This document shows, in pieces, positions 1-64,000 of a stretch of DNA of 64,000 nucleotides. The stretch spans positions 2,048,001-2,112,000 of the forward strand of contig CBDCXR010000004.1 in assembly GCA_965223845.1 (NCBI GenBank), read 5' to 3'. Position 1 is the stretch's first letter; each line of letters begins with the position of its first letter. This DNA comes from Planctomycetota bacterium. GTDB lineage: Bacteria > Planctomycetota > UBA8108 > SXIK01. Made by a program: the position numbers and the translations under genes. Below the pieces are notes generated by a model. That model searched no databases, was not told the DNA's origin, and worked only from the letters and a program-made list of their open reading frames with translations.

Positions 1-789
1 ACCCTTGCGACGAGCTGCGAGCGCGAGGCGGGCGCGCTCGCGCCGAGATCGTGGACGCTCGTTGCGAACCGACAGGGTGAAGAGGTTTACGGTGTAAACG
101 GGACCGTCGTGGTCGCAGGCGACGGCGCTTCGATCGAACTCGCGAGCATCGCGTTCGACCGCAGCGGCCGTTCCGTAGTCTCGAGCGCGAGGTCCGGCCG
201 GCACTGGGTGCGGGTTCGAGACTCTCGATTTCGCTGGGTCCCGACGACGGTCGAGCTCGGGGCGGCGCCGGTCGTCCCCGTCGAGCTGCTCCCGGGCACC
301 GCCGTCCGCGTCACGGTGCTCGGAGAGAACGGGGAGCCCCTCGCGGGTGCGTCGGTCAGCGTTTGGTGCGCCGGCACGGACCCGCTCGAGTTCGACCTCC
401 TCGAACCCGGAGCGATGATCGGTCCGATTCCGGCCGGGGACGGCAAGCTCGTCGCGCGGGCCCCTGGGCACGCGGCACGCGTTCTGTCGGTCCTCGTTCC
501 CCGCCTGCGGCCGGGCAAAGAGACGAAGCTTCCGCCGGTCGTCCTCTCGCGCGGCGGAGCGTCCCTCACCGGCCGAATCGCCGGTGGTGCAGCGGATCGC
601 GTCGTTCTCCTCTTCGGCGGGGCGGGGCTCGCCGCGGCGCCGGCGCCGGACGGGACATTCTTCTTCCACGGCATTCCGGTCGAACGGGATCCGGTCCTCG
701 TCATCGAGCGAGACGGGCGTGAGCTCTTCGCCGAGCCGGTCCGGCTCTCATCGGGCTCGGTCGACCTCGGCGAGCTCTCGCTCGACTGA
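1..789 (+). CDS. Partial (5'-truncated) carboxypeptidase-regulatory-like / beta-sandwich repeat protein
   Basis: Frame 1 is open from base 1 to TGA at 787-789. Repeated 'V.G.V....GEPLAGASV' and 'G.I.G...PDGTFFFHGIP' segments are typical of CarboxypepD_reg-like domains. Confidence 0.65.
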   Translation, partial: TLATSCEREAGALAPRSWTLVANRQGEEVYGVNGTVVVAGDGASIELASIAFDRSGRSVVSSARSGRHWVRVRDSRFRWVPTTVELGAAPVVPVELLPGTAVRVTVLGENGEPLAGASVSVWCAGTDPLEFDLLEPGAMIGPIPAGDGKLVARAPGHAARVLSVLVPRLRPGKETKLPPVVLSRGGASLTGRIAGGAADRVVLLFGGAGLAAAPAPDGTFFFHGIPVERDPVLVIERDGRELFAEPVRLSSGSVDLGELSLD

Positions 790-992
790 GTGCGAATGCG
801 GCAGTGAGAGGAACGGGTTCGGTACGCGAAAATGCTCGGTCCGCGTCGACCTGGCCGGGGTTTCCTCGAGTGCCGTCCGTCTGCGCGGGCGCTCCGAGAT
901 CACCGAACGTCAGCCCGCCGCATCGGCGCGGCGGGAACTACGAATCACGGCCGTCGGCACGACGGCTCTTCTCGCTCGAAAGGAGCTGGTTC

Positions 993-2132
993 ATGTTTCG
1001 ATCCCTCGTCGCAGCCCTCGTTCTCTTCGCGTTCGTCGCCACCCCGGCGGTCGCGGGAGAGAAGATTCAGCTCGGAGTCAAGGCCGGAGCTAAGCTGAGC
1101 TTTACCTCGAAGCGCGATTCGGACTCGAAGTCGCAGCGTGGCGATCGCAAGTCAACGAGCGAGGCGGAATACTCGATCGAGGTCAAGAACGTCGCCGACG
1201 ACGGCAGCCTCACCGTCGCGGTCCAGTTCGCGAAACTCAAGATCTCCCAGACGGGCGGTCGGGGCGACTTCTCGTTCGACTCGGCGAATGCCGATGCGAG
1301 CGATGGCGAGCGGGGTGCCGTCCTCAAGAAGCTTGCGGGCGCGACGATCACGGCGAAGATCGGCGCCGACGGTCGCGTGGACCGAAATCTCGAAGGGCTC
1401 GACGGAATCGTGGCCGTTCCTCAGGGCGGCGAGCGCGGCGGATTTCGCCGTCAGATGCCCGCCGGCTTCCGCGAGGTGAGCGCACTCCGGAGCGACCTCG
1501 GCACGATCTTCGGCGCCGGGTTCCAGGGCCAAGAGCTCGAGGAGGGAAAGTCCTACCGTGCGCGCCGCGGTGGGGAACGCGGTGGCGGGCGTGACGGTGG
1601 CGCCGAGCGACGACGCCGGCGTCCGGGGGCGGACGATGGCGACGGCGAGAACCGCGGCCGCCGCGGACGCGAGCGTCGGCGTCCCGGAGCCGACGATGAA
1701 GCTCGCGCCGACACGTCGGGTACGCCGGACATCGTTCCGGTCGCGTTCGCCCAGGAAGAAGAACCGCGCCGCGGACGACGACGCGGCCAGGACGGGGATC
1801 GGCCGCGCGGTGGCGGCGACCGCGGAGGTCGCGGAGGTCGCGGGGATCGCGGCGGCTTCGGCGGACCGGCGTTCGTCTTCAAGGGAATCGAAGCCGATCT
1901 CTTTCGATTCGATCTTCAGATGCGCTCGTTCGGACGCGATGGGGGCGGGGAGCCGCGGACGATCGGTGCGGCGTCGTACAGCAAGGCGGACGGCCTCCTT
2001 CATTCGTTTTCATCGAAAACGTCGTTCGGAAGCGAAGAGCGCGGATTCTCCTTCAAGAATCAGCACTCGATCGTTCGAGCCGGTGCCAAGGCGACGGCCG
2101 CGGGAAAGGCTGACGATTCGGTCAAGCTGTAG
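993..2132 (+). CDS. Secreted protein (DUF6263-like beta-rich domain) with an Arg/Gly-rich low-complexity insertion
   Basis: AAAGGAG precedes ATG 993. Signal peptide MFRSLVAALVLFAFVATPAVA. 'YSIEVKNVADDGSLTVAVQF...FSFDS' resembles DUF6263-type proteins. A terminator follows. Confidence 0.65.
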   Translation: MFRSLVAALVLFAFVATPAVAGEKIQLGVKAGAKLSFTSKRDSDSKSQRGDRKSTSEAEYSIEVKNVADDGSLTVAVQFAKLKISQTGGRGDFSFDSANADASDGERGAVLKKLAGATITAKIGADGRVDRNLEGLDGIVAVPQGGERGGFRRQMPAGFREVSALRSDLGTIFGAGFQGQELEEGKSYRARRGGERGGGRDGGAERRRRRPGADDGDGENRGRRGRERRRPGADDEARADTSGTPDIVPVAFAQEEEPRRGRRRGQDGDRPRGGGDRGGRGGRGDRGGFGGPAFVFKGIEADLFRFDLQMRSFGRDGGGEPRTIGAASYSKADGLLHSFSSKTSFGSEERGFSFKNQHSIVRAGAKATAAGKADDSVKL

Positions 2133-2165
2133 ACCCGAGATCCTCGTACGAGAGACGACTCGGTG

Positions 2166-2210
2166 AGCCCGGGGGCGCGTTCTTCCGAACGCGCCCCCGG
2201 GCTTCTTTTT
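2166..2210 (+). terminator. Rho-independent terminator
   Basis: AGCCCGGGGGCGCGTTC-ttcc-GAACGCGCCCCCGGGCT followed by TCTTTTT. Confidence 0.9.
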
Positions 2211-2504
2211 CGTTCCCGGCCACGCGGGCTGCCGGGCTCGCGGGTACGCGACCGCGCGTGGCGCGCGAGATCCGAACCCGAACTTCAACGGGAGACTCGG
2301 TCTAGAGACCGGCGGACCTACCCGGGACACTGCCCCACGGCGTACGCAACTCGTTCGCGCGTGAGGGTTTTGGTGGCGCGCCGCAACGGAGGAGAGGTAA
2401 AAAGGAGGCTCTGCGGCCTCAGGGAAACACGTTCTCCGCGGCAGTTTCCCGAGCGCATCGCGATGGATCGAGAACGCGTCGGAGCGAACCCAGGGACCAG
2501 TCGA

Positions 2505-5500
2505 ATGACCCGAACGTTAACGTGTGCCGCATTGTGCTCGGTGCTTCTGCTCGTCGGACCGACTCGGGTCGACGCCGTCGTCATCAGTGAGATTCACTAC
2601 AATCCCGCGGGGGGGAGCTCGCTCGAGTTCGTCGAGCTCTACAATCCCGGCAGCGCGAGCGTCAGCATCGCCGGCTGGCAATTCTCAGACGGAGTCTCCT
2701 ATACGTTTCCCGAGGGTGCGGCGGTCGACGCGGGTGGACGCGTCGTCATCTGCAGCAACCGAAATGTGCTCGCAGCGGAATTCGGACTCGCAGCGGATGG
2801 ACTCTTCGGCGACTACGAGGGTCAGCTGTCGAACGGCGGCGAAACTCTGACCCTCGTCGATTCGGACGGCGTCCTCGTCGACTCCGTTCGCTACGACGAC
2901 GTTCCACCGTGGGGATCAGCGGATGGTACCGGGAGCTCGCTCGAGCGAGTGTGCGCGAGCTTTTCGTCGCAGCATCCCGCGAATTGGGTCGCGAACGACG
3001 CCGTCGGCCCGACGCCGCTCGCCGCCGGCTCGGACGAGCAATGCCCGCCGCCGGCCGTGCCCCCGCCGAGCATCGCGATCAACGAGATCAGCTATCACCC
3101 CGTCGGGGAGAAGGACGAGCTCGAGGAGTTCGTCGAGCTCCGCAACAACACCGACCAGTCGATCAACTTGAAAGGGTATTCCTTCACCGACGGCATCAAT
3201 TTCACGTTCGAGGAGGACACCGTAGTCGACGCCGGGGGCTTCGTCGTCGTGTGCCGGAATCGCGAGCACATGTCGGGGCTCTATTCCCTCGAAAACGCGG
3301 TGGGGGATTTCACCGGTCGCCTCTCGAACGATGGCGAGCGCATCACGCTCGTCGATGCCGACGGCCGCTTCGTCGACTCGGTTCGTTACCACGACAGCGG
3401 CGACTGGCCGGTCAGCGCCGACGGTCAGGCTCCGAGCCTCGAGAAGCTCATTCCGGAGGCGGTGAGCGACGACCCGGCGAGTTGGTCAGAAGCGATTGAA
3501 AGTCGGCCGGAGGACTGGACGACCGTCCGCCTAACCGGCCTCGCGCTCAGCTCGAGCACGATCATCCGGATCTACGTCAACGGCGAGGGAAGCTTTCTCG
3601 TCGACAACCTGGTGCTCGAGCGAACGGACTCGCCCGGGGTCAACCTCCTCCCGAACGGCTCGTTCGACGAGGGAACGGAAACCTGGGAGTTCCGCGGGAC
3701 TCACGAAGGGAGCGAATGGGTCGCCGACGGGGGCGCGGACGGGAGCGGAGCGGTTCGCATCATCTCGACAGGACGAGGCAGCTCGACCAACTCGATGCGC
3801 ATCTCGCTCGATCCGCCGCTCGAGAAGGGCGTCGAGCACAGCTTCACGTTCGACTACAAGTACGTCTCGGGCGCAACCGACTTCAACGTCCGCTTCTCGG
3901 GGAGCAGTCCCACGCGCGGAATCTTCTTTCGCCTCGGGGAGGGAAGCGTCTTCAGTCCGGGGCGAGAGAACGCGCGCCAGCTCGATCATCTCCCGCCGTT
4001 TGTCGAGCGCATCGGGCGTTTCCCGAAAGCGCCGAAATCGGGGGAGCCCGTCTGGATCACGGCTCGAGTGCGGGCGGAGCGAGCGCTCGCGGGGGTCGCG
4101 CTCACCTACCAGATCGACGGCACCGGCGACGAGATCTCGATCGCGATGGCCGACGACGGGGCGCACCGCGACGCGGCGAGTGGAGACGGAATCTTCGGAG
4201 TCGAGCTCCCGCCGCAGGAACACAACACGATCGTCACGTTCCGCATCACGGCGGAAGACGAGACGGGCTCGTCGACGACGAACCCGCTCGAGAGCGATCC
4301 GACGGGAGTCCACGGATTCTATGTGAACGACCTCCAGGTCGAGTCACCGCTCCCGGTGTATACGATCCTCTGGAACCATCGCACGCCGTTCCATCCGCGG
4401 CAGATGCGGGGCCGGCTCTCGAGCTGCAGCGTCTACCAGGCGGCATCGTTCGCCGTCGACGGCGAACTCTATTACAACGTCGGTCTGCGGCGGCGAGGCG
4501 GGTCGGTCTGCGGCGATGGCAACGTGATCAAGCCCTACGTGAAGATCAAGTTCAACCGCGGACGCTTGTTCGAGAACCAGCGGAAGATCAACATTCAGAG
4601 CATCTACACCGACAAGTCGCTCATCCGCGAGAAGATGGCGTGGGAGATGTTCGACGAGCTCGGCTCTCCGACGTGCCGCGAGTACTTCGCGCGCCTCCAC
4701 TTGAACGGCGCCTACTACGGCCTCCACGCGATCCTCGAGCATCCCGACAAGCGCTACCTCGAGCGGAACAACCTGAACCCCGACGGCAACCTCTACAAGG
4801 CGACCGCATCTCGCGAGGAGGTGAACGGGACCTACGAGAAGAAGACGAACGAGCACATTCCGAACATGGACGATCTGCGCTCGTTCCTCCGCGAGATGCA
4901 CGACACTCCGCGCCCGTCACTGAGCGCGTTCTTCACCGAGCGGATGGACGCCGATCGAGTGATCGACTACCAGCTCGCGCAGACGCTCATGAACAACAGC
5001 GACTACCCGCACAAGAATCACTACCTCTACCACGACACGGAGAAAGAGAAGTGGATGGTCCTCGCCTGGGACCTCGATCTTTCTTTCGGGAAGCGCTGGG
5101 ACGGGTCGAACGGCGGCGTGCTTCACGACCGCATGCACACTCCCGGGAACAACCCCTGGTACACGACCTCGGTCGACGGCGGCGGCGGAAACGAGCTCCT
5201 CAACCGATTCTTCGCTCTCGGCGGGACCTGGTTTCGGCGCGCGTACATCGTTCGCCTTTGGGATGCGATCCAGGAGAAGTACACCGAAGAGTTCTTCGAA
5301 GAGAAGATCCAGGACTACCACGCGCTCCTCATCGACGAGCAACAGGAGGACATCGAGCTCTGGGGACGGTCGCGCACGTGGCCGGATGACCGAAATGCCC
5401 CGGCGGAGTTCGAGCCGAACCTAGATCGCGTGCGCGCCCACATCCGTGCGCGCCGCGAGTACCTGCTCGGATACCTGCGGTCGCGGCACCAGTTCGAAGG

Positions 5501-6275
5501 CCACGATCGGCTGAAGATCACCGAGGTGATGTACAACCCAGCCGGTCCCGCCGAGGATCTCGAGTGGATCGAGATCTGGAACCCGAACGAGAGCGAGCTC
5601 GACCTTCAAGGCTACTCGATCGAAGGAATCGGATTCGAGTTTCCCGAAGGCGCGAGCGCTCCGGCGGGGTCCGTGTTCATCGTCGCGAAGAATCCCGACG
5701 CGTTTCGGGACGCGTACGGTTCGGAGCTCACCGTTTTCGGGGGCTACGACGGCAACCTGGACAACAACGGCGAGATCCTCCGCCTCAAGGACGCAGGACC
5801 GGAGTACCCGGCAACGGTCGATTTCCTGCGCTACGGCACCGACGACGGCTGGCCGGCGGAGGCCGACGGTCTCGGCTACTCGATCGAGCTCACCGACGTG
5901 AGCGTAGATCGCGACAACGACCTCGCTCGGTACTGGGCCCGCTCCGGACAGATCGGCGGCTCTCCCGGCTCCGTGCCCGGCGTCAGTGAGCCCGAGAGCC
6001 GATTCCGGCGCGGAGACGTGAACGCGGACGGCCGGCTCAACGTCACCGATCCGATCACGATTCTCGGGAGGCTCTTTCGCGGGGTCGCCAGCGTCCCCTG
6101 CGAGGCGGCGATGGACGTCGATGGCGAGGGGGGAGTACAATTGACGGACGCGGTCGTCCTCCTCAACTATCTCTTCTCCCGCGACCCTCCCGTCATTCCC
6201 GCCCCCGGTCCCCGCGACTGCCGTCCCGTGTCCGCCGACCGCTGCCGTACGGCGAACTGCGCGGTCGACGGCTGA
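2505..6275 (+). CDS. Secreted lamin-tail-domain / CotH kinase family protein with CBM-like domain and C-terminal dockerin-like module
   Basis: Signal peptide from ATG 2505. Three LTD repeats (ISEIHYNP, INEISYHP, ITEVMYNP...EFVEL). CotH motifs (RRRGGS, LNGAYYGL, NSDYPHKNHYLY, WDLDLSFG). C-terminal FRRGDVNADG..NVTD / DVDGEGGVQLTDA. The ORF-track start at 2163 looks over-extended. Confidence 0.85.
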   Translation: MTRTLTCAALCSVLLLVGPTRVDAVVISEIHYNPAGGSSLEFVELYNPGSASVSIAGWQFSDGVSYTFPEGAAVDAGGRVVICSNRNVLAAEFGLAADGLFGDYEGQLSNGGETLTLVDSDGVLVDSVRYDDVPPWGSADGTGSSLERVCASFSSQHPANWVANDAVGPTPLAAGSDEQCPPPAVPPPSIAINEISYHPVGEKDELEEFVELRNNTDQSINLKGYSFTDGINFTFEEDTVVDAGGFVVVCRNREHMSGLYSLENAVGDFTGRLSNDGERITLVDADGRFVDSVRYHDSGDWPVSADGQAPSLEKLIPEAVSDDPASWSEAIESRPEDWTTVRLTGLALSSSTIIRIYVNGEGSFLVDNLVLERTDSPGVNLLPNGSFDEGTETWEFRGTHEGSEWVADGGADGSGAVRIISTGRGSSTNSMRISLDPPLEKGVEHSFTFDYKYVSGATDFNVRFSGSSPTRGIFFRLGEGSVFSPGRENARQLDHLPPFVERIGRFPKAPKSGEPVWITARVRAERALAGVALTYQIDGTGDEISIAMADDGAHRDAASGDGIFGVELPPQEHNTIVTFRITAEDETGSSTTNPLESDPTGVHGFYVNDLQVESPLPVYTILWNHRTPFHPRQMRGRLSSCSVYQAASFAVDGELYYNVGLRRRGGSVCGDGNVIKPYVKIKFNRGRLFENQRKINIQSIYTDKSLIREKMAWEMFDELGSPTCREYFARLHLNGAYYGLHAILEHPDKRYLERNNLNPDGNLYKATASREEVNGTYEKKTNEHIPNMDDLRSFLREMHDTPRPSLSAFFTERMDADRVIDYQLAQTLMNNSDYPHKNHYLYHDTEKEKWMVLAWDLDLSFGKRWDGSNGGVLHDRMHTPGNNPWYTTSVDGGGGNELLNRFFALGGTWFRRAYIVRLWDAIQEKYTEEFFEEKIQDYHALLIDEQQEDIELWGRSRTWPDDRNAPAEFEPNLDRVRAHIRARREYLLGYLRSRHQFEGHDRLKITEVMYNPAGPAEDLEWIEIWNPNESELDLQGYSIEGIGFEFPEGASAPAGSVFIVAKNPDAFRDAYGSELTVFGGYDGNLDNNGEILRLKDAGPEYPATVDFLRYGTDDGWPAEADGLGYSIELTDVSVDRDNDLARYWARSGQIGGSPGSVPGVSEPESRFRRGDVNADGRLNVTDPITILGRLFRGVASVPCEAAMDVDGEGGVQLTDAVVLLNYLFSRDPPVIPAPGPRDCRPVSADRCRTANCAVDG

Positions 6276-6311
6276 GCGGACGGGCTCCCCTCAGCGCGCT
6301 GCGCGACTCCA

Positions 6312-7502
6312 GTGAGAACGATCGGCATCCTCGTCTCTGCGCTCGCCGTCGCCGCCGGGTTCATCGTCGGCCGCGTCGAGCACCAGCGCGAGTTGGAGGC
6401 GACGGCGAGCGCGCCCGATGCTCTGGATCCGGTGAGCGCCGTGCTCCTCAAGCCCGACGAGCCATCGCCCGCCCGCGAGTCGGGTGACCCGGGGGCGTCG
6501 GTCGATCTCGGCGCCCGTCGCAGCCCGTCGCCCTCGGGCGAGCGCGAGGAAGCGTCTGACCAGCCCGCCAAGTCGGCCGCGGAGGAGCTTCCGCCGGGTT
6601 TCCGCGACGGTTACGAGAAGCTCCGCGAACAGGTCGACGCGATGGAGTTCGAAGCCGCGGCAGAAGCCGCAGCTCGCCTCATCGCCCAGCTCGACGAGGC
6701 GAACATCGGAAAAACGAAGGCCCGCCGCCTCGTCCTTCGCGTCGCCGCTCGCTCCCGATCGTTCGAGCGCTTGATCGCACCGATCAAGCAGCGCGAGATC
6801 GGCGAGACGATGTATCAAGTCCTTCTCGCGAACGGAAACACGCTCGACGCGATGAGCGTGGAAGAGCGCGGTGATCGCTACCGCATCCAGCTTGCGAACG
6901 GGATCGGCTACGAGCCGCGGGTCGAGGAAGTGCAGCGAGTGACGCAAGTCGACGGGAGCGTCGTCGCCGAGAGAGAGTGGGAGAAGCTCGCGCCGCGCGT
7001 GCGGGCCCTCGACGACCCGATCAAGCTCTACGTCCACGGCGTCCAGCGGTGCTTTCAGGCCGGGCTCAAAGACCAGGGGATGAAGCTGCTCGAACGATTG
7101 CTGGATGTCCCCGGCTCCGCCAAGGTCCCCGCGCTCTTCGCCACCGAAGACCCCGATGCCGCGATCACCGATTGGCTCGTCGCATCCGGCGACCAGGACC
7201 CGTTCGCCGCGGCGAGGCTCCCCGGTGCCGGTGACGGGTCGACGCCCCCGCGCGAAGACGTTCCGCGAGCCGCGCCGACCGGGAACCTGCTCGAGGATCT
7301 CCGCAACCTGCGCGACGAAGCACTCACGCTTTACCGGCGCGCGCGCTCGGACGGAAACCCGCGTGATCTCGAGACGGCGCGCGGTCGTATCGACGAGGCG
7401 TTCGACCTCCTCGACGGAGTCGAATCGACACCCGAGATCGACTCCCTCCGCCGCGACCTCGGCCAGCTTCTCTCGGACGTCATCCGCGTTTCGCCGTTCT
7501 GA
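6312..7502 (+). CDS. Hypothetical protein with N-terminal membrane anchor or signal, largely helical
   Basis: 396-aa ORF with a hydrophobic N-terminus (IGILVSALAVAAGFIVG) and codon usage like its neighbours. Confidence 0.7.
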   Translation: MRTIGILVSALAVAAGFIVGRVEHQRELEATASAPDALDPVSAVLLKPDEPSPARESGDPGASVDLGARRSPSPSGEREEASDQPAKSAAEELPPGFRDGYEKLREQVDAMEFEAAAEAAARLIAQLDEANIGKTKARRLVLRVAARSRSFERLIAPIKQREIGETMYQVLLANGNTLDAMSVEERGDRYRIQLANGIGYEPRVEEVQRVTQVDGSVVAEREWEKLAPRVRALDDPIKLYVHGVQRCFQAGLKDQGMKLLERLLDVPGSAKVPALFATEDPDAAITDWLVASGDQDPFAAARLPGAGDGSTPPREDVPRAAPTGNLLEDLRNLRDEALTLYRRARSDGNPRDLETARGRIDEAFDLLDGVESTPEIDSLRRDLGQLLSDVIRVSPF

Positions 7503-7903
7503 ACGTCCTAGCGACGCGCGACGAACATCTCCCGACGGCGGTCGAAGATCCCGCTCGGTCCGGCACGGCCCGTTTGGATCAGCTCGCCTGCCCGCACCAT
7601 CGCGACCCGCGGTCGCCCGAAATTCGCGCGACGCACCGTTTCCACGCGAGCGTCAGATGTTATCGTGGGTGGGGGTTCCCCGCCGCGCGCACTCCGGGCG
7701 GCGCGAACCACCGAGGTTAGGGATTACGCAGTCGGTGGGTCTCCCGGGGCTCGTGGTTTACGACGGGGCAGAACATTCCGATCGAGCTCACGCACATGCG
7801 GCGCGCGGCCGACGACATCGTCGGCGGCGATGTCCGCGCATTCGTCCGCCCTAGGTGCCACGGGCGGTTGGGTACGGCACCGAAAGACCTGAAGGGTTTC
7901 AGC

Positions 7904-9196
7904 ATGTTTCGCACTCTCCGGCTCTGCGCGACTCTCGCCGTCGTCACCGCGGGACTCACTTCGAACGTCCTCGCCGAGAACCGGTTTTATTTCGACGATG
8001 TCGAGGTCGACGTCGGCAGCAGCGGCGTCGAGCTGATCGTACGCGCGGACTCCGACATCCCGTTTTTCGGGTTCTCATTCGGCGTGACGTACGACGAGCA
8101 GGTCCTCGTCGTCCAGAGCGTGACCTGGGAAGGCGCGCTCACCGACGAGCCCTCCTACTACAAGGGAATCATCGACAACGATACCGGCCGGATGGCGTTC
8201 GGATGCGTCTTCGACTACGGCCCGGAGTACGACTCGACGATCCCCGCGGGAGAGGGTCACGCGATCAGCACGGTCGTCGTCGACATTCTAGCGCAGTCGA
8301 ACACGACCACCGAGCTCACCTTCGCCACGGTGCCGTTCAACCCGGAGCGACCCGTGACGAACGTGATGACGAACGGCGGCGGTCTCTCCGAGTTCCCGAC
8401 GCTCGTCAACGGTACGGTGACGATTTCCATCCCAGCGCCCGAGATCACCGCCGTCCAAGGCGGCTCGGGATTCGCCGGCGACATGTTCGTCGTCGTCGGA
8501 AACAACTTCGATCAAGGGGGACTCGAAGTCACGGTGTGCGACGCGCCGGCCGCCGTCGAGTTGAACGAAGACGGTTCGCTCACGGTCACCGCGCCCGACT
8601 GCGCGTCGGCTCCGGGTGCCGTCGACGTCGTCGTCTGTACCGACGGCGGCTGCGACACCGAGACCGACGGCTTCACCTACCTCGCTCCCGAGGAGCCGGA
8701 GATTACGGCGATCGACCCGGCGGCGGGCCCGGCGGGTGCCGTCATCAGCATTTCGGGGAATAACCTCGGCGGCGCCGGACGTCAGGTGCGCATCTGCGAA
8801 CAGGACGTAGAGAGTGAGCTCGCGGACGGAGTCGTGACGGCCACGGTGCCGGACTGCGGAGAGGCGGGTGTGGTCGAGGTCGAACTCTGCACGGAAGACG
8901 GCTGCGACACCGAGGCCTTCACGTTCGAGGTTCCCGAGGCAATCTTCATTCGAGGCGATTCGAACGGCGCTGCCGGGGTGGACGTCTCCGACGCGATCTA
9001 CTCCCTCAATCGCCTGTTCGGCGACGGGCCGCCGCCGGAGTGCCTCGACGCCGCAGACGCGAACGACGACGGCGGCTTCGACGTGTCGGATCCGATCTAC
9101 GCGCTCAATTTCCTCTTCGGCGACGGCCCCGACATCCCGGCGCCCTACCCCGATCCCGGCGTCGATCCGACCCCGGACGACTTTCCCGACTGCTGA
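7904..9196 (+). CDS. Secreted cohesin-like domain + 2x IPT/TIG + dockerin-like protein (candidate scaffoldin or adaptor)
   Basis: Signal peptide. About 150-aa domain 'GFSFGVTYDEQVL...GCVFD...TIPAG...LTF...NV...PTLVNGTVTI' fits the cohesin pattern. Two 'PEITA..P..G..G..I.I.GNN' IPT repeats. Dockerin FIRGDSNG..VDVSDA...C.DAADANDDG.FDVSD. Confidence 0.8.
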   Translation: MFRTLRLCATLAVVTAGLTSNVLAENRFYFDDVEVDVGSSGVELIVRADSDIPFFGFSFGVTYDEQVLVVQSVTWEGALTDEPSYYKGIIDNDTGRMAFGCVFDYGPEYDSTIPAGEGHAISTVVVDILAQSNTTTELTFATVPFNPERPVTNVMTNGGGLSEFPTLVNGTVTISIPAPEITAVQGGSGFAGDMFVVVGNNFDQGGLEVTVCDAPAAVELNEDGSLTVTAPDCASAPGAVDVVVCTDGGCDTETDGFTYLAPEEPEITAIDPAAGPAGAVISISGNNLGGAGRQVRICEQDVESELADGVVTATVPDCGEAGVVEVELCTEDGCDTEAFTFEVPEAIFIRGDSNGAAGVDVSDAIYSLNRLFGDGPPPECLDAADANDDGGFDVSDPIYALNFLFGDGPDIPAPYPDPGVDPTPDDFPDC

Positions 9197-9279
9197 GCCG
9201 TTCGCAGCTCTTCGCTCCGCGGCGAGGGGGGAACGAGGCCGACCGAGCAGAGTCCGTGCGGAAGACCCGCGGTACGGAC

Positions 9280-9340
9280 AAAAAAAGAGGCCTTCGACCG
9301 AGAGGGGGGAGTCGAAGGCCAGTGGTGAAATGGACTCTGA
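9280..9340 (-). ncRNA. Candidate small RNA (about 60 nt) ending in a terminator hairpin with a C-rich loop
   Basis: Minus-strand TATACT at 9352-9347, then a 10-bp stem GGCCTTCGAC/GTCGAAGGCC and a TCTTTTTTT tail. No minus-strand gene lies nearby. Confidence 0.45.
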
Positions 9341-9557
9341 TTTCGGAGTATAAGGAGGGGCCTCGAAGCGACCGGCGCGCCGTTCGTTCGAACGCCTCTC
9401 ATAAGCCGCTATCGGTGGACGGAGAGGCGAAGCTGAAGGCTTTGGACGGGCGCGCGAGTTACCAGTCGTTCGCCCACCTACTCGGCCAAAGAACCGGCCT
9501 CGCCGAGGATCATCCGCGCGGCGAGGTCCGATAGCTGTCGATCGCGAGGAAATCAGA

Positions 9558-11438
9558 ATGCTTCCACTCGCTCGGACCCATCGAAGCGAAGGTGCTGCCC
9601 GAAGCGGACGCTTCGCGGGAGCGATCCTCGTCGTCTTCGCGCTGGCGTCGGTTTGCGCCACTCCGATCGTCCAGGCCGCGTCTGCGGCCGGTCAAAGCGA
9701 CAAGAAAAGTCGGAGCAGCAAGAAGGGTCGCGGGAACAAGAAGGCCTCGGCCGACTCGTGGCAGGAAAAGGAGTTCGAGCGCGTCCTCGCCAAGTTCGAG
9801 AAGGAGAAAGAGCTCCAGCCGTACGAACGCATCCCCACGATCCAGGCCTTCGGCAAAGCGCCGTGTAAGCGTACGGTCGACTTTCTGAAGGGACTTCTCA
9901 AGAGCGAGTCGAACATCGGCATCCTGACGGCCGTTTGTCGCGCGCTCACTTGGATCAAGTCGGCCGATGCGATCCAGGTCGTACTCACCGACGCGATTCC
10001 GAAGATCGCAGCGATGCCGAGCTCGGGTTTCGCCCTCGGGCAGATCGGACAGATGCTGCAGGGCCCGATGTCGTCGGAGGCCGAGGAGTGGCTTCTCTCT
10101 CGGGGCCTACGCATCCCCGCCCTCAGAAAGAACGAGACGGTCTTTCCGCTCCTTCTCGAAGCCGCGGCGGCGCGGCACAGTCCGAAGCGCATTCCCGTCC
10201 TCTCCAAAGAGATCCGAAAGACTCGCGATCCGAAGCTTCAGGCGAAACTGCTCGTCGCCCTCGCGGAGAAGCCGAGCAGCAGCGTGGTCAAGCTCGCATC
10301 GTCCCTCGTCCGCCATCCCGAGAAGGACGTCAGCATCGCCGCATGGGAAGTCCTCGGCGGACGACCGACGAAGTCGCTGAAAAAACAGTACGTTCGGGGA
10401 CTGAAACACCGCGTTTGGGAAGTGCGCGCGATCTGCGCCGACGCTCTCGGCCGCATCGGCGGCTCCGACGTCGTCGAGCTCCTCACGCCTCTCCTCGACG
10501 ACAAGGACAAGCGAGTTCAGATCGCGGTCGTCGACGCGCTCGCTCACCGCGGGGGCCGCGAGGTGATCGAGCCTCTCTTCCGCGCGATCGATCGCACGAG
10601 CGGACGCGTCCAAGACGACATCGCCGACGCACTCGCACGCCTCACGGGAAAGAACTTCGGGCCGCAGTCGGCGCAGTGGGAAAGCTGGTGGGGCGTTTAC
10701 GGCCCGAAGCTAAAGGACGCCGAACTCGTCCGGCGGACCGCCGAGGAGTTCGTCGCGATCAAGGAAGGCGAGAAGGACAAGGCGACGCTGCTTTACTACG
10801 GACTCCGGGTCCTGTCGGACTACGTCACGTTCGTGATCGACTGCTCGGAGAGCATGAAGGAAGAGTACGTTCCCGCCAAAGAGAAGGAAAAGGCGGCGAA
10901 CGCGCGTCGAACCGGTAAGACCGTCGTCGATACTCCGGAGGAGAAGAAGAAGCGCGCCGACGCGGAGAAGAACGCAAAGAAGCAGCGCATCAAGGTCGCC
11001 AAGGACGAGCTCACCGGCGTCGTGACCGGGCTCAAGGAAGGCACTTCGTTCAACATCGTGCGCTTCGACACCTTCGTCGTCGACTTCGTCCGCAACACGC
11101 TCGCGAGCGGGGACGCGCTGCTCAAGAAGATGGACGAGAAGCTCCGTCCGATGGCGCTCCAGTTCGTCTACACGGCGAAACCCGCCGGACTCACGAACCT
11201 CTCGGGCGCGCTCGAGTCGGCCTTCGGGTACGAGGACGTCGACACGATCTTTCTCCTCTCCGACGGCGCACCGACGGTCGGAATCACCGAGCCGGAACTT
11301 TTCCTGCGAACGGTGAAGCGCTGGAATCGCCTGCGCAAGATCAAGATCAACGTGATCGGGTTCGACCTGAAGCCGAACGAGCGGGCGCTGCTCCGCGAGC
11401 TGGCCGACCAGAACTTCGGCGTGTTCGTCGAACGCTAG
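9558..11438 (+). CDS. Secreted HEAT-repeat protein with C-terminal VWA domain
   Basis: Signal peptide. HEAT repeats (WEVRAICADALGRIG, RVQIAVVDALAHRG, RVQDDIADALARLTG). VWA MIDAS motif 'FVIDCSESM', 'TNLSGAL', 'IFLLSDGAPT'. Confidence 0.85.
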   Translation: MLPLARTHRSEGAARSGRFAGAILVVFALASVCATPIVQAASAAGQSDKKSRSSKKGRGNKKASADSWQEKEFERVLAKFEKEKELQPYERIPTIQAFGKAPCKRTVDFLKGLLKSESNIGILTAVCRALTWIKSADAIQVVLTDAIPKIAAMPSSGFALGQIGQMLQGPMSSEAEEWLLSRGLRIPALRKNETVFPLLLEAAAARHSPKRIPVLSKEIRKTRDPKLQAKLLVALAEKPSSSVVKLASSLVRHPEKDVSIAAWEVLGGRPTKSLKKQYVRGLKHRVWEVRAICADALGRIGGSDVVELLTPLLDDKDKRVQIAVVDALAHRGGREVIEPLFRAIDRTSGRVQDDIADALARLTGKNFGPQSAQWESWWGVYGPKLKDAELVRRTAEEFVAIKEGEKDKATLLYYGLRVLSDYVTFVIDCSESMKEEYVPAKEKEKAANARRTGKTVVDTPEEKKKRADAEKNAKKQRIKVAKDELTGVVTGLKEGTSFNIVRFDTFVVDFVRNTLASGDALLKKMDEKLRPMALQFVYTAKPAGLTNLSGALESAFGYEDVDTIFLLSDGAPTVGITEPELFLRTVKRWNRLRKIKINVIGFDLKPNERALLRELADQNFGVFVER

Positions 11439-11923
11439 CGGGGCGGCCCCTCTCGCCGAGCGGCAATCGCGTAATCGGCGCGCCAGTCGCCTCCCGGTGG
11501 GAAGGCTCCGAGAAACGAGGGCCCTCTCCGCGGGCTGCCTCGAAGGGGCGTTCTGCGGTCCGGGGTCTCGGCGCAGACCGCCGGAGATCCCGAGCGGATC
11601 GTCGCGGGGCCGAACCCCGATTCCTCGGAGACGCCGCTAGCGCGCCCCGAACTCCGTACGAACCGCACCTCTCGCGGCCGCAGCCCGGGCGCAGGTGGGA
11701 CCTCTCGGCCGCTCGGGAAGAGGCCGGCCGCTTCCTCCGTTCACCTTGTTCCGCGAGTTCAGCCGCCGTGGTACCATGGACGTCCGAATCAGCAACGGGC
11801 GCGCGGAACGACCGACGGTCGGACCGCCGCACCGGAGTTCCCCGATCGTTCTAATCCGTGGTTCTCGACCGAGGACGCGGCCGAAGCACGCACCGATTTC
11901 TTGATGCATTCTTGAGGGACGGG

Positions 11924-12418
11924 ATGGCGAAGAAGAAGTCCAGGAAAACGGCCGGCAAGAAGGCCGCGGGAAAGTCGAGCGCGAGCAAGAAGAGCCGCGC
12001 TTCGAAGAAGGCACCGGCGAAGAAGACCGCGCCCGCTCGGCCCGCGCCCACCGGTAGCTCCTGCCAGTTCGTCTGCAGCGAGTGCTATTCGGAGTTCATG
12101 CTTCCCGCGAGCTTCTCCGAGGACACGCTCTCCTGTCCCGAGTGTCTCCACGTGGGCAAGCGACCGGACGACGATTTCATCAAGACCGTTCTCCTTCACA
12201 AGTCGAAGGAGAAGGGCTCGCTCATGATGGCGATGGTCGCCGCGCTCCTCTTCATCGTCGTCACCGCGTACCTGATCTATCAGATCTCTCCGTACGCAGG
12301 CGACTCGGAGCCCGCGATCCCGACCGTCGGACTCCTCGGGATCAGCGGAGTTCTCTTCCTCGCGGTCCTCGGACTCGCCTGGAAGCACGAGTCGAATCGC
12401 TGGGAAGTGTACTTCTAG
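11924..12418 (+). CDS. Small membrane protein with Lys/Ala-rich N-terminal tail, CxxC-CxxC zinc ribbon and two TM helices
   Basis: GAGGG before ATG 11924. MAKKKSRKTAGKK..., CSEC...CPEC, then two hydrophobic stretches. Confidence 0.8.
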   Translation: MAKKKSRKTAGKKAAGKSSASKKSRASKKAPAKKTAPARPAPTGSSCQFVCSECYSEFMLPASFSEDTLSCPECLHVGKRPDDDFIKTVLLHKSKEKGSLMMAMVAALLFIVVTAYLIYQISPYAGDSEPAIPTVGLLGISGVLFLAVLGLAWKHESNRWEVYF

Positions 12419-12547
12419 CCGCGAGCAGATCTCCCTTGCTCGCGACGCGAAGACGCCCGCTCTCGAGTGCGGCGTTCGCGAACCGCTTCCCTCGGTTCGA
12501 TGCGAAGACCGAGCGTGGAAGATCGCGCGCTGAGCGCTGACCCTGCG

Positions 12548-13924
12548 TTAGCGCTCGGAGGATGCCGACGGCGATTCTGAACCGCGCTCACGGCGCGCGC
12601 GCTCACCGCCTCGGAACGAGCGGCCACCCGGATTCCAGCCGTGGGCACCGTCCCCCCGACTCGGATGGCGGCGCTCGTCGCGCCACCGCTCGCGACCGCC
12701 GCGGCGGTCCCCGCGGCCATGCCGGTCGCTCCGGTCGGAGCCGGTGAGCTTTTTCAGGAGCCGTGCTCGCTCGAACGGTCGGAGCGCCGTCCAGCGGGCC
12801 CACGTCGCCGCCGAGATAAACGGGGGGGCAGCGTGGACGCGACCGTCCGGCCGAGTGACGTTCATCAGTCGCTTCAGATCCTCGGCCGAGCAAGCTCCGA
12901 GCGCGGCCGCCTCCGCCGCGTCGGGGAACGTCGAGTTCCACAACTCGTCGGTGAAGTGACGGCGAAGACGCCGAGCCTGGTCGCGAGGGGACAGCGATTC
13001 GATCTCCGCGCGGGTGGCGGCGGGAAGGCTCTCGATCAGCTTCTGCCGCTTCGCCGCGAAGTGTTCGCCGATTCGGATCTTTCGTGCCTCCGGCGGAAGC
13101 GACTCGAGCTCGGCTCGGAGCTCCGCGGGCAGTCTCTCGAGCATTCGCCGGCGGGACTCCTTGGCCTTCTTCTCGGCAAAGAGCTCGCGCGTCCCGCCCG
13201 GCCGGTGCACGCGATCCGCACCGCGAACGGCCCGGCGACAGCGATCGCTCCGGCTGCCCATGCGGCGCACTCGCTCGATGAACGCCCGCCGCTTCTCGTC
13301 GGGAAGCTCCTTGAGTCGAGCGAACAGGAGCTCGAGCTTCGCCCGTCGGTCGGAGTCTAGCTCCTTCCAGCGGTCGCGGTTCTTGCGCCGTCGCTCGTCG
13401 GGATCGACACTCGGACGCTCGCGCCGAGGGCCACCGCGACGCCACTCGCCCGACCGCCCTGAGCGATCCGGACGACCGCGATCCCCGTTCCTTCTCCACT
13501 CGCCGGGGCCCTTGCCCGACCGCGAGTGCCCAAAGCCCTCGCGTTCCCGCCAACGGGATCTCGAACCGCGACGCTCGTCGTCCGCTTCCTTCGCACGCGC
13601 CCCGGCGCCGCGCTCGGTTCGCGCGCGGCCACGCTTGCGCGTCGACTCGCCCGCCGCCTCTTCGTCTCCGCCGGACCACGCACCTCCGCGAGGCCGATTT
13701 GAGTCAGCAGTCGGGCTCGATTCGCGATCGCCCGCACCGGTCCGGTCGCTCTCTTGCGCGGCGATCGGCACGGCACCGAAGACGACGAGGAAACCCCACG
13801 CGCATACCGCCAGCGCACGCGACCTCGCACCCGTCGATTCTCGTGGATTCGACGGAACGCTCGAGATTGCGCGCGGCTGCTTCGGGAAACGGCTCATGAG
13901 ATCGGCCACGGGGAATACGGACAC
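12548..13924 (-). CDS. Exported Arg-rich helical protein, DUF3106-like, third gene of the ECF operon
   Basis: Hydrophobic segment ending PIAAQ. Repeated 'RWKELDSDRR / LKELPDEKRR / LESLPPEAR / WTALRPFER' helices. Start uncertain (13924 or 13897). Confidence 0.6.
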   Translation of the reverse strand: MSVFPVADLMSRFPKQPRAISSVPSNPRESTGARSRALAVCAWGFLVVFGAVPIAAQESDRTGAGDRESSPTADSNRPRGGAWSGGDEEAAGESTRKRGRARTERGAGARAKEADDERRGSRSRWREREGFGHSRSGKGPGEWRRNGDRGRPDRSGRSGEWRRGGPRRERPSVDPDERRRKNRDRWKELDSDRRAKLELLFARLKELPDEKRRAFIERVRRMGSRSDRCRRAVRGADRVHRPGGTRELFAEKKAKESRRRMLERLPAELRAELESLPPEARKIRIGEHFAAKRQKLIESLPAATRAEIESLSPRDQARRLRRHFTDELWNSTFPDAAEAAALGACSAEDLKRLMNVTRPDGRVHAAPPFISAATWARWTALRPFERARLLKKLTGSDRSDRHGRGDRRGGRERWRDERRHPSRGDGAHGWNPGGRSFRGGERARRERGSESPSASSER

Positions 13925-13936
13925 GGGATTACATCT

Positions 13937-14533
13937 CTACATCGACAGCTCTTCTTCGAGGAGGTAGTCGAATACCTCGTCGAGCCAATCCTCGGACTCG
14001 CTCGGCGCGTCGAGAAGAACCTGGACGAGCTCGGGCGTCAGCTCGACCCCCTCCTCGTCGAGGACCTCGAGGACGTCGAGGACGTCGAAGATTTCTTCGT
14101 CCGCGACGGCGAGCGCATCCTCCGGAGAAGGCGACGGAGCATTCGTGCCCGTAGGCGAGAGCCACCACAGGACACCCGCGACGACGAGCGCAGCCGCCGC
14201 GGCGAGCGCGCCCCATCGTCTCCAGTACTGAACGCGAGCGCGCCCCGCCCTCGTGCGCACCGAGCGGACGAACTCTGCCTCTCCGCCCACGCTCGAACCG
14301 GCGAGGATCTCCGCCCTCTGGCCAGAGTAGACGGCGTCCAGAAGATCACCGATCTCTTCGTGTCGTTCGAGCTCCGACCGGCAGGAAACGCAAGTCGACA
14401 GGTGCTCGCGCACGTCGTCCACCGCCGGACCTCGGAGCTCCCCGTCGAGAAACTCGACGAGCGACGCCTGGATACGCTCGCACTGCGGAGGAAGCTCACC
14501 GCGAACGGCGTTTGGATCGGTCATGGTCGACAC
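13937..14533 (-). CDS. Zinc-finger (zf-HC2) membrane anti-sigma factor
   Basis: C...FLDGEL...EHLSTCVSC (HxxxCxxC), a single TM helix, directly downstream of the ECF sigma gene. Confidence 0.9.
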   Translation of the reverse strand: MSTMTDPNAVRGELPPQCERIQASLVEFLDGELRGPAVDDVREHLSTCVSCRSELERHEEIGDLLDAVYSGQRAEILAGSSVGGEAEFVRSVRTRAGRARVQYWRRWGALAAAAALVVAGVLWWLSPTGTNAPSPSPEDALAVADEEIFDVLDVLEVLDEEGVELTPELVQVLLDAPSESEDWLDEVFDYLLEEELSM

Positions 14534-14579
14534 CTCGAAATCACAAATTCGTTCGAAACAATTCCCACCGCACTCCCGA

Positions 14580-15275
14580 TCACACGTTCGGCGCCTCGCC
14601 CGCCGATCGAGCCGCGAGGCGGTACTGCTCGAGGCCGATCTTCAGCTTTTCGCGCGCGCGGACGAGCAGCGCCTTCACCGCGAGCGGTGTGACCTGCAAA
14701 ATCTCCGCGATCTCGGCATAGGATAGCGCCTCGAGCCGCTGAAGCTGAAGCGCCGCGCGCTGATTGTCGGGGAGTGCGGCGATGAGACGCTCGACGACGG
14801 CCTCGAGCTCCCGCTGCTCCGCCTGCTCTCCCGGTGAGGCCGAGCGCACATCCTCGACCGAGCCCCAAAACGAGCCGTCATCTTCGTCTTGTGCGGAAGT
14901 TCCGGCGCCCGGATCGGCGAGCACGCGTCGCCGCCGTCGAATCGCCCGAATCTCGTTGAGCACGAGACGATTCGCGATCGTAAACAGCCAGGTGCGAAGC
15001 TGAGCGGTGGGCTCGTAGCGGGCCCGGGCCCGGTAGACTCTCACGAAAACTTCCTGCGTCAGATCTTCCGCGCGGCCGTCGTCGGTGAGCTTGCTGCCGA
15101 TGAAGTGCTGCACGCTCGCCCGGTAGGCCGCCACGATCCGGTCGAATGCCGACGCGTCGCCGGCTTGAAACGCCTGCATCCAGCGGACGCCGTCGTCCGT
15201 CGACTGCGCCTCCCGTGGGAGCGACGGTCCCAGCGGGGACGGGGATTCGCGGGAAGAGTCGTCGAGTCGATTCAT
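14580..15275 (-). CDS. ECF RNA polymerase sigma-70 factor
   Basis: Region 2 'AEDLTQEVFVRVY...LRTWLFTIANRLVLN' and region 4 'LPDNQRAAL...LSYAEIAEIL..TPLAVKALLVRAREKL'. Start may be 15308, 15275 or 15179. Confidence 0.93.
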   Translation of the reverse strand: MNRLDDSSRESPSPLGPSLPREAQSTDDGVRWMQAFQAGDASAFDRIVAAYRASVQHFIGSKLTDDGRAEDLTQEVFVRVYRARARYEPTAQLRTWLFTIANRLVLNEIRAIRRRRRVLADPGAGTSAQDEDDGSFWGSVEDVRSASPGEQAEQRELEAVVERLIAALPDNQRAALQLQRLEALSYAEIAEILQVTPLAVKALLVRAREKLKIGLEQYRLAARSAGEAPNV

Positions 15276-15710
15276 CCAGTCGAGACGTAACGTCGCCGCA
15301 GGGCTCATGCGGGTGAAACCCCGCCCAGCGTCGAGAGTTGCGAAATGTCCGGCCGCCCGCCCGCGACGGCACCAGGAGCGAAACCCGAGGCGAGCACGCT
15401 TCCGGAAAGAATTAGAGACATCGGCAGCGAGAGGCGCTTTCGGAATCCGCGCCCCTTCGTCCTCAAGTCTCGGAAATGTCGAAACTTCTGGCTCCGACGG
15501 GCACGTGCGCGGACTCGACGGCCCTGTCGTTCCGCCCGGAAAACCTCCGTCCCGCGCTCCTCTCCGTTCTGATAGGATACGCGCCTCACGACGCCTTCGG
15601 CACCCCGGCCGCCACCCGCTCTTCGGCTCTCGAGGCGCGGGCGAGCTCGTCCTCCCCGGGCGCGCGCGCCCGATCGGGAGGAGAATCTACGGGGAACCGA
15701 CTCGGCGGAC

Positions 15711-17858
15711 ATGGCGGTCGAACCCGGAGAGGAGCCAGGCATGCGACGCGCAGGTCGAACCGCGATCTACAGTTTCGCGCTCTGCGCGGTGCTCGCCGCC
15801 GCGAGCTTCGCATTCTACCACCAGCCGTCGCAAGCGACGCTCCGGCTCGAGAATCTTCTCGCCCGCTACTTCGCCGTTCCCGTTCGTGTGAGCGGCTGTC
15901 TCAGCGACCCGCTCGGATCCGGAGTCTCGATCGACGAGATCGCGGTTCCGGCTTCGCCCGTCGTCGTCTCAGCGAACCTCCTCGTACTTCGCGGTCTCCG
16001 CGGCGACCCGCCGGGCGCGAGTCGATTTCGGCACACACTCGAGCGTCGCACCGACGGCGGCGCGCTCCGCGTTCCGGAATGGCGAGCCCGGTCCGCAGAG
16101 CTCGCGCTCGAGAGTCGATCGACCGACCCCCTACACTCGCCGCTCGCCGGCGAGTGGAACGCCTCCGCGCTTCTTCACGATCACATCGACCTCGCCAAAG
16201 TTCGGAGTGGCAACGCGCGCATCATCGTCGACGAGCTCACACTGCGGTACGCAACTCACATCGGCGCAGCGATCCGCCGATGGGACGCGACCTTCGAGTC
16301 GGTCGAAGCCCGGCCTAGCCGCGACGATCGCGTCGTCGTCGACGGCGCACTCCGCGAGTGCGAACACTGGCGCGGCGGCGAGCTGAGCGTGTCGCTCGGA
16401 CGCGATGGTTCGGTTCAGGTCGCGGGCGAGGTCGACTCGCTCGTCGTGAAACCTTCCGAGGGCGCCCTCCTCGGCTCTCCCTGGCGGCGGCTCGTCGAGA
16501 CGCTCGATCTTCACGGCGAGACCGACCTCGACATCCGACGAGTCGAATGGGGAGAGAGCGCCTCATTCGAGCTCGACGTCCTCTCGAGCCATTACGATAG
16601 TCGCCTCCGACTCGGGGCCGCGGAGCTCGAGCACATCCGCGGGACCGCTCACTGCGACGCGCGCGGAGTTCGTTTCGGCCGGTACGCGAATCGGCCGCCA
16701 TTCGAAGCCGAGGTGTGTGGGATCACGATCGGGCTCCACGGTCACCTGGCCGACGGGCGCGGCGAAGTCGGCGCCCGGCTCGAATCGACCGATCTCCGCG
16801 ACGTCAGTCTCGTCTGCGGCGAATCCACACCGGCGGACGGGGGCATGGTTCCGCGTCTCGCGAGACTGATCCATCTCGCTCACGTCGACGGCCTGTCGAC
16901 CGGCGAGCTCACACTCCGCATCACTCCCGAGGGGGTGGGCGACTGGACGAGCGAGTTCCCGCTTCGCAGCGTGACCTTCGGTGTGCTCCCCTTTCTGCGC
17001 GCCGGCCGCGGCGTCCTTCACGCGAGTGATCTCGATGGGCGGCGGTCGCTCCGCGTGATCGTCGACGAGGTGAGCTGGGATGGTTTGGGCCTGCTCTCTG
17101 GCGAGCTCACCGGTTCGTGGACGGACGACGGGTTCCGGCTCGCGGCGACGTCGATCGCGGTTCGGCCCCACGGCGAGGACGCGTCTCGCGGCACGGCAGT
17201 CCTCTTCGGCGAAAGCGAATGGGCTTGGGGCGGGGAGCTTCGCTCACTCGATCTCCGATGGACGGACGTCGAGTTCGCATCGGAACTGCTCGCCGCGACC
17301 GGGATCGCCGGCGGAATCGAGTCGAACGGCGACGCGATCGCCGGTGAGATCACTCTCGGTCCGGGCACCGTCCTCGGCGAGATCGTCGCGCCACGACTGG
17401 AATCCCCGCCGAAACCGCGGAGCGAGGAGGCGCGCGTGACCACCGAAACGGGACCGGCCGACAGCGACACGAAGAGTTCGGCCCCCCTCGAGGGTAGCGA
17501 GAGCGACGGCGGTCACTCGGACGAGCCGCCACCGCTTCCGCGCCGCGCATTCGAACGCGGCCGAGCGCACCTCGTCTTCGCGGCGAACGGAGTCGAGATC
17601 CGATCGCTCAAGCTCCTCGGTCCCGACTGGACTCTCCGCGCGGCGGGAACGATCTCGGCCCGCGGGGAGATCGAGCTGACGCTCGTGGTCGCCGACCACG
17701 CCGAGTATTCGTTCCGGGTCGACGCACTGGACGCCGCCGGTCTCGACGAATGGGAGGCCGCCGCGGGGAAGACGTTCCGCATCGTCCGGCTGGCGGGACG
17801 GTTCGCTCGGCCCCGCGCACGAATCGTCACGCAGCCGGAGCGGAGCGGCGAGTCCTGA
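15711..17858 (+). CDS. Large N-terminally anchored beta-rich protein, possibly AsmA-like
   Basis: N-terminal TM helix, long run of amphipathic beta segments and a C-terminus 'L.A.GTI...GEIELTL...V.L.G.F..P' reminiscent of AsmA-like C-termini. Confidence 0.55.
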   Translation: MAVEPGEEPGMRRAGRTAIYSFALCAVLAAASFAFYHQPSQATLRLENLLARYFAVPVRVSGCLSDPLGSGVSIDEIAVPASPVVVSANLLVLRGLRGDPPGASRFRHTLERRTDGGALRVPEWRARSAELALESRSTDPLHSPLAGEWNASALLHDHIDLAKVRSGNARIIVDELTLRYATHIGAAIRRWDATFESVEARPSRDDRVVVDGALRECEHWRGGELSVSLGRDGSVQVAGEVDSLVVKPSEGALLGSPWRRLVETLDLHGETDLDIRRVEWGESASFELDVLSSHYDSRLRLGAAELEHIRGTAHCDARGVRFGRYANRPPFEAEVCGITIGLHGHLADGRGEVGARLESTDLRDVSLVCGESTPADGGMVPRLARLIHLAHVDGLSTGELTLRITPEGVGDWTSEFPLRSVTFGVLPFLRAGRGVLHASDLDGRRSLRVIVDEVSWDGLGLLSGELTGSWTDDGFRLAATSIAVRPHGEDASRGTAVLFGESEWAWGGELRSLDLRWTDVEFASELLAATGIAGGIESNGDAIAGEITLGPGTVLGEIVAPRLESPPKPRSEEARVTTETGPADSDTKSSAPLEGSESDGGHSDEPPPLPRRAFERGRAHLVFAANGVEIRSLKLLGPDWTLRAAGTISARGEIELTLVVADHAEYSFRVDALDAAGLDEWEAAAGKTFRIVRLAGRFARPRARIVTQPERSGES

Positions 17859-17975
17859 CGGAGCTCTCCATCGCGGCTTCACGGAACGAAGGCCGAAGAA
17901 TTCGTGTTCGCGGCGAAGCATCGCGACGCGGAGATCCGCGTCCTCGAGCTCGGCCGCGGGCTCGCGCCGGAGCGG

Positions 17976-18004
17976 TTGCCACCCCATAGGCGCATCGCTA
18001 TAAT
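17976..18004 (+). promoter_or_regulatory. Sigma-70 promoter of tRNA-Ala
   Basis: TTGCCA-N17-TATAAT, 35 bp upstream of the tRNA. Confidence 0.85.
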
Positions 18005-18039
18005 CGCGCCTCCATCGCCGGCGAGAGCCGGCCCGATGC

Positions 18040-18115
18040 GGGCCTGTAGCTCAGTTGGGAGAGCGCTGCGTTCGCAATGCAGAGGTCAGGGGTTCGACTC
18101 CCCTCAGGTCCACCA
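18040..18115 (+). tRNA. tRNA-Ala (anticodon CGC)
   Basis: 76-nt cloverleaf GGGCCTG...CAGGTCCACCA. G3:U70 alanine identity pair, anticodon loop TT-CGC-AA, T-loop GGTTCGACTCC, encoded CCA. Confidence 0.97.
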
Positions 18116-18124
18116 TGCCCACGC

Positions 18125-18197
18125 GCCTCGGCAGACCCTCTGAAGGATGGCCCTCTGAAGGATGGCGTCCTTCCGAGCGTCTGCCGAGGCCGTTTTC
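18125..18197 (+). terminator. Long hairpin or terminator after the tRNA, containing a 15-bp tandem duplication
   Basis: GCCTCGGCAGAC...GTCTGCCGAGGC then CGTTTT. CCCTCTGAAGGATGG occurs twice (18136-18165). Confidence 0.6.
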
Positions 18198-18242
18198 ATC
18201 TATGGAGTCTCCCGCGAACGGGGGCCGTTCGTTCTCTCGGAC

Positions 18243-19295
18243 TCACCAAGCGTACTGCCAGCCCCCCGTGAGCAGCCAATCCGTCTCGAGCTGCGGGCCG
18301 TCGAGTGCCTGATAGATGGGTAGGCCGAACTCGATCGCGATCCTCTGGCCGCGATACCACGATTCCCGGCCGTAGAGATTGACGCCGACGAGCACGTCGA
18401 TCCGCTCGCCGCCGCGTCGGTTAGGATCGGCGGTCGGCACCATCGCCGGATTGAAGTCCTTGTCCCGGCCGTCGATGTTTCCCCACGCCTGTCCATCGAG
18501 TCGGAGCGAAGTGCTGAGCCAGCGCGTCCACTTGCGCGCGCCCCAGACCGTGAGCTGCGCTCGGTCGCCGAGCGAGTAGCCGGAACTGTTTCGGCCGAGT
18601 CGAACCGTTCCGAGCACTTGTGCGCCCCACGACCAATCGTCGCTCTGGCCGAGGTACGTGAGACCCGGGAGAAGATCGAACGTACCCGATCCTAGCTGCA
18701 TCGGGTACGGGAGCTTCGCTCGCGCGGCGGCCGGCGTGTCGTCCTTCTCCTCGATTGATCCCGTCGGCAGGCTGACCCCCGCGTTCAGATGGAGTTGCTG
18801 GCGCGCCCAGCGGTGGAGGACGAAGAGGCTGCCCAGCTTGAAGTCGCCGAATCCGTCGGTGCGCGTCGTGAACTCGACGCCCGTCCGTGTCCGGTGATCC
18901 ATCTCTTGGCGAATGTAGGGCGCCATGAGCACGAGCGTGAGATCGTCCGTCGGCGCGTGCATCACCCCGAACATGTGCATCTCCATGTACATCATTGTCG
19001 GGGAGACCGGAAAGTCGGCGAGGACGTCGCTCGTGCTCTGCTTGCCGCCGCGACTGCGATTGCCGTCCATCCTCATGAACATGTACCGGTAGGAGAGCAT
19101 CCACTCGCCCGCACTGTGCGTGTGTTCTCCCATGACGCCGATCGGCGCGTGTCCGTCGGGGCGTCCAGCCGACCAGAGAAGCTCGCCGGTCGGAGACGTC
19201 CGGTGCGGCGCGTCGTCCGCGAACGTGCCGAGACCGACTGACGACCATCCGACGAGAAAAAGAGCGACACCATGTCGCCAGATCGTAGAAGACAT
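18243..19295 (-). CDS. Outer-membrane beta-barrel 'transporter' family protein with Met/His-rich N-terminal region (putative metal, e.g. Cu/Ni, uptake)
   Basis: Signal peptide. RPDGHAPIGVMGEHTH, MYMEMHMFGVMH, LPYPMQLGSGT. Alternating barrel strands and a C-terminal aromatic 'WQYAW'. Confidence 0.8.
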   Translation of the reverse strand: MSSTIWRHGVALFLVGWSSVGLGTFADDAPHRTSPTGELLWSAGRPDGHAPIGVMGEHTHSAGEWMLSYRYMFMRMDGNRSRGGKQSTSDVLADFPVSPTMMYMEMHMFGVMHAPTDDLTLVLMAPYIRQEMDHRTRTGVEFTTRTDGFGDFKLGSLFVLHRWARQQLHLNAGVSLPTGSIEEKDDTPAAARAKLPYPMQLGSGTFDLLPGLTYLGQSDDWSWGAQVLGTVRLGRNSSGYSLGDRAQLTVWGARKWTRWLSTSLRLDGQAWGNIDGRDKDFNPAMVPTADPNRRGGERIDVLVGVNLYGRESWYRGQRIAIEFGLPIYQALDGPQLETDWLLTGGWQYAW

Positions 19296-19418
19296 AATCA
19301 CTCTCCGCAGAGTCCAAGTGCGGCCGCGACGTCGATGCGATGCGGCCACGACCGCGCGCTAGCGCGCAGCTACGCGAGGTGGAAAACCCATCCGGCCGGC
19401 GCGCACCGCGCCGGCACC

Positions 19419-19919
19419 TCACACACGGAGAGATTCGATCGGAACTTTGCTCGGCGGATCACCGGCGAACTGATCGGGGGCGAGCCCGTCCTCGTGGCTC
19501 CAGGACTCGACGAGCTCGAGCGGTGACCAGCGAAAGGTCGGTGAAGAATCTGTAGTGCGACGCTTCTTCTTGGCCCCGTTCGGTGCAGTGCGATCGGAAC
19601 CGTCGAAGCACGACGACGAGAGAATGTACTCGCCCGCGGTCGTCTCGTCGTGATCGGAGACGCTCGGCCGGCAACCGCACCCGCCGCATTTCGGCCCGCA
19701 GCAACAACGAGGCATACTGCAGGCGGAAGTACGAGTCGCCCGATGGTCTGAGGAGGAGAGTGCGAGCACCGCTAGTCCGGCCGGCGCTCCGAGCTCGACT
19801 GCCGCGAAGCAGCTAGCAAGGAAGAGCGCCGACCATCGTGGTCCGGGGGAAGCACGCACCGAGCGGTCGTAGCTGCGAATTGAATCTTGTCCGCCAGCGG
19901 CGGCAGAAAACGATCCCAT
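19419..19919 (-). CDS. Small Cys-rich exported or leader protein (DUF2946/CruR-like architecture)
   Basis: Hydrophobic segment, CSMPRCCCGPKCGGCGC cluster and Pro-rich C-terminus DPPSKVP, directly upstream of the barrel gene. Start uncertain. Confidence 0.6.
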   Translation of the reverse strand: MGSFSAAAGGQDSIRSYDRSVRASPGPRWSALFLASCFAAVELGAPAGLAVLALSSSDHRATRTSACSMPRCCCGPKCGGCGCRPSVSDHDETTAGEYILSSSCFDGSDRTAPNGAKKKRRTTDSSPTFRWSPLELVESWSHEDGLAPDQFAGDPPSKVPIESLRV

Positions 19920-20131
19920 CGGAGGAACTTGCGGTGAAGCGCTGAAATCTGACGATCACTCGCGCCCACTCCGAGCGAGTGAATCCGCAGCGAGTCTGAG
20001 GCGAATCCGCGCTCGATCCACCAAAAAACTGCGCTCACGCGAGTTTGGAGCGCGTCGTTTCCGCACCCGAAGTTCGCGTCCGCCGAACAGTCCGCGTACC
20101 CCACGCCGAAGGACGCAACGCGGCCGCGCGA

Positions 20132-21244
20132 TCACTCCCGCGCGAGCAGTTCCCGGATGCGCGACACCGTCGGTACGCCCGGCTCGATCGCGATGACGCC
20201 GCCGTCTTCGTCCGTGATGAACGTCGCGGGAAGCAGATCCTCCCCAAATGTCTCGTTCACCTCGGCGCGAACCCGATCGCGGACTTCCGGCGCGAGATCG
20301 AGGAGGAGATGGTACGCGGGCCGATGCGTCGCCACGTACTCGCTGAGTTTCGTCCGTGTGTCCTTCTCGTCGACGGGGACCGCGAAGAGTCCGAGCTCAC
20401 TCGGAGCGAAGTGCTCGCGAAGACGCGCGACCTGCGCCTGCTCGCGCCGGCAAGCGGCACACCAGGTCGCCATCGTCGTGTAGAGACGGAGCGGCTCCCG
20501 TCCCGGGGCGGCGCGGGCGAGGCCCGCGAGACGCGGTCGCTCGACGGCGGGCGGCGTGGACGCTTCGGGTGCCGACCGGGGCTCCGAGTAGACGTCGCGC
20601 ACGAACGCCTCGCCGGACGGTGAGTGCGCAGGGTTTTCGTAGACGGTGAGCCGAGTCCCGACCGGCACGTTCCGCGTTTCGCTCTCGCGGCCGCTCGGCC
20701 ACCGAATCCGGATCCGATCGACGGCCCGGCGCGCGCCGACTCCGACGAGCAGCACCGCGCTGTTCTGAGCGGCGAAGCCTTCGCCTCCGCGGAGCTCGCG
20801 GACGAGCGTCACCTCACCGATCTCGACGTCGACGCGCGCGCCGTAGGCATCGCGCGCACTCCACTCGCGGCTCGGCGCCGCGCTTCGATTGCCTCCGCGG
20901 AGCGCGATTGCGACGATCCCCGCGGAAGCCGCCGCGGGAGTGTCGCCGATGCGATTGCGAAACAGCTGAAAGAGAGGTGCGTTCGCGCTGACGAGAGCGA
21001 TGTCCGTCCAGCCGTCGCGATCGAAATCGAGCGTCGCGAACGCGCGGCCGTCGCCCGAGTGGTCGAGACCCGAGATTCCCCCGGCGTCGAGGAACGAAGT
21101 TCCGGCGTCGCTCAAAAAGAGATGGTTTCGTTCGTGACCGCTGTGGGAGGCGCCGCGGTCCTCGTCGGCACCGCGGCGGCCCGACACATCGGCGGCGCGG
21201 CGCATGAGCGGGTCCGTGCGAACCGCACGGCGCCACCAATCGCT
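20132..21244 (-). CDS. C-terminal part (ASPIC/UnbV + TlpA-like thioredoxin domain) of an FG-GAP protein, in frame with 21245-23332 across one TGA
   Basis: SHSGHERNHLF, DFDRDGWTD, ARDAYGARV, GGEGFAAQNS, IRWPSG (ASPIC/UnbV), then ATWCAAC...LP.T. The frame is open from the TGA onward and no RBS is evident before ATG 21205. Confidence 0.85.
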   Translation of the reverse strand, partial: SDWWRRAVRTDPLMRRAADVSGRRGADEDRGASHSGHERNHLFLSDAGTSFLDAGGISGLDHSGDGRAFATLDFDRDGWTDIALVSANAPLFQLFRNRIGDTPAAASAGIVAIALRGGNRSAAPSREWSARDAYGARVDVEIGEVTLVRELRGGEGFAAQNSAVLLVGVGARRAVDRIRIRWPSGRESETRNVPVGTRLTVYENPAHSPSGEAFVRDVYSEPRSAPEASTPPAVERPRLAGLARAAPGREPLRLYTTMATWCAACRREQAQVARLREHFAPSELGLFAVPVDEKDTRTKLSEYVATHRPAYHLLLDLAPEVRDRVRAEVNETFGEDLLPATFITDEDGGVIAIEPGVPTVSRIRELLARE

Positions 21245-21247
21245 TCA
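21206..21247 (-). promoter_or_regulatory. In-frame UGA with candidate bacterial SECIS element
   Basis: mRNA reads UGA-AGCGAUUGGUGGCG-CCGUGCG-GUU-CGCACGG-ACCCGCUC: a perfect 7-bp upper stem, a G-led apical loop about 21 nt after UGA, and lower pairings GGU/ACC and AGCG/CGCU. Confidence 0.65.
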
Positions 21248-23332
21248 CAAGTCGCGCGGAATCTCGACGTCGCGCGGAGCGGTGTAGTACCCCGCGAGGG
21301 CGTAGATATCGAGGTCGGCATCGGCGTCGACGTCGACGAACTGACTTCCCCAGCCCCAACCGGCCCGCTCGACGGTGAGCGCGGGTGGATCGCCCGAAAC
21401 TTTGTCGAAGCGACCGTCCGGCCGGTTTCGAAAGAGCGAATTTCCCCGCATGGTGAGCTGAAATCGGGGATCGATCCCGGCGAGTTGGGGGACGATGCGC
21501 CGGCCCGCCTTCGAGTACATGTTCGTCACGTAGAGATCCAGACGGCCGTCGCGGTCGTAGTCACCCCACGAGACGCCCATCCCGAAACCGGTGTCGGCCG
21601 TGCCGGTCTCCGCGGTGACATCGACGAACGCGCCGCTGCCGTCGTTTCGAAACAAGTTGTTCGGACCGAAATCATTCGCGATGTAGACGTCGGCGTCGCC
21701 ATCCTCGTCGTAGTCGGCCCAGGTACTCTGGTAGCTCTGCCGAAATAGGTGAAGCGGGCTCTCGCGCATCACTTCGAATCGTCCGTCGCCCGCGTTCCTG
21801 AGGAGCACGTTCGGCGGTCCGTAGTCGTTCAGCACGGGCTGCCAGTCGCCTTTTTCGTGAATGAGTCGATAGAGCTGTCGCTCGTCTTCTTCGTCGAGAA
21901 ACGCCGCGAACGCCGCCGAGCCTCCCGCTGCCGATTGGCCGATGAGGGCCGCGTACGTCGAGAGGTAGACGTCGAGGAGACCGTCGCCGTCATAGTCGAC
22001 CGTTGAGATCGACGAAACGAGGTGGGGGAGTCGTCCCGCGACTCGACCGCTCCGCTCGATGAATCTCCCGCCGTCGTTCTCCAGATACTGACTCGGCGCG
22101 AGCGTGCGCCCGATGATCGCGTCGGGATCACCGTCGTTGTCGAAGTCTCCGAAGATCGCGCTCGAGCAATGATCGCGAATCGCGAGGCCGATCGCGGCGG
22201 CACACTCGGTGAAGGTGCCGTCGCCGTCGTTGCGAAAGAACTGATTCGCTCCCCAGCGCGCGAGGACATAGATGTCGTCGTCCCCGTCCGGCTCGACATC
22301 GACGACGGCGAGACCCGGATGGCGGTCCTGAGACTTCACGTAGAAGTGTTCGTGCGGACGCTCGAAGCTCTCGTCGGTGAAGGCGCGGAGGACGAGCTCT
22401 TCGTGGATCGAACGACGTGCGCTCACGAGCGCTTCGGGCTCGAGCGCGGAGTCGAGGACTTCGTCGAAGAGGAGGCGAGGGCTGTCGAGCCGCTCGATGT
22501 CTCGAAGCACCCAGCGGGCGATGGCGAACCCGGGCACCGACTCGTCGTCGGAGTCGCTCGTCTTCGTCCACTCGACACCCACGGTGGCTCGGATCGTACG
22601 CCACCCATCGGCCGAACGAGCGAGTGCGTCGAATGCGAGGTCGGACACGAACCGATTCGGATCGTCGTCCGCGAATCGTCCGCGAACAAACTTGAACTTC
22701 GCGTGACGGAAGTACGCGACGTCATCGAAGAGAGAACGCCAGAGGTCGAGATCTTCACGATCCACCTCCTTCACGACGCCTTCGACGCGTTCGACGAAAC
22801 GCGCTACGAGGGCGCCCGCCTCGAGCGGGGTCCGCGGAGATGCGCGATCCAAGAATTGGACGCGCGGTGCGAAGAGCGATCTCGCTCGTTCGTCGGGGAG
22901 GACGAGGTTGAGGACACTCCGCGAGAGAGAGGCGAGATGCGGGGTCAATCTCAGAATCGTCTCCTCGGATGCCTCCATGCGCTTCCACGCCGCGCGGAGC
23001 TCGCGGTCCGGGTCGATGAGTCGGTGATACCGCAGTCCGCCGTAGATGCCGCACAACACGGCGAGGAGCGCGAAGCCCTCGGCGGCGCGGCGGGCGAGAG
23101 GAGGAAACGGCCGCGTGCGCCGGAGCAAAAGCCACGCCCCGATCGCGGCGAGAATCCCCTGGAACCCGAGGATCACGAGACGAGCCGACGAGGAGCTGAT
23201 CGCTCCGTCGGGCGCAAATCCCGCCCCGAGGTAACGCCGATTGAGGAGGACCGCCGCGACGATCAAAAGGGCGCCCGCTAGCCGGGTCGAGCCCCGGCGC
23301 AGGAGAGCGATCGTCGGTCCGCCTTCTGTCAT
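21245..23332 (-). CDS. FG-GAP/VCBS-repeat (CRTAC1-like) membrane-anchored protein, N-terminal part of a putative selenoprotein
   Basis: Three N-terminal TM segments. Repeats DVEPDGDDD, DFDNDGDPD, DYDGDGLLD, DYDEDGDAD, DYDRDGRLD, DVDADADLD. Also ANDFGPN, GFGMG, NMYSKAG, GWGWG. Ends ...PRDL-TGA. Start 23332 or 23341. Confidence 0.88.
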   Translation of the reverse strand: MTEGGPTIALLRRGSTRLAGALLIVAAVLLNRRYLGAGFAPDGAISSSSARLVILGFQGILAAIGAWLLLRRTRPFPPLARRAAEGFALLAVLCGIYGGLRYHRLIDPDRELRAAWKRMEASEETILRLTPHLASLSRSVLNLVLPDERARSLFAPRVQFLDRASPRTPLEAGALVARFVERVEGVVKEVDREDLDLWRSLFDDVAYFRHAKFKFVRGRFADDDPNRFVSDLAFDALARSADGWRTIRATVGVEWTKTSDSDDESVPGFAIARWVLRDIERLDSPRLLFDEVLDSALEPEALVSARRSIHEELVLRAFTDESFERPHEHFYVKSQDRHPGLAVVDVEPDGDDDIYVLARWGANQFFRNDGDGTFTECAAAIGLAIRDHCSSAIFGDFDNDGDPDAIIGRTLAPSQYLENDGGRFIERSGRVAGRLPHLVSSISTVDYDGDGLLDVYLSTYAALIGQSAAGGSAAFAAFLDEEDERQLYRLIHEKGDWQPVLNDYGPPNVLLRNAGDGRFEVMRESPLHLFRQSYQSTWADYDEDGDADVYIANDFGPNNLFRNDGSGAFVDVTAETGTADTGFGMGVSWGDYDRDGRLDLYVTNMYSKAGRRIVPQLAGIDPRFQLTMRGNSLFRNRPDGRFDKVSGDPPALTVERAGWGWGSQFVDVDADADLDIYALAGYYTAPRDVEIPRDL

Positions 23333-23709
23333 TCGATCCATTCTCTTCCGATGAATCGGCCGGTCTCGTGGGGGGCCACCGGTCCGCCGCGATTTCCGGC
23401 GCGAGAAGCAAAACTCGGGCCCCGATTGTACCGGCGGCGCGGCGCGAAACCGATCGGAGCGACACGGGCAGATCGCAAGAACCGTGCCCGCGGCGCTCCG
23501 CCGTCCGCGACGCGGGCGTAGGTACGCTCCCGGGGCCGATCGGGCGACCCGGGAATTCCGCTCGGAACTGCGTCGCGCACGCCAGGACCAAAAGGCGTAC
23601 AATGGGAAATCCGTGTCCGCGCGCGGGCAGCGTCGCGGCGAGGTGTGGTCGGTGGCCCGAGGGGTAGACCCGAGTGCGAACGACGAGAGAACCATCCGGC
23701 GGAGGCGGT

Positions 23710-26226
23710 GTGTCTACGGCCGGAAGATTCCTAGAGTCTCGAAGAGCGAGCGTCACGCGCCCGAGCCGGATTCGTGCGTCGCTGCGCCTCGCGCATCGCC
23801 GCCGTCGTTGGCTCGCCGCCGCCGCGTGCTCGCTCGCGCTCTCCACGCTGACCGCGCACGACGACAAGGGTGAAGGGACGGCCGAGGAGCCCGGTTACAT
23901 CCCGGATCGCGACGGCTTCCCGCCGAGCCAGTTCGAGTCGCAGGGGATCACCCTCCTTTCGTGGATCTCGGGGACGGAGTTCGCGGAAACGCCTACCGCT
24001 GCGAACGATTGCTGGGGATATGTAGCGCCATCGGGACGCGAGTACGCGCTCATCGGACTCTCGATCGGAGTCGGAGTGGTCGACATCAGCGATCCGGACA
24101 GCGCCCGCCTCGTCGAGGTCGTGCCCGGAATGACGAGCCGCTTCCGCGACATCAAAACCTTCGCGACCTACGCGTATGCCGTAACAGAAGGAACTCACGA
24201 TGAAGAGGGAAACGGCATCCAGGTCATCGATCTGACTCACGTCGACGTGAACGTCGTGACGGAAGTCGCAACCGTCGACGACGACAACAACGGCCGCACG
24301 CACAACATCGCCGTCGACAGCGCGAGCGGCTTCCTCTACCGCTGCGGAGGAGGGGACGGATCGGCCGGGATTCGCGTCTACGATCTGTCCGACCCGGCGT
24401 CCCCTCAGCGAGTCGGCACGTGGAACAACCGCTACGTTCATGACGCGCAGGTCGTCACTCACACTCAAGGCGAGTACGCGGGGCGCGAGCTGGCCTATTG
24501 CTGCTCGAACACCGGATCGGGCGGGGGAGCGGCGGGGCTGCACATCCTCGACGTCACCGACAAGGACGAGATCACCGTCCTCGGGGCGACGACGTATCCC
24601 GGCGGCCGCCTCTCGCACCAGGGCTGGCTCTCGGAAGATCGGCGCTATTTCTTCCTCAACGACGAGCGCGACGAGCGCGACGAGGAGTGGACGACGACGA
24701 CGCACGTGATCGACGTGTCCGATCCGACGCAGCCGCTCGAGGTCGGCACGTTTACGAACGGTAGCGCCGCCACCGATCACAATCTCTACGTGCTCGGCGA
24801 TCGACTGTTCGCCGCGAACTACAAGAGCGGCCTTCGCGTCTTCGACATCGCAACGCCTCTCGCCGCCACCGAAGTGCGGTACTTCGACACTTACCCCGAG
24901 GAGACGGATCCGCAGCTCAACGGTCTCTGGAGTTGCTATCCGTTCTTTCCGAGCGGGGTCGTCATCGGAAGCGACATCAACCGCGGACTCTTCGTCTGGT
25001 GGGCGGACGATCCGCTCCTCGAGTTCGACTACGCCGGTGAGCGGCCGACGCTCGCGTCGAGCGGAGATGTCTTCGCCGTCACCATCACCGCGAGGACCGC
25101 CATCGCGCTCGATCCCGAGTCGGCGGAACTCCACATCGGAACCGGGGACGAATTCGAGTCGTTTCCGCTCGCGGCGCGCGGGGATGATCGATTCGACGTC
25201 ACGCTCGGTGATTACCCCTGCCTCGCGACGCTCGAGTACTACGTGAGCGCGGAGACCGTCAACGGCATCCGCTGGCGGGACCCGCCTACCGAGCCGGCCT
25301 TTCTCACCGTCGCCTGCGGTGACGATTGCGACGCCGACGGCGTGCCCGATGCCGAAGAGATCGCCGAGGGCGCGCCCGACTGCGATGCGGACGGAGTTCC
25401 CGACGGCTGCCAGCTCGAGAGCGGCGGTGCCGATTGCGACGGCAACGGCGTTCTCGATTCCTGCGAGCTCGAGAATGCGAGTGCCGACTGTGACGCGGAC
25501 GGAACCCTCGATTCCTGTCAGATCGCGAGTGGCGAATCCGACTGCGACGCGGACGGCATCCTCGATTCCTGCCAGATCGCGAATGGCGAGCCCGACTGCG
25601 ACGGAGACGGCGTCCTCGACTCCTGCGCCATCGCCGCCGGCGCGGGCGACTGCGACGCCGACGGTGTTCCCGACACCTGCGAAATCGAGAGTGGAGAAGC
25701 GGATTGCGATGCGAACGGGACCCCGGATTCGTGTGAGCTGAGCGGCGACGACTGCGATGGCGACGGGATTCTCGATTCCTGCGCAATCGCCCTGGGAGCG
25801 GGTGACTGCGACGGTGACGGCATTCTCGACACGTGCGAGCTTTCGGCCGGCGCCGAGGATTGCGACGGAAACGACATTCCCGACTCGTGCGAGCTCGCCG
25901 AACGGGATGCCGATGGCGACGGCATCCTCGATGCGTGCGAAGTCGCGTTTCTCCGGGGTGACGCCAACACCGACGCCGGGGTGGATATCTCGGACGCCGT
26001 CTTCGTCCTCCTCTATCTCTTCGCCGACACTCTCGACGACCCCAGTTGTCTCGCGGCTTGTGACGCCGACGAGTCGGGGACGGTGAATATCACGGACGCG
26101 TTCCGCATCCTCGCGAATCTCTTCGGCGTCCCCCCCGATGACCAGATCCTCCGGCCCGGTTGTGTCATCGACACGTCGGAGCCCTCTCTCTCGTGCGCGT
26201 CGTACGATTCGTGCGCCGACGGATAA
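23710..26226 (+). CDS. Choice-of-anchor B family (LVIVD-type propeller) protein with Cys/Asp repeats and C-terminal dockerin-like module
   Basis: ANDCWGYVAPSGREYA, RDIKT, HNIAVD, YVHDAQV, HQGWLSED, DHNLYV, W.CYPFFPSG, 12 DCD.DG..D.C units, FLRGDANTD..VDISDA. GGAGG precedes GTG 23710 (start uncertain). Confidence 0.85.
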   Translation: MSTAGRFLESRRASVTRPSRIRASLRLAHRRRRWLAAAACSLALSTLTAHDDKGEGTAEEPGYIPDRDGFPPSQFESQGITLLSWISGTEFAETPTAANDCWGYVAPSGREYALIGLSIGVGVVDISDPDSARLVEVVPGMTSRFRDIKTFATYAYAVTEGTHDEEGNGIQVIDLTHVDVNVVTEVATVDDDNNGRTHNIAVDSASGFLYRCGGGDGSAGIRVYDLSDPASPQRVGTWNNRYVHDAQVVTHTQGEYAGRELAYCCSNTGSGGGAAGLHILDVTDKDEITVLGATTYPGGRLSHQGWLSEDRRYFFLNDERDERDEEWTTTTHVIDVSDPTQPLEVGTFTNGSAATDHNLYVLGDRLFAANYKSGLRVFDIATPLAATEVRYFDTYPEETDPQLNGLWSCYPFFPSGVVIGSDINRGLFVWWADDPLLEFDYAGERPTLASSGDVFAVTITARTAIALDPESAELHIGTGDEFESFPLAARGDDRFDVTLGDYPCLATLEYYVSAETVNGIRWRDPPTEPAFLTVACGDDCDADGVPDAEEIAEGAPDCDADGVPDGCQLESGGADCDGNGVLDSCELENASADCDADGTLDSCQIASGESDCDADGILDSCQIANGEPDCDGDGVLDSCAIAAGAGDCDADGVPDTCEIESGEADCDANGTPDSCELSGDDCDGDGILDSCAIALGAGDCDGDGILDTCELSAGAEDCDGNDIPDSCELAERDADGDGILDACEVAFLRGDANTDAGVDISDAVFVLLYLFADTLDDPSCLAACDADESGTVNITDAFRILANLFGVPPDDQILRPGCVIDTSEPSLSCASYDSCADG
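25324..25941 (+). repeat. Intragenic tandem repeat: 12 units of about 54 bp encoding DCDxDGxxDxC (thrombospondin-type-3-like Ca-binding)
   Basis: Units such as DCDADGVPDGCQLESGGA and DCDGDGILDSCAIALGAG are read directly in the translation. Confidence 0.85.
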
Positions 26227-28340
26227 TGCGATCGTTGCGCACCGGCGGACATCGGGTTCGGTGCGTCCGCGATCCCGCTCTGCGGCGACGTTTCCTCTGC
26301 GCCGTGTTCGCTCTTTCGACGTGGCTTTCGCTCGCACGGTCCCGAGCGGACGACGAGTTCACTTCGTTCGAGTTTCATCCCTTCGTCTTCGCCGTCGATA
26401 AACCCAACGACGTCGAGCTGCGAGTCCGTACGACGCGCGACAACGTCGACTCGATCGCGTTCGACACCCGTCAAATCGCGGACATCTTTCTACCGAAGAC
26501 GCTCGTTCTCCGGGACGAAGGAGACGGGTCCTTCGTCGGCACTCTCCGGGTCGCGAAAGCGCCCGATCCCGGTACGACTCAGCTTCTTCTCCGCACGGCG
26601 AACTTTCAGCTTCGACTCGAGAACGGTGAAACGGTCACGATCGCGGAAGATGTCGGCGCTTCCGTCGGGCTCCTCGACCAGCGGCGCGACGTAGCAGTCG
26701 ATGCACTCGCGCCGGACGTTTACGCCAGCCGAAACGTCGTCCACATCCGGCGGGATGATCTTCTTTCGGGGGGCTACCCGACCCACGAGATCGACCGCGT
26801 CGAAACCGCCCGAGTCTTCTACGAGTTCTTCCCGGATGTCTTCGATTGGCTCGTGTTCTTCCACGTCGGAAACACCCGCTCCCGGCCGTCGGCATCGGCA
26901 GCAGGGGTGAGGAATTCCGTCGAGGGCATCGGGCGACGCCTCTTCGACCGCTCGGCCGACTTCGGCAGCGACGGGGTCCTTCGCGGGACGATTCAGATCT
27001 ACACAAAGCACACTCGCGGGCTCACCCACGAGATCTTTCACACGTGGGGAGTCTGGGGTTTCGACGTGTTCGGACTCGATTCCGTCGTCGCGGGTGCCGG
27101 CCACTGGGGTCCACTCGCGTCCGGCGAGGCGGGAACGATCTTCGGCGCGCCCCCTACGCTGGGAAGCTTGAGCGCGAACGGCGACGACGTCTTCTGCGGC
27201 CCTTGGATGCGCGAACCATCGCCGTTCGGACTCGAGCTCTACCTCATGGGTCTCGCGCCGGCGAGCGCCGTCGGCACATACGACTTCGTACGCGACGCGG
27301 AGTTCAACTCGTCGGATTGCGACGGCTACTCCTTTCGAGGTTCCGAGCTCGGCACGATCGACGCCGACACCCTGATCGCCGCGTTCGGGCCGCGGGTTCC
27401 CGGCTACCCCGATCAGGACGTGTTTCGCATCGCGCCGATCGTCGTCTCGGGTCGAGCGCTCGAGCCTATCGAATGGGACTACCTCACGCGAACGTTCGCC
27501 GCGCACGAGGCGCAGTTCGCCCGCGACCTCTACGGCCTCGCGCGCCTTCGCTACCTGACGGGAGACGACCGATACGTCCGGGGCGACGCGACGCAGGACG
27601 GCGCCGTAAACGTCTCGGATGCGGTTTCGATCCTCGACTGCCTCTTCGGACGAACGCGGGGCTGCGTCGACTGCCACGGCTCGGCGGACGCGAACGGTGA
27701 CGGGCTCATCGACGTGTCCGACGGACTGTTTCTGCTCTTTTGGCTTTTCTCGGAAGGTGATCCGCCTCCCGCGCCGTTTCCCGGCTGCGGAAGTTCCGCC
27801 GAGAGCCGACTCCGCTGCGCCGCGTTCCGCGCGTGCCCGCAGGATTCGGGCGGCGCATGCGACACGGTCGCGGCGCTTCAGCCGAGTGCCGGAGGCCCGG
27901 ACGAAGTCCTTTCGAACGGCACCGTCACGCAGGTGTTCCGCGCGGAGAGCTCGGGTCGTCTCACCGGCGTCGAGTTCATCGCTGAAAGCCGACGCGAGGT
28001 GGGCGCCCTCCTCGTCGAGGTCCTCGACCTCAGCGAGCATCCACCCGCGAGCGCTCCGGTCCTCGCGGTTCGCTCGATGCCCGCGTTCCTCTTCTTCCGC
28101 TCGAGCACACGCCTCGACGGGAGCTCCGTCACCGCGACGTTCGCCGAGCTCTCCGGCGCCGAGCTCGAGATCGAATCGGGCGACCGATTGGGAATCCGCC
28201 TCCGCACGACCGGTGGGGGCGAGTTCGCCATCGGCACGGCGGACGGGAATCCGTACGCGGACGGGAGCTTCTACCGCCGGTCGGACGAGGTTCCGAACGT
28301 CGATCTGAGCTTCAAAGTTTGCGTCGCGCCAGCGCGGTAG
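26226..28340 (+). CDS. Secreted zinc metallopeptidase-like protein with internal dockerin-like module
   Basis: ATG overlaps the upstream stop (TAATG). HEIFH (HExxH) ...GHWG...LELYLMGL. Internal YVRGDATQDGAVNVSDA...C..SADANGDGLIDVSD, then a C-terminal beta domain. Confidence 0.8.
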   Translation: MRSLRTGGHRVRCVRDPALRRRFLCAVFALSTWLSLARSRADDEFTSFEFHPFVFAVDKPNDVELRVRTTRDNVDSIAFDTRQIADIFLPKTLVLRDEGDGSFVGTLRVAKAPDPGTTQLLLRTANFQLRLENGETVTIAEDVGASVGLLDQRRDVAVDALAPDVYASRNVVHIRRDDLLSGGYPTHEIDRVETARVFYEFFPDVFDWLVFFHVGNTRSRPSASAAGVRNSVEGIGRRLFDRSADFGSDGVLRGTIQIYTKHTRGLTHEIFHTWGVWGFDVFGLDSVVAGAGHWGPLASGEAGTIFGAPPTLGSLSANGDDVFCGPWMREPSPFGLELYLMGLAPASAVGTYDFVRDAEFNSSDCDGYSFRGSELGTIDADTLIAAFGPRVPGYPDQDVFRIAPIVVSGRALEPIEWDYLTRTFAAHEAQFARDLYGLARLRYLTGDDRYVRGDATQDGAVNVSDAVSILDCLFGRTRGCVDCHGSADANGDGLIDVSDGLFLLFWLFSEGDPPPAPFPGCGSSAESRLRCAAFRACPQDSGGACDTVAALQPSAGGPDEVLSNGTVTQVFRAESSGRLTGVEFIAESRREVGALLVEVLDLSEHPPASAPVLAVRSMPAFLFFRSSTRLDGSSVTATFAELSGAELEIESGDRLGIRLRTTGGGEFAIGTADGNPYADGSFYRRSDEVPNVDLSFKVCVAPAR

Positions 28341-28530
28341 CACGATCACGGGTGCGATCCATGCGCTCGCGAAGCCGCAGTCTTTCGCGGCGCGAATGTG
28401 CGAGACGACCGCCGCGCCCCGGGGTTAACATCATTCTTACGGTTGGTTCCCGACGCTAACCGTTCGCGTACGCGCGCGGGCGTTCACCCATCGTCGGAGC
28501 TTTTCTCGAGGAACGATTGGAGGGTCTTAC

Positions 28531-31284
28531 ATGACGGGTAGGAATCTAGCGGTTTTGGCGACAGTGGTGTTCTTCGGCGCGGCCACGCCGACCCATGCGT
28601 TCGAAGTCCTCGGCGTCGGAACGGAGTCCCTTCTCGGCGACGACCTCACGGACATAGACAACGACGGGGACCAACTGCTCTACGCCGCGCCGGACGAGCT
28701 CGGATTCTTCGACGCCGAGTTCTTCTCGAGCGACGAGCCGGGCTTCGAGGGGGGTGAGTTCGCGTTCAACGTCTTCGACAACATTCTCGGGCCGGGGAAC
28801 GACAAGTGGTGTTGTGGAACCTCGTTCCCGCAGATCGTCGGCGCCGATTTCCGCAACACGCACGACGCGTCGTTTCTCCTCACTCACTTCACCGTTTCGT
28901 CGGCGAACGACGTTCCGGAACGCGACCCGCGCGTCTGGACGATCGAAGGATCGAACGACGGCGAATGCTGGGAGACAATCTTCATCCAGAGCGATCCCGC
29001 CGCGAGCCTGTGGACCGAACGCCTTCAAGTCATCGAGTTTCGCGAAGGCGAGGATTACGACGAGCAGGAACGCGCGTACTCCATGTTCCGCATGGTGACG
29101 CTCGCGACGGGGCTCGCGGGCGGTGCGTTCTTTCAAATCGGCGAAATCGAGTTCTTCGGGGAAGAAGATGATCCGCCGGCCGACTGCATCGGAGCGCAGT
29201 GCACGGATTCGGTCGAAAACGTCACTTGCGCGTTCGGCCCGGTGGGGGACGGTGAAGGGATCACGGTGTCCTGGGACGAGACCTGCGAGTGCGAGGATCC
29301 GACGCTTCTCCTCATCGACGGCGCAGAGGTCGCATCGGTCGAGCCGGGGACGACGACCGCGGAGATCCCCGCCACGGAGTTCCCCGACGGAGTTTTCTCC
29401 GTAGAGGTGCGGAACTGTAGCGGATTCGGTACGACCTGTAGCGGCTTTAAGACGACGTCAACCGGGTACATCGTCGGGAACTCTTGGCTAGCTCTCGGTC
29501 CCTTCGCTACGCCCGTCGCCTGTGACGGTGACGAAACCCAGCTTCTCACGAACCATATCGGACCGGACGAGACGCTTCAGTGTCAGTTCCCGGCCGACGG
29601 CGACCCCGTCGAGGGGTATGAGCCGGGTGATCCACTCTTTCCGGATCCCGATCTCGCGTCGACGTTCGGCTACCACCCCGACGCCCCGACAGACGATGAC
29701 GGGAACCCGATTTGGCGGCCCTACCAGGACGCGACGCCGACCGACGCCGACCTCGACTTCGATTCGGACATCGCCGGCAATCTGAACGAGCACGTTCTCT
29801 TCATCGCGACGTGGGTCGAGAACACGAGCGACGAACCTATCGAGATCTCCGCTTGCTTCGGAAGCGACGACGATCCCCAGGCTTGGCTCGACGACCAGCT
29901 CATCTGGAGCACCCCGGCGTGTCGCGGTCGCGGGGACTGCAACGACCAGGTGTTCTTCACTCTCCCGCCCGGGGTCCACGTGATCAAGCTGGGCGCCTGG
30001 GAACAGGGCGGCGGCTGGGGTGTCCGCTTCAGCCTTCGCGATGCGGCGACGCTCGAGCCGATCGTGGACCTCGCGGACGGCCTCGTCGCTCTTCCGATCG
30101 GGGCCTCGCCGTTCAGCGAAGACATCATCTTCCACGGCCGAACCCGTCCCGAAGGATTCGAGGAGCCGGAGTGCGGTGATGGCTGCTCAACGGTCACCGA
30201 TCTCACCTGTGAGCGCGACGACGACGGCTCGGTCGAGCTCGTCTGGACGAATCCCGACGGTTGCGACAGCGAGATCCGCATCCTCGCGGGGAACGAGGAG
30301 CTCGCCGTCCTTCCCGCGGGATCGGATACGTTCGCGATCGACGGCGGCGACCTCGAGTCCGTCTCGACCCTTTCCGTCGACAACGGGTCGCTGGCGCCCG
30401 CGAGCTGCTCGCTCATCGAGTTCAGCGATCTCCTTCTCGGAAACGATCTCACCGATCTCGACGACGACGGCGACCCGATCCTCTACGCACCTCCGGACGA
30501 TTTCGGCCTCTTCGACGCAGAGTTCTTCTCGAGCGACGAACCGGGATTCGAAGGCGGCGAGTTCGCGTTCAACGTCTTCGACAACGTCGTCGGCGGTGGG
30601 AACGAGAAGTGGTGCTGCGGTACGGTTTTCCCGCAGATCGTCGGCGCGGATTTCTCCGAGTTCGATGGCCCGTTCCGGCTGACTCACTTCACGGTCGCTT
30701 CGGCCAATGATACGCCCGCGCGTGATCCACGCGTCTGGCGCATCGAGGGCTCGAATGACGGCGAAGAGTGGACGACGATCTATTCGCAGGACGATCCCAC
30801 GAGCGCGGTGTGGACCGCGCGCAATCAAGTCGCTGTCTTCCGCGGCGGTCGTGACTTCCCCGAGCAAACCGAAGCCTTCATGATGTTCCGAATGATCACG
30901 GAAGCGACGGGGCTCACGGCGGGAGCGTTTTTCCAAATCTCCGAGATCGAGCTCTTCGGCGATGAGGGCGGAGGCCCGGTGGGCGCATTGCTCCTACCCG
31001 GGGACGTCAACCTCGACCGAGGTTTCAACATCGCCGACATGATCGCACTCCTCAATTTCCTCTTCGGCGACGGAACCCTCGACGCGTGCCTCGCGGCTCC
31101 GGATGTCGAGCCCGCGGAGTACACGGCAGCGGGATTCGCCGTGATCGACTTCAACGGGGACGGCGGCGTGAACATCGCGGACGCGATCGGAGGGCTGAAT
31201 CGGCTCTTCGGAGACGGCGGGCCGCACGTGCTCGGACTCGAGTGCATCCGTCGCCCGGGGACGTGCGTTAACGCGTGTCCGTAA
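28531..31284 (+). CDS. Secreted acidic protein with two discoidin/F5-8-like domains, a PA14-like central region and a C-terminal dockerin-like module
   Basis: GGAGG RBS and signal peptide. Duplicated 'AFNVFDN...KWCC...SANDxPxRDPRVW.IEGSNDG...FQI.EIE.FG' domain. GSDD...WLD...H.IKL PA14-like segment. LPGDVNLD..FNIAD / DFNGDGGVNIAD. Confidence 0.82.
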   Translation: MTGRNLAVLATVVFFGAATPTHAFEVLGVGTESLLGDDLTDIDNDGDQLLYAAPDELGFFDAEFFSSDEPGFEGGEFAFNVFDNILGPGNDKWCCGTSFPQIVGADFRNTHDASFLLTHFTVSSANDVPERDPRVWTIEGSNDGECWETIFIQSDPAASLWTERLQVIEFREGEDYDEQERAYSMFRMVTLATGLAGGAFFQIGEIEFFGEEDDPPADCIGAQCTDSVENVTCAFGPVGDGEGITVSWDETCECEDPTLLLIDGAEVASVEPGTTTAEIPATEFPDGVFSVEVRNCSGFGTTCSGFKTTSTGYIVGNSWLALGPFATPVACDGDETQLLTNHIGPDETLQCQFPADGDPVEGYEPGDPLFPDPDLASTFGYHPDAPTDDDGNPIWRPYQDATPTDADLDFDSDIAGNLNEHVLFIATWVENTSDEPIEISACFGSDDDPQAWLDDQLIWSTPACRGRGDCNDQVFFTLPPGVHVIKLGAWEQGGGWGVRFSLRDAATLEPIVDLADGLVALPIGASPFSEDIIFHGRTRPEGFEEPECGDGCSTVTDLTCERDDDGSVELVWTNPDGCDSEIRILAGNEELAVLPAGSDTFAIDGGDLESVSTLSVDNGSLAPASCSLIEFSDLLLGNDLTDLDDDGDPILYAPPDDFGLFDAEFFSSDEPGFEGGEFAFNVFDNVVGGGNEKWCCGTVFPQIVGADFSEFDGPFRLTHFTVASANDTPARDPRVWRIEGSNDGEEWTTIYSQDDPTSAVWTARNQVAVFRGGRDFPEQTEAFMMFRMITEATGLTAGAFFQISEIELFGDEGGGPVGALLLPGDVNLDRGFNIADMIALLNFLFGDGTLDACLAAPDVEPAEYTAAGFAVIDFNGDGGVNIADAIGGLNRLFGDGGPHVLGLECIRRPGTCVNACP

Positions 31285-31322
31285 GCGACCCGAGTCGGCG
31301 CGCCTAGCGCGACGATCATCGT

Positions 31323-31362
31323 AAGCGAGCCGCTCTTCGAGCGAGGAGCGGCTCGCTTCTTG
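31323..31362 (+). terminator. Rho-independent terminator-like hairpin
   Basis: AAGCGAGCCGCTC...GAGCGGCTCGCTT followed by CTTG. Confidence 0.7.
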
Positions 31363-31672
31363 TTGTCACCAGTGGGTGATCCGTGCAAGCGAACGCGAAA
31401 CACGCGGCCGGACGGGGAACTCGCCCATCGGGAGATGGATCGGATCATGCGGCGGTGCATCGTCTCGTCCACCATTCCGCGCAGAATCTTGGCCGGCGAG
31501 GTCTCTCGGCCCTACACTCTGGAGTCGGGTTCGAAGGCGGAACGAGGCAACTCGGTCGGCATCGTCAGGCGAGCCGCGCCGTCATGCCGCCGATTCGAAT
31601 CCCTTGGACAGACGGGCCAAGTGCCGCACGGGAACGTGCGGCAAGCTTCCTCCACAAGATTCGAGACGAGCG

Positions 31673-32848
31673 ATGACGTTGTCGATACCTCGCGGGAAAA
31701 CGGTGCTTTTGCTCGCCCTAGCGGTCGTCCTCACTCGCGCCGGCGGCACCCTCGCGCAAGGGAATCGGGGAACGAAAAAGACTGCGTCGAAACCCGACGA
31801 CGTGAGCGAGCTCCTCGAGACGGTTCGCGAACGCTTCGACGTACCCGCCCTCGGCGGGGCGATCCTCGAGGGAGGGAAACTCGTCGCCGTCGGCGCAACG
31901 GGGCTCAGGAAATCTAGCGCCAAAGGAACGGTCACCGCGGCGGACCGGTGGCACATCGGCTCGTGCGGCAAGGCGATGTCCGCGACGCTCATCGCGTGTC
32001 TCGTCGAGAAGCGCAAGCTGAAGTGGGAGATCACGATCGGCCAGGCGTTTCCGAAGCTCCGAAAGAGCATGCAGCCTGAGTACCTCGAAGTGACGCTCGC
32101 ACAGCTCCTCGCCCATCGCGGCGGCATCACCGGAGATTTGGTGAACGAGCACCCCGCATTGTGGAGAAAGCTCCGCCTGCTCTCCGGCTCACCCCGCAGC
32201 GCTCGCAGCCTCCTCGTCAAGGAACTACTGAAGACGCCTCCGGTGGCGGAGCCGGGAACGAAGTTCATCTACTCGAACGCTGGTTACTCGATCGCCGGCG
32301 CCGTGGTGGAGCAGGTCCTGAGGAAGTCGTGGGAAGAGCTGATGGCCCGGGAGCTGTTCCGTCCGCTCGGAATGCGCAGTGCAGGATTCGGCGCGCCGAA
32401 GAATAAACAGCCTTGGGGTCATGCAGAGCCGTCGAAAGGCGGCGATCCCGTCGCCCCCGGACCGCTCGCAGACAACCCTGTCGCCCTGGCTCCCGCGGGC
32501 ACGATCCATTGTTCCTTGGAGGATTGGGGCCGCTTCGTCGCTCTACACGTTCGCGGTATCGAGGGAAAGAAGCAGCGATTCCTGTCGGAGGAGTCGCTCG
32601 AGAAGCTGCAGACGCCTCAAGGCGAATCGAAGTACGCACTCGGCTGGGTGACCGCAGAGCGCGAATGGGCCGGCGGGCGTGTCCTCTCTCACTCGGGCAG
32701 CAACACCATGTGGTTCGCGGTCGTTCGCGCCGCGCCGAAGCGGAAGTTCGCGATCCTGGTGACCGCGAATCAGGGCGGCCAGTCCGAGGCGTGCGACAAA
32801 GCAGTCGAGGCACTGCTCGAGTATTATCGCGAACGGGAGCGCAGCTGA
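31673..32848 (+). CDS. Secreted serine hydrolase, beta-lactamase class C / AmpC-like family
   Basis: Signal peptide, SxxK (GSCGK), LLAHRGG, YSN and HSGS motifs. Confidence 0.9.
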   Translation: MTLSIPRGKTVLLLALAVVLTRAGGTLAQGNRGTKKTASKPDDVSELLETVRERFDVPALGGAILEGGKLVAVGATGLRKSSAKGTVTAADRWHIGSCGKAMSATLIACLVEKRKLKWEITIGQAFPKLRKSMQPEYLEVTLAQLLAHRGGITGDLVNEHPALWRKLRLLSGSPRSARSLLVKELLKTPPVAEPGTKFIYSNAGYSIAGAVVEQVLRKSWEELMARELFRPLGMRSAGFGAPKNKQPWGHAEPSKGGDPVAPGPLADNPVALAPAGTIHCSLEDWGRFVALHVRGIEGKKQRFLSEESLEKLQTPQGESKYALGWVTAEREWAGGRVLSHSGSNTMWFAVVRAAPKRKFAILVTANQGGQSEACDKAVEALLEYYRERERS

Positions 32849-32986
32849 TCTCCGAACGCGCGTCGGGTTGGATCGAAACCGAACTTTCGTTTGATGGCGA
32901 GTTCGCGCTGGCCCCGAGCCCGGAGCCAAGCGCGACGTCCCCGCGAGACCGCGATTGCGCGGAAAGAGCCTGAGGGGACTAGCGCC

Positions 32987-34048
32987 TCAGCGTCCCTTCG
33001 TACGGGAGAAAAGGCGCCGCAAGTCGCCAAGCTCCGGCAACGCGAGCTGGCGATCGCGTGGGAGCCCGAGGCACCGCCCGGCGAGCCGCATCCACCCTCG
33101 GGGTCGTGGCAGCTCCCAGAGGGCGAGTCGACGATCACGGAGGATGCGGTCGAGTGTCCACGGTCGACCTTCGAACTCGCGCCCGAGGTCGAGCCCGCGA
33201 GGCGCCCACGCACTCTCTCGAGCGAGAAAGTCTGCGAGGCGCTGCAGATCTTCGGCCGCAGTCTCCGAGAGGGCGGAGACACGTTCGAGATCGATGTCCT
33301 CGCGACGCGCTTCGACGAGCAGCGCGAGATCGACAAACCAACCGAGGATGGGTCCCGTCGTATCCGCGTGCGAAGATGCGTGAACAAGGAGATGAACGAG
33401 AAGCGCGTTCGGCTCGAAGACGCGCACCCGGCGGGTGGCGAGTCGATCGGCCACGGCGACTTCGTAGAGTCGTTCCGCCGACTCAGATTCGAAGAGCCGA
33501 AACCGGTGGTGGACGTCGAACACGCCGCCGGCGGCGTCGGCGAACAGCGTCGCGTCCCGGCTGCGCTGAGCCACGGAGAACCCGAGCTCCACGAGCTCGG
33601 ACTCGGTCGCCTCACGCTCGTCCTCCTTAACGAGGAGATCGACGTCGCGCATGGTGCGCGCTCCCGGGTCGTCATAGACGAGGTGAACGAGCGCCGCGCC
33701 CTTGAGGAGCACGGGCGCGATACCACGGACGTAGAGCCGCTCGAGCACGGCGTCGAGTCGGGCGAATGCGAGTTCGTTCAATCGCCGAACTCGCTGGTAC
33801 GACCGAGACAGCGCAGAGCGAACATCGGGCGGAAGGATCTCGCCGGCCGCGCACTCCTTGAGCGTCGCCCACGCTCCCGCGACTAGGCGGTGCTCCGAGA
33901 GAAGCTGCACCCAACTCGACCACGCCGCCGCGTCGGCGCTCGCTCCGGCGTCGGCCCAACGCGTTTCGTCTGGAGAGCGGCGCTCGACGATTGCCGCGAG
34001 GACGAGTCGGAGGAGATCCTCCGCGGACTCACGCGTCGCGCGCGACAT
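32987..34048 (-). CDS. Nucleotidyltransferase family protein (NTP_transf_5-like)
   Basis: LLKGAAL...Y...R.M.DVDLLV, FDVHH, LVHLLVH...WFVDL. Overlaps the upstream gene by 20 bp. Confidence 0.88.
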   Translation of the reverse strand: MSRATRESAEDLLRLVLAAIVERRSPDETRWADAGASADAAAWSSWVQLLSEHRLVAGAWATLKECAAGEILPPDVRSALSRSYQRVRRLNELAFARLDAVLERLYVRGIAPVLLKGAALVHLVYDDPGARTMRDVDLLVKEDEREATESELVELGFSVAQRSRDATLFADAAGGVFDVHHRFRLFESESAERLYEVAVADRLATRRVRVFEPNALLVHLLVHASSHADTTGPILGWFVDLALLVEARREDIDLERVSALSETAAEDLQRLADFLARESAWAPRGLDLGREFEGRPWTLDRILRDRRLALWELPRPRGWMRLAGRCLGLPRDRQLALPELGDLRRLFSRTKGR

Positions 34049-34775
34049 CGACGTCGTCCGTCACCGCGTCGACGTAACCGAGATCGTAAAGCGTCCCCGC
34101 GATCGACAGCACGTCTCCTGCCACGTCGCGCTGATGCTCGCGGCCGAGCTGGTCACTGATCGCCCGGAGCGATCGCTTCGCATCGAAGAGAAGGAACACG
34201 GCTCGTGCGCTTTGATTGAGGACGCGCACCTCGGACGATCCCTCCCTGAGGAGCAGCAGCTCGACGTCCAGATCGCGGACAGTCACGCCGGAATTCGGCC
34301 TCAGCACGGAGTCAAAATCGAGCTCGGACACACACAACTCCCCAGGTTCAAATCCGGTCGCCGCCGGTGTTCCGAACCGCGGAACCCAGCGCCGGACCTT
34401 CCGCAAGAATCGTGTCCAAAGCGCGTCGATGACGGGAACGAGCTCCGCGCGACCGAACACGACGTCGGTGCTCGTCCACTCGTCGTCGAACGAGTTGCCA
34501 TCGCCGCGCGTAAGGCACTCCGGTCCCGAGTCCGTTTCCCGCAGCGCCTTTACTCGATGGACGACCACCGCGCGGCCGTTCCACAGCGTGACGATTTCGC
34601 CGACGATCGGGGGCGCGACGGAGCCGCGAACGAGGACCACTCCGCCAGCGGGGATCGTTGGCTCCATGCTTCGACCGCGGGTGCGGACCCGCGCGCGACC
34701 GCCGTAACTGCGGAAGCGAGAGAGGTTCGCGGGAAGATGGACCGGAGACTTCCTGACTACGCGCGCGGCTGACAT
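34029..34775 (-). CDS. S24/S26 signal-peptidase-like domain fused to a C-terminal PqqD/RRE domain
   Basis: GRSMEPTI (catalytic Ser), VVHRV, TRGDGN. C-terminal 'V.VRDLDVELLLL......VRVLNQSARAVF..FD..RSL..I...L...V..DV......L...GYV' fits the PqqD pattern. Confidence 0.85.
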   Translation of the reverse strand: MSAARVVRKSPVHLPANLSRFRSYGGRARVRTRGRSMEPTIPAGGVVLVRGSVAPPIVGEIVTLWNGRAVVVHRVKALRETDSGPECLTRGDGNSFDDEWTSTDVVFGRAELVPVIDALWTRFLRKVRRWVPRFGTPAATGFEPGELCVSELDFDSVLRPNSGVTVRDLDVELLLLREGSSEVRVLNQSARAVFLLFDAKRSLRAISDQLGREHQRDVAGDVLSIAGTLYDLGYVDAVTDDVDVARDA

Positions 34776-34906
34776 CGCTAGTCTCGCAGAGGCGACGGTA
34801 CCGGATCAGTCCTCCGGTCCACTCGGGGCGCGAAGTCGAACGCCCCGGGCGCGGGATGGAACCCGCGCGTCGCGCAGCGACGGCGGGAACAACTGCCGAT
34901 GGAAAC

Positions 34907-34946
34907 CGATCGCCTCCCGGAGGAATTCCTTTCCGGGAAGCGATCG
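34907..34946 (-). terminator. Stem-loop (leaky terminator or stabiliser) just 3' of the precursor peptide gene
   Basis: Minus strand CGATCGCTTCCCGGA-aaggaattcc-TCCGGGAGGCGATCG-GTTT: a 15-bp stem with one G:U pair. Confidence 0.7.
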
Positions 34947-34988
34947 CATACTGCCTCTAGGGATCTAATCTCTAGAGTTGCCCCGAGC

Positions 34989-35105
34989 TCAGAAGCTGAA
35001 GCAGCCGAACTCGACGCCTTCGAGAATCTCGCGCGCGTCGACGGTGTCGACGGACGGAGCTTCCCAATCGAAACGAGGTTCGATGCGTTCCACTCTTGCC
35101 TCCAT
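34989..35105 (-). CDS. Putative RiPP precursor peptide MEAR-VERIEPRFDWEAPSVDTVDAREILEGVEFGCFSF (38 aa, or 34 aa from GTG 35093)
   Basis: Hand-translated, below the ORF-track cutoff. WxxPxV leader motif, GGAGG 5 nt before GTG 35093, promoter upstream, stem-loop downstream, PqqD/peptidase gene next. Confidence 0.8.
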   Translation of the reverse strand: MEARVERIEPRFDWEAPSVDTVDAREILEGVEFGCFSF

Positions 35106-35146
35106 GGAAAACGGACGAGTAAAAGGATCCCCTTACGACAGGTGCA

Positions 35147-35176
35147 ATTGTCCGAGATGCCGGCTCCACTTGTCAA
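35147..35176 (-). promoter_or_regulatory. Sigma-70-type promoter for the precursor operon
   Basis: Minus strand TTGACA (35176-35171)-N18-GACAAT (35152-35147). Confidence 0.6.
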
Positions 35177-35246
35177 CGAAGCGAGGCTCGAGACCACGTG
35201 TCGGGTCGTTCGGTTCGCCTCGTGTTCGGTAACAGGAGATCGACGC

Positions 35247-36236
35247 TTGTCCACAGTTCGTTCCGCTGCGATTCCGGTCTTCGACGAGATCGTCCGGGTC
35301 GAGCTCGATGCGCCGGGCCTGGCGGCGACGTTGAGGCGAATCTACCCGAGAGCGACGGACGGGCGCGAGACCGACGTCCCGGTCATCGTGGCGCGCGTCG
35401 ACCGGGGAAACGCGGCATCGACCGAACGGCCGAACGGCCAAGGCTCCGGTAATCGATCGGGCGAATTCCGTGCCGAATTTCGGTTCGACCCCCCGGCGCC
35501 TCTGCGTGAGCTCTTCCCGCCGGAACTCGACGCTCGATTCGAGTGGGCCGACGGCCTCTGCGTGGACCGTAGCGCGGGAGTTCGCTTTCAGGAAACCGAA
35601 TGTGCGGTGATCGCCGAGGGACGCCCAGAGACCGCAACAGAAGTTCTCCTCTTTCACTACGCGCTCGCGCGACTTCGACGCCGCCGGCCGGAGACCGTCG
35701 TACTTCACGGGGCGGCGGTCGTCCACCCGCACGGTGGTGCGGTCATCCTCGTCGCGCCCTCGGGCGCGGGCAAATCGACGCTCACGACGGCGCTCTGCCG
35801 ACACGGTTGGGGCTTCTTTTCCGACGAGATCGTCGCGCTTCACGACGGCGTAGTTTTCGCCTATCCGCGGGCGATCGGTCTCCGCGACGGTGCGGAGTCA
35901 CTTCGCTCGTTCGAGCACGTTAGCGCCCGCGGTGAAACAAAGCACCTCGTCGATCCGCTCGACCTCGGCGCGACCGAAGCAGGAGCGTTCGCGCCACTTG
36001 CCGCCACTTTTCTGCTCGAATCGTTCGGGGAATCCGTCGAGCTGCAGCCGACCTCGCCGACTCTCCTCGCGTCGCGCATACTTCCTCACTGCTACACCGG
36101 GAGATCCGATCCCGCCGCACACCTCGTTCGGCTCGCTTCCACGATTCGCTCGAGTCGCGGAGCGATTCTCCGGCCCGGATCACCCGATGACACCGCGTCT
36201 CGCGTGAATGAGTGGATCGAGACAGTCGGGACATGA
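35247..36236 (+). CDS. HprK-related P-loop kinase
   Basis: AGGAG 8 nt before TTG 35247. VLHGAAV, APSGAGKSTL (Walker A), GWGFFSDE. The ORF-track start at 34899 would overlap the precursor gene antisense. Confidence 0.87.
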   Translation: MSTVRSAAIPVFDEIVRVELDAPGLAATLRRIYPRATDGRETDVPVIVARVDRGNAASTERPNGQGSGNRSGEFRAEFRFDPPAPLRELFPPELDARFEWADGLCVDRSAGVRFQETECAVIAEGRPETATEVLLFHYALARLRRRRPETVVLHGAAVVHPHGGAVILVAPSGAGKSTLTTALCRHGWGFFSDEIVALHDGVVFAYPRAIGLRDGAESLRSFEHVSARGETKHLVDPLDLGATEAGAFAPLAATFLLESFGESVELQPTSPTLLASRILPHCYTGRSDPAAHLVRLASTIRSSRGAILRPGSPDDTASRVNEWIETVGT

Positions 36237-36804
36237 TCGTGATCGGTTTCCGCCCCAAACATCGCTCTTACCTCGTGTGCTCGCGCGGCAACGGCGACTG
36301 CGGTTCGCAAGAACGTCTTATTGACCCTGTAGGCTCTATTCGCTTAGCGTGAGTGCCGAGGGCGAACAGACCACGGGTCGATTCGCTCGAGAAACAAGCC
36401 AAGGGTAGTCGCTCCGACCGCGGAGCGTTGGTTTGAAAGGGCATACGGTGGCAGTGTTTCGAGGGCAGCATTCTCGATCCCATCGCCTGGCGATGCATGG
36501 AGGGAGATCCGTGCCGACACGGACCGGTCCTCTGTGCGCTCGGCGTGCGGTCGAAGGTCGGCTGCTCCCCGCACCGCCGCGTGGCCGCGATTGGGTCGCC
36601 CCGAGGGGTTGAGGGCCCGGGGCGCACTTTCGGCGGAAGCCTCGCCGCCGAGAGTCGGAGAGGTAGAAAAGCGACCGTACGAGGACGCGCGTCGCAAGGG
36701 AGATACCGAGAAGGGGGTACTGCGGAACCTAAACCGAATGTTCGAAGTTGTGGGAGTCGCTGCTGGTTGCGACTCCGAATCCGGTTTCTTGGGAGCCTTT
36801 CGAT

Positions 36805-38604
36805 ATGAGAATCAAACTCTTTGCCATCGCTGCGGTGCTCGCGTTCTCCGCGGCGGAGCTTCGGGCTCAAGGCTTCGTGCTGCTGACGGGCGACGACGCC
36901 GACGATTTCGGGCACTGCTCCGGAGTGGGCGGCTGCGGAGGCCTCTTCCCTAACGCCATCGCGGATGCCGTAGGGAACAGCGGCAACGGCGGCGCGCCGA
37001 CGGACATCATCGCCGTCGGAGTCAACAGCAGTTCCGCGCTGAACAACCTCAATGCCTGGTCGAACGGTGGCGCGGGGAGTGCGGCTTCGATCCTGGGTGC
37101 CGCGGTCACGATCACCCACGCCCGGACGGTAGCGGAGATCGCAGCGATCAACTTCGCGAACTACAAGCTGCTCTACGTTCCGTCGAACTCGATCAATACG
37201 GGCGGCGGTATCAACAATACGCAGCTCGCGGCGCTCAACGGGCGTGCAGCGGACATCGCGAACTTTGTGAACAACCTGAATGGCAGTTTGATCGCGCTCA
37301 CTGAAGCCGGATCCGTCGGTGCTTGGGGTTGGCTTCCGCTCCCGCTCACGACGGCGAACGCCTCGTTCACCGGCGCTGCGGTTACCGCGGACATGGCCGC
37401 GATCTCGCCGGGAACGACGAGCGCGAACTTGAGCCACTGCTGTTTCCACAACGTATTCACCGGCCCCCTCCTCGTTGACGGCACTTACGCTGGACTCCGC
37501 GTCCTCGCCACCGCGACGAACGCGCCCGGCAACCTGAACGGTCGCCCCGTCTACCTCGGAAGTCGCCAGACCATCATCCGGACGGAAGACTGTTCCGACG
37601 GCCGAGACAACGACAACGATGGTCTCATCGACAACGACGACCCGGACTGTCAGGTCTGCGGTGACGGTGACATCGACCCAGGCGAAGACTGCGACGACGG
37701 GAACAACGTCGACGGCGACGGTTGCGACCGCGATTGCAACAGCGAGGCGCCGTCCGACTCGGATCCGCCGACCTGCGCGATCACGGGTTTCTCGGCCGGA
37801 CCGCCGACCCAGGTCCAGGCCACCGTCCAGGACACCGGAAGCGGAATCGACACCATCCAGGTACTCGTTCTCGAGAACGCGGTCGCCTCGTGGACCCAGA
37901 GTCCCGCGCAGACGACGCCGATCGTCATCACAGCGACGAAGATCGATCAGTCGAAGCGGGCTCGCATCCTCTTCCGCGTGACCGACGTCGCGGGCAACTT
38001 CGTAGACTGTGATCCGTACATCGTCAACCTCGACGTCCCGGCGGGCGAAACCTATGAGGAAGTCCTCGACGACGTCCCCGACTTCGAGGGTTGGATCACG
38101 ATCTACAACAAGGTCCCCGGTTTCCAAAGCCTCGAGTTCGACGTGAACGGGGATGTCTACAACATCGACGGACTCGCCTCCTACGAGACGCACTCGTTCC
38201 AGGTTTTCGACTCCCTGTATCCGGGGAACGAGAACGTGATCAAAATCCGCAGCGCGGACGGTCTCGGCGGAGTCGGCACGGTGTTCATCGCCGAGACGCC
38301 GGGAGCCTTACCGAGTGACTCGCTCGGGCTCTTCGAGCGCGGCGACACGAACGTCGACGGGACGATGGATCTCTCGGATCCGGTCTCGACGCTGAACTAT
38401 CTCTTCAGCGGCACGGCGACCCTCCTCTGCGAGGACGCGGCGGACGCGAACGACGATGGCTTCGTCGATCTCTCCGACGCGATCCACTCGCTCAACTTCC
38501 TCTACACCGGTGTGACGGACACGCTGCCGCAGCCCTACGGTGCATGCGGCGTCGACGGAACGTCGGACACGCTCACCTGCAGCTCGTATCCCGAGTGCCT
38601 GTGA
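36805..38604 (+). CDS. Secreted protein: Asn/Gly/Ala-rich N-terminal domain, Cys-rich (myxococcal/DUF4215-like) repeat, beta domains and C-terminal dockerin-like module
   Basis: GGGAG RBS, signal peptide MRIKLFAIAAVLAFSAAELRA, EDCSDGRDNDNDGLID.DDPDC, CGDG.IDPGEDCDDGN..DGDGC..DC, FERGDTNVDGTMDLSD...CEDAADANDDG. Confidence 0.85.
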   Translation: MRIKLFAIAAVLAFSAAELRAQGFVLLTGDDADDFGHCSGVGGCGGLFPNAIADAVGNSGNGGAPTDIIAVGVNSSSALNNLNAWSNGGAGSAASILGAAVTITHARTVAEIAAINFANYKLLYVPSNSINTGGGINNTQLAALNGRAADIANFVNNLNGSLIALTEAGSVGAWGWLPLPLTTANASFTGAAVTADMAAISPGTTSANLSHCCFHNVFTGPLLVDGTYAGLRVLATATNAPGNLNGRPVYLGSRQTIIRTEDCSDGRDNDNDGLIDNDDPDCQVCGDGDIDPGEDCDDGNNVDGDGCDRDCNSEAPSDSDPPTCAITGFSAGPPTQVQATVQDTGSGIDTIQVLVLENAVASWTQSPAQTTPIVITATKIDQSKRARILFRVTDVAGNFVDCDPYIVNLDVPAGETYEEVLDDVPDFEGWITIYNKVPGFQSLEFDVNGDVYNIDGLASYETHSFQVFDSLYPGNENVIKIRSADGLGGVGTVFIAETPGALPSDSLGLFERGDTNVDGTMDLSDPVSTLNYLFSGTATLLCEDAADANDDGFVDLSDAIHSLNFLYTGVTDTLPQPYGACGVDGTSDTLTCSSYPECL

Positions 38605-38640
38605 GCTAGAACCTCGGGCTAAGCGCCTGAGTTCTCCCAA

Positions 38641-38682
38641 AAGGCCGGAGCTTCCTCTCACCGAGGAGGCTCCGGCCTTTCT
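38641..38682. terminator. Terminator hairpin between convergent genes
   Basis: AAGGCCGGAGCTTCCTC-tcacc-GAGGAGGCTCCGGCCTT-TCT. Confidence 0.8.
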
Positions 38683-38767
38683 CGTGACGGTTAGACCGCG
38701 CCCACTCCTCTCTCACCACTCCTCTCTCTCTTCCCTTCGTGCCCTTCGTGGTGAAACCTTCTTCCGT

Positions 38768-39631
38768 CTACCGCCGCGAACCCCGGTAGTACCAATACAG
38801 CAAGTGAACCATCCCGTACGACAGAATGTGCCAAAGCGCGTGCCCCTGAAACGCCGCCTCCGGATCGCACCACGGCCCGCCGGTCTTCGAGAGCTCCCGT
38901 GAAATCATCGCGAAGATGAAGAGCGCGAGCCCGAGCCAGAAGGCGACGACGCCCCACACCGTCGAGCCCGTCGTATCCGTTCGCGCCGCGGCGGACGAGC
39001 TCGAGAAGAGCTTGGCCACCGGAGTTCTGAGCATGAAGTAGAGCTCGATCGCACCGCCGGTTCCGGCCCCGATCGGGACGAGGATCTCGCTGTTCACGCC
39101 GAGCGAGTGGAGGGTCGCGAAGAGCGCGGTGAACGTAGGATAGGCAAAGCCGAAGACCCACGGCGACGCAGCATTGTTGATCAGTCTCGCGACGCCGTAA
39201 CACATGACGAAGGACGAGAGGAGGTACATCGACAGGCCGTCGATGTTTCCGCCCCACGCCGTCATGGACGCGTGGTAGAACATGCTCCCCGGTCCCATGA
39301 AGGTGAGGATGAGACAGAGGACCAGCGGATAGACGGTGTCGCTCTTCATCCGCCCGGGGCCGTTCAGGCGACCGCACCTCCGATCGAGGCCGATCGCGAG
39401 CGCCATGCCGGCCGCGAGGATGAGCGACGACAGATTCGACCAGGTATTCGACGGCTGGAGGACACCCGGTTCGCCGATATCGTTCGGATCGAACCTCTCG
39501 CAGTAACAATCGTCGAGATCGACGCAGTCGTTCGCCTCTCCCGGCCACCCGAAGATGACGAAGCCCATGAACACGGTCATGGCGACGCCCCCGAAGATGA
39601 GGCTGATCCACAGCTCCCGAAAGTTCCCCAT
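38768..39631 (-). CDS. Ceramidase-like (CREST superfamily) multi-pass membrane hydrolase
   Basis: YCE, NTWSN, GSMFYHAS (SxxxH), DGLSM, HALWH (HxxWH) and about 7 TM helices. AGGAGG RBS. Confidence 0.85.
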   Translation of the reverse strand: MGNFRELWISLIFGGVAMTVFMGFVIFGWPGEANDCVDLDDCYCERFDPNDIGEPGVLQPSNTWSNLSSLILAAGMALAIGLDRRCGRLNGPGRMKSDTVYPLVLCLILTFMGPGSMFYHASMTAWGGNIDGLSMYLLSSFVMCYGVARLINNAASPWVFGFAYPTFTALFATLHSLGVNSEILVPIGAGTGGAIELYFMLRTPVAKLFSSSSAAARTDTTGSTVWGVVAFWLGLALFIFAMISRELSKTGGPWCDPEAAFQGHALWHILSYGMVHLLYWYYRGSRR

Positions 39632-39743
39632 CGTTATGCCTCCTGAGTTCGTGCGAAGCCGGACAGCTTGGCGTCAGCGCGTTCGCGTCCGCTCACTTTC
39701 GTTCACTCGGTCTGTTCACCTGGCCCCGGATCGACCCGAATCG

Positions 39744-40562
39744 TCACCCCGCAACGACCGCGATGATCCCCTTCACGACGGCGATGATCGCGCCGATGAG
39801 AAGAATGATTGCCCAGATGAGGGCGAGGATTCCGACGATGATCGCTCCGAGCGCGTCCGTGATGCTCACGAGAAAGATCGGCACGAATCCGTGCAGAAAG
39901 CTGAGGAGAATCACGCCGAGAAACCCGGTCAGAATCAGGAGCACGAGCGTCGGGATGCGGAGATTCCTCTGGTGTGCGAGCACGAGAAAGATCACGAAGG
40001 CGATTCGGAGGATCATGCTCGCCGTGAGGGTCGCGGTCGCTCCTCCGCGATCGAAGAAGCCGTAGATGCAGAAGTACGCGATCGTTCCGAACGGCGCGGA
40101 GAGGAAGAGCCCGACCATGAGTAGGAGGAGCGCCAGCACGGCGAAGATGAGGACGATCGATCCGATCAGGATCCCGAGCGACACGAGCAGCGTGACGATG
40201 CCCTGAACCAGCGGGATCACGGCCCGCGAGCGAGCGTCGGCGCGAAGCGTGAGCTTCGACGTGATCTGAGACACCGCCTGGACGATGAGCAGATAGAGAA
40301 GCAGCCCATCGATGAGCGCAAGGGACGGAATTCCGAACCCCGGTGGCTCCTCGCCCTCGGCAAGCTTGTTGGCGTCGGCCTTCACTTCCTCCGGATCGTC
40401 GACGTCGTGCTCGCGGAGCTGCTCGTCGATCAGCCCTCCGATCCCCGCGCCCTCAACGAGACCGCCGCCGAGCCAGATCGGCGCACCGAGGTCGACGAAG
40501 AGGACGAACACCGCGAGAATGATCGCCACGATGAAAAACGGCGTTCTCTGTCCAGCGAACAT
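39744..40562 (-). CDS. Multi-pass membrane protein, CIS-operon associated
   Basis: About 6 hydrophobic helices, 'PPGFGIPSLALIDG' and 'APFGTIAY...YGFF'. GAGG before ATG 40562. Confidence 0.8.
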   Translation of the reverse strand: MFAGQRTPFFIVAIILAVFVLFVDLGAPIWLGGGLVEGAGIGGLIDEQLREHDVDDPEEVKADANKLAEGEEPPGFGIPSLALIDGLLLYLLIVQAVSQITSKLTLRADARSRAVIPLVQGIVTLLVSLGILIGSIVLIFAVLALLLLMVGLFLSAPFGTIAYFCIYGFFDRGGATATLTASMILRIAFVIFLVLAHQRNLRIPTLVLLILTGFLGVILLSFLHGFVPIFLVSITDALGAIIVGILALIWAIILLIGAIIAVVKGIIAVVAG

Positions 40563-40573
40563 CGACGCGTCCT

Positions 40574-41059
40574 CTAGTCCTCGATCCCCATGGACAGTAC
40601 GCACTCCTTCGGGGAGCCGACCCCACGGAGGCACTCGAGCTCGAGGAAGCCACCCCGCTCGAGCGCCTGGAGCTCGAGCGGGGCGTCTCCGCCGCGAATC
40701 GTGTCGGTAAACGGCATCGCCCGGTCCCCTCGCCGCGGCCGGTAGTCGATCTTGAGCTCAGCGCCGTTCGGCACGGTCAGTTTCGCGATGCGCGTCTTCT
40801 CATCGCTAATGGCGATCGAAACACTCACCGAGCTTCCCTCGCGGACCGTGATCTTGCCGGCACGGAGTGCGCTCGCGGGACGGACGGTGAGCTCCTCTGC
40901 GGTGATCGCCGGCGAGAGAGCGCCGGCGAACCCACGGAGGGTCTCCTTCCACTCGTCGATGGAGCTCGAGTCCAGCTCGACGTCACCGGAATCTCCGCCG
41001 AAAACGCCGAACGCGAATACGATCGCGAGCACAATCAGGATGACGATGACGAGTTTCAC
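40574..41059 (-). CDS. Small N-terminally anchored protein, CIS-operon associated
   Basis: GTG start overlaps the upstream stop. N-terminal TM helix and a beta-rich domain with two C-terminal Cys. Confidence 0.75.
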   Translation of the reverse strand: MKLVIVILIVLAIVFAFGVFGGDSGDVELDSSSIDEWKETLRGFAGALSPAITAEELTVRPASALRAGKITVREGSSVSVSIAISDEKTRIAKLTVPNGAELKIDYRPRRGDRAMPFTDTIRGGDAPLELQALERGGFLELECLRGVGSPKECVLSMGIED

Positions 41060-42390
41060 TACTGTCCGATTCTCCGGATCGCGCCGGGATCGATCCGCAT
41101 CTCGAGTTTTTCGCGAAGCTGGGGGTTCGCCTTGATGACTTCGCTCCAGATAACGGGACGAACCGACACCTTCTGCGTCGACACGGTGAGATTGACTTTC
41201 GCGCCGGGAAGAACGCGGGACCTCGCGCGCGGGATCTGATTGAGGACCGTATTCTCCGCGAGCGACTTGTTGTGCTTCTTCGAAACTGTACCGACGGCGA
41301 GACCGACGCGCTGAAGCTGAACGACCGCATCGGCGAGTGATTTCCTACCCAGGTTGGGCATCTGATTGAACACGGTCGCCACGAACGGGCGCGACTTCGC
41401 CGTCGTTCCCGCCGCGTTCCCTACCGTAAGCACGATGTTGAACTTGCCGGCCTTCTTATAGGTGTGCGACACCGAAGCCCCGCTCTTTGGTCCGCTGCCG
41501 TCGCCGAAATCCCACACCCACGAAGTGGGATCACCCTTCGACGTATCGTTGACCGTAATTCCCCAGTTCCCGGGATTGAGATGGCCGCCCCGCGGCACCG
41601 CCGTGAAGGTCGCGGCCAGCGTCTCGGCCGGCGGAGGTTCGACCGCGGGAGCGGTCACCACGATCTCCTTCGTCGCGTCGTTCGTGTCGTCACCGCGGAC
41701 GATCTCGAGCGTCACCGCGTAGGTGCCGGCTTCCGTGAACTCGAACTCCGCGGTTTCTCCCTCGGCGGTGTTCAGTCCGGCGAAGTTCCAGTGCCACTCC
41801 TCCGGCCCGCCGACCGAGTTGTCGGTGAACTTCACCGTGTGTGGCGCGACGCGCTCGCCCTCCGCGGGCTCCATCGTGAAGTCCGCCTCGAGCGGATCGC
41901 CGGAGCAGGTCGCGATTCCGATGATGAGACCGATGACACCGAGGAGGAGGATCACCCCGAGCAGGATCCACGGCCAGATCTTCGGCTTCGGCTTCGGATC
42001 ATCGTCTTCGATGACCGGAACGACCGGAGCTTCGATCGCAAACCGGCACGGCGCACTCTGCCCGGAGTCGTTGTCCGGATCGACCGTCGATGCGACGACG
42101 AGGCGGTACGTGTAATCGCCCGCCGGGGCCTCGGCCGGCGCCGCGAGGAGCACGGTGAACTGCTCGTTTCCATCGACGTCGAACGTGCGAACGTCCTCGC
42201 CTTCGCTCGTCCCTTGAATGCTGAGCCAGCCCGGCTCAGCCGGAGCGTCGATGTCGAGCGACGCCCGCGCGCGGATCTCTCGCCCCGAGACGTTCGTCAC
42301 CGAAAAGGTGCGCTCGCCGCGCCGCTCGTCCCCGGAGAGAGTGACGACCTCGTCGGCCGCCGGGCGGATATCAAAAACGGACATGTTCAC
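41059..42390 (-). CDS. Bitopic membrane protein: N-terminal Ig-like (COG1470-like) domain, TM helix, 2x PKD, PASTA
   Basis: GGAGG RBS. 'FSVTN...GWLSI...P..APAGDY.YRL', TM IWPWILLGVILLLGVIGLIIG, PKD motifs (VKFTDNS...WHWNF, SWVWDFGDG...HTY.KAG), PASTA (MPNLGRKSLADA...GL.VG...VLNQ.P...VNLTVS). Confidence 0.85.
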   Translation of the reverse strand: MNMSVFDIRPAADEVVTLSGDERRGERTFSVTNVSGREIRARASLDIDAPAEPGWLSIQGTSEGEDVRTFDVDGNEQFTVLLAAPAEAPAGDYTYRLVVASTVDPDNDSGQSAPCRFAIEAPVVPVIEDDDPKPKPKIWPWILLGVILLLGVIGLIIGIATCSGDPLEADFTMEPAEGERVAPHTVKFTDNSVGGPEEWHWNFAGLNTAEGETAEFEFTEAGTYAVTLEIVRGDDTNDATKEIVVTAPAVEPPPAETLAATFTAVPRGGHLNPGNWGITVNDTSKGDPTSWVWDFGDGSGPKSGASVSHTYKKAGKFNIVLTVGNAAGTTAKSRPFVATVFNQMPNLGRKSLADAVVQLQRVGLAVGTVSKKHNKSLAENTVLNQIPRARSRVLPGAKVNLTVSTQKVSVRPVIWSEVIKANPQLREKLEMRIDPGAIRRIGQ

Positions 42391-42439
42391 TACCTCCGTT
42401 GCGTGGACGGGTCACTCGCGGCGGGAGCTCGCCGGTGAC

Positions 42440-42955
42440 TCACGTCCCTTGGGTGAATTCGTACGTGACGTAGGCCGGCTTCTCGCGGGCGATGACGCGC
42501 TCGATGAGAGGAAGAAACGCTCTCGCCTCCACGGGAACATCGACCTCGAAGTGAAACGACTTCTTCCCACTCCGCACCTCGAAGCCGGGGACGCCCGTGA
42601 GCGTCGCGAGGAATTCCGCGAGCCCGCGCTTCGTCCCGCGCCATTTACTCAAGCTTGCGCTCCTCGCGATCAATTCTCGAAGATGGCCGAGCCCCGGAGC
42701 CGCCACCGCGCCGAGAGACGGTTCCGATCCGACCGGCGAGAGGACGCGCTGGAGATCGAGCCAATGGGTGAGATAGAGGAGAAAGGCCGGCGGCGCCCGC
42801 CGAGCGTCGAAGTACTCGTCGAAGTTCTCGAGCGCACGTTCGGGATTCGCGTGAAGCGCCTCCATCGCCGCGAGGACGCCGCTCAAGACATTGCCGTCGC
42901 GAACGGAACGCTGAAAGATGCCCGGGAGCAAGCGCCGGATGTCATCAGTCTTCAC
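42440..42955 (-). CDS. CIS baseplate protein (P2 gpI / phage tail protein I-like)
   Basis: LLPGIFQ, FDARRAP..FL.YL..W, WRGT..GL..FL, EKPAYV.Y. Confidence 0.88.
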   Translation of the reverse strand: MKTDDIRRLLPGIFQRSVRDGNVLSGVLAAMEALHANPERALENFDEYFDARRAPPAFLLYLTHWLDLQRVLSPVGSEPSLGAVAAPGLGHLRELIARSASLSKWRGTKRGLAEFLATLTGVPGFEVRSGKKSFHFEVDVPVEARAFLPLIERVIAREKPAYVTYEFTQGT

Positions 42956-45608
42956 GCGCGGTCTCCTCGTCGTCGCTCACGACATCGATGCGATGCTCTC
43001 CCGAGCAGAAGAGCCACGTCGGAGGTACGGCCACGCGCTGGCTGAACGAGCGCCCGGAGCAGTTCTCGTACGGAGGCTCGTCCGTCGGTTCATCCGTGCG
43101 CTCAGCGCTCTCGCCCGCTCGAGAAAGCTCGATGACACGGCGGCGGATCCCCTCCTCGCCGCCCCCGAGGGCGACGCGTCCGGTCGGATCGACCGCGAGC
43201 GCCCGCACGGGAAAGAACCGACCGGAATCGCGGAGCGGAAGTCCGCACGAGACGTGCGGGGTCGTCCATGCGGCGCCGTCGACTCCGAGGTCGAGCTCGG
43301 CGATCCCGCCGCGAAACGTTCCGGCGAGGACGCGCTTTCCGTCGTCCACGATCGCGAGCTCGTAACAACTTCCGGCGTTCCAGTCGCGACCGACGAGCTC
43401 GAACTTCTCGTCAGAGGCCGCGATGCTCCGGATCTCACGGCGAAAGCAACCTTCGCCTTTGTCCGCGCCAGATTTCGCGAACGCCGCGGCCCAGAGAAAC
43501 GCGCGCCCGCCCACCGGCTGGACGAGGAGCGAGTGAATGTTTTTTCCCCGAAGTCCGAAGTACTCGAAACTTTCGCCCCCGTTCTCGGAGAGATGAACTC
43601 CGCCGAGATTCTCTGCCGCGACGGCGATCCAATCCGTTCCCTTCGCGTCGCGCCAAACGCGGACCGCCCACATCCCGAGATCCGGATCGGACGGGAGTGC
43701 GATCACCGGCCGCGGCGTCACCGGTCCGCGCCGCCAGTCGTCCTCGAAGACGATCTCCTGCAGTCCCTTACTGGTTGCAAGGAGGAGGCGCGGGAGGCTT
43801 CCTCGCGATGTCCACGCGAGATCGTTCACTCGGTGCCCGAGCTGCGACACCCGGTCCCAGCTTTCGCCGCAGTTCTCCGACACGTAGACGGCCGAGCGTT
43901 CACCTTTCCGCTCCGTGGCGACCGCGACGATCCCCGCTTCCTCGGGGTGGACCGCGACGTGTGCGACTTCTTCGTCGGCGAATCGTCCCGCCGGTTCCCA
44001 GCCCTCGCCGTCGTTCATGGAGCGAAAGAGGATCGGTCCGCTTCCGGCGAACCACGTCCGCGACTGAAACTCGTCCGCGACGATGCAGCTCACGTCTTCG
44101 CTCGGCGCTTCGTCGACGTGGAGGGAGATCTCCTCGACCCGCAAGACTCGAGCGTCGCTCAGAACGAGGTCGTAGATGCGCGAGACGTGGAGCGGCGTAC
44201 CGAACCGCCAGCCCTGGTAGCCCTCGCTCGGGAACGGATTGATCGCGGCGTGAAGCCGTTCGAGAACACGCTCCTCGACCGCGCGGCGATCCGCCTCGCG
44301 GTGCGCGACGACGCGCGCCCGAACGCTCACTTTCTTGTAACGAGCCCAGTCGACGGAACAGACGGTTCCGAGCGGGCTCCGGCGGTCGAGATCACGCGCA
44401 ACCGCCTGCAGGGTGCTCTCCTTCTTCACGCCTTCGACATCTTCGACGCTCACTCTTCGCGCGGCGTCGTCATCGCCGATTGTCGGCACGATGAGCACTT
44501 TCACCGCGCCGAGCCGCCCGTGTCGCCAGACATCGGATTCCGCGTAGGCCTTCGCCCGTGCGACTTCACCCGAGAGGCGCTTCGCAAGGAGTTCGTAGTC
44601 GTCCGCGGTGACGGCGCGCTCGAGGCTCCGCAGTTCCTGTGGTCCGCGGACGAGCGCGTTCTCGAGGCTTTCGGGAGCCCGACCGCCGGTGCCCCGATCG
44701 ACGTTCGTCACCTTCACGCCGGGGATCTGATCCTTGAGCGCGGTCAGAGTCCCTTCGGCGACGTTGCCGTCGACGCCGCCGCCGCAGCGATACCACACGC
44801 GAATCTCGCGACCGGATTTCGGGACCTCCGCGAGCGCGACCGGACGCGCCGCCTCGCCCCCGTCGTGGCCGTCGACGCGATCGACGGCGGGTGCGAACAC
44901 GATCCGTCCGTCGACGCGATGCGCCACAAAGACGTGCCGCTCGTCTCCGAGCTCTGCGAAGTGACCCTCCTCGCGTTCCCGCCAGATACGAAACAGCTTC
45001 TCGCCGTAGCGGATCGCGGGGACGCGTTCGTCGTCCGCCTCTTGCGGATCCATCTCGACCGCGACGGTCAGGTCGAAATCCGATCCCGTCGGAGCGACAA
45101 TCGGCGGACGCGTGACCTCGAAGGTGAGTCCGGGCTCTCCCGTCGCAATCCCGAGAAGCTCTCCACGAACGAGCTCGCAGTGGTGCGCGACGACTTCGAC
45201 GGAGGCCGCCCCCGGCTCGATCGCGGCTTCGTCCGCGGTCGTAAAGATCGGCGCGGGACGATCCCCGCTCGCGCGCGCGACCGTCACTCGTGTTCCGAGC
45301 GGAATCTCGATCCGCCGGTCCGTTTTGCCGCCGGACCGCGAGAATACGAGCCGCGCCGTCGCGGCCGTCGGCGCCTGAAGCTGGACGCCGATGAGCCGGA
45401 GGAACTCGACGTAGGCCTTCTCGGGAATCCGATTCAGCCGATAGATCATCACATCCGTCAAGTACGCGAAAGCCTCGAGCAGAATTCGACCCGGGTCACC
45501 GGCGGACTGATCGTTCCAACTGGGACAGGCGCGCTTCATCTCACGGAGCGCGTCGGCGACGAGGTCGTCGTAGGTGCGGTCGTCAAGGTTCGGCGACGGA
45601 AGCGACAT
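42945..45608 (-). CDS. CIS baseplate J-like protein (Afp11/Pvc11-like) with C-terminal beta-propeller extension
   Basis: MSLPSPNLDDRTYDDLV...W.D.S.GDPG..LLEAFA, GG..GNV, RAVTADDYE. BNR-like repeats RSMNDGEGWE, VSENCGESWD, LSENGGESFE. Ends L.CSGEH. Confidence 0.92.
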   Translation of the reverse strand: MSLPSPNLDDRTYDDLVADALREMKRACPSWNDQSAGDPGRILLEAFAYLTDVMIYRLNRIPEKAYVEFLRLIGVQLQAPTAATARLVFSRSGGKTDRRIEIPLGTRVTVARASGDRPAPIFTTADEAAIEPGAASVEVVAHHCELVRGELLGIATGEPGLTFEVTRPPIVAPTGSDFDLTVAVEMDPQEADDERVPAIRYGEKLFRIWREREEGHFAELGDERHVFVAHRVDGRIVFAPAVDRVDGHDGGEAARPVALAEVPKSGREIRVWYRCGGGVDGNVAEGTLTALKDQIPGVKVTNVDRGTGGRAPESLENALVRGPQELRSLERAVTADDYELLAKRLSGEVARAKAYAESDVWRHGRLGAVKVLIVPTIGDDDAARRVSVEDVEGVKKESTLQAVARDLDRRSPLGTVCSVDWARYKKVSVRARVVAHREADRRAVEERVLERLHAAINPFPSEGYQGWRFGTPLHVSRIYDLVLSDARVLRVEEISLHVDEAPSEDVSCIVADEFQSRTWFAGSGPILFRSMNDGEGWEPAGRFADEEVAHVAVHPEEAGIVAVATERKGERSAVYVSENCGESWDRVSQLGHRVNDLAWTSRGSLPRLLLATSKGLQEIVFEDDWRRGPVTPRPVIALPSDPDLGMWAVRVWRDAKGTDWIAVAAENLGGVHLSENGGESFEYFGLRGKNIHSLLVQPVGGRAFLWAAAFAKSGADKGEGCFRREIRSIAASDEKFELVGRDWNAGSCYELAIVDDGKRVLAGTFRGGIAELDLGVDGAAWTTPHVSCGLPLRDSGRFFPVRALAVDPTGRVALGGGEEGIRRRVIELSRAGESAERTDEPTDEPPYENCSGRSFSQRVAVPPTWLFCSGEHRIDVVSDDEETARED

Positions 45609-46072
45609 CAGGATTCTCCGCCGAGATGGAGCGGAAGGAGGATGCGATCGCGCTCACGCGACGGACGCACGCGATACTCGAGTTCGACATCGAGGCGTTC
45701 CGGAATCTCCGGGTGCGGCGCGGCGTCGACGCGGAGGACCTCCGCCCGCGGCTCCCAGCGCTCGACCGCGCTTCGGACATAGTGGATCGCGAGGCCGGCG
45801 GTCGTCGCATCGTTCGGCGAAAACACGAGACGTCGGAGATCACACCCGTACTCGGGCCGCATCACGCGCTCTCCAGGATTCGTGGTGAGGAGAATGAGGA
45901 GCGCCTGACGCACCGACGCCGCTTCGCTCACCATCGCAATTCCGCCGGTCGGTGAGAGGACGGCGCCGACGACCGGACGCTCGCGCTCGGTGCCGTCCAC
46001 GACCGAAGTCGCACCGTCCGACACGATCATCGGATGCTCGAATCGCCAAGCTCGGTAGCGGGCCTCCGGCAT
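45608..46072 (-). CDS. GPW/gp25 family baseplate protein (Afp9/Pvc9-like)
   Basis: SVRQAL.ILL.T.PGERVMRPEYGC.L...WEPR. Confidence 0.93.
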   Translation of the reverse strand: MPEARYRAWRFEHPMIVSDGATSVVDGTERERPVVGAVLSPTGGIAMVSEAASVRQALLILLTTNPGERVMRPEYGCDLRRLVFSPNDATTAGLAIHYVRSAVERWEPRAEVLRVDAAPHPEIPERLDVELEYRVRPSRERDRILLPLHLGGES

Positions 46073-46414
46073 TCAGCGTTCTCCCACGTAGCTTTGTCCC
46101 GGACTGAGGACGTTGTATTTCACCGTTCCGGGAGGGGTTCCGTTCGTTAACCCGGACGTCCCGACGAGACAAACGCGCTTTCCCTCGATGCGAATGAATC
46201 TCGAGTACGAGACCGATTCCGTCACCGTGACCGTGTTCGTGCACGGCTTGATGCCGACGCCGACGTTCGGGCACCCGCTGATCCCGACCCCGAGCGAATA
46301 CGGCTCGACGAGCACTCGATCACCGTCGATCTTGACGAGCTCTTGATGCGCCTGGATCTCGACGCCGCCTCCGTGCGCGCAGCTGAGCCGTGCCTTCTCG
46401 GTCAGGAATTCCAC
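46073..46414 (-). CDS. PAAR-like spike-tip protein (DUF4280 / Afp10-like)
   Basis: A.LSCAHGG, ISGCP, KPC...V...S..IRI.G, PGQ..V. Located between the spike and gp25 genes. Confidence 0.8.
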   Translation of the reverse strand: MEFLTEKARLSCAHGGGVEIQAHQELVKIDGDRVLVEPYSLGVGISGCPNVGVGIKPCTNTVTVTESVSYSRFIRIEGKRVCLVGTSGLTNGTPPGTVKYNVLSPGQSYVGER

Positions 46415-46428
46415 TCGTCGGCCTCCTC

Positions 46429-48177
46429 TCAGTTTGCGTCGCCGTCCGCGTCGTCACGGCCGGTACGCTCGGTGTCGCCCGAATCGGACTCTTCGCTGGG
46501 TTCCGGCTCAGGCTTCGGCTCGGAGGGAGCGTGCTCGAAGTCGATGTGGTCGGCGCGCAGCCGGATGCCTTTCCCCGGGGCGGCGATGTCGATGTCGCCC
46601 TCCGCTCGGAGCGAAACCAGATCGGGCGCGAGAGCGAACGAATGTCCCGTGCTCGTCTCGATCTCCACGCTCTCCGCCCGATCGTCGAGGCTCACTCGGT
46701 GCCCAGCCGGGGTCTCGAGCTCGATCGACTCGTTCGCGTCGTCGAATGCGAGACGGTGTCCGCCCGGAGTCCGAATCCGGATCTCCTCGACTTCGTCGTC
46801 GAGCTGGATCTCGTGTCCCCCCGGAGTTCTCAAAGTGAAACGCCGCACGCTCCCGTTCACGACGCCGCCGCCGTCGATCGTACCGCGATGCCCGTAGATG
46901 CCGCCGAGCACGATCGCGAACGCGGGATCGTGATCGGCGAACATGACGACGACGTTGTCGTCCACATCGGGAAGAACGACGAGGCCCTTCTCATCCCCGG
47001 CTCCGGGCGCCATGACTTCGAGCCACGACGTCTCGAGGTCGCCGTGGCTCGGAAGACGCACTTTGACGCGGCCGAGCTCCTCGGGGTCGTCGACCGACGT
47101 AACGACGGCGATCGTCGCGCAGGCGGCTCCACTCGACGCGGTCGGGCTCACACGAGGCGGAGGAGACGGGAGGTCGGTCGAGATCTCCGTCACGAATCCG
47201 CGGGTACCGTCGATGGCGTGCCGCACATCGCCGAGGACGAATCGCCCGCTCGAGCGCCGGCCGAGGCCGGAAACCTCCACGACGTCGCCGGCGCGAAGGG
47301 TCACGTCTCCATCCGTGACACCGGAAAAGCGCGATTCGTGGGCGGCGCGGCGGTCGAGCTCCGCCTGCGCTCGAGCGACGGCTTGCGCCGCGTCCGCGAC
47401 GGGGACGTCCACGATCGTTCGCTCGCCCGTTCCGCCGACATCGCCGGGGGCGAGCGCGACGTCGATCGACGTCCCGACACGAGGAGCGTCCACCGTCTCA
47501 CGGAGGAACGTCGCGGTCATGGGATCCCACCCGAGGGTCGAGACTCGCCGGCAGGTCGTTTCGGCATTCACCTCGACCTTCGCCTCGAAGAGATTCTCCC
47601 CGAGCTCGAGCGTGTGCTCGTCCGCGTGGCCATCGAGGGTCAAGATCCGCAAGCGATCGCCATCGAGCACGAAGTAGGCGCCGCAGAGTCTCGCGCGCTC
47701 GTCGAGCAAGTCGAAGTCGCTCTGACGATGCTGAAAGACGTGACGCCAGAGGGGACTCTCGACCTCGCACTCGACATCGATCCCGTCCTCGCGGACGAGC
47801 TCGGCCGCGAGATCGGCGAGGGTGACTTCGGTGTGGACTCGCTGCGGCTGTCGCTTCCGAAGGCGATGCAGGCGGTCGTAAGCTCGAACTCGAAGTTCAG
47901 ATTCGCGCGCCGGACCGCAGGCGACTTCGACCGCAGTAATGTCTCCCTCAAAGAGGAGGCCGCCGCTGTCAGGAAGAGCGACCCGCAGCGCCCGGCCGAC
48001 GGGAAACGCGTCGGCCGCTTCTCCCAAGTCACTCGGCTCGTAGACGGAGAGCTCACACATCGCCGGAAGGGAGAGTCGCTGGCGAGCGACCGTGTGGCCG
48101 ATTTTCTCGGCGATGCCGCCGGCGAGCTCGCTTCCGTCCACTTCAATGCTGAGCCGCGGAAGGACATCGATACTCAT
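46429..48177 (-). CDS. VgrG-like spike / baseplate assembly protein V (Afp8/Pvc8-like)
   Basis: ATGA overlap with the upstream gene. FEGDITAVE, YDRLHRL, QSDFDLL, DDPEELGRVKV.LP, LPDVDD.V.V.F, and TP.GH beta-helix repeats. Confidence 0.92.
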   Translation of the reverse strand: MSIDVLPRLSIEVDGSELAGGIAEKIGHTVARQRLSLPAMCELSVYEPSDLGEAADAFPVGRALRVALPDSGGLLFEGDITAVEVACGPARESELRVRAYDRLHRLRKRQPQRVHTEVTLADLAAELVREDGIDVECEVESPLWRHVFQHRQSDFDLLDERARLCGAYFVLDGDRLRILTLDGHADEHTLELGENLFEAKVEVNAETTCRRVSTLGWDPMTATFLRETVDAPRVGTSIDVALAPGDVGGTGERTIVDVPVADAAQAVARAQAELDRRAAHESRFSGVTDGDVTLRAGDVVEVSGLGRRSSGRFVLGDVRHAIDGTRGFVTEISTDLPSPPPRVSPTASSGAACATIAVVTSVDDPEELGRVKVRLPSHGDLETSWLEVMAPGAGDEKGLVVLPDVDDNVVVMFADHDPAFAIVLGGIYGHRGTIDGGGVVNGSVRRFTLRTPGGHEIQLDDEVEEIRIRTPGGHRLAFDDANESIELETPAGHRVSLDDRAESVEIETSTGHSFALAPDLVSLRAEGDIDIAAPGKGIRLRADHIDFEHAPSEPKPEPEPSEESDSGDTERTGRDDADGDAN

Positions 48178-48929
48178 CGCTGCGACTCCAAGACATCCTG
48201 GGACGGTACTCTCAGTAGGTGCCCGACGGGAACGCGCAAAGGATCGATGAGGTCGTTGAATGCAGCGATGACCCGCCAAAACGAGGCCGTTCCGTAGTAG
48301 CGAAATGAGATCTCATCCACTCGCTCCGAAGCGAGGAGGGGGTCAGAACTCGCGTCGTTCCCGTCTCCCGTAATCTCGTGCTCGAAAAGCTTGTCGGGCG
48401 GGACTTCTGCGTCGGGATCGAGCAACTCCGGAAGCGGACGGGAAGTCTCCGGCGTGTGGAGTCGGTCGCTGGGCTCACTCACTCGCCACAGCTTGAGACG
48501 AAGCCACGACCGTTCGGGCGCGCCCTCTGAACTGAACCGCTCGAGCTTCTCGCTCACGGAGACAATCACACCGGGAATGTTCCAGCTCTTCCCCCAGATG
48601 AACCGAACGAGCGGGGGACGCTGCGCTCCGCGGTCGAGGGTGGAGTTCTCCGACAGCTCCCAGAGCGGAGAGGTGAGATCGCGCACATCGGTAGCCGTGA
48701 TCGAGGAGCCGGCGATCTTCACGTCGAAGAGTAGATCGAGCGCGACTTCGGTCGTTCCGCCGCCCGTACTGAGAAGAGGATCGTCCTTGAGTCCCGACGA
48801 TGTCACCGGACCGGTGGAGGATCGCCGCGGCCGAACGCCCGAATGTCGCCGAACGGTGAGCGTTTCGGGATTGAGCAGACAACCGATGCGTTCACCGGTT
48901 GACTCGATGAGGAAGGCTACTCGCTCCAT
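48174..48929 (-). CDS. CIS tube-initiator protein with LysM-like C-terminus (Afp7/Pvc7-like)
   Basis: CLLNPETL, LDLLFD, PPLVRFIWG, LERF...GAP.R, ERVDEIS.RYYG....WR.IA.FN...DP..V..G..L.VP. Confidence 0.9.
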   Translation of the reverse strand: MERVAFLIESTGERIGCLLNPETLTVRRHSGVRPRRSSTGPVTSSGLKDDPLLSTGGGTTEVALDLLFDVKIAGSSITATDVRDLTSPLWELSENSTLDRGAQRPPLVRFIWGKSWNIPGVIVSVSEKLERFSSEGAPERSWLRLKLWRVSEPSDRLHTPETSRPLPELLDPDAEVPPDKLFEHEITGDGNDASSDPLLASERVDEISFRYYGTASFWRVIAAFNDLIDPLRVPVGHLLRVPSQDVLESQR

Positions 48930-50398
48930 GGAATCCCTCGCTGCTCGAGGTCGATGCGACGGGCTCGCGCTGCGTCTCGCGATGCTGTTTCAGCAGCGCC
49001 GGCGTGCTCGGTCTCCACTGCGTGCGGATCGGCGAGGAGACTCGGCCAGCGGTCGAGCTGCGGATTCGGGTGCACGGTGGGATTGGCGAACGTCGACGGG
49101 ACGTCGACCGACGCGAGGAATCGCCCGAGATCGAATCGGACGGCGTTCCGATCTTTTCGCCGAACGCCTTCCCGCGAGAAGCCGGTCCGCGAATCGATCG
49201 ACGCATCCTCACGTTCGCGTGCTCGACGCTCGGCCGTCTCATCGCCAGTCGAAGGGCGCGAGAGCGAGCCCTCGGCTGCGACCGGTCTCGAGCTTGGGTC
49301 GATCGGGGGTCGAGAGCGCTCGTCTCGGCGGGACGATATCGCTGAGCGCCGCGGCGGAGGCGTCGATGGGACTCGGGCGCGCGTTGGACGCGCGCCGTCG
49401 ACGCGGTCCTCCTTCACCGGGGCCGGATCAGATCGCGGGTCCGATCGACGAGCCGCTGATCGGGCTCTCCCGGCGACCGGAGACGGCGCGCTCGGCGCCG
49501 CCGGAGATCGGGCGAACCGGAACTCCTCTACGGGTTGAGACAACGCCGCTTCGCTGCCCGAAGGGATAACGACATCGAGCGGCGTTTCGCCGCGAAGCTG
49601 CCGGCCCGGCCCGGCATGCGGTTCGCGGTCGGCGATGTGTCCCTCCGTGCGCCGCGCACGTTCTGGAGGTCGCCGAGACTCGGAAGCGCCGGCGCTGCTG
49701 GGTGTAGATCTCGCCTCGTGCGCTCGCGGTTTTCCCGACCGCTGACGCGGGCGGGGACCATCGCCCGCTTCCGCGCGAATCGCGCCCGCGGGCGGTTCCG
49801 TCCGGCTCCGCGGAGCTCGCGCGGCCTCCTCCGTCCGCGACGTCGCGATTCGTGCGCCAGCAGACTCCTGCGTCGACGGGGCGACGGCGCGCTTGGGATC
49901 GGGATTCGGTGCGCGGTGATCGCGCGGCGACGCGTCTCGCGGCCGATCGAGCTTCGACGAGCGCGGAGTCTCCGAGACGTCACTCGGAACGGGCTTCCTC
50001 TCTCGGCCGCGCGTCTCGCTGCGTTCGAGCTGTCGAACGGAGCCGCGACTCGACTTAGAACGCTTCCGGCGCGAATCGCGTGGCGGCTTCGCGACGTCAC
50101 TCGGGTGATCGACCGCCGATTCGGATGCGCGATGCGACTCGAACTCCGGGTCCGCCTCGGTCTCCTCGGCGGCCGTCGCCACCAGCTCCAGCCATTCGCT
50201 CGGCGGCTCATCGCCGACGAGTCGTTTCCACGCTTCGGGGACGGGAGACCTCTCGCCCGCTCGCTCGTCGCCCGGTGAGGACTCGCCTCGACCCGATCGA
50301 GATGGCGGCGGGCCGACGCGCGCCGCCACACGGCTCAAGAGCGCGGCGAACGACGCGAGCGCCGATTGGATCCATCGCCTGAGCGGTAGCGCTCTCAC
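48917..50398 (-). CDS. Low-complexity Arg/Pro/Ser-rich CIS-associated protein (possible tape measure or cargo)
   Basis: GTG overlaps the tube-gene stop (GTGA) and the 3' end overlaps the next gene, so it fills the gap exactly. Short ordered-looking motifs at the ends (P..W..LV, RWPSL, LEQRG). Confidence 0.65.
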   Translation of the reverse strand: MRALPLRRWIQSALASFAALLSRVAARVGPPPSRSGRGESSPGDERAGERSPVPEAWKRLVGDEPPSEWLELVATAAEETEADPEFESHRASESAVDHPSDVAKPPRDSRRKRSKSSRGSVRQLERSETRGRERKPVPSDVSETPRSSKLDRPRDASPRDHRAPNPDPKRAVAPSTQESAGARIATSRTEEAARAPRSRTEPPAGAIRAEAGDGPRPRQRSGKPRAHEARSTPSSAGASESRRPPERARRTEGHIADREPHAGPGRQLRGETPLDVVIPSGSEAALSQPVEEFRFARSPAAPSAPSPVAGRARSAARRSDPRSDPAPVKEDRVDGARPTRARVPSTPPPRRSAISSRRDERSRPPIDPSSRPVAAEGSLSRPSTGDETAERRAREREDASIDSRTGFSREGVRRKDRNAVRFDLGRFLASVDVPSTFANPTVHPNPQLDRWPSLLADPHAVETEHAGAAETASRDAARARRIDLEQRGIPWSE

Positions 50399-50835
50399 AA
50401 TCGCTGGACTCCCTCGTGCGTGAGAGTGAGCGATTCGATCGCGACGGAATTGCCCTGCGCGTCGAGCACGGCGCCTCGCCATTCCTCAGGCCATGCTGCG
50501 TCGAGGTTCCAGCGCGCCACGGGGGTAGTGCCGTCCTCGTCGAGAAGGACGATCGAGCACGCCTTCCGCTCGATGATCCCCTTCGACGTCTTGTCGAACC
50601 ACTCGGCGAGCTGCGTCGAACTCGTCACCCCGTAGCGAAGCGTCACGCCGAAGTACTCCACGCGACCGGGAAGCGAACGCACCTGCTGCCCGGCGCCCGC
50701 CTCGCGATAGAGGATCTTCTCGATTCGTGCGCCGAGGCCCTCGGCGCGCGCGAAGCTGGCTTCGGTCACGCCGGAGATCTCGAGCTTGAAGTTGAAATCT
50801 CGATAAGGGTCGGTTCTCGTGCCGGTTTCGGCCAT
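50395..50835 (-). CDS. CIS inner tube protein (T4 gp19-like; Afp1/5-like)
   Basis: DPYRDFNFKLEI.G...F....GL......YRE.G......LPG......VTLRYG...W.L..AWP..W....L.A....VAIESL.L.HEG. GAGG RBS. Confidence 0.95.
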   Translation of the reverse strand: MAETGTRTDPYRDFNFKLEISGVTEASFARAEGLGARIEKILYREAGAGQQVRSLPGRVEYFGVTLRYGVTSSTQLAEWFDKTSKGIIERKACSIVLLDEDGTTPVARWNLDAAWPEEWRGAVLDAQGNSVAIESLTLTHEGVQRL

Positions 50836-50843
50836 GGTTTACC

Positions 50844-52073
50844 TCACTCTGCTTCGACTTCCGTGCCACCTTCGTACTGCCCGATCCGAAACACGACGAA
50901 CTCGGCCGGACGGACCGGTGCGATGCCGATCTTGATCGTCACCTTGCCCGCGACGATCTCTTCGTGAGGATTCGTCTCCTCATCGCACTGAACGAAGAAC
51001 GCTTCCTCCGGCGTCGATCCTTTGATCGCACCGTCGCGCCACAGCCGAAGAAGGAAGGCGGTCACGTCGCGTTCGATCGCGTTCCAGAGATCTTCGTCGT
51101 TCGGCTCGAAGACCACCCAGCGCGTTCCGAGAGCGATCGACTCCTCGACCATCGCGAAGAGCCGGCGGACACTCAGATACCGCCACTCACTGCTGGCCGG
51201 CGCGATCGTTCGTGCACCCCACACGCGGATCCCTTCCCGCGGGAAAAACCGGATGCAGTTGACGCCCGCGGGATTGAGCGTGTCCTGTTCCTGATCGGTG
51301 ACGCGGTAGGTGACTCCGACAGCTCCCTCGACCGCGGTATTCGCGGGAGCTTTGTGAACGCCGCGTACGGCGTCGGTGCGCGCCCAGACACCGGCGATGT
51401 GGCCCGACGGAGGGACCTCGACCGTCTGCTTCGGATTGAGAGGGTTTCGGATGCGGATCCACGGGAAGTAGAACGCGCCGTAGCCGCCGTCCTGCTGCGC
51501 CGGGCGCAACCCGCCGCCGCCGCCGACCGGTGTCCGCTTGCCGCCGCCCTCTTTCTCATCCTTGTCCTTCGTGTCCTTCGGCGGTCCTTCCGTCCCGACG
51601 GTTTTTAGCCGATCGATCTCCTTCGGATCGGTGACGTTCGGAGCGTCGAGGATCGCCACGCGGTCCTTCAGCTTGCTGCAGTGATTGAGGACGGCGCTGT
51701 AGTCGGCGAAGCTCGTGGCGCCCGGCGCCGCGACGATGGCGACTTCATCGACCTGCTCGAGTGCGGCGACGCCCTCGCGCGGCTTCCCCACGATCGAACC
51801 GCCTTCGCCGACGTTGACGACGTAGCAGCGAGAGCCGCCGTTGGAGAAGAACCCGTGGACCGCACTCGCGAGATCGGTGAGGTTCGTTCGGTTGCCGACG
51901 TACTCCTTGAGAAACTGCGACCAGTTGTTGATCGCGATCGGCTGGTGAACGTGCCGCGTCGGATCGGGAGCGACCCCCACGAAGCCGGGCGTGCTGGTTC
52001 CGAGCGCCGTGATCGGTCGCGAGCCGGTCGACTCCTCGACGATGTAAACGCCTGGGGTGCCGTAGTCGGTCAT
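50844..52073 (-). CDS. CIS contractile sheath protein (Afp2/3/4-like)
   Basis: TPGVYI.E, FF.NGG..CYV, DR.AILD.P, YFPW, PPSGH.AG, RGVHKAPAN, LNP.GVNCIR, VWGART, WVVFEPN, AP.RPAEFVVFRI. Confidence 0.96.
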   Translation of the reverse strand: MTDYGTPGVYIVEESTGSRPITALGTSTPGFVGVAPDPTRHVHQPIAINNWSQFLKEYVGNRTNLTDLASAVHGFFSNGGSRCYVVNVGEGGSIVGKPREGVAALEQVDEVAIVAAPGATSFADYSAVLNHCSKLKDRVAILDAPNVTDPKEIDRLKTVGTEGPPKDTKDKDEKEGGGKRTPVGGGGGLRPAQQDGGYGAFYFPWIRIRNPLNPKQTVEVPPSGHIAGVWARTDAVRGVHKAPANTAVEGAVGVTYRVTDQEQDTLNPAGVNCIRFFPREGIRVWGARTIAPASSEWRYLSVRRLFAMVEESIALGTRWVVFEPNDEDLWNAIERDVTAFLLRLWRDGAIKGSTPEEAFFVQCDEETNPHEEIVAGKVTIKIGIAPVRPAEFVVFRIGQYEGGTEVEAE

Positions 52074-52075
52074 GC

Positions 52076-52870
52076 TCAATCCTCCGTAGGTTCAAAGCGA
52101 ACGACGAGGGGAGCCCCGGGGCTCATTCCCTGATCGGTTTCCACTGCGAGTTCCCGGTTGCGCGCCCGGATGACGAGGCGCTTTACGGGTGGGTGGTGGG
52201 GAACTCCCGCAAAGCGAAACTCTCCCCGGCGATCCGTGACGGTCGATAGACGAAGGGCGGGAAGGGACACCTGCGCACGCGAGAGCGGGATCTCGCTCGG
52301 GCCCTTCGCCCCGGCGCGTTTCTTGAGCGGAGCGACGACGCGTCCCCGGAGCTCGCCGATCGGCGTGGGGTGAAAGACCAGCGGGTGTTCGACGATGCGC
52401 ACCTCGCGCGCGACGCGCTCTCGCCGGACGAGCGCGCGCAACAGGAACGCGGGTCGCGGCGCGAGGCCGAGCTCCGGCCAGAGCTCCCGCGGAATCTGCA
52501 GATCGAGCTCGGCCGGCGTCGGTTCGGACTCTGAAGACGGCCGGAGAGTGGGGGGAGATTCGAGCGCGCTGAACACGAGCTCGGAGAGCATCGCGTGTGC
52601 TCGGTGCGGCGACGCGTCCCACGCGGAGACGAGAAACCGAACGGCGAACTGCATGGGGGTGTCGGCTCGGCCACGCGGAAGCGGGGCGGGCTCGAACGCC
52701 AGCAGATACACTGAGATGGCGCTACTCTCCGTCGACGCTTCTCCGACGATCTCCGCATTCGGATGCACCCTCCGGATCCACTCGTGGAGCTGCTCGGTCA
52801 CGAACTCGATCTCGGTGGTCGGCGCGACGTCCGGTGCGTTCGCTCGTCGACTCCTCCTCTGGGCCGTCAC
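52076..52870 (-). CDS. Pvc16/DUF4255-like CIS cap protein with C-terminal carboxypeptidase-regulatory-like domain
   Basis: ISVYLL...RFLVSAW....AH.ML.EL...W..LG..PRPAF, then G.V...PL..A.V......TVTDRRGEFRF. GTG overlaps the patatin stop. Confidence 0.75.
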   Translation of the reverse strand: MTAQRRSRRANAPDVAPTTEIEFVTEQLHEWIRRVHPNAEIVGEASTESSAISVYLLAFEPAPLPRGRADTPMQFAVRFLVSAWDASPHRAHAMLSELVFSALESPPTLRPSSESEPTPAELDLQIPRELWPELGLAPRPAFLLRALVRRERVAREVRIVEHPLVFHPTPIGELRGRVVAPLKKRAGAKGPSEIPLSRAQVSLPALRLSTVTDRRGEFRFAGVPHHPPVKRLVIRARNRELAVETDQGMSPGAPLVVRFEPTED

Positions 52871-54888
52871 TCGAGGGCCTCCAGAACTTCGGCCACCGAG
52901 CTCGCGTTCTCGGCCTCGAGCTGCCGCTCCATCTCGTTTCGTGCGGAATCCGAGATCATCCAACCGAGCGGCAAGGGGACGTCGCTCGATCGGAGCCGAA
53001 ATCGAATGAACTTGCCGTTCGCGGCGAGTACGGCGGTCTTGATCGCAGCCTCGGCGTAGTGTCCGCGCGCATCGCGCGTGCTCAGCATGGTGCTCAGGGG
53101 TGCCGTCGCCTCTTTGAGGAACTCTCCTTCGTCGACCTCACTGGCCGTCGGCACGCCCTCGTCGGGTTGTTCGGGATCGTTGCTGATCACGATCACGATC
53201 GGAACGATCCGGGCGGAGAGACCGCGCGCGTTCGCCCCTCTCTGCACTTCCTGTAGAACCTCGAGGAGAGTCGCAGCCCCCGAGTTCTCGAAGTAGCCGC
53301 CGTCGACGATGAAGAGCGAGTCCGGTGCGTCGATCCGGCCCGCCGGGCTGACGTACGGAAATCGCGTGCTCATGTCGACCGCCGTACTCAGAGGTACGGC
53401 ACGGCGAAGGACGGTCTGCAGCTCGAACACGTCCTCGAAGCCGCTGCTGAGCGAGAGGTTGCTCATGACCATCCGCTTTCCCGTGGCGACGTTCGTTCCG
53501 TTGAGAAAGAGCGCCGGTACGGCGAGAGCCTCGTCGGACTGCCAGAGGTCGCCGAAGCGCCGCGCGAAACGGTCGTTCTTCTGCTCGCGTTCCCAAGCGG
53601 ATTCCCACGCTTTCTCTAGCGAGCGCGCGCGATCGAAGTAGCCGACAGGAAAGGGGAGGAAGCGCTGGAACAAGTCCTGGAACAGCATCGCCGCGATCGT
53701 CGGGGAGAGGAAATCGCGCGCGAGGATCTCTCCCGCGGCCCGCCGCGCGTCGTTTGCGTCGTCGGCGACCAGCGCAGCGAACACCGCGCCGCCGAGGCTC
53801 CCCCCCGAGACTCCGCTGACCGCGAACGTGTGCCGGCCGAACCGCCGCGGTCGGGACCGACTCTTGTCCTCGAGCTCGCCGAGGACGATCGCCGTCCAGT
53901 ACGCCGCCCGAACCCCGCCGCCCGCGGCGGCGACAAGGAACACGGGAATCTCTTTTCCGTTCGCCTCGCCGTCGCGCGCGGTCAGCCATCGCCCGGCAAA
54001 CTCCTCGGTCGAATTCCCGCGGCGTGCCGCGGGTCGGGACCGGAGCTCGCGGACGTGGTGATTGTCGTTCCAGAAGCTGAAGAGGATGGCGGCGACGAGA
54101 ATCACGCTGAGAAGTCGGGTACAGCGCCAAATCCGCGCGAGATAGACGAGAAAGCTCCCGATCGGGAGCCAGCTCGACATCGCGATGAAGAGGATGCTCG
54201 CACTTCCGATCCATGGCGCGACGCCAACCGACGCAAACGTGAAGAGAACGAACCAAAAGAGCGAGAGCCCAAAGGAGATCAGGAGGAGCACCTTCGTCGG
54301 CCGTCCTAGTTGAACGACCCCCTCCACGGGCTCGCGAATCGGCTCCCAGCCGAACACGTTCTTCAGAACGCGCGTGCGGAAGTAGACGACGAAAAAGAAC
54401 CCGACCGCGAGGAGAACGCACACGACGCCCATGATATTCAGAACGACTCCGGCGCCGCGGGGATCGGAGCTCCAATACGCGGCGGCGGAGCGAAAAAGCC
54501 CGATACCGCACGCAAGGAGTACGAGGCAGCCGAGAATCCGCGGAACGTGCGCCTTGAATCGGGCGGTCCACTTGGGGCTGATCCCTTTATGCTCCTCCTC
54601 GTGGGGGAGGTAGAACATGAACCGCGCCCAGTACCACGCGTTGAACGCGAGAACGATCGCGGCGATGAGGAAGACGACCCACTGGAACGTCGCCCAGAGA
54701 AATCGCCCCTCCGTCTCGCCGAGTCCGCGGAGCGCCTCCTGGACTTGACCGACGAAAACGAGCGAGATCGTCACGAAGAGGACGACGATCCCGCTGAATC
54801 GGCACAGCTTCAGCACGCCGACCAGATCGGACAGCCAATCGAGGGCGGCGCGAATCCATCGCGTCACCGTCGCTACTAAAGACCGCAT
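52867..54888 (-). CDS. Membrane-embedded patatin-like phospholipase
   Basis: GGAGG before ATG 54888. About 8 TM helices, then AAAGGGVRAA (Gly-rich), GVSGGS (GxSxG), STRFPYVSP and VDGGYFENSG (DGG). Confidence 0.9.
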   Translation of the reverse strand: MRSLVATVTRWIRAALDWLSDLVGVLKLCRFSGIVVLFVTISLVFVGQVQEALRGLGETEGRFLWATFQWVVFLIAAIVLAFNAWYWARFMFYLPHEEEHKGISPKWTARFKAHVPRILGCLVLLACGIGLFRSAAAYWSSDPRGAGVVLNIMGVVCVLLAVGFFFVVYFRTRVLKNVFGWEPIREPVEGVVQLGRPTKVLLLISFGLSLFWFVLFTFASVGVAPWIGSASILFIAMSSWLPIGSFLVYLARIWRCTRLLSVILVAAILFSFWNDNHHVRELRSRPAARRGNSTEEFAGRWLTARDGEANGKEIPVFLVAAAGGGVRAAYWTAIVLGELEDKSRSRPRRFGRHTFAVSGVSGGSLGGAVFAALVADDANDARRAAGEILARDFLSPTIAAMLFQDLFQRFLPFPVGYFDRARSLEKAWESAWEREQKNDRFARRFGDLWQSDEALAVPALFLNGTNVATGKRMVMSNLSLSSGFEDVFELQTVLRRAVPLSTAVDMSTRFPYVSPAGRIDAPDSLFIVDGGYFENSGAATLLEVLQEVQRGANARGLSARIVPIVIVISNDPEQPDEGVPTASEVDEGEFLKEATAPLSTMLSTRDARGHYAEAAIKTAVLAANGKFIRFRLRSSDVPLPLGWMISDSARNEMERQLEAENASSVAEVLEALE

Positions 54889-55314
54889 CGCTACCGGTCC
54901 TCCCACAGCTGAACACGACCGCGCGTCCAACCCGCGCGCGGATCGTCGAGATACTCTACGCCTCCGGAAACCACGTCGGTCACGACGCGCCCCATTGAAC
55001 GTTGGCGTTCGATCGAGCACCGCGATCGCTCGTCGCAGCGCGAAGGACGGGTCGCGGGAACGGCAGCTCGAGTCCCGCTGAATCCACCGCCCTCGATCTG
55101 CCCCGCTCGCCGCAGCCTTCCGCTCGCCGCGTTCGAATTTCGATTCCATCCGAACGCGATGCGCTCAATCCATAAGAGGAATCATCCGGGAGTCCCGCCG
55201 CGTGTGTCAAGCGCGCGATCTGCGGCGGGGAAAAGTCGAGTCGGAGCCTTGCCCTGTTCGGTGTACCCGGTCAAGACGATCGCACACCGGGGAAACATGA
55301 AGCTCGCGTGTCGC

Positions 55315-56229
55315 TCACTCCGTCATTTCTCCGTAGATCTTCGCGATCTGATCCTTAAACATGCGTCCGCGGTAGCGATCGAGGTGCTCGGGAACTTCGA
55401 TCGACGCCTGTAGACTCTCGAGCGTCGCGTTCTTCTCGATCCCCTTGCGCACCGCGCCCCGAAGAGTCGCGATGTACTCGCGCTGTAGTGCAATCAGGCT
55501 CTCGTCCGCACAGGCGCCGTGTCCAGGCGCGACGATCTTCACGTCGAGCTTCGCGAGGGCATCGAGGACGCGCAGCCACGACTCGGTGTCCCCATCGCCC
55601 ATATAGTTGAAGGGGCCGTTCACGACCGCGTCGCCGGTGAAGAGGATCTTCTCCTTCGGCAGATACGCGAAACCGTCACCGCGAGTGTGTGCCGTACCGA
55701 AGTGGAGAAGCTCGACGCGTCGTTTCCCGTCGTCGACGACGAGGCGATCGGGGTAGGTGATGACCGGCGGCATCGGCCCTTCGTCTCCGAGCGCGCGAAC
55801 GTCGTCGCGATTCGTCTCTCGCCAGCGCTTTGGCTCGTAGCGACGCATCTCCGTGACGACGTTCTCGTGGGCGATCGGCAGCGCGCCCCGAGTCCGCCAC
55901 ACCGCGTTACCGTACGCGTGGTCGCCGTGATGATGCGTGTCGAACACGAAACGCACCGGCTTTTCCGTCACCTTCGCGATCGAGTCGAGGCACTTCTTCG
56001 CGCCATCGGGAAAGTTCGCGTCGATCGCGAGGACGAAGTCGTCGAGGACGATAAAACCGTTGTTGCAGTGCCCGTGCGGTGCGTCGATGCGCCCGTGACG
56101 GAAATAGACCCCCGGCGCCAACTCGACGACCTGGTCGGCTTCGGTCTTGAAGATGTCCTGAACGACGGCCGCGCCGGCGCCGAGGCCGAGCGCGCAGATG
56201 GCGAGAAGAAACCAGCCGGTGCGGGGCAT
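55315..56229 (-). CDS. Exported MBL-fold metallo-hydrolase (cyclase-like)
   Basis: GAAAGGA before ATG 56229. Signal peptide, THHHGDH..GN, AHTRGD, LFTGD, PGHG. Confidence 0.9.
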   Translation of the reverse strand: MPRTGWFLLAICALGLGAGAAVVQDIFKTEADQVVELAPGVYFRHGRIDAPHGHCNNGFIVLDDFVLAIDANFPDGAKKCLDSIAKVTEKPVRFVFDTHHHGDHAYGNAVWRTRGALPIAHENVVTEMRRYEPKRWRETNRDDVRALGDEGPMPPVITYPDRLVVDDGKRRVELLHFGTAHTRGDGFAYLPKEKILFTGDAVVNGPFNYMGDGDTESWLRVLDALAKLDVKIVAPGHGACADESLIALQREYIATLRGAVRKGIEKNATLESLQASIEVPEHLDRYRGRMFKDQIAKIYGEMTE

Positions 56230-56597
56230 GGGGCGTCCTTTCGACGAGAGATCTCGGAACGAATTCGCCCCGGACAGACTGGGGCGATCCCCTGCGGGGC
56301 TCGAGGCGGATTGTACCCGGCCTCGTCCGCCGAGCGCGCCGCCGGGTCGGGAATTCCCCGCGCGGTTAAACGCCCGTTTACCTTCGCCCCTTAAACTCTC
56401 TCGTGTTCCGACGTCCGGAGGTCGCGCGGGATCGACCGTCCTCCGGCCCGTGGACAGCCTTCTCCGTCTTCCTGGCGGGGCGAAAAACGTCTCGGTCTGG
56501 ATCGCGACTTCTTCCACTCGCCCGCCGAACTCTGTCGAACCCAATCTGTGCTTGCCGCCGTCGGGCCTGTGTCAAAGAAGCAAGTTTGGAGAACCCT

Positions 56598-57464
56598 ATG
56601 ACTCTCTCAAGGAACTGGTTTGGGGCAGCTGTCGTCGTCGCGCTGATCGCGACGACCGTCGCCATCGACGCCGGGCCGCGACGCCACCGCCACCGCCCAA
56701 CCGGCGACCGAGACGGTGTCACGGAAGGTGATCGCGACGGCGAGAGGCGCCACCATCACCACCGGCGCCATCGCGCGCACCCGTGCACGGTCCTCGAGTT
56801 CGACGCCGACGGCGATGGCGCTCTCAGCGACGAAGAGCGGGCGGCCGCCGTGGCGGCGAGACGCGCTGAGCTTCTCGCCGAATTCGACGCCGACGAGGAC
56901 GGCGAGCTGAGTGACGAGGAACGCGCCGCCGCACGCGCGGCGAAGATGGCAGAGCGCGAAGCCCGCATCGCTGCCCGCATCGCAGAGTTCGATGCGGATG
57001 GCGACGGTGAGCTCAACGACGAAGAGCGCGCCGCGGCCCACGCAGCGCGCATCGCCGAGTACGACACTGACGGCGACGGCGAGCTTAGCGACGAGGAACG
57101 CGCCGCCGCTGCCGCCGCCCGCTGCGCCGGCTCCGACGCCGACAACGAGGAGGAAGAGGGCGAAGCGATGGTTCTCGAGCTCGCGCTCAGCCTACAGTTC
57201 CTCCGCGGGGATTCGAACTTCGATGGCGCGGTGAACATCGCCGATGCGATCGACCTCCTCGGGTTCCTCTTCCTCGGCTCGGAGACTCCGCTCTGTCTCG
57301 ACTCGGCGGACGCGAACGACGATGGATCGATCAACATCTCGGATCCATCGGCGACGCTCGCGACTCTGTTCTCCGGAGCAGGGCCGCTTCCGCCTCCGAC
57401 AGGCACTCCGGGCATCGATCCCACCGACGATGCGCTCTCATGCGGGGGTGCTTCGGGTTTCTAA
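56598..57464 (+). CDS. Secreted His-rich protein with four EF-hand-like repeats and C-terminal dockerin-like module
   Basis: GGAGA RBS, signal peptide, RRHHHHRRH, 4x (F/Y)DxDxDGxLxDEERAAA, FLRGDSNFDGAVNIADA...C.DSADANDDGSINISD. Confidence 0.85.
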   Translation: MTLSRNWFGAAVVVALIATTVAIDAGPRRHRHRPTGDRDGVTEGDRDGERRHHHHRRHRAHPCTVLEFDADGDGALSDEERAAAVAARRAELLAEFDADEDGELSDEERAAARAAKMAEREARIAARIAEFDADGDGELNDEERAAAHAARIAEYDTDGDGELSDEERAAAAAARCAGSDADNEEEEGEAMVLELALSLQFLRGDSNFDGAVNIADAIDLLGFLFLGSETPLCLDSADANDDGSINISDPSATLATLFSGAGPLPPPTGTPGIDPTDDALSCGGASGF

Positions 57465-57543
57465 CTGAGCCTCGAGCCGGCGACGGAGAACGATAGAGTC
57501 TCTCGACTGTAGACGTTCCGCCGTCGTGCTCTCACCGCGTACC

Positions 57544-57581
57544 AACGGCCCCTTCACCTCCCTGGTGAAGGGGCCCGTTTT
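57544..57581 (+). terminator. Rho-independent terminator
   Basis: GGCCCCTTCACC-tccct-GGTGAAGGGGCC followed by CGTTTT, between convergent genes. Confidence 0.8.
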
Positions 57582-57661
57582 CCATCGAGAGCTCCGCTCG
57601 TCGCGAAGCGTGATCCGAATCGAAGACGCGTACGCTCCCAGCGAGCGGTCGGTCGTTCAGC

Positions 57662-58990
57662 CTATTTCACCGTCCAGTCCTGAGTGAGCGCAACGCGCCC
57701 GGGGCGGTTCGTCCCGTCGCCTGCCGGCATGAGCACCTCGGCGTAGCAGTTGCCGTTCCAACCGAGCTCGCTCTCGCGGAAGCCGTTGTCGTTCATACCG
57801 GCCGTCGCGTGCACCTTTTCCGAGAGCTCGTTCAGACGCTCTACAAAGTCAACGACGTCGGCTGTCGTGACCGGCTTCGGTGTTTCTTTCGACTGGTTGC
57901 CGCCGAGCGTCGCTTCGAACGCCATCGTATTGGCGAGCGATTCGAGATGCGCCTCGAGGAGCCGGGGATGAGCGAACGTCTTCACCGCCATCAGCTTCCC
58001 GTCGATCGCGTACGCGAATCCGACCGGCGCCCCGCCATCGGCTCGGCTCAAGGTCGAGAAACGGTCCTGGATGTTCTTCGACAGTTCCTCGCGACTCTTG
58101 CCGCTCGATGCAACACCGTCGCCATCAATCGCCGCGAGGAGAGTTCCCGTCGACGGACGTTCTCCCGACGACTGGTTCGCGAGCTCGACGTTCTTCCAGA
58201 CGATCGACTGATTCGCCTCGTACTGTCCGCTCTGGCGCACCATCTTGTTCGCGAGAATGTTCTGGGCCGAAAACCGGCCGCGGGTGTTGCTTCCCGAGCG
58301 GTTCGCGTTCCACCGTCCCTGCTCGACGCAGAAGGCCTTGACGGGAGCCGTCGATTTCGGAGCGACGACCAGATCCTCGCCGATCTGCCGATCTTGCTTG
58401 CCGCCTTTGATGATCGTCCCCGCGCAGATCAAGATCGGCACATCCCCGAGGTTCTCGACGACCACCGTGCCAACCGTCGCGCCGCCACCGGCGGACGCGA
58501 CCTGGGATAGATTCCGATTCCCGTTCTGCCAGCCGGCCGAGCTGGACGATGTCCGGCTGGCTGGAGGGCGCGAGGGTCTCGGCGCGGGGGAAAGGCGCGG
58601 GGCCGGAGTGTTGTCCGCACCCGCCGGTGTGTCGACCTGTGCGCCGTTTCGAGAGAAGTCGTTGACGAGAGTCTGAACCGACGGGGCGCCGTTTTGGCCG
58701 CCGGCACCCGAGACCTCGCGCACCTGCGCGGTCCCTTTCGCCTGCGCGTCCTGAAGCGTGACGAACTCGCCGATGTCGATCGGAGACTCGTCGATCACCG
58801 GCCAAATCGTCAACCGGTCCATGGTCACCGGAGCAGCGAAGAATCGGTTCTCGTCGAGGCGCGCCTCCTCGCCCGCCGGAAGCGGAGCCGGAACCGGTGA
58901 CTCCTCGCGCTCGCGGTTCGCACTGCAAGCGCTGAGTGCGAGCGCTCCGAGAACCGAGAGTCTTTTTCGCAATGAGCTACGAGCCATCAT
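57662..58990 (-). CDS. Lipoprotein with ARPP-1 / DUF6569-like domain
   Basis: GGAGG RBS, lipobox LSAC, 'V.N....PILI.AG.IIKGGKQDR', FCVEQGRW, 'Q..VW..V', G.AYAIDG. Confidence 0.8.
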   Translation of the reverse strand: MMARSSLRKRLSVLGALALSACSANREREESPVPAPLPAGEEARLDENRFFAAPVTMDRLTIWPVIDESPIDIGEFVTLQDAQAKGTAQVREVSGAGGQNGAPSVQTLVNDFSRNGAQVDTPAGADNTPAPRLSPAPRPSRPPASRTSSSSAGWQNGNRNLSQVASAGGGATVGTVVVENLGDVPILICAGTIIKGGKQDRQIGEDLVVAPKSTAPVKAFCVEQGRWNANRSGSNTRGRFSAQNILANKMVRQSGQYEANQSIVWKNVELANQSSGERPSTGTLLAAIDGDGVASSGKSREELSKNIQDRFSTLSRADGGAPVGFAYAIDGKLMAVKTFAHPRLLEAHLESLANTMAFEATLGGNQSKETPKPVTTADVVDFVERLNELSEKVHATAGMNDNGFRESELGWNGNCYAEVLMPAGDGTNRPGRVALTQDWTVK

Positions 58991-59418
58991 GAACCTCCAA
59001 AAACGCGGCTTCGCCCGTGGGAACGAGTGATTGAATCTTCGAGCTCAGCCCGAACTAGACTCGGGCCGACATGTTCGTACGAGCAAAAGCGGAATCTTGC
59101 AAACGGACCGGCGTCACGGTTTTGTAACAAGGCACGCGAAACGTCCCCGTTTCCGTACGCACGAGCCTCCTTCCGGTTCCCGAACCCTCCCCGAGGAGAT
59201 CCGCAATGCGAGACCGTCGCCTCCCCGAGACCTCAAGACGCCGCAGGCGAAGGATTCAATCCGCTCTTCGTCGTATCGCGACTTCCGGGAAGACCGCGAG
59301 ACTGGACAGCTCCGCACGAAATCGGATGGGGCCCACCAGCGGTCCTCGAGGTCAGCCTCCGCGTCGCGACTCCTCGATGATTTCGCCAGAACCGTCTACC
59401 GTTCGCGTCGCGACTCCG

Positions 59419-60750
59419 ATGGCGATGCTTCGGTGTTCGACTGCAAGCCGATTCCTGCGCCGACTCCTCGCGCTCGTGCTTCTCGCGGCGTCTGTCGCCG
59501 GTTGTGCCTCTCCGCCGCGGGCGTATCGCGATCGGCCGAACGTCGTCTTCATCCTCGCGGACGACGTCGGCCAGGAGGTCATCGGTGCGTACGGCGGCAC
59601 GTCCTACCCGACGCCGCGAATCGACGCGCTCGCAGCGAGCGGACTGCGGTTCGAGCACGCGTACGCGATGCCGGTCTGCCACCCGACGCGAGTGACACTC
59701 CTCACCGGACGCTATCCGTTCCGGCTCGGAAATTCGAAATGGGGGACCTTTCCCGAGCACGCCGAGCGCGAGACGATCGCCCACGCGCTCCGCGACGCTG
59801 GCTACGCGACGGCCGTCGCCGGGAAATGGCAGCTCACACTCCTCAAAGACGACGTCGGACACCCGCACCGTCTAGGATTCGAAGAGTACTCGCTCTTCGG
59901 TTGGCACGAAGGGCCGCGCTATCACGATCCACTCATCTGGCAGAACGGATCCATTCGCAGCGACGTCGCGGGACGCTACGGCCCGGACGTCTACACCGAG
60001 TTTCTCATCGAGTTCATGGAGCGGAATCGCGATCGTCCGTTCTTCGCTTTTTACTCGATGGCGCTCTGTCACGACGTGACGGACGACCTCGACGAGCCCG
60101 TCCCCTTCGGACCGCACGGCCGGTACGACAGCTACGCAGAGATGGCCGCCGCCATGGACGAACGCGTCGGGCGCATCGTCGATTCGGTCAATCGACTTGG
60201 ACTGAGCCGAAACACCGTGATCATCTTTACTGGCGACAACGGCACGGCGCGCCGATCGATCATCGGCGTCGAGGATGGGAAGCTCGTTCGCGATCCGGTT
60301 TCCTCGATGCGCGGAGGGGTCGACATTCCGGGAGGGAAGGGTCAGCTCACCGACGGCGGGACGCGTGTTCCACTCATCGTGAAATGGCCCGGCGTCGCTC
60401 CCGCGGGCGAAGTGACGAATGCGCTCGTCGACTGTAGCGACTTCTACGCGACGTTTCGCGCGCTCGCGGGAATCTCCGCTGCGCCCGAGGGGATCCACCT
60501 CGACGCCGTCAGCTTCGCGGACGTGTTGACGAGAGGCGCGAGTGGCGAACGACAGTGGGTGTACGCCGAGCGAGGCGACACCTGCTGGGTAAGAACGCAC
60601 CGCTGGAAGCTCTACCGCGACCACCGTCTGTTCGACGTATCGACGGATAAAGAGATCTCGGCGGATCCGACGAATGCCGACGCGGAGCGCGCACGCACGA
60701 TCCTCAACGCGGCGCTCCGCGAGCTGCGGGGCGGGGCGACGGAGTTTTGA
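59419..60750 (+). CDS. Sulfatase (formylglycine-dependent S1 family), probable lipoprotein
   Basis: PNVVFILADD, CHPTR (CxPxR) LLTGRY, GKWQL, FTGDNG, G.RVP. Lipobox VAGC. Start uncertain (59377-59425). Confidence 0.92.
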   Translation: MAMLRCSTASRFLRRLLALVLLAASVAGCASPPRAYRDRPNVVFILADDVGQEVIGAYGGTSYPTPRIDALAASGLRFEHAYAMPVCHPTRVTLLTGRYPFRLGNSKWGTFPEHAERETIAHALRDAGYATAVAGKWQLTLLKDDVGHPHRLGFEEYSLFGWHEGPRYHDPLIWQNGSIRSDVAGRYGPDVYTEFLIEFMERNRDRPFFAFYSMALCHDVTDDLDEPVPFGPHGRYDSYAEMAAAMDERVGRIVDSVNRLGLSRNTVIIFTGDNGTARRSIIGVEDGKLVRDPVSSMRGGVDIPGGKGQLTDGGTRVPLIVKWPGVAPAGEVTNALVDCSDFYATFRALAGISAAPEGIHLDAVSFADVLTRGASGERQWVYAERGDTCWVRTHRWKLYRDHRLFDVSTDKEISADPTNADAERARTILNAALRELRGGATEF

Positions 60751-60882
60751 TCCGGTCGCTCGGGAATTCGAGTAGACTAGAACGCCTTCGTTCGCAGCGC
60801 GCGCCTTCGAGCGTCCTACAACGAGGCGTTGTGGACACCCGCCCGGCAAATCTCCAGCACCTAACGCTTTTCGGATCGAATC

Positions 60883-61812
60883 ATGCCTCGAGTAAGCTCG
60901 AACTCCGCCCTCAGCATCCTCGTCCTCACGATCGTTCTCCTTGTCGGTAGGGCGGCTGTCCACGCCCAATCGGATCCACGGGTTCTCCTCCTCGGTGACA
61001 GCTGGACACTCGAAACGGCGATCTTCGAATCGATCGAGAACGCGTTCGCGAAGCACGAAATCGACGCCGAAGGAGCGGTGTTCCGCGATGGTACGACGGT
61101 GAACGGCCTCACGGCCGAGGCGCTCGCTGGTGGTAACGTCCTCGAGAGAGCCGTCCGAGCGCTGAACGAGAACCCCACCATCGACATGGTGCACCTGAAC
61201 GTCGGCGGGGCGGATTTTCTCTCGTTCTATAACGGGGAGCGCACCGACGAGGAGTTCGCAGAGTTCAGCGCGTCGCACGTAGAGCACATGCGGACCATCC
61301 TCGCCGCGCTCCTCGACGTTCGGCCGACCATTCGCGTCCTGATCGTCGAGTACGAGTTCCTCCCCATCCTTCTGCCGGATGTCGAGGATTTCGCCGCACA
61401 GCACGTCGCATTCGCGACGTTCGCACGAACACGCATCGACATCGCAAACGAGTTCCCGCGCGCCCACTACTTAGCGAACATGGGACTCTTCCACGCACGC
61501 TTCGGCTTCCCCCCGCACTTCGAAGCGGGAGAGACCCCGTGGCCGGGACAGGCGCCCGACTACGATCCGCTCCCCGGCGGCGATCCGAACTTCGGCGGTG
61601 ACGAACGCTACTGGCGGGACGGCACGCACCCGAACGAGGAGGGCTACGGGGCGCTCGCGGAGCACGCGGTCGACACGTACTATCGGGAGTGGTACTTGAA
61701 TCCGCTTCGGCAGGTAGCGATTCCAGCGCTCGGCCCCTTCGGACTCGCCGCGCTGGCGGCGGGCGCGATCGGGCTCGGGGCGGGGGTGCTGCGGCGACGA
61801 CGCGTGGACTGA
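60883..61812 (+). CDS. SGNH/GDSL hydrolase with IPTL-CTERM-like C-terminal sorting signal
   Basis: Signal peptide, LLGDSW, VGGAD, DGTHPN. C-terminus IPALGPFGLAALAAGAIGLGAGVLRRRR. Confidence 0.85.
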   Translation: MPRVSSNSALSILVLTIVLLVGRAAVHAQSDPRVLLLGDSWTLETAIFESIENAFAKHEIDAEGAVFRDGTTVNGLTAEALAGGNVLERAVRALNENPTIDMVHLNVGGADFLSFYNGERTDEEFAEFSASHVEHMRTILAALLDVRPTIRVLIVEYEFLPILLPDVEDFAAQHVAFATFARTRIDIANEFPRAHYLANMGLFHARFGFPPHFEAGETPWPGQAPDYDPLPGGDPNFGGDERYWRDGTHPNEEGYGALAEHAVDTYYREWYLNPLRQVAIPALGPFGLAALAAGAIGLGAGVLRRRRVD

Positions 61813-61878
61813 GCTGGCCCCCGAACAGTTTACGAGAGAGTCTCGACCGCTCACGCGAGATCGTCGAGAGTTGGAGAG

Positions 61879-62226
61879 ATGGCCAGATACGCGGCCAAGC
61901 TATTGTTTCAGTTCCGGGTCGACGTCGACGGAGATCCTGGAAAACGCCGGCTTTGCGAGGAGCGTATCGTGAACTTCTCGGCTCGCTCGTCGCGAGAAGC
62001 ACTCACAAAGGCGAAGCGACGCGGCAAGAACGCGGAGGACGCGTACCTGAACGGCGACGGGAACACCGTGTATTTCGAGTTCGTCGGGACGATGGATCTA
62101 CTCGAGCTCGGCCTCGAGACCGAGGCCGACGAAGTGTGGTACGAGATGCGCCACCGAATGCGCCCGATGGAGAGACGAAGCGAAATCCTACCGACGGACG
62201 ACGAACTACTTCGTTGCCTCCCCTAA
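61879..62226 (+). CDS. DUF4288-like protein
   Basis: GGAG RBS. Y.AKLLF...CEERIV...A.S..EA..KA...Y.N..G..V.FEFVG..DL...EV. Confidence 0.8.
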   Translation: MARYAAKLLFQFRVDVDGDPGKRRLCEERIVNFSARSSREALTKAKRRGKNAEDAYLNGDGNTVYFEFVGTMDLLELGLETEADEVWYEMRHRMRPMERRSEILPTDDELLRCLP

Positions 62227-62248
62227 GCGACCCGCATCCGCTTCACCG

Positions 62249-63340
62249 TTAAGTCACCCGCATCCGCTTCACCGTCTCCGACCCGTATGCCGCTGCCGAA
62301 AACTCCGCGAGGATCGCCTTGTCCTCCGGGGTCACCGCGATCGATCCACGGAGGATCTTTCGGTTCGCCTCGACGTCGCTCGGGAGCGAGAGTCCGATGT
62401 TGAGCATCGACACCCGGCGGTCACTCGCGACCCATCGGAGCGCCGCGGCGGGCATCTTGCGGCGCTTCGCTTCGTCGAACTCGCGGACGACGCGCAGCGA
62501 GTTGTGGCTCATGATGCTCGCGCCGAAGATCTTCATCGCGACGATCGCCATGCCGAGCTCGTGCGCCTTCGCGAGGCAGAGGTCGCGGAGCTCGACGGAG
62601 CGCGGCGAGAGCATCGTGTCCATGCCCTTTCGGAAGTAGCCGTAGGCGAGGAGGACCTGGTCGAAGCCTCCCGTCGCGATCATCTTGTGAACGGTCTCAA
62701 ACGCGACGTGGGTCGTGAGGCCGATGTGCTTACAGAGCCCTTCGTCGCGGAGTTTCACCATCGCCGCGTGGATCTCCATCGAGCGCTTGAAACCAACCGC
62801 TTCGATCGCGGGGCTGTGGATCTGAAGGCAGTCGACGTAGTCGGTCTGGAGATCCTCGAGACTCTTTTCGAGGCTCGCGCGAACGGCCGACGGATCGGGA
62901 GTGTGGGCTTTCGTTGCGAGGAAGATGTTCTTTCGGTCGCCCTTCAGTGCGCGGCCGAAGATCGTCTCGCTCTCACCGTAGACCCGCGCGGTGTCGAAGT
63001 AGCGCACGCCGGCGTCGTACGCGGCGCGAACCATCGCGACGCGCTCGTCCATCGACGGAAGGGGGACCCCGTATCCGGCGATGAAGCGCTGAACCATCGA
63101 CGAGCTTCCGATGCCGAAGATCGGGAGCGTCCGTCCCGTCTTGCCGAAGCGCCGGAGCGGGAGACCACTCGCCGGATCGCGCGGGTCGTTGGTCGCGGGT
63201 TTCGCGGCCGTTTCGTCGCCCGTCTCCGCGTGGCCGGATCCGGTGAACCCCAGCGTCCCCGCGGTCGCGATTCCCGCGGTGAGAAACTCTCGGCGCCCGA
63301 CTCCCCGTCCGCGTCCCGCGGTCTCGTCTCGCTCGGTCAT
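62249..63340 (-). CDS. Aldo/keto reductase with Tat signal peptide
   Basis: GRREFL twin-arginine motif, R.FGKTG, G.RYFDTA..YG.SE, LATK, SL..LQTDYVD.LQIH, AMK. Confidence 0.9.
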   Translation of the reverse strand: MTERDETAGRGRGVGRREFLTAGIATAGTLGFTGSGHAETGDETAAKPATNDPRDPASGLPLRRFGKTGRTLPIFGIGSSSMVQRFIAGYGVPLPSMDERVAMVRAAYDAGVRYFDTARVYGESETIFGRALKGDRKNIFLATKAHTPDPSAVRASLEKSLEDLQTDYVDCLQIHSPAIEAVGFKRSMEIHAAMVKLRDEGLCKHIGLTTHVAFETVHKMIATGGFDQVLLAYGYFRKGMDTMLSPRSVELRDLCLAKAHELGMAIVAMKIFGASIMSHNSLRVVREFDEAKRRKMPAAALRWVASDRRVSMLNIGLSLPSDVEANRKILRGSIAVTPEDKAILAEFSAAAYGSETVKRMRVT

Positions 63341-63696
63341 ACGAGTGTCCTTCGGTTCGAGTTCGATTCGATGCCCGGACAATGAACGCGCGCCGCGCGC
63401 TCGGGACGACAAGCGGCGCCATCTTATCCCGCACCTCCGCTCTGATTCTATGCTCGCTCCCCTCGCGAAGTCCGGGACCAGGCTCCACCGCGCTAAACAG
63501 AGCTACGTCTACCGAGATTGAGGAAATCGCGAAACTTGGAGCGAGAGCTTCTCGAACCGCAAGGGGATGGCCTCCGCTCGAGCCTTCGTACGCGCAAGAA
63601 CGTTGTAACGGCCCGGCGGCGACCGCACGCCGTCGTTTCACTCGAAGGCTGGTGTTCGTCGCGGCGCGCTGCGCGAAGGTGACCGCTCGGGCGGCC

Positions 63697-64000
63697 TCAG
63701 TCGCCGCCTACGCGCGAAGCGATCTCCTCGGCGCGTCTCGTCGCCTCTTTCGCCGGGTTCGTGACACCTGCGGCGGTCGCCTGGCGCGCCACATTTCGAT
63801 AGGCCGCGAGGCCCGCCGGGTCACCGTCGCGCTGGTGGATCAAGTAGGCCTGGTAGAACATTCGATTCATCCGCTCCTGCGGATTGTTCGCGAGCTCGAC
63901 GGACTCGGTGATGTGCTCGAGCGCAGAGTCGATCTTTCGCGAGTGCTTTTCGAGCATCGCGAGAGAGTAGAGGTCTCGGCCACGGTTCTCCGGAAACTTC
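63697..64000 (-). CDS. Partial (5' end outside window) helical, TPR-like protein
   Basis: The frame is open from the window edge to TGA at 63697-63699 and encodes amphipathic helices. Confidence 0.55.
   Translation of the reverse strand, partial: KFPENRGRDLYSLAMLEKHSRKIDSALEHITESVELANNPQERMNRMFYQAYLIHQRDGDPAGLAAYRNVARQATAAGVTNPAKEATRRAEEIASRVGGD

Follow-up and report, generated by a model that had tools for sequence, protein, structure and literature searches.

The window analysed here is a stretch of 64,000 nucleotides from the genome of a Planctomycetota bacterium. On its minus strand, two open reading frames lie in the same frame and are joined by a single TGA at codon 696 (21245..21247). 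Direct reading through this codon gives one gene (20132..23332) of 1066 codons plus a terminal TGA (20132..20134), which is here a true stop. The internal UGA, in the motif PRDL-U-SDWWRRAV, is the proposed selenocysteine (Sec) codon. An earlier sequence-only reading had pointed to one in-frame TGA between the two ORFs, and we confirmed it at 21247-21245, codon 696 of 1066. The ATG at 23332 was preferred as the start over an upstream ATG at 23695 because it fits the N-termini of homologues; the alignment of residues 5-680 of homologue P0130 with residues 13-695 of the query supports this start. Homologues align along the whole length of the 1066-residue product. The neighbouring ORFs encode an ECF sigma factor, a protein with a weak LVIVD-repeat match, an F5/8 type C protein and others without a Pfam match, and no functional hint was found among them using Pfam.

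The product begins with three long hydrophobic helices within residues 7-102 (23027..23314; model helices H7-29, H48-70 and H78-102), and clusters of Arg flank these stretches in the translation. The helices are a putative membrane anchor, which would place the remainder of the protein outside the cytoplasm. An FG-GAP β-propeller at about residues 340-800 (20933..22315) was delineated by the Pfam FG-GAP_3 and FG-GAP matches together with the secondary structure of the model, FG-GAP_3 matching five stretches of the read-through protein. It is followed by a UnbV_ASPIC domain at residues 829-896 (20645..20848; PF07593, 60.4 bits against a cut-off of 23.4) and by a thioredoxin-fold domain at residues 950-1061 (20150..20485; AhpC-TSA/Redoxin by Pfam, distantly TlpA/ResA-like). 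The sequence-only reading had described a thioredoxin-like C-terminus with a WCAAC motif. This was borne out: WCAAC occupies residues 957-961, with the CxxC, C958-A-A-C961, at 20450..20461. The Pfam assignment is narrow, AhpC-TSA (26.9 bits, cut-off 26) being the only general thioredoxin-fold family that passed, while Redoxin scored 24.7 bits, below its cut-off of 26.6. The NCBIfam models ResA (26.6 of the 170 bits required), TlpA (21.1 of 230) and DsbE (15.7 of 123) were all far under their cut-offs for the C-terminal domain. The AlphaFold2 model of the full-length read-through protein had a mean pLDDT of 93 and a pTM of 0.91. In this model Sec696 opens a helix (696-705) directly after a strand (691-694), WCAAC sits between strand 948-954 and helix 959-963, and a linker block at 921-930 has a mean pLDDT of 64.

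The in-frame TGA is conserved throughout the close relatives of the gene. The genome encodes eight paralogues, the window gene included, each with exactly one in-frame TGA. Among related genomes, 22 of 41 carry the TGA form, and by hand count about 87 of the best 91 rows had one TGA. The sequence-only reading had proposed looking for a conserved TGA in homologues, and the Sec column proved to be TGA in 28 of the 29 scanned loci from relatives and paralogues; in the phylum sample all matches at E<=1e-55 (18/18) had one TGA, at the same column. No TAA or TAG was found at the Sec column among the best 91 rows from related genomes or the phylum-sample matches. The TGA is also present in public sequencing data: positions 20900-21600 were identical, with 0 differing letters, in Logan contigs of four DNA runs (two samples of one study, which may be the source of the assembly and hence not independent). 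TGA as a sense codon throughout the genome was considered and rejected, since the same genes use it as their terminal stop: seven of the eight paralogues, the window gene among them, end in TGA.

A true stop at codon 696, making either a split gene with two protein products or a pseudogene, would fit the way in which public-database gene callers list the halves as separate ORFs. All 32 database matches covering only ~40% of the query stop exactly before the Sec column, 94 of 120 aligned cluster representatives likewise end just before it, and the matching C-terminal halves appear as hundreds of separate ORFs of 340-420 residues. The downstream ORF of the window gene also has an ATG of its own at 21205. 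However, the 13 codons between the TGA and this ATG encode a peptide that is conserved in uninterrupted homologues, and the genes share no conserved start codon beyond the TGA. In the family, the codons after the TGA encode S-F-F-W-R-Q-V-V, the same peptide as in TGA-less homologues, and the differences among these codons are synonymous (AGC/AGU, UUC/UUU, CGA/CGG). Well over 100 diverged genes, drawn from several phyla, share this single in-frame stop at the same column, and the full-length read-through protein folds as a single confident model. We consider a true stop scarcely credible, and the TGA-bearing propeller gene is very probably, on comparative grounds, a Sec gene of a large, widespread family that gene callers have split in two.

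This family has two main branches, one like the window gene and the other extended by TPR repeats. The remaining seven paralogues of the genome fall in or near the TPR-repeat branch. The paralogue sequences show lipoboxes, signal peptides or anchors, so the family members are predicted to act outside the cytoplasm.

A SECIS-like hairpin follows the UGA. Its core (21214..21230) starts 14 nt after the UGA, has a predicted energy of -10.4 kcal/mol and consists of the arms CCGUGCG (21230-21224) and CGCACGG (21220-21214) around the loop GUU (21223-21221). RNAfold extends it by a lower stem to about 21243-21200, in agreement with the perfect hairpin and lower-stem pairing described by the sequence-only reading. 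Taken alone, the window hairpin was not beyond chance: the 76-nt fold had a z of -0.04, and 93 of 200 shuffles folded as well. An Rfam scan of 21050-21350 (E<=10) returned no SECIS family and two chance-level matches (sucC and BTH_s1). The DNA is GC-rich, and it is the comparative data, rather than the single hairpin, that lift the window hairpin above chance. Each of the 45 unique Sec-type loci had a hairpin (<= -7.3 kcal/mol) whose start lies 12-17 nt from the U of the UGA, and three further metagenome Sec-type loci also had one, giving 48/48. A comparable hairpin was present in 3 of 16 non-TGA homologues (2/10 Cys loci and 1/6 Glu/Ser/Asn loci), controls that encode the same peptide and include no Asp-form DNA; a metagenome scan seeded with Asp-form proteins gave 73 loci, nine of which held the site under the filter, with 0 Asp forms. 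In two hairpin alignments 174/174 and 66/66 cells were paired, values matched by 0/500 and 3/500 shuffles, respectively. Compensatory changes were found at several stem pairs (AU/GU/GC/CG/UG at one, CG/UA and AU/GU/GC at others), and the hairpin of locus L093 lies in the register of the window hairpin with two compensatory pairs. The covarying hairpin that the sequence-only reading had suggested as a check was found in every Sec-type locus. The Cys-form locus L073 retains the hairpin, as expected if its Sec codon was recently switched to Cys.

In the consensus for bacterial SECIS elements, a stem-loop whose apical loop contains G/U follows closely on the UGA; one SelB-dependent example is that of the formate dehydrogenase gene fdhF of E. 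coli. The genome contains an fdhA-like gene with an in-frame TGA (NCSRA-U-HAPTV), whose hairpin, GGUCGCC-GGUCU-GGCGGCC, has a G/U-containing apical loop and starts about 11 nt 3' of the UGA. Its GGUC loop is shared by hairpins of the family (GCGACA-GGUCG-UGUCGC and GCGCAC-GGUC-GUGCGC), whereas the window hairpin, CCGUGCG-GUU-CGCACGG, lies 3 nt farther from the UGA, with a loop of three nucleotides, GUU. The genes proposed for checking, selA, selB, selC and selD, are all in the genome: SelA, the wing domain of SelB and SelD were found, and the tRNA-Sec scored 68.1 bits and was called SeC with anticodon tca by ARAGORN. SelA was present in 22 of 22 TGA-form genomes but also in 40 of 41 relatives overall, a distribution that cannot separate carriers from non-carriers.

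These data also bear on read-through of the UGA without Sec, by hairpin-stimulated near-cognate decoding (Trp, Cys or Arg) or as a leaky stop. Stimulatory hairpins after leaky stops occur in other systems, and the argument for Sec decoding is a comparative one. Against such read-through, the stop is always TGA and never TAG or TAA, SelA was found in every TGA-form genome tested (22/22, with 40/41 relatives having SelA), the place and loop of the hairpin resemble those of the fdhA SECIS in the same genome, and the Cys-form L073 still carries the hairpin. We regard decoding of this kind as highly improbable. The Sec insertion put forward in the sequence-only reading is supported by the conserved TGA, the covarying hairpin and the Sec machinery, and we hold it very likely that the TGA at codon 696 is a Sec codon decoded through SelB and a SECIS element.

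The sequence-only reading had expected TGA or Cys at this position in homologues. The TGA is conserved and Cys forms exist, although they are a minority of 11 (10/10 Cys loci with TGC, plus P0156); the TGA-less relatives mostly have Asp or Glu at the site, and some have Ser, Asn or Thr. An Asp/Glu majority is atypical for a redox Sec. Variable residues at the site, which the earlier reading had named as evidence against Sec, do occur, but they are confined to separate clades. Because these clades have also lost the CxxC, we read the residue-variable TGA-less forms as probable sister groups without Sec, which do not speak against Sec in the window gene. A further 18 rows with Gly, Ala, Trp, Arg and others at the 'site' were rejected as members of the family, being loose matches to the search pattern, in fragments or in giant repeat proteins that fall outside both branches.

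The suggestion that the CxxC is tied to the Sec gained support. The CxxC was present in 42/42 Sec forms, in 0/40 Asp forms and 0/22 Glu forms (0/62 together), and in 3/11 Cys and 4/6 Ser forms; a simple Sec-CxxC rule is broken by 8 of the 11 Cys and 2 of the 6 Ser forms. Where Sec forms have ATW-C-SP-C, Asp forms have ATW-A-PP-S, and none of 38 Asp forms kept the CxxC. It was also found in 61/61 split C-terminal halves, 8/8 paralogues and 18/18 phylum orthologues. On a FastTree tree of 153 rows, however, the association comes down to only about three independent contrasts: in three supported independent pairs, the CxxC changed in the same way as the site in 1.8 on average and never in the opposite way (sign-test p >= 0.25). 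A second cysteine near the site, in the motif ERN-C, was present in 21 of 43 Sec forms; the 21 Asp forms that have the motif all lack the cysteine. The branch of the window gene has ERN-H, leaving no second soft ligand conserved beside the Sec.

The residues found at the site also suggest a different role for the selenol. Decoded as Sec, it may be a ligand of a soft metal (copper, zinc, mercury or similar) instead of a redox catalyst, with the Asp/Glu members binding a hard cation such as calcium and the CxxC domain serving as a Sco-/TlpA-like metallochaperone or thiol keeper. FG-GAP propellers bind calcium via DxDxDG loops, the site alternates between the oxygen ligands Asp, Glu, Asn, Ser and Thr and Sec or Cys, the nearby conserved W, R and S-x-S-G-x-E-R-N are unchanged in both kinds, and the split C-terminal half P0301 has a precomputed SCO1/SenC Pfam match. 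However, the motif is CxxC, whereas Sco proteins carry CxxxC. Redox Cys or Sec residues usually lie at the first turn of a helix following a strand, which is the setting of Sec696 in the model, and the ERN-H of the window gene's branch offers no second soft ligand. On balance metal binding is an unlikely role, and a redox-active selenol is the preferred reading.

The closest known proteins are those of the CRTAC1/ASPIC-UnbV family, which share the order of FG-GAP propeller and then UnbV_ASPIC domain, both above the Pfam cut-offs here. Murine CRTAC1 (9etn_A) was the best solved-structure match by Foldseek (E 1.2e-24; target-normalised TM-score 0.70), and the Glu-form relatives are named 'CRTAC1 family protein' by NCBI. 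The window protein differs in that its Sec lies on a helix that interrupts the propeller between blades, a region that failed to align to the CRTAC1 sequence in profile mapping, and in having extra parts at both ends, a putative membrane anchor at the N-terminus and a CxxC domain of thioredoxin fold at the C-terminus. To our knowledge, no redox or selenium role has been described for CRTAC1 proteins. With TlpA, ResA and DsbE the window protein shares a WCxxC that opens the first helix of the thioredoxin fold, and export, as predicted from its N-terminal helices, while its scores lie under the curated NCBIfam cut-offs. Glutathione peroxidases (GPx) and Sec-containing peroxiredoxins (Sec-Prx) likewise have Sec where a helix begins after a β-strand, as in the model, and presumably resemble the window protein in regeneration by a thiol pair; the fold is unrelated, being a propeller insert and not a thioredoxin fold, and the sequence around the Sec shows no GPx or Prx active-site motif.

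None of the NCBIfam selenoprotein models matched the window protein. A 2026 catalogue lists 119 prokaryotic selenoprotein families (Table 1 of PMC13188914), among which there is no FG-GAP, UnbV/ASPIC or CRTAC1 entry. The TlpA-like selenium-linked families in that table are likewise exported TlpA-like thioredoxin-fold modules, but their Sec lies within the thioredoxin motif (UxxC or UGC), whereas the window protein has an ordinary CxxC with the Sec 262 residues upstream in another domain. Term searches of that paper, of the deep-Sep paper and of BSepDB with one supplement file likewise found no trace of the family. Within these sources, members of the family do not seem to be in the published selenoprotein lists.

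The explanation that best accounts for these observations, to which we assign a probability of roughly 0.75, combines Sec decoding in one 1066-residue protein with a redox relay. Its case is made by comparison, through the conserved TGA, the covarying hairpin, the Sec machinery, the Cys homologues and the co-occurrence of Sec with CxxC in the predicted proteins. The hairpin starting 14 nt after codon 696 would direct Sec insertion via SelB, giving a product with, in order, a membrane anchor, a helical and α/β region, a CRTAC1-like FG-GAP propeller that would carry Sec at the first turn of a helix, a UnbV/ASPIC domain, a flexible linker and a thioredoxin-fold domain with WCxxC. The selenol could then attack an oxidised substrate, for example a peroxide, sulfoxide or disulfide, and the resulting selenenic acid or selenenylsulfide would be resolved by the tethered CxxC or, in the TPR branch, possibly by the conserved Cys of the ERNC motif. 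Re-reduction of the CxxC may be provided by a membrane electron carrier of the CcdA/DsbD type; a DsbD_TM gene was found in the genome. We lean slightly towards such a relay from Sec to CxxC, and the protein would probably function, once exported, as a selenol oxidoreductase that its own CxxC domain recycles.

On a broader proposal we are evenly divided. The family may be a large, multi-phylum and multi-copy family of exported selenoenzymes, with eight genes in this genome, that was missed because its Sec-less relatives mostly have Asp or Glu and not Cys. Sec or Cys together with the fused CxxC would mark the redox-active CRTAC1-like form, and the carboxylate site and decayed AxxS module of the Asp/Glu forms would do something else. 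If so, this would be the first functional handle on bacterial CRTAC1-like proteins and would suggest a redox function that can be tested. The deep-Sep paper describes current prediction pipelines as relying on Sec/Cys pairs; since the usual counterpart here is Asp or Glu, the family would fall in a blind spot of such prediction, and Sec/Cys-pair searches would undercount selenoproteomes. One selenoprotein would currently be annotated as two unrelated ORFs, a 'VCBS repeat protein' and a 'thiol-disulfide isomerase' or 'ASPIC/UnbV protein'. Its eight copies would probably make it the largest selenoprotein family in the genome, one that recurs in several phyla, and it would bring in a fold, the β-propeller, and a location outside the cytoplasm, both uncommon in known selenoproteins.

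The candidate gene (20132..23332, minus strand) has a TGA at minus-strand codon 21247-21245, in frame with ATG 23332. This TGA is codon 696 of a read-through frame that encodes 1066 residues and closes with another TGA at 20134-20132. Pfam detected FG-GAP repeats within the gene, UnbV_ASPIC at residues 829-896 and a thioredoxin-fold domain (AhpC-TSA 26.9 bits, barely above the cut-off; Redoxin barely below it), and the translation has a WCAAC motif at residues 957-961. The hairpin CCGUGCG-GUU-CGCACGG lies at 21230-21214, 14 nt 3' of the UGA, and RNAfold added a lower stem. All elements of the locus described in the sequence-only reading, the in-frame TGA, hairpin, domains and WCAAC, were therefore present. 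The TGA also agreed with public runs: over 20900-21600, zero letter differences were seen in Logan contigs from four runs; these cover two samples from a single study, and the assembly itself may have been built from them. The frame stays open for 121 codons upstream of ATG 23332, up to ATG 23695 (23333-23695, minus strand), but this extension is probably not translated, since homologues start near 23332.

To a word-indexed protein search with residues 560-900 as the query, two types of match were returned: full-length proteins at 25-51% identity, and 32 proteins of ~600-800 residues at 61-73% identity with only ~40% query coverage. All 32 of the latter have their last residue immediately ahead of the TGA column (...P-x-D-[LIT]). 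Of 120 newly listed representatives that aligned to the segment in an exhaustive representative search (146 examined), 94 terminate at the same column. The C-terminal 370 residues retrieved 617 proteins, most of them 340-420 residues long and carrying UnbV_ASPIC plus AhpC-TSA; these are the matching C-terminal halves. The source genome has eight paralogues with exactly one in-frame TGA in each. One TGA was likewise found in ~87 of the best 91 rows (hand count) from 41 related genomes, these rows spanning 22 genomes, and in 18 of 18 matches at E<=1e-55, in 15 genomes, among 401 phylum-sampled genomes. As had been anticipated for the DL-x-S site, the TGA falls in one common column, ...D-L-U-S-F-F-W-R-Q-V-V..., in 28 of 29 loci scanned (the exception being L034). 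A true gene split, with the TGA as a true stop, is unlikely: the codons 3' of the TGA vary synonymously and the peptide matches that of uninterrupted homologues, which shows that translation runs through them. As a stop codon TGA remains in use in the source genome: it ends the reading frame of the window's gene and of six among the seven other paralogues. Two Sec-type copies adjoin in each of two genomes (G312:C35:22229-26625 and G209:C1:9489425-9493309), which points to tandem duplication as the route of family expansion.

A check of the source genome (7.9 Mb, 4 contigs) for selA, selB, selC and selD found the complete set: tRNA-Sec (68.1 bits; ARAGORN call SeC, anticodon tca), SelA (453 bits), a SelB wing domain inside a 684-residue frame, and SelD. 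The open frame around the SelD match (G000:C4:5317241-5318161) runs to 809 residues, well beyond the 311-position model, so SelD may be a fusion protein. The genome's fdhA-like gene, our positive control for Sec decoding, has one in-frame TGA in the context ...NCSRA-U-HAPTV..., in agreement with UHxP, the formate dehydrogenase motif in Table 1 of PMC13188914.

The window's hairpin alone proves nothing, because its 76-nt stretch folds no better than shuffles (z -0.04), and an Rfam search gave no SECIS match at the window locus. A simple hairpin of <= -7.3 kcal/mol, starting 12-17 nt from the U of UGA and with a loop of GGUC(G), GUU, GUG or GUC, was found in 45 of 45 unique Sec-type sequences; three additional metagenome Sec-type loci also have the hairpin. 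Among TGA-less homologues encoding S-F-F-W-R-Q-V-V it occurs in 2/10 Cys-form and 1/6 Glu/Ser/Asn-form loci, controls that are not independent because seven of the ten Cys-form loci are from Bryobacterales MAGs. L073, from a Phycisphaerales MAG and one of the two Cys-form loci (TGC) with the hairpin, has one (GGCGACA-GGUCG-UGUCGCU) identical to that of Sec forms, retains WCxxC and looks like a recent Sec-to-Cys replacement. In the branch with added TPR repeats (29 sequences), 174 of 174 cells were paired, and neither the pairing nor the covariation score was matched by any of 500 shuffles. One pair there varies as AU 15, GU 7, GC 4, CG 2 and UG 1; it joins the freely variable third position of an Arg codon to position 1 of a Ser, Pro or Ala codon. 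In the window's branch (11 sequences), 66 of 66 cells were paired, with CG 9/UA 2 at one pair and AU 6/GU 3/GC 2 at another; 3/500 shuffles matched the observed values. The window's own hairpin is shifted in register by 3 nt, a shift common to the homologous locus L093, with two compensatory pairs. The expectation of a conserved, covarying hairpin was thus borne out, with compensatory pairs in both branches. Read-through of the UGA without Sec is unlikely, as neither TAA nor TAG was found at the column among the best 91 rows from the 41 related genomes, and the family hairpin has the same start index and GGUC loop as the source genome's fdhA hairpin (GGUCGCC-GGUCU-GGCGGCC). Collectively, these sequence comparisons suggest, with a probability of about 90%, that the gene product is a SelB/SECIS-decoded selenoprotein.

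Openly searchable full texts gave nothing relevant pairing selenoprotein or selenocysteine with FG-GAP, ASPIC, UnbV, CRTAC1 or VCBS. None of the 119 families in Table 1 of a 2026 review (PMC13188914) has the FG-GAP/UnbV_ASPIC-type domains of the window's protein, and propeller, FG-GAP, ASPIC or CRTAC are absent from the portions covered of that review, deep-Sep (PMC12013277) and BSepDB (PMC13326102, main text and one supplement). No selenoprotein model of NCBIfam release 20 matched, and no full-length read-through form was among the matches of the word-indexed and representative searches. Within these sources, we therefore rate the candidate propeller selenoprotein as a new family of a known kind.

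At the site, the 112 rows of word-indexed matches have Asp (42), Glu (29), Ser (4), Asn (2), Met (1) or Leu (1), and 33 end before it; among the representatives there are a further two Glu, two Ser, one Thr and one Cys (protein P0156). A species-representative genome scan, whose search pattern happened to have Cys at the site, gave ten loci from Bryobacterales, Phycisphaerales, Polarisedimenticolia and one unclassified MAG, all with TGC. The sequence-only reading had expected TGA or Cys here; Cys homologues do exist, but Asp and Glu are commoner. The classical Sec/Cys pair thus exists, but the usual counterpart is a carboxylate. Current prediction methods, according to parts of the deep-Sep paper (PMC12013277), depend on Cys homologues, and the prevalence of the carboxylate may therefore explain how the family escaped notice. 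The Cys forms L075-L081 (Bryobacterales MAGs) are without the downstream CxxC and have a conserved second Cys ~26 residues past the site (...YEEGWNCLNQL...) that could act as the partner cysteine instead.

Each of the eight paralogues has exactly one CxxC, ~260-290 residues past Sec and within the AhpC-TSA/Redoxin domain where Pfam detects one; in the 18 phylum orthologues it lies at +245 to +286. In alignment A2, CxxC is present in 61/61 split C-terminal halves compared to 0/15 full-length Glu forms. By site residue (153 rows, those without an available C-terminus set aside), it is present in Sec 42/42, Asp 0/40, Glu 0/22, Cys 3/11, Ser 4/6 and other residues 0/18. ATW-C-SP-C of Sec forms corresponds to ATW-A-PP-S in Asp forms, 0/38 of which retain CxxC. 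In the TPR branch, 21/43 Sec forms have an extra Cys (S-x-S-G-x-E-R-N-C), where Asp forms have Val (Cys in 0/21 with the motif). These raw counts overstate the Sec-CxxC association: a FastTree tree has a minimum of 10 switches of Sec state and 7 of CxxC, but only three independent pairs lie on its supported branches. In these pairs CxxC changes in the same direction in 1.8 on average and never in the opposite one (p >= 0.25). Both branches show the association in their leaf order: next to a Sec/Cys/Ser group that has CxxC comes an Asp or Glu group that lacks it.

An AlphaFold2 model of the window's protein, built from a 141-row alignment (mean pLDDT 93, pTM 0.91), best matches murine CRTAC1 among solved structures (9etn_A, E 1.2e-24). 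Long helices cover hydrophobic stretches at residues 7-29, 48-70 and 78-102, from which we infer a three-helix anchor with the remainder outside the cytoplasm. By visual reading, four paralogues (L084, L085, L087, L088) have lipobox-like N-termini and the others signal or anchor segments. Helix 696-705 begins at Sec, immediately after strand 691-694, and the low pLDDT (64) of block 921-930, ahead of the thioredoxin fold, suggests a flexible tether. The source genome also has a DsbD_TM gene. We lean towards a predicted exported selenol oxidoreductase, in which oxidised Sec would be resolved by the protein's own tethered CxxC domain, itself re-reduced by a CcdA/DsbD-type carrier. The swapping of the site residue between Asp/Glu and Sec/Cys suggests the main rival, a soft-metal site.

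Elsewhere in the window are an ECF-type sigma factor (14580-15308, minus strand) and a protein of 917 residues that carries an F5/8 type C (galactose-binding-like) domain (28531-31284, plus strand); no link of either to the selenoprotein gene was seen in this neighbourhood. A candidate 868-residue ORF with no LVIVD-repeat match overlaps, on the opposite strand, a candidate 850-residue ORF (23674-26226, plus strand) that is divergent from the selenoprotein gene and has a weak LVIVD-repeat match.

Follow-up and report, generated by a model that had tools for sequence, protein, structure and literature searches.

A tiny modified peptide as the very likely product of four clustered genes in a Planctomycetota genome

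In a Planctomycetota genome, genes for an HprK-like kinase, a nucleotidyltransferase and a protein joining a signal-peptidase-like domain to a PqqD-like RRE stand side by side, which raises the question of what they act on and what kind of product they make. The preliminary description of this locus had placed a hidden precursor peptide gene next to these enzymes and proposed a distinct class of cyclase-less RiPP. We analyzed this locus in the window, a stretch of 64,000 nucleotides, and found the three enzyme genes as described and the minus-strand precursor ORF as quoted (Table 1). Together, the four genes very likely make a tiny modified peptide. In more specific terms, they probably form a self-contained LPP-type RiPP cassette that yields a linear modified peptide.

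Table 1. Features of the cassette in window coordinates
Feature	Position	Strand	Basis or remark
Sigma-70-like promoter match, TTGACA-N18-GACAAT	35147..35176	-	Upstream of precursor gene; match to consensus only
Precursor peptide gene	34989..35105	-	ORF listing, homologous 32-aa ORFs in L005/L006, shuffles, codon changes, complex model
Strong hairpin between precursor and fusion genes	34907..34946	-	Fold of 34900-34995
Signal-peptidase/PqqD fusion, 248 aa	34029..34775	-	TIGR02228, PF00717, PF05402, TIGR03859 (profile matches)
Fusion, N-terminal archaeal/ER-type (Sec11/SipW-like) signal-peptidase domain	~residues 24-125, nt 34401-34706	-	
Fusion, C-terminal PqqD-like RRE	~residues 150-240, nt 34056-34328	-	
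Nucleotidyltransferase NTP_transf_5 (PF14907), 353 aa	32987..34048	-	Pfam 4.2e-39, residues 40-261
HprK-like peptide kinase, 329 aa	35247..36236	+	TIGR04352 HprK_rel_A 1.1e-14; database gene call with PF27840 tag

The fusion protein has two recognizable halves. It matches TIGR02228 (archaeal-type signal peptidase I) at 1.8e-10 over residues 24-111 and PF00717 at 1.4e-4, and its PqqD-like part matches PF05402 (3.5e-4) and TIGR03859 (1.9e-5); every family match of the fusion and of the kinase sits under the curated cut-offs. In a four-sequence profile of the fusion, positions 29-120 matched SEC11A (7p2p; 1.5e-11) and positions 158-234 matched TfuB1, a lasso RRE (6jx3; 0.0057). Ser36, His73, Asp92 and Asn187 are invariant across the four full-length fusions, Lys is nowhere invariant, and no hydrophobic segment is visible ahead of the peptidase domain. 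The nucleotidyltransferase gene, which shares its first 20 nt with the end of the fusion gene, encodes an intact DVDLL motif, and the kinase, transcribed divergently from the precursor gene, carries the Walker A motif APSGAGKST. An alternative kinase start at 34899, which the preliminary description had named as a threat to the small ORF, was rejected: the database gene call of 329 aa begins at 35247, the N-terminus aligns with homologous kinases only from there, and the ATG at 34899 is assigned to the hairpin. The kinase starts near 35247, so that the small ORF is not covered by it.

The precursor ORF translates as MEARVERIEPRFDWEAPSVDTVDAREILEGVEFGCFSF; counted from the ATG at 35105 the peptide has 38 aa, and counted from the GTG at 35093 it has 34 aa. 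Its start reads ATG GAG GCA AGA GTG, and the GGAGG previously taken as a ribosome-binding site is indeed present (35099-35103), 5 nt upstream of the in-frame GTG. The leader motif is W14-E-A-P-S-V-D-T, and a short core ending ...GVEFGCFSF is predicted. The promoter and stem-loop claimed around this gene were also found. One promoter-like site lies upstream, against a mean of 0.1 in dinucleotide shuffles of the region. The hairpin, with a stem of ~15-17 pairs, begins 42 nt past the precursor stop; the 96-nt minus-strand stretch 34900-34995 folds at -41.9 kcal/mol (z = -3.0, equally good folding in 2 of 200 shuffles), and it is not a canonical terminator, the terminator scan having returned no T-run terminator. 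Composition alone could not settle the status of the ORF, since its coding-like GC content by codon position (0.64/0.41/0.69) is a weak signal and each codon of the ORF lies antisense to a codon in the kinase frame's open 5' extension. The precursor peptides match no Pfam or NCBIfam family at E up to 10, and the genome holds no paralogue of the peptide or of any other cassette gene. The gene is missing from the window's own annotation, an example of a precursor overlooked by gene callers.

Conservation was more informative. Two other Planctomycetota loci, L005 and L006, each encode the same fusion, nucleotidyltransferase and kinase, with 36% identity to the window for the fusion and 39-40% for the kinase over its full length from 35247, and the nucleotidyltransferase homologue directly follows the fusion gene. 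Each also encodes a 32-aa peptide that aligns to the window precursor, downstream of the nucleotidyltransferase gene and not, as in the window, before the fusion gene. The common pattern is W-E-x-P ... D-A-x-E-[IL]-L-x-G-V-E-F-x-x-[FI]-[ST]-F-stop. Compared with all 194 six-frame ORFs of L005, the window peptide reached a local score of 76, against 35.5 +/- 3.6 for shuffled peptides, none of which (0/500) attained it; phmmer gave E = 4.3e-5 for the homologous ORF. Between L005 and L006, the peptide ORF shows six synonymous codon changes and one non-synonymous change (a conservative I/L), and both of its flanks have diverged far more than the ORF itself. Every copy has GGAG(G) 4-5 nt ahead of a start codon. 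L005 and L006 are close relatives and count as one lineage, so the conservation of the peptide spans only two independent lineages. Judged by sequence comparison, the small ORF proposed earlier is a genuine gene and a conserved part of the cassette. The genes flanking the cassette differ between the window and L005/L006; thus, the four genes move together as a block.

In a word-index search with the fusion, one of 1729 candidates matched, namely the fusion itself, and the kinase retrieved five weak relatives. A metagenome scan with the fusion gave 29 loci, all matching the peptidase half alone (residues 1-152). The fusion profile matched 9 of 42 genomes in the class of L005's genome, with full-length fusions in only two, and among 61 genomes of relatives there was, besides the window's own, one match, covering the peptidase part only. 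Pfam scans of 14 of the 38 fusion-search loci revealed mostly SipW/TasA-camelysin, sortase or Ni-SOD maturation contexts, and most of these scanned loci were rejected as peptide cassettes on gene context.

The earlier statement that the window holds no lasso cyclase, B2 protease or radical SAM gene is borne out for the part scanned: these enzymes, and likewise an ABC exporter, are absent from the 22 predicted proteins scanned between 18.2 and 48.9 kb of the window, and the proteins scanned within ~15 kb of the cassette include no radical SAM enzyme. There is no exporter or immunity gene near the cassette, nor an ABC transporter beside it in L005 or L006. A trans-acting asparagine-synthetase-like cyclase, which had been considered, was looked for in the genome (91.7% complete), and no lasso cyclase was detected; the sole Asn_synthase match is MnmA, and the sole Transglut_core3 match, lying 5.7 Mb away, is a transglutaminase-like protein of 545 aa and of a generic kind.

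A structural model of the precursor with the fusion scored 0.71, whereas the best of three controls scored 0.00; of 157 solved complexes, 116 attained that mark, as did 2 of 215 mismatched pairs. At least 90% of the contacts agree between runs, with a partner pLDDT of 61 or more. The model pairs residues 14-21 of the peptide with residues 183-190 of the fusion and with the helix 214-232, which places WEAPSVDT on the RRE strand; this stretch carries the motif [Y/W]xxPx[V/I]. The tail lies at the peptidase Ser/His, with peptide residues 31-37 touching fusion residues 30-37 and 68-73, Ser36 and His73 included. Confident contacts skip peptide residues 29-30, which would be the scissile bond in the LPP register (see below). 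The support for RRE-leader binding and for the tail's position at the peptidase comes from a model only, and the high score may reflect memory of solved RRE-leader complexes.

The closest known system is that of the linear polyphosphorylated peptides (LPP) of Bacillota, encoded by lppA-K-B-S-D-N and named by Popov et al. (Nat Commun, May 2026; PMC13381572). This gene set makes linear phosphorylated peptides that are freed by a signal-peptidase-like enzyme; LppK phosphorylates the core, not accepting Thr for Ser, and leader cutting by LppS needs LppB (PMC13381572). The window cassette has the following in common with LPP: a leader peptidase that resembles archaeal-type signal peptidases and has the triad Ser/His/Asp, a PqqD-like RRE, an HprK-like kinase, a PF14907 nucleotidyltransferase (the family of lppN and pbaN according to the supplement of PMC13381572), a leader motif of the form [Y/W]xxPxV and the lack of a macrolactam cyclase. 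The window residues Ser36/His73/Asp92 correspond, when the catalytic motifs are matched by eye, to LppS S29/H68/D93 (PMC13381572). Since Popov et al. have named this pathway type, the locus can no longer count as a distinct class, and that part of the preliminary description falls; on its gene content, the cassette is a variant of the LPP-type pathway rather than a separate class, and its product is presumably linear as well.

There are also differences from LPP, as far as the published account describes it. Peptidase and RRE form one polypeptide in the window and discrete proteins in LPP; the main text of PMC13381572 yielded no natural peptidase-RRE fusion, its six uses of 'fused' all referring to tags, and its supplement lists five Brocadiales peptidases, three with a non-LPP discrete RRE. 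The window motif has W in place of the LPP Y, and only W-x-x-P-x-V is common to the window and the LPP motif YxxPxVLxHQxIxFET|xxS, the core Ser3 being absent. Placing the LPP register from Y(-16) to T(-1) on the window peptide puts the cut after E29 (A in L005) and a Glu at core position 3. The precursors are 32-38 aa long with a predicted core of ~8-9 residues, compared with a 45-aa core in LppA, and there is no MsbA-like exporter near the window cassette. At the candidate acceptor site, L005 and L006 carry Thr, although LppK refuses it (PMC13381572). Finally, the host belongs to the Planctomycetota, whereas LPP was described as restricted to Bacillota (PMC13381572); judging from the genes, a pathway type characterized only in Bacillota now extends to the Planctomycetota.

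Beyond host range, the natural leader peptidase-RRE fusion is genomic evidence, of the independent "Rosetta stone" kind, in favor of the LppS-LppB complex, known so far from the authors' model (PMC13381572). Because LppS alone is poorly soluble (PMC13381572), a single soluble fusion polypeptide may be an easier structural target. The very short precursor likewise provides a simple substrate for finding the role of the PF14907 nucleotidyltransferase, which the LPP study left open, deletion of lppN having been without effect (PMC13381572).

Two further systems share parts of this enzyme set. In paeninodin- and pseudomycoidin-type lasso peptides, the linear precursor is the substrate of an HprK-like kinase and, for pseudomycoidin, the nucleotidyltransferase adds a hexose to the phosphate (PMC8498205). 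The window cassette resembles these clusters in its kinase, its nucleotidyltransferase and an RRE of the kind that recognizes a WxxP-type leader (PMC8498205), and differs in having neither lasso cyclase nor B2 cysteine protease, locally or, by detection, genome-wide. The candidate acceptor is also penultimate here, unlike the C-terminal Ser of paeninodin. The other is the HPr-rel-A system: TIGR04352 is the best NCBIfam match of the kinase (1.1e-14), at 54.2 bits against a cut-off of 200 bits, and the L005 fusion weakly matches the PqqD family chaperone TIGR04353 (0.0048; 17.8 versus 35 bits), whereas the window fusion does not match it.

By analogy with LPP and paeninodin biochemistry, we infer the following order of steps. 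The precursor of 34-38 aa would be made from its own promoter, and its W-E-x-P-x-V motif would bind as an added beta-strand to the PqqD-like RRE of the fusion. In the short C-terminal core, the HprK-like kinase would then phosphorylate a hydroxyl residue, most likely the penultimate Ser37 (Thr in L005/L006), since no other hydroxyl is conserved outside the stretch that the RRE binds. The phosphate may be elaborated by the PF14907 nucleotidyltransferase, and the Sec11/SipW-like Ser-His-Asp half of the fusion would remove the leader to release a linear modified peptide of ~5-9 residues. Of the earlier interpretation, the hidden conserved gene, the leader motif and the lack of a detectable lasso cyclase stand, while its status as a distinct class and the strictly C-terminal position of the Ser do not.

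Three other readings deserve weighing. It is very improbable that the small ORF is untranslated and its similarity that of a conserved RNA or DNA element, with the true substrate encoded elsewhere. The antisense register would allow this, shadow ORFs being common in a genome of 65% GC; against it, the similarity is at the protein level, between loci that carry the ORF at different places in the cassette, both ORFs stop at the same residue, and neither the predominance of synonymous changes nor the Shine-Dalgarno-like GGAG(G) in each copy fits a non-coding element. There is a somewhat better, yet still small, chance that the peptide serves as a scaffold or as the precursor of a cofactor (cf. 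PqqA and MftA, which have PqqD-type chaperones), with only its last few residues becoming a small intracellular molecule. Its shortness, the conserved C-terminal G-V-E-F-x-x-[FI]-[ST]-F, the lack of an exporter or immunity gene nearby and the PqqD models as best matches of the RRE speak for this, as does W-x-x-P ... G-x-E in the window, which we take to resemble PqqA. However, the cassette contains no radical SAM enzyme, oxidase or other cofactor-building enzyme, the peptides match no PqqA or other precursor family even at E up to 10, and the enzymes present are the LPP set.

The third reading, quite unlikely in our view, is that the cassette is what remains of the larger radical SAM cassettes common in the phylum, and that its product has been lost or its maturase is encoded elsewhere. 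Such systems do exist in the phylum: L093, from the same class, combines RRE, rSAM/SPASM, precursor, kinase, peptidase and nucleotidyltransferase genes, and L104-L106, from another Planctomycetota class, are related cassettes with a radical SAM/SPASM enzyme. A literature search found no published account of cassettes uniting rSAM, kinase, S24/S26 peptidase and nucleotidyltransferase. They share with the window a soluble signal-peptidase-like protease, an HprK-like kinase, an RRE and a [YW]xxP precursor, and differ in their rSAM/SPASM maturase, their Cys-rich and often Ser-ended cores, and their separate peptidase and RRE genes. The L104 and L105 precursors have the leader pattern [YW]xxPx[VI]xT....E[IL]L in common with the window peptide and are its best six-frame matches there, weakly so (23 and 16 of 300 shuffles reach the score), which makes a weak lead at the motif level; the L106 precursor is not the best match, and neither the window peptide nor the L005 peptide is significantly similar to the L093 precursor (204 and 121 of 300 shuffles score equally well). 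Decay, however, sits poorly with the intact Ser/His/Asp, Walker A and DVDLL motifs, with a four-gene set kept without rSAM in two distant lineages under purifying selection, and with the lack of a radical SAM gene in the scanned surroundings. Nor is a Cys cross-link conserved, as there is a single Cys in the core of the window peptide and none in that of L005/L006.

The LPP-type cassette might, in a rather unlikely extension, be a minimal exporter-less pathway whose ~5-9-residue phosphorylated, perhaps nucleotidylated or glycosylated peptide serves as a signal or a cofactor-like molecule, at the envelope or inside the cell, and not as a secreted antibiotic. If so, kinase, nucleotidyltransferase and RRE would constitute a general peptide-tailoring module, repeatedly recombined with different proteases and maturases outside Bacillota. 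PqqD-kinase-NTP_transf_5 triads are common in the phylum; in eight Planctomycetota loci, they occur without the peptidase and with different precursors, which follow the pattern RRxFLKK...YxxPxI.

The cassette comprises four genes between 32987 and 36236. Its enzymes were assigned by family matches, and feature coordinates are collected in the table below. The fusion protein matches archaeal-type signal peptidase I at residues 24-111 (TIGR02228, 1.8e-10, below the curated cut-off) and PqqD at residues 172-235 (PF05402, 3.5e-4; TIGR03859, 1.9e-5; both below curated cut-offs); the end of its gene is overlapped by 20 nt by the start of the nucleotidyltransferase gene. A profile of four full-length fusion relatives matches the human signal-peptidase catalytic subunits SEC11A (1.5e-11) and SEC11C (1e-10), and, for the RRE, the lasso RRE TfuB1 (0.0057) and PqqD (0.023). 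Ser36, His73, and Asp92 are invariant in the four full-length fusion proteins, while lysine is invariant at no position; thus, the protease is predicted to be of the Ser-His-Asp (Sec11/SipW) type, not Ser-Lys. The plus strand encodes an HprK-related kinase, matched by TIGR04352 below the cut-off, whose Walker A motif is intact. On either side of the cassette lies a gene for a large secreted protein with a C-terminal dockerin-like GDxNxDGxxxxxD repeat; the first of these proteins has duplicated F5/8 type C-like domains.

Features of the cassette, its surroundings, and the loci compared with it (L-numbered rows use locus coordinates, all others window coordinates)
Feature	Coordinates	Strand	Basis or content
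Small ORF, 38 aa	34989-35105	-	ORF listing
Fusion protein, 248 aa	34029-34775	-	two-domain family matches
Nucleotidyltransferase, 353 aa	32987-34048	-	NTP_transf_5 (PF14907), 4.2e-39
Kinase open frame, start called at 35247	34899-36236	+	TIGR04352, 1.1e-14
Promoter match	35176..35147		TTGACA-N18-GACAAT
Hairpin	34907-34946		stem of ~15-17 pairs
Secreted protein with F5/8 type C-like domains	28531-31284	+
Second secreted protein	36748-38604	+
Contractile-injection-system or phage-tail-like genes	41059-48929	-	PKD/PASTA protein; Tail_P2_I/Gp48-like; Baseplate_J; gp25; VgrG-like hub (Phage_GPD, Phage_base_V); CIS tube protein
L093 operon	6142-10644	-	RRE, radical SAM, precursor, HprK-like kinase, S26-like peptidase, NTP_transf_5
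L104 cassette (also L105, L106)	5768-12184		precursor 70 aa, kinase, hydrophobic-tailed S26-like peptidase, discrete RRE
Small ORFs before the L073 triad	4644-4934, 4858-5244
Small ORF before the L087 triad	863-1330
Small ORF before the L091 triad	3960-4220
Small ORF before the L079 triad	3979-4227
L007 pair (Actinomycetota)	5525-6354		nickel superoxide dismutase, S24/S26 peptidase

The small ORF has a GC content by codon position of 0.64/0.41/0.69 and runs antisense to a second open frame, with the codons of the two in register; composition by itself is weak evidence for a gene, and comparative evidence decides. A search with the fusion against 1.84 billion cluster representatives gave 250 matches at E up to 0.001, and among the 150 matches listed only four besides the query (P0008, P0009, P0011, and P0091) cover both halves. 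The peptidase/RRE fusion is a rare protein. Two genome loci encode it at 36% identity, L005 and L006, from closely related Planctomycetota metagenome-assembled genomes. In both, the kinase is divergent and lies only 66 bp away, leaving no room for a peptide gene at the window's position; instead, a 32-aa ORF, MQDNV(I/L)VWEPPKIETIDAAELLAGVEFVGITF, directly follows the nucleotidyltransferase. Its alignment to the window peptide spans 26 residues and runs to the same final residue, sharing the pattern W-E-x-P-x-[VI]-[DE]-T-[VI]-D-A-x-E-[IL]-L-x-G-V-E-F-x-x-[FI]-[ST]-F-stop. With the whole set of 194 six-frame ORFs of L005 as targets, the alignment scores 76, a value attained by 0 of 500 shuffled peptides (35.5 +/- 3.6, maximum 50). 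The L005 and L006 ORFs differ at seven codons, six synonymously and one by I/L, between flanks that are far more diverged. Every copy of the peptide gene has GGAG(G) 4-5 nt upstream of its start and a hairpin past its stop. The peptide gene thus appears to have moved within the cassette yet kept its sequence, while the enzymes are only 36-40% identical. On the agreement of these independent lineages, two in all, we take the small ORF to be a real gene, as the preliminary description had proposed in calling it a hidden precursor.

The regulatory signals that had been described around the small ORF are likewise all present. The promoter match occurs once (0.1 sites expected from shuffles), an in-frame GTG at 35093 has GGAGG 5 nt upstream, and the hairpin is stable (z = -3.0); no T-run follows it. 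A kinase start at 34899, named at the outset as a result that would count against the small gene, was rejected: its ATG lies inside the strong hairpin, and both the database gene call (329 aa, hence a TTG start at 35247) and the L005 and L006 kinases, which align from exactly 35247, place the start downstream. With this start, kinase and fusion gene are separated by a divergent control region of 470 bp, in which the small ORF sits.

The window peptide carries W14-E-A-P-S-V, a [Y/W]xxPx[L/V/I] motif such as the RREs of lasso and LPP systems bind (PMC13381572). In the co-folding suggested earlier, run on purpose-made alignments, the peptide and the RRE-bearing fusion scored 0.71 (runs 0.67, 0.71, and 0.72), versus 0.00 in all three controls; of 157 solved complexes 116 attain that mark, as do 2 of 215 mismatched pairs. 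Contacts agree by at least 90% between runs, with partner pLDDT of at least 61. Peptide residues 14-21 are modeled pairing with fusion residues 183-190, the strand in which the invariant Asn187 lies, and with a helix at residues 214-232; peptide residues 31-37 contact fusion residues 30-37 and 68-73, Ser36 and His73 among them. Binding of the leader by the RRE of the fusion is thus supported at the level of a model, part of whose score may reflect RRE-leader complexes that have already been solved.

The gene set is that of the linear polyphosphorylated peptides (LPP), a likeness drawn from gene content and from the published description of LppS and LppB. LPP clusters, described as restricted to Bacillota, encode the SipW-like peptidase LppS, whose triad is S29/H68/D93, and LppB as a discrete RRE, together with the HprK-like kinase LppK, the NTP transferase LppN, and an MsbA-like pump; their products are linear peptides (Popov et al., Nat Commun 2026, PMC13381572). 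As reported there, LppK adds several phosphates to Ser3 of the core, LppS cleavage after T(-1) needs LppB, and lppN deletion has no visible effect; supplement file 1 places LppN in the family of the window nucleotidyltransferase, PF14907. The mechanism proposed in the preliminary description (leader binding by the RRE, phosphorylation of a linear core, and release by the protease) is thus essentially this pathway, and it was right in substance; the suggestion of a distinct class falls, LPP having already been published (PMC13381572). The precedent thus backs the mechanism while removing the claim to novelty of class. We consider it likely that the cassette encodes a working LPP-type pathway with the small peptide as substrate; the chemistry, i.e., the site and number of phosphates, the role of the nucleotidyltransferase, the scissile bond, and the fate of the product, we infer.

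Several features nonetheless set the window, in Planctomycetota, apart from LPP as described in PMC13381572. Peptidase and RRE form one polypeptide, a linker and RRE standing where the supplement gives LppS a hydrophobic C-terminal tail; the main text of that paper uses 'fused' six times, each for tags. Outside Bacillota, its supplement lists five peptidases from Brocadiales (SSN cluster 6), of which three come with a discrete RRE that is not of the LPP type. The leader motif has Trp in place of the Tyr whose position sets RRE specificity in LPP, and the window peptide lacks the remainder of the LPP leader, LxHQxIxFET. Read in the LPP register, the peptide would be cut after E29 (A in L005), giving the cores GVEFGCFSF and GVEFVGITF with Glu, rather than Ser, at position 3; in the complex model, it is instead residues 31-37 that reach the active site. 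Beyond the stretch bound by the RRE, a hydroxyl residue is conserved at the penultimate position only, as Ser or Thr.

The window cassette also lacks a counterpart of the MsbA-like pump: neither an ABC exporter nor, as first noted, a radical SAM enzyme was found within ~15 kb on either side. A lasso cyclase acting in trans, raised earlier as something to search for, was not detected in the genome (7.9 Mb in 4 contigs, with a completeness of 91.7%), where the sole Asn_synthase match is the tRNA thiolase MnmA and the sole Transglut_core3 match is a generic transglutaminase-like protein 5.7 Mb from the cassette. The 15-kb contig C1 of this assembly has 48% GC, versus 63-68% in the other three, and may be a foreign or contaminant piece.

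Related modules are found across the phylum. Of 401 Planctomycetota genomes sampled, 73 are matched by a profile of the three kinases (E up to 1e-5), and these matches probably include bona fide HprK. From these loci 20 were taken, and the eight flagged by phmmer were Pfam-scanned: NTP_transf_5 adjoins the kinase in all eight, PqqD matches in six, a PRMT-like methyltransferase occurs in four, a radical SAM enzyme in two, and a peptidase in none. Candidate precursors of such peptidase-less PqqD-kinase-NTP_transf_5 triads differ from the window's, being small tandem ORFs with RRxFLKK...YxxPxI; in L073, L079, L087, and L091, the one or two ORFs preceding the triad share RRxFLKK...[YW]xxPx[IL], in which an RRE-type motif comes after a twin-arginine-like stretch. 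The L073 and L079 triads adjoin polysaccharide-export genes.

Other loci combine the module with a maturase. L093, from the window's class, has a single operon whose 66-aa precursor carries a YEKPAV leader, three Cys, and a C-terminal Ser (ending GS). L104-L106, which come from three genomes in a different Planctomycetota family, combine rSAM/SPASM with a precursor, a kinase, an S26-like peptidase, and an RRE; in L104, the RRE and its neighbors are followed by a C39-like/beta-helix protein of 943 aa and by the rSAM/SPASM gene, which is convergent, and no nucleotidyltransferase was seen in the L104-L106 stretch examined. Among split relatives, the peptidases of L104-L106 come closest to the window's fusion (E 1e-15 to 1e-17). 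The leader pattern common to the window peptide and the L104-L106 precursors (DYTPPTIKTYTSEEILEEIGPAQAC...) has only weak significance: for L104 and L105, the score is reached by 23 and 16 of 300 shuffles, and in L106 the precursor is not the best match. These phylum-wide loci suggest that the window cassette is one recombination of a widespread kinase/nucleotidyltransferase/RRE module, of which it is a rare form, with the protease fused to the RRE and the maturase absent.

Most of the distant matches to the peptidase half are not peptide cassettes, as L007 shows; we take its two genes to be the known SodN/SodX maturation pair. In the window itself, the minus-strand run of tail-like genes, unrelated to the cassette, probably encodes either an extracellular contractile injection system or the tail module of a prophage.
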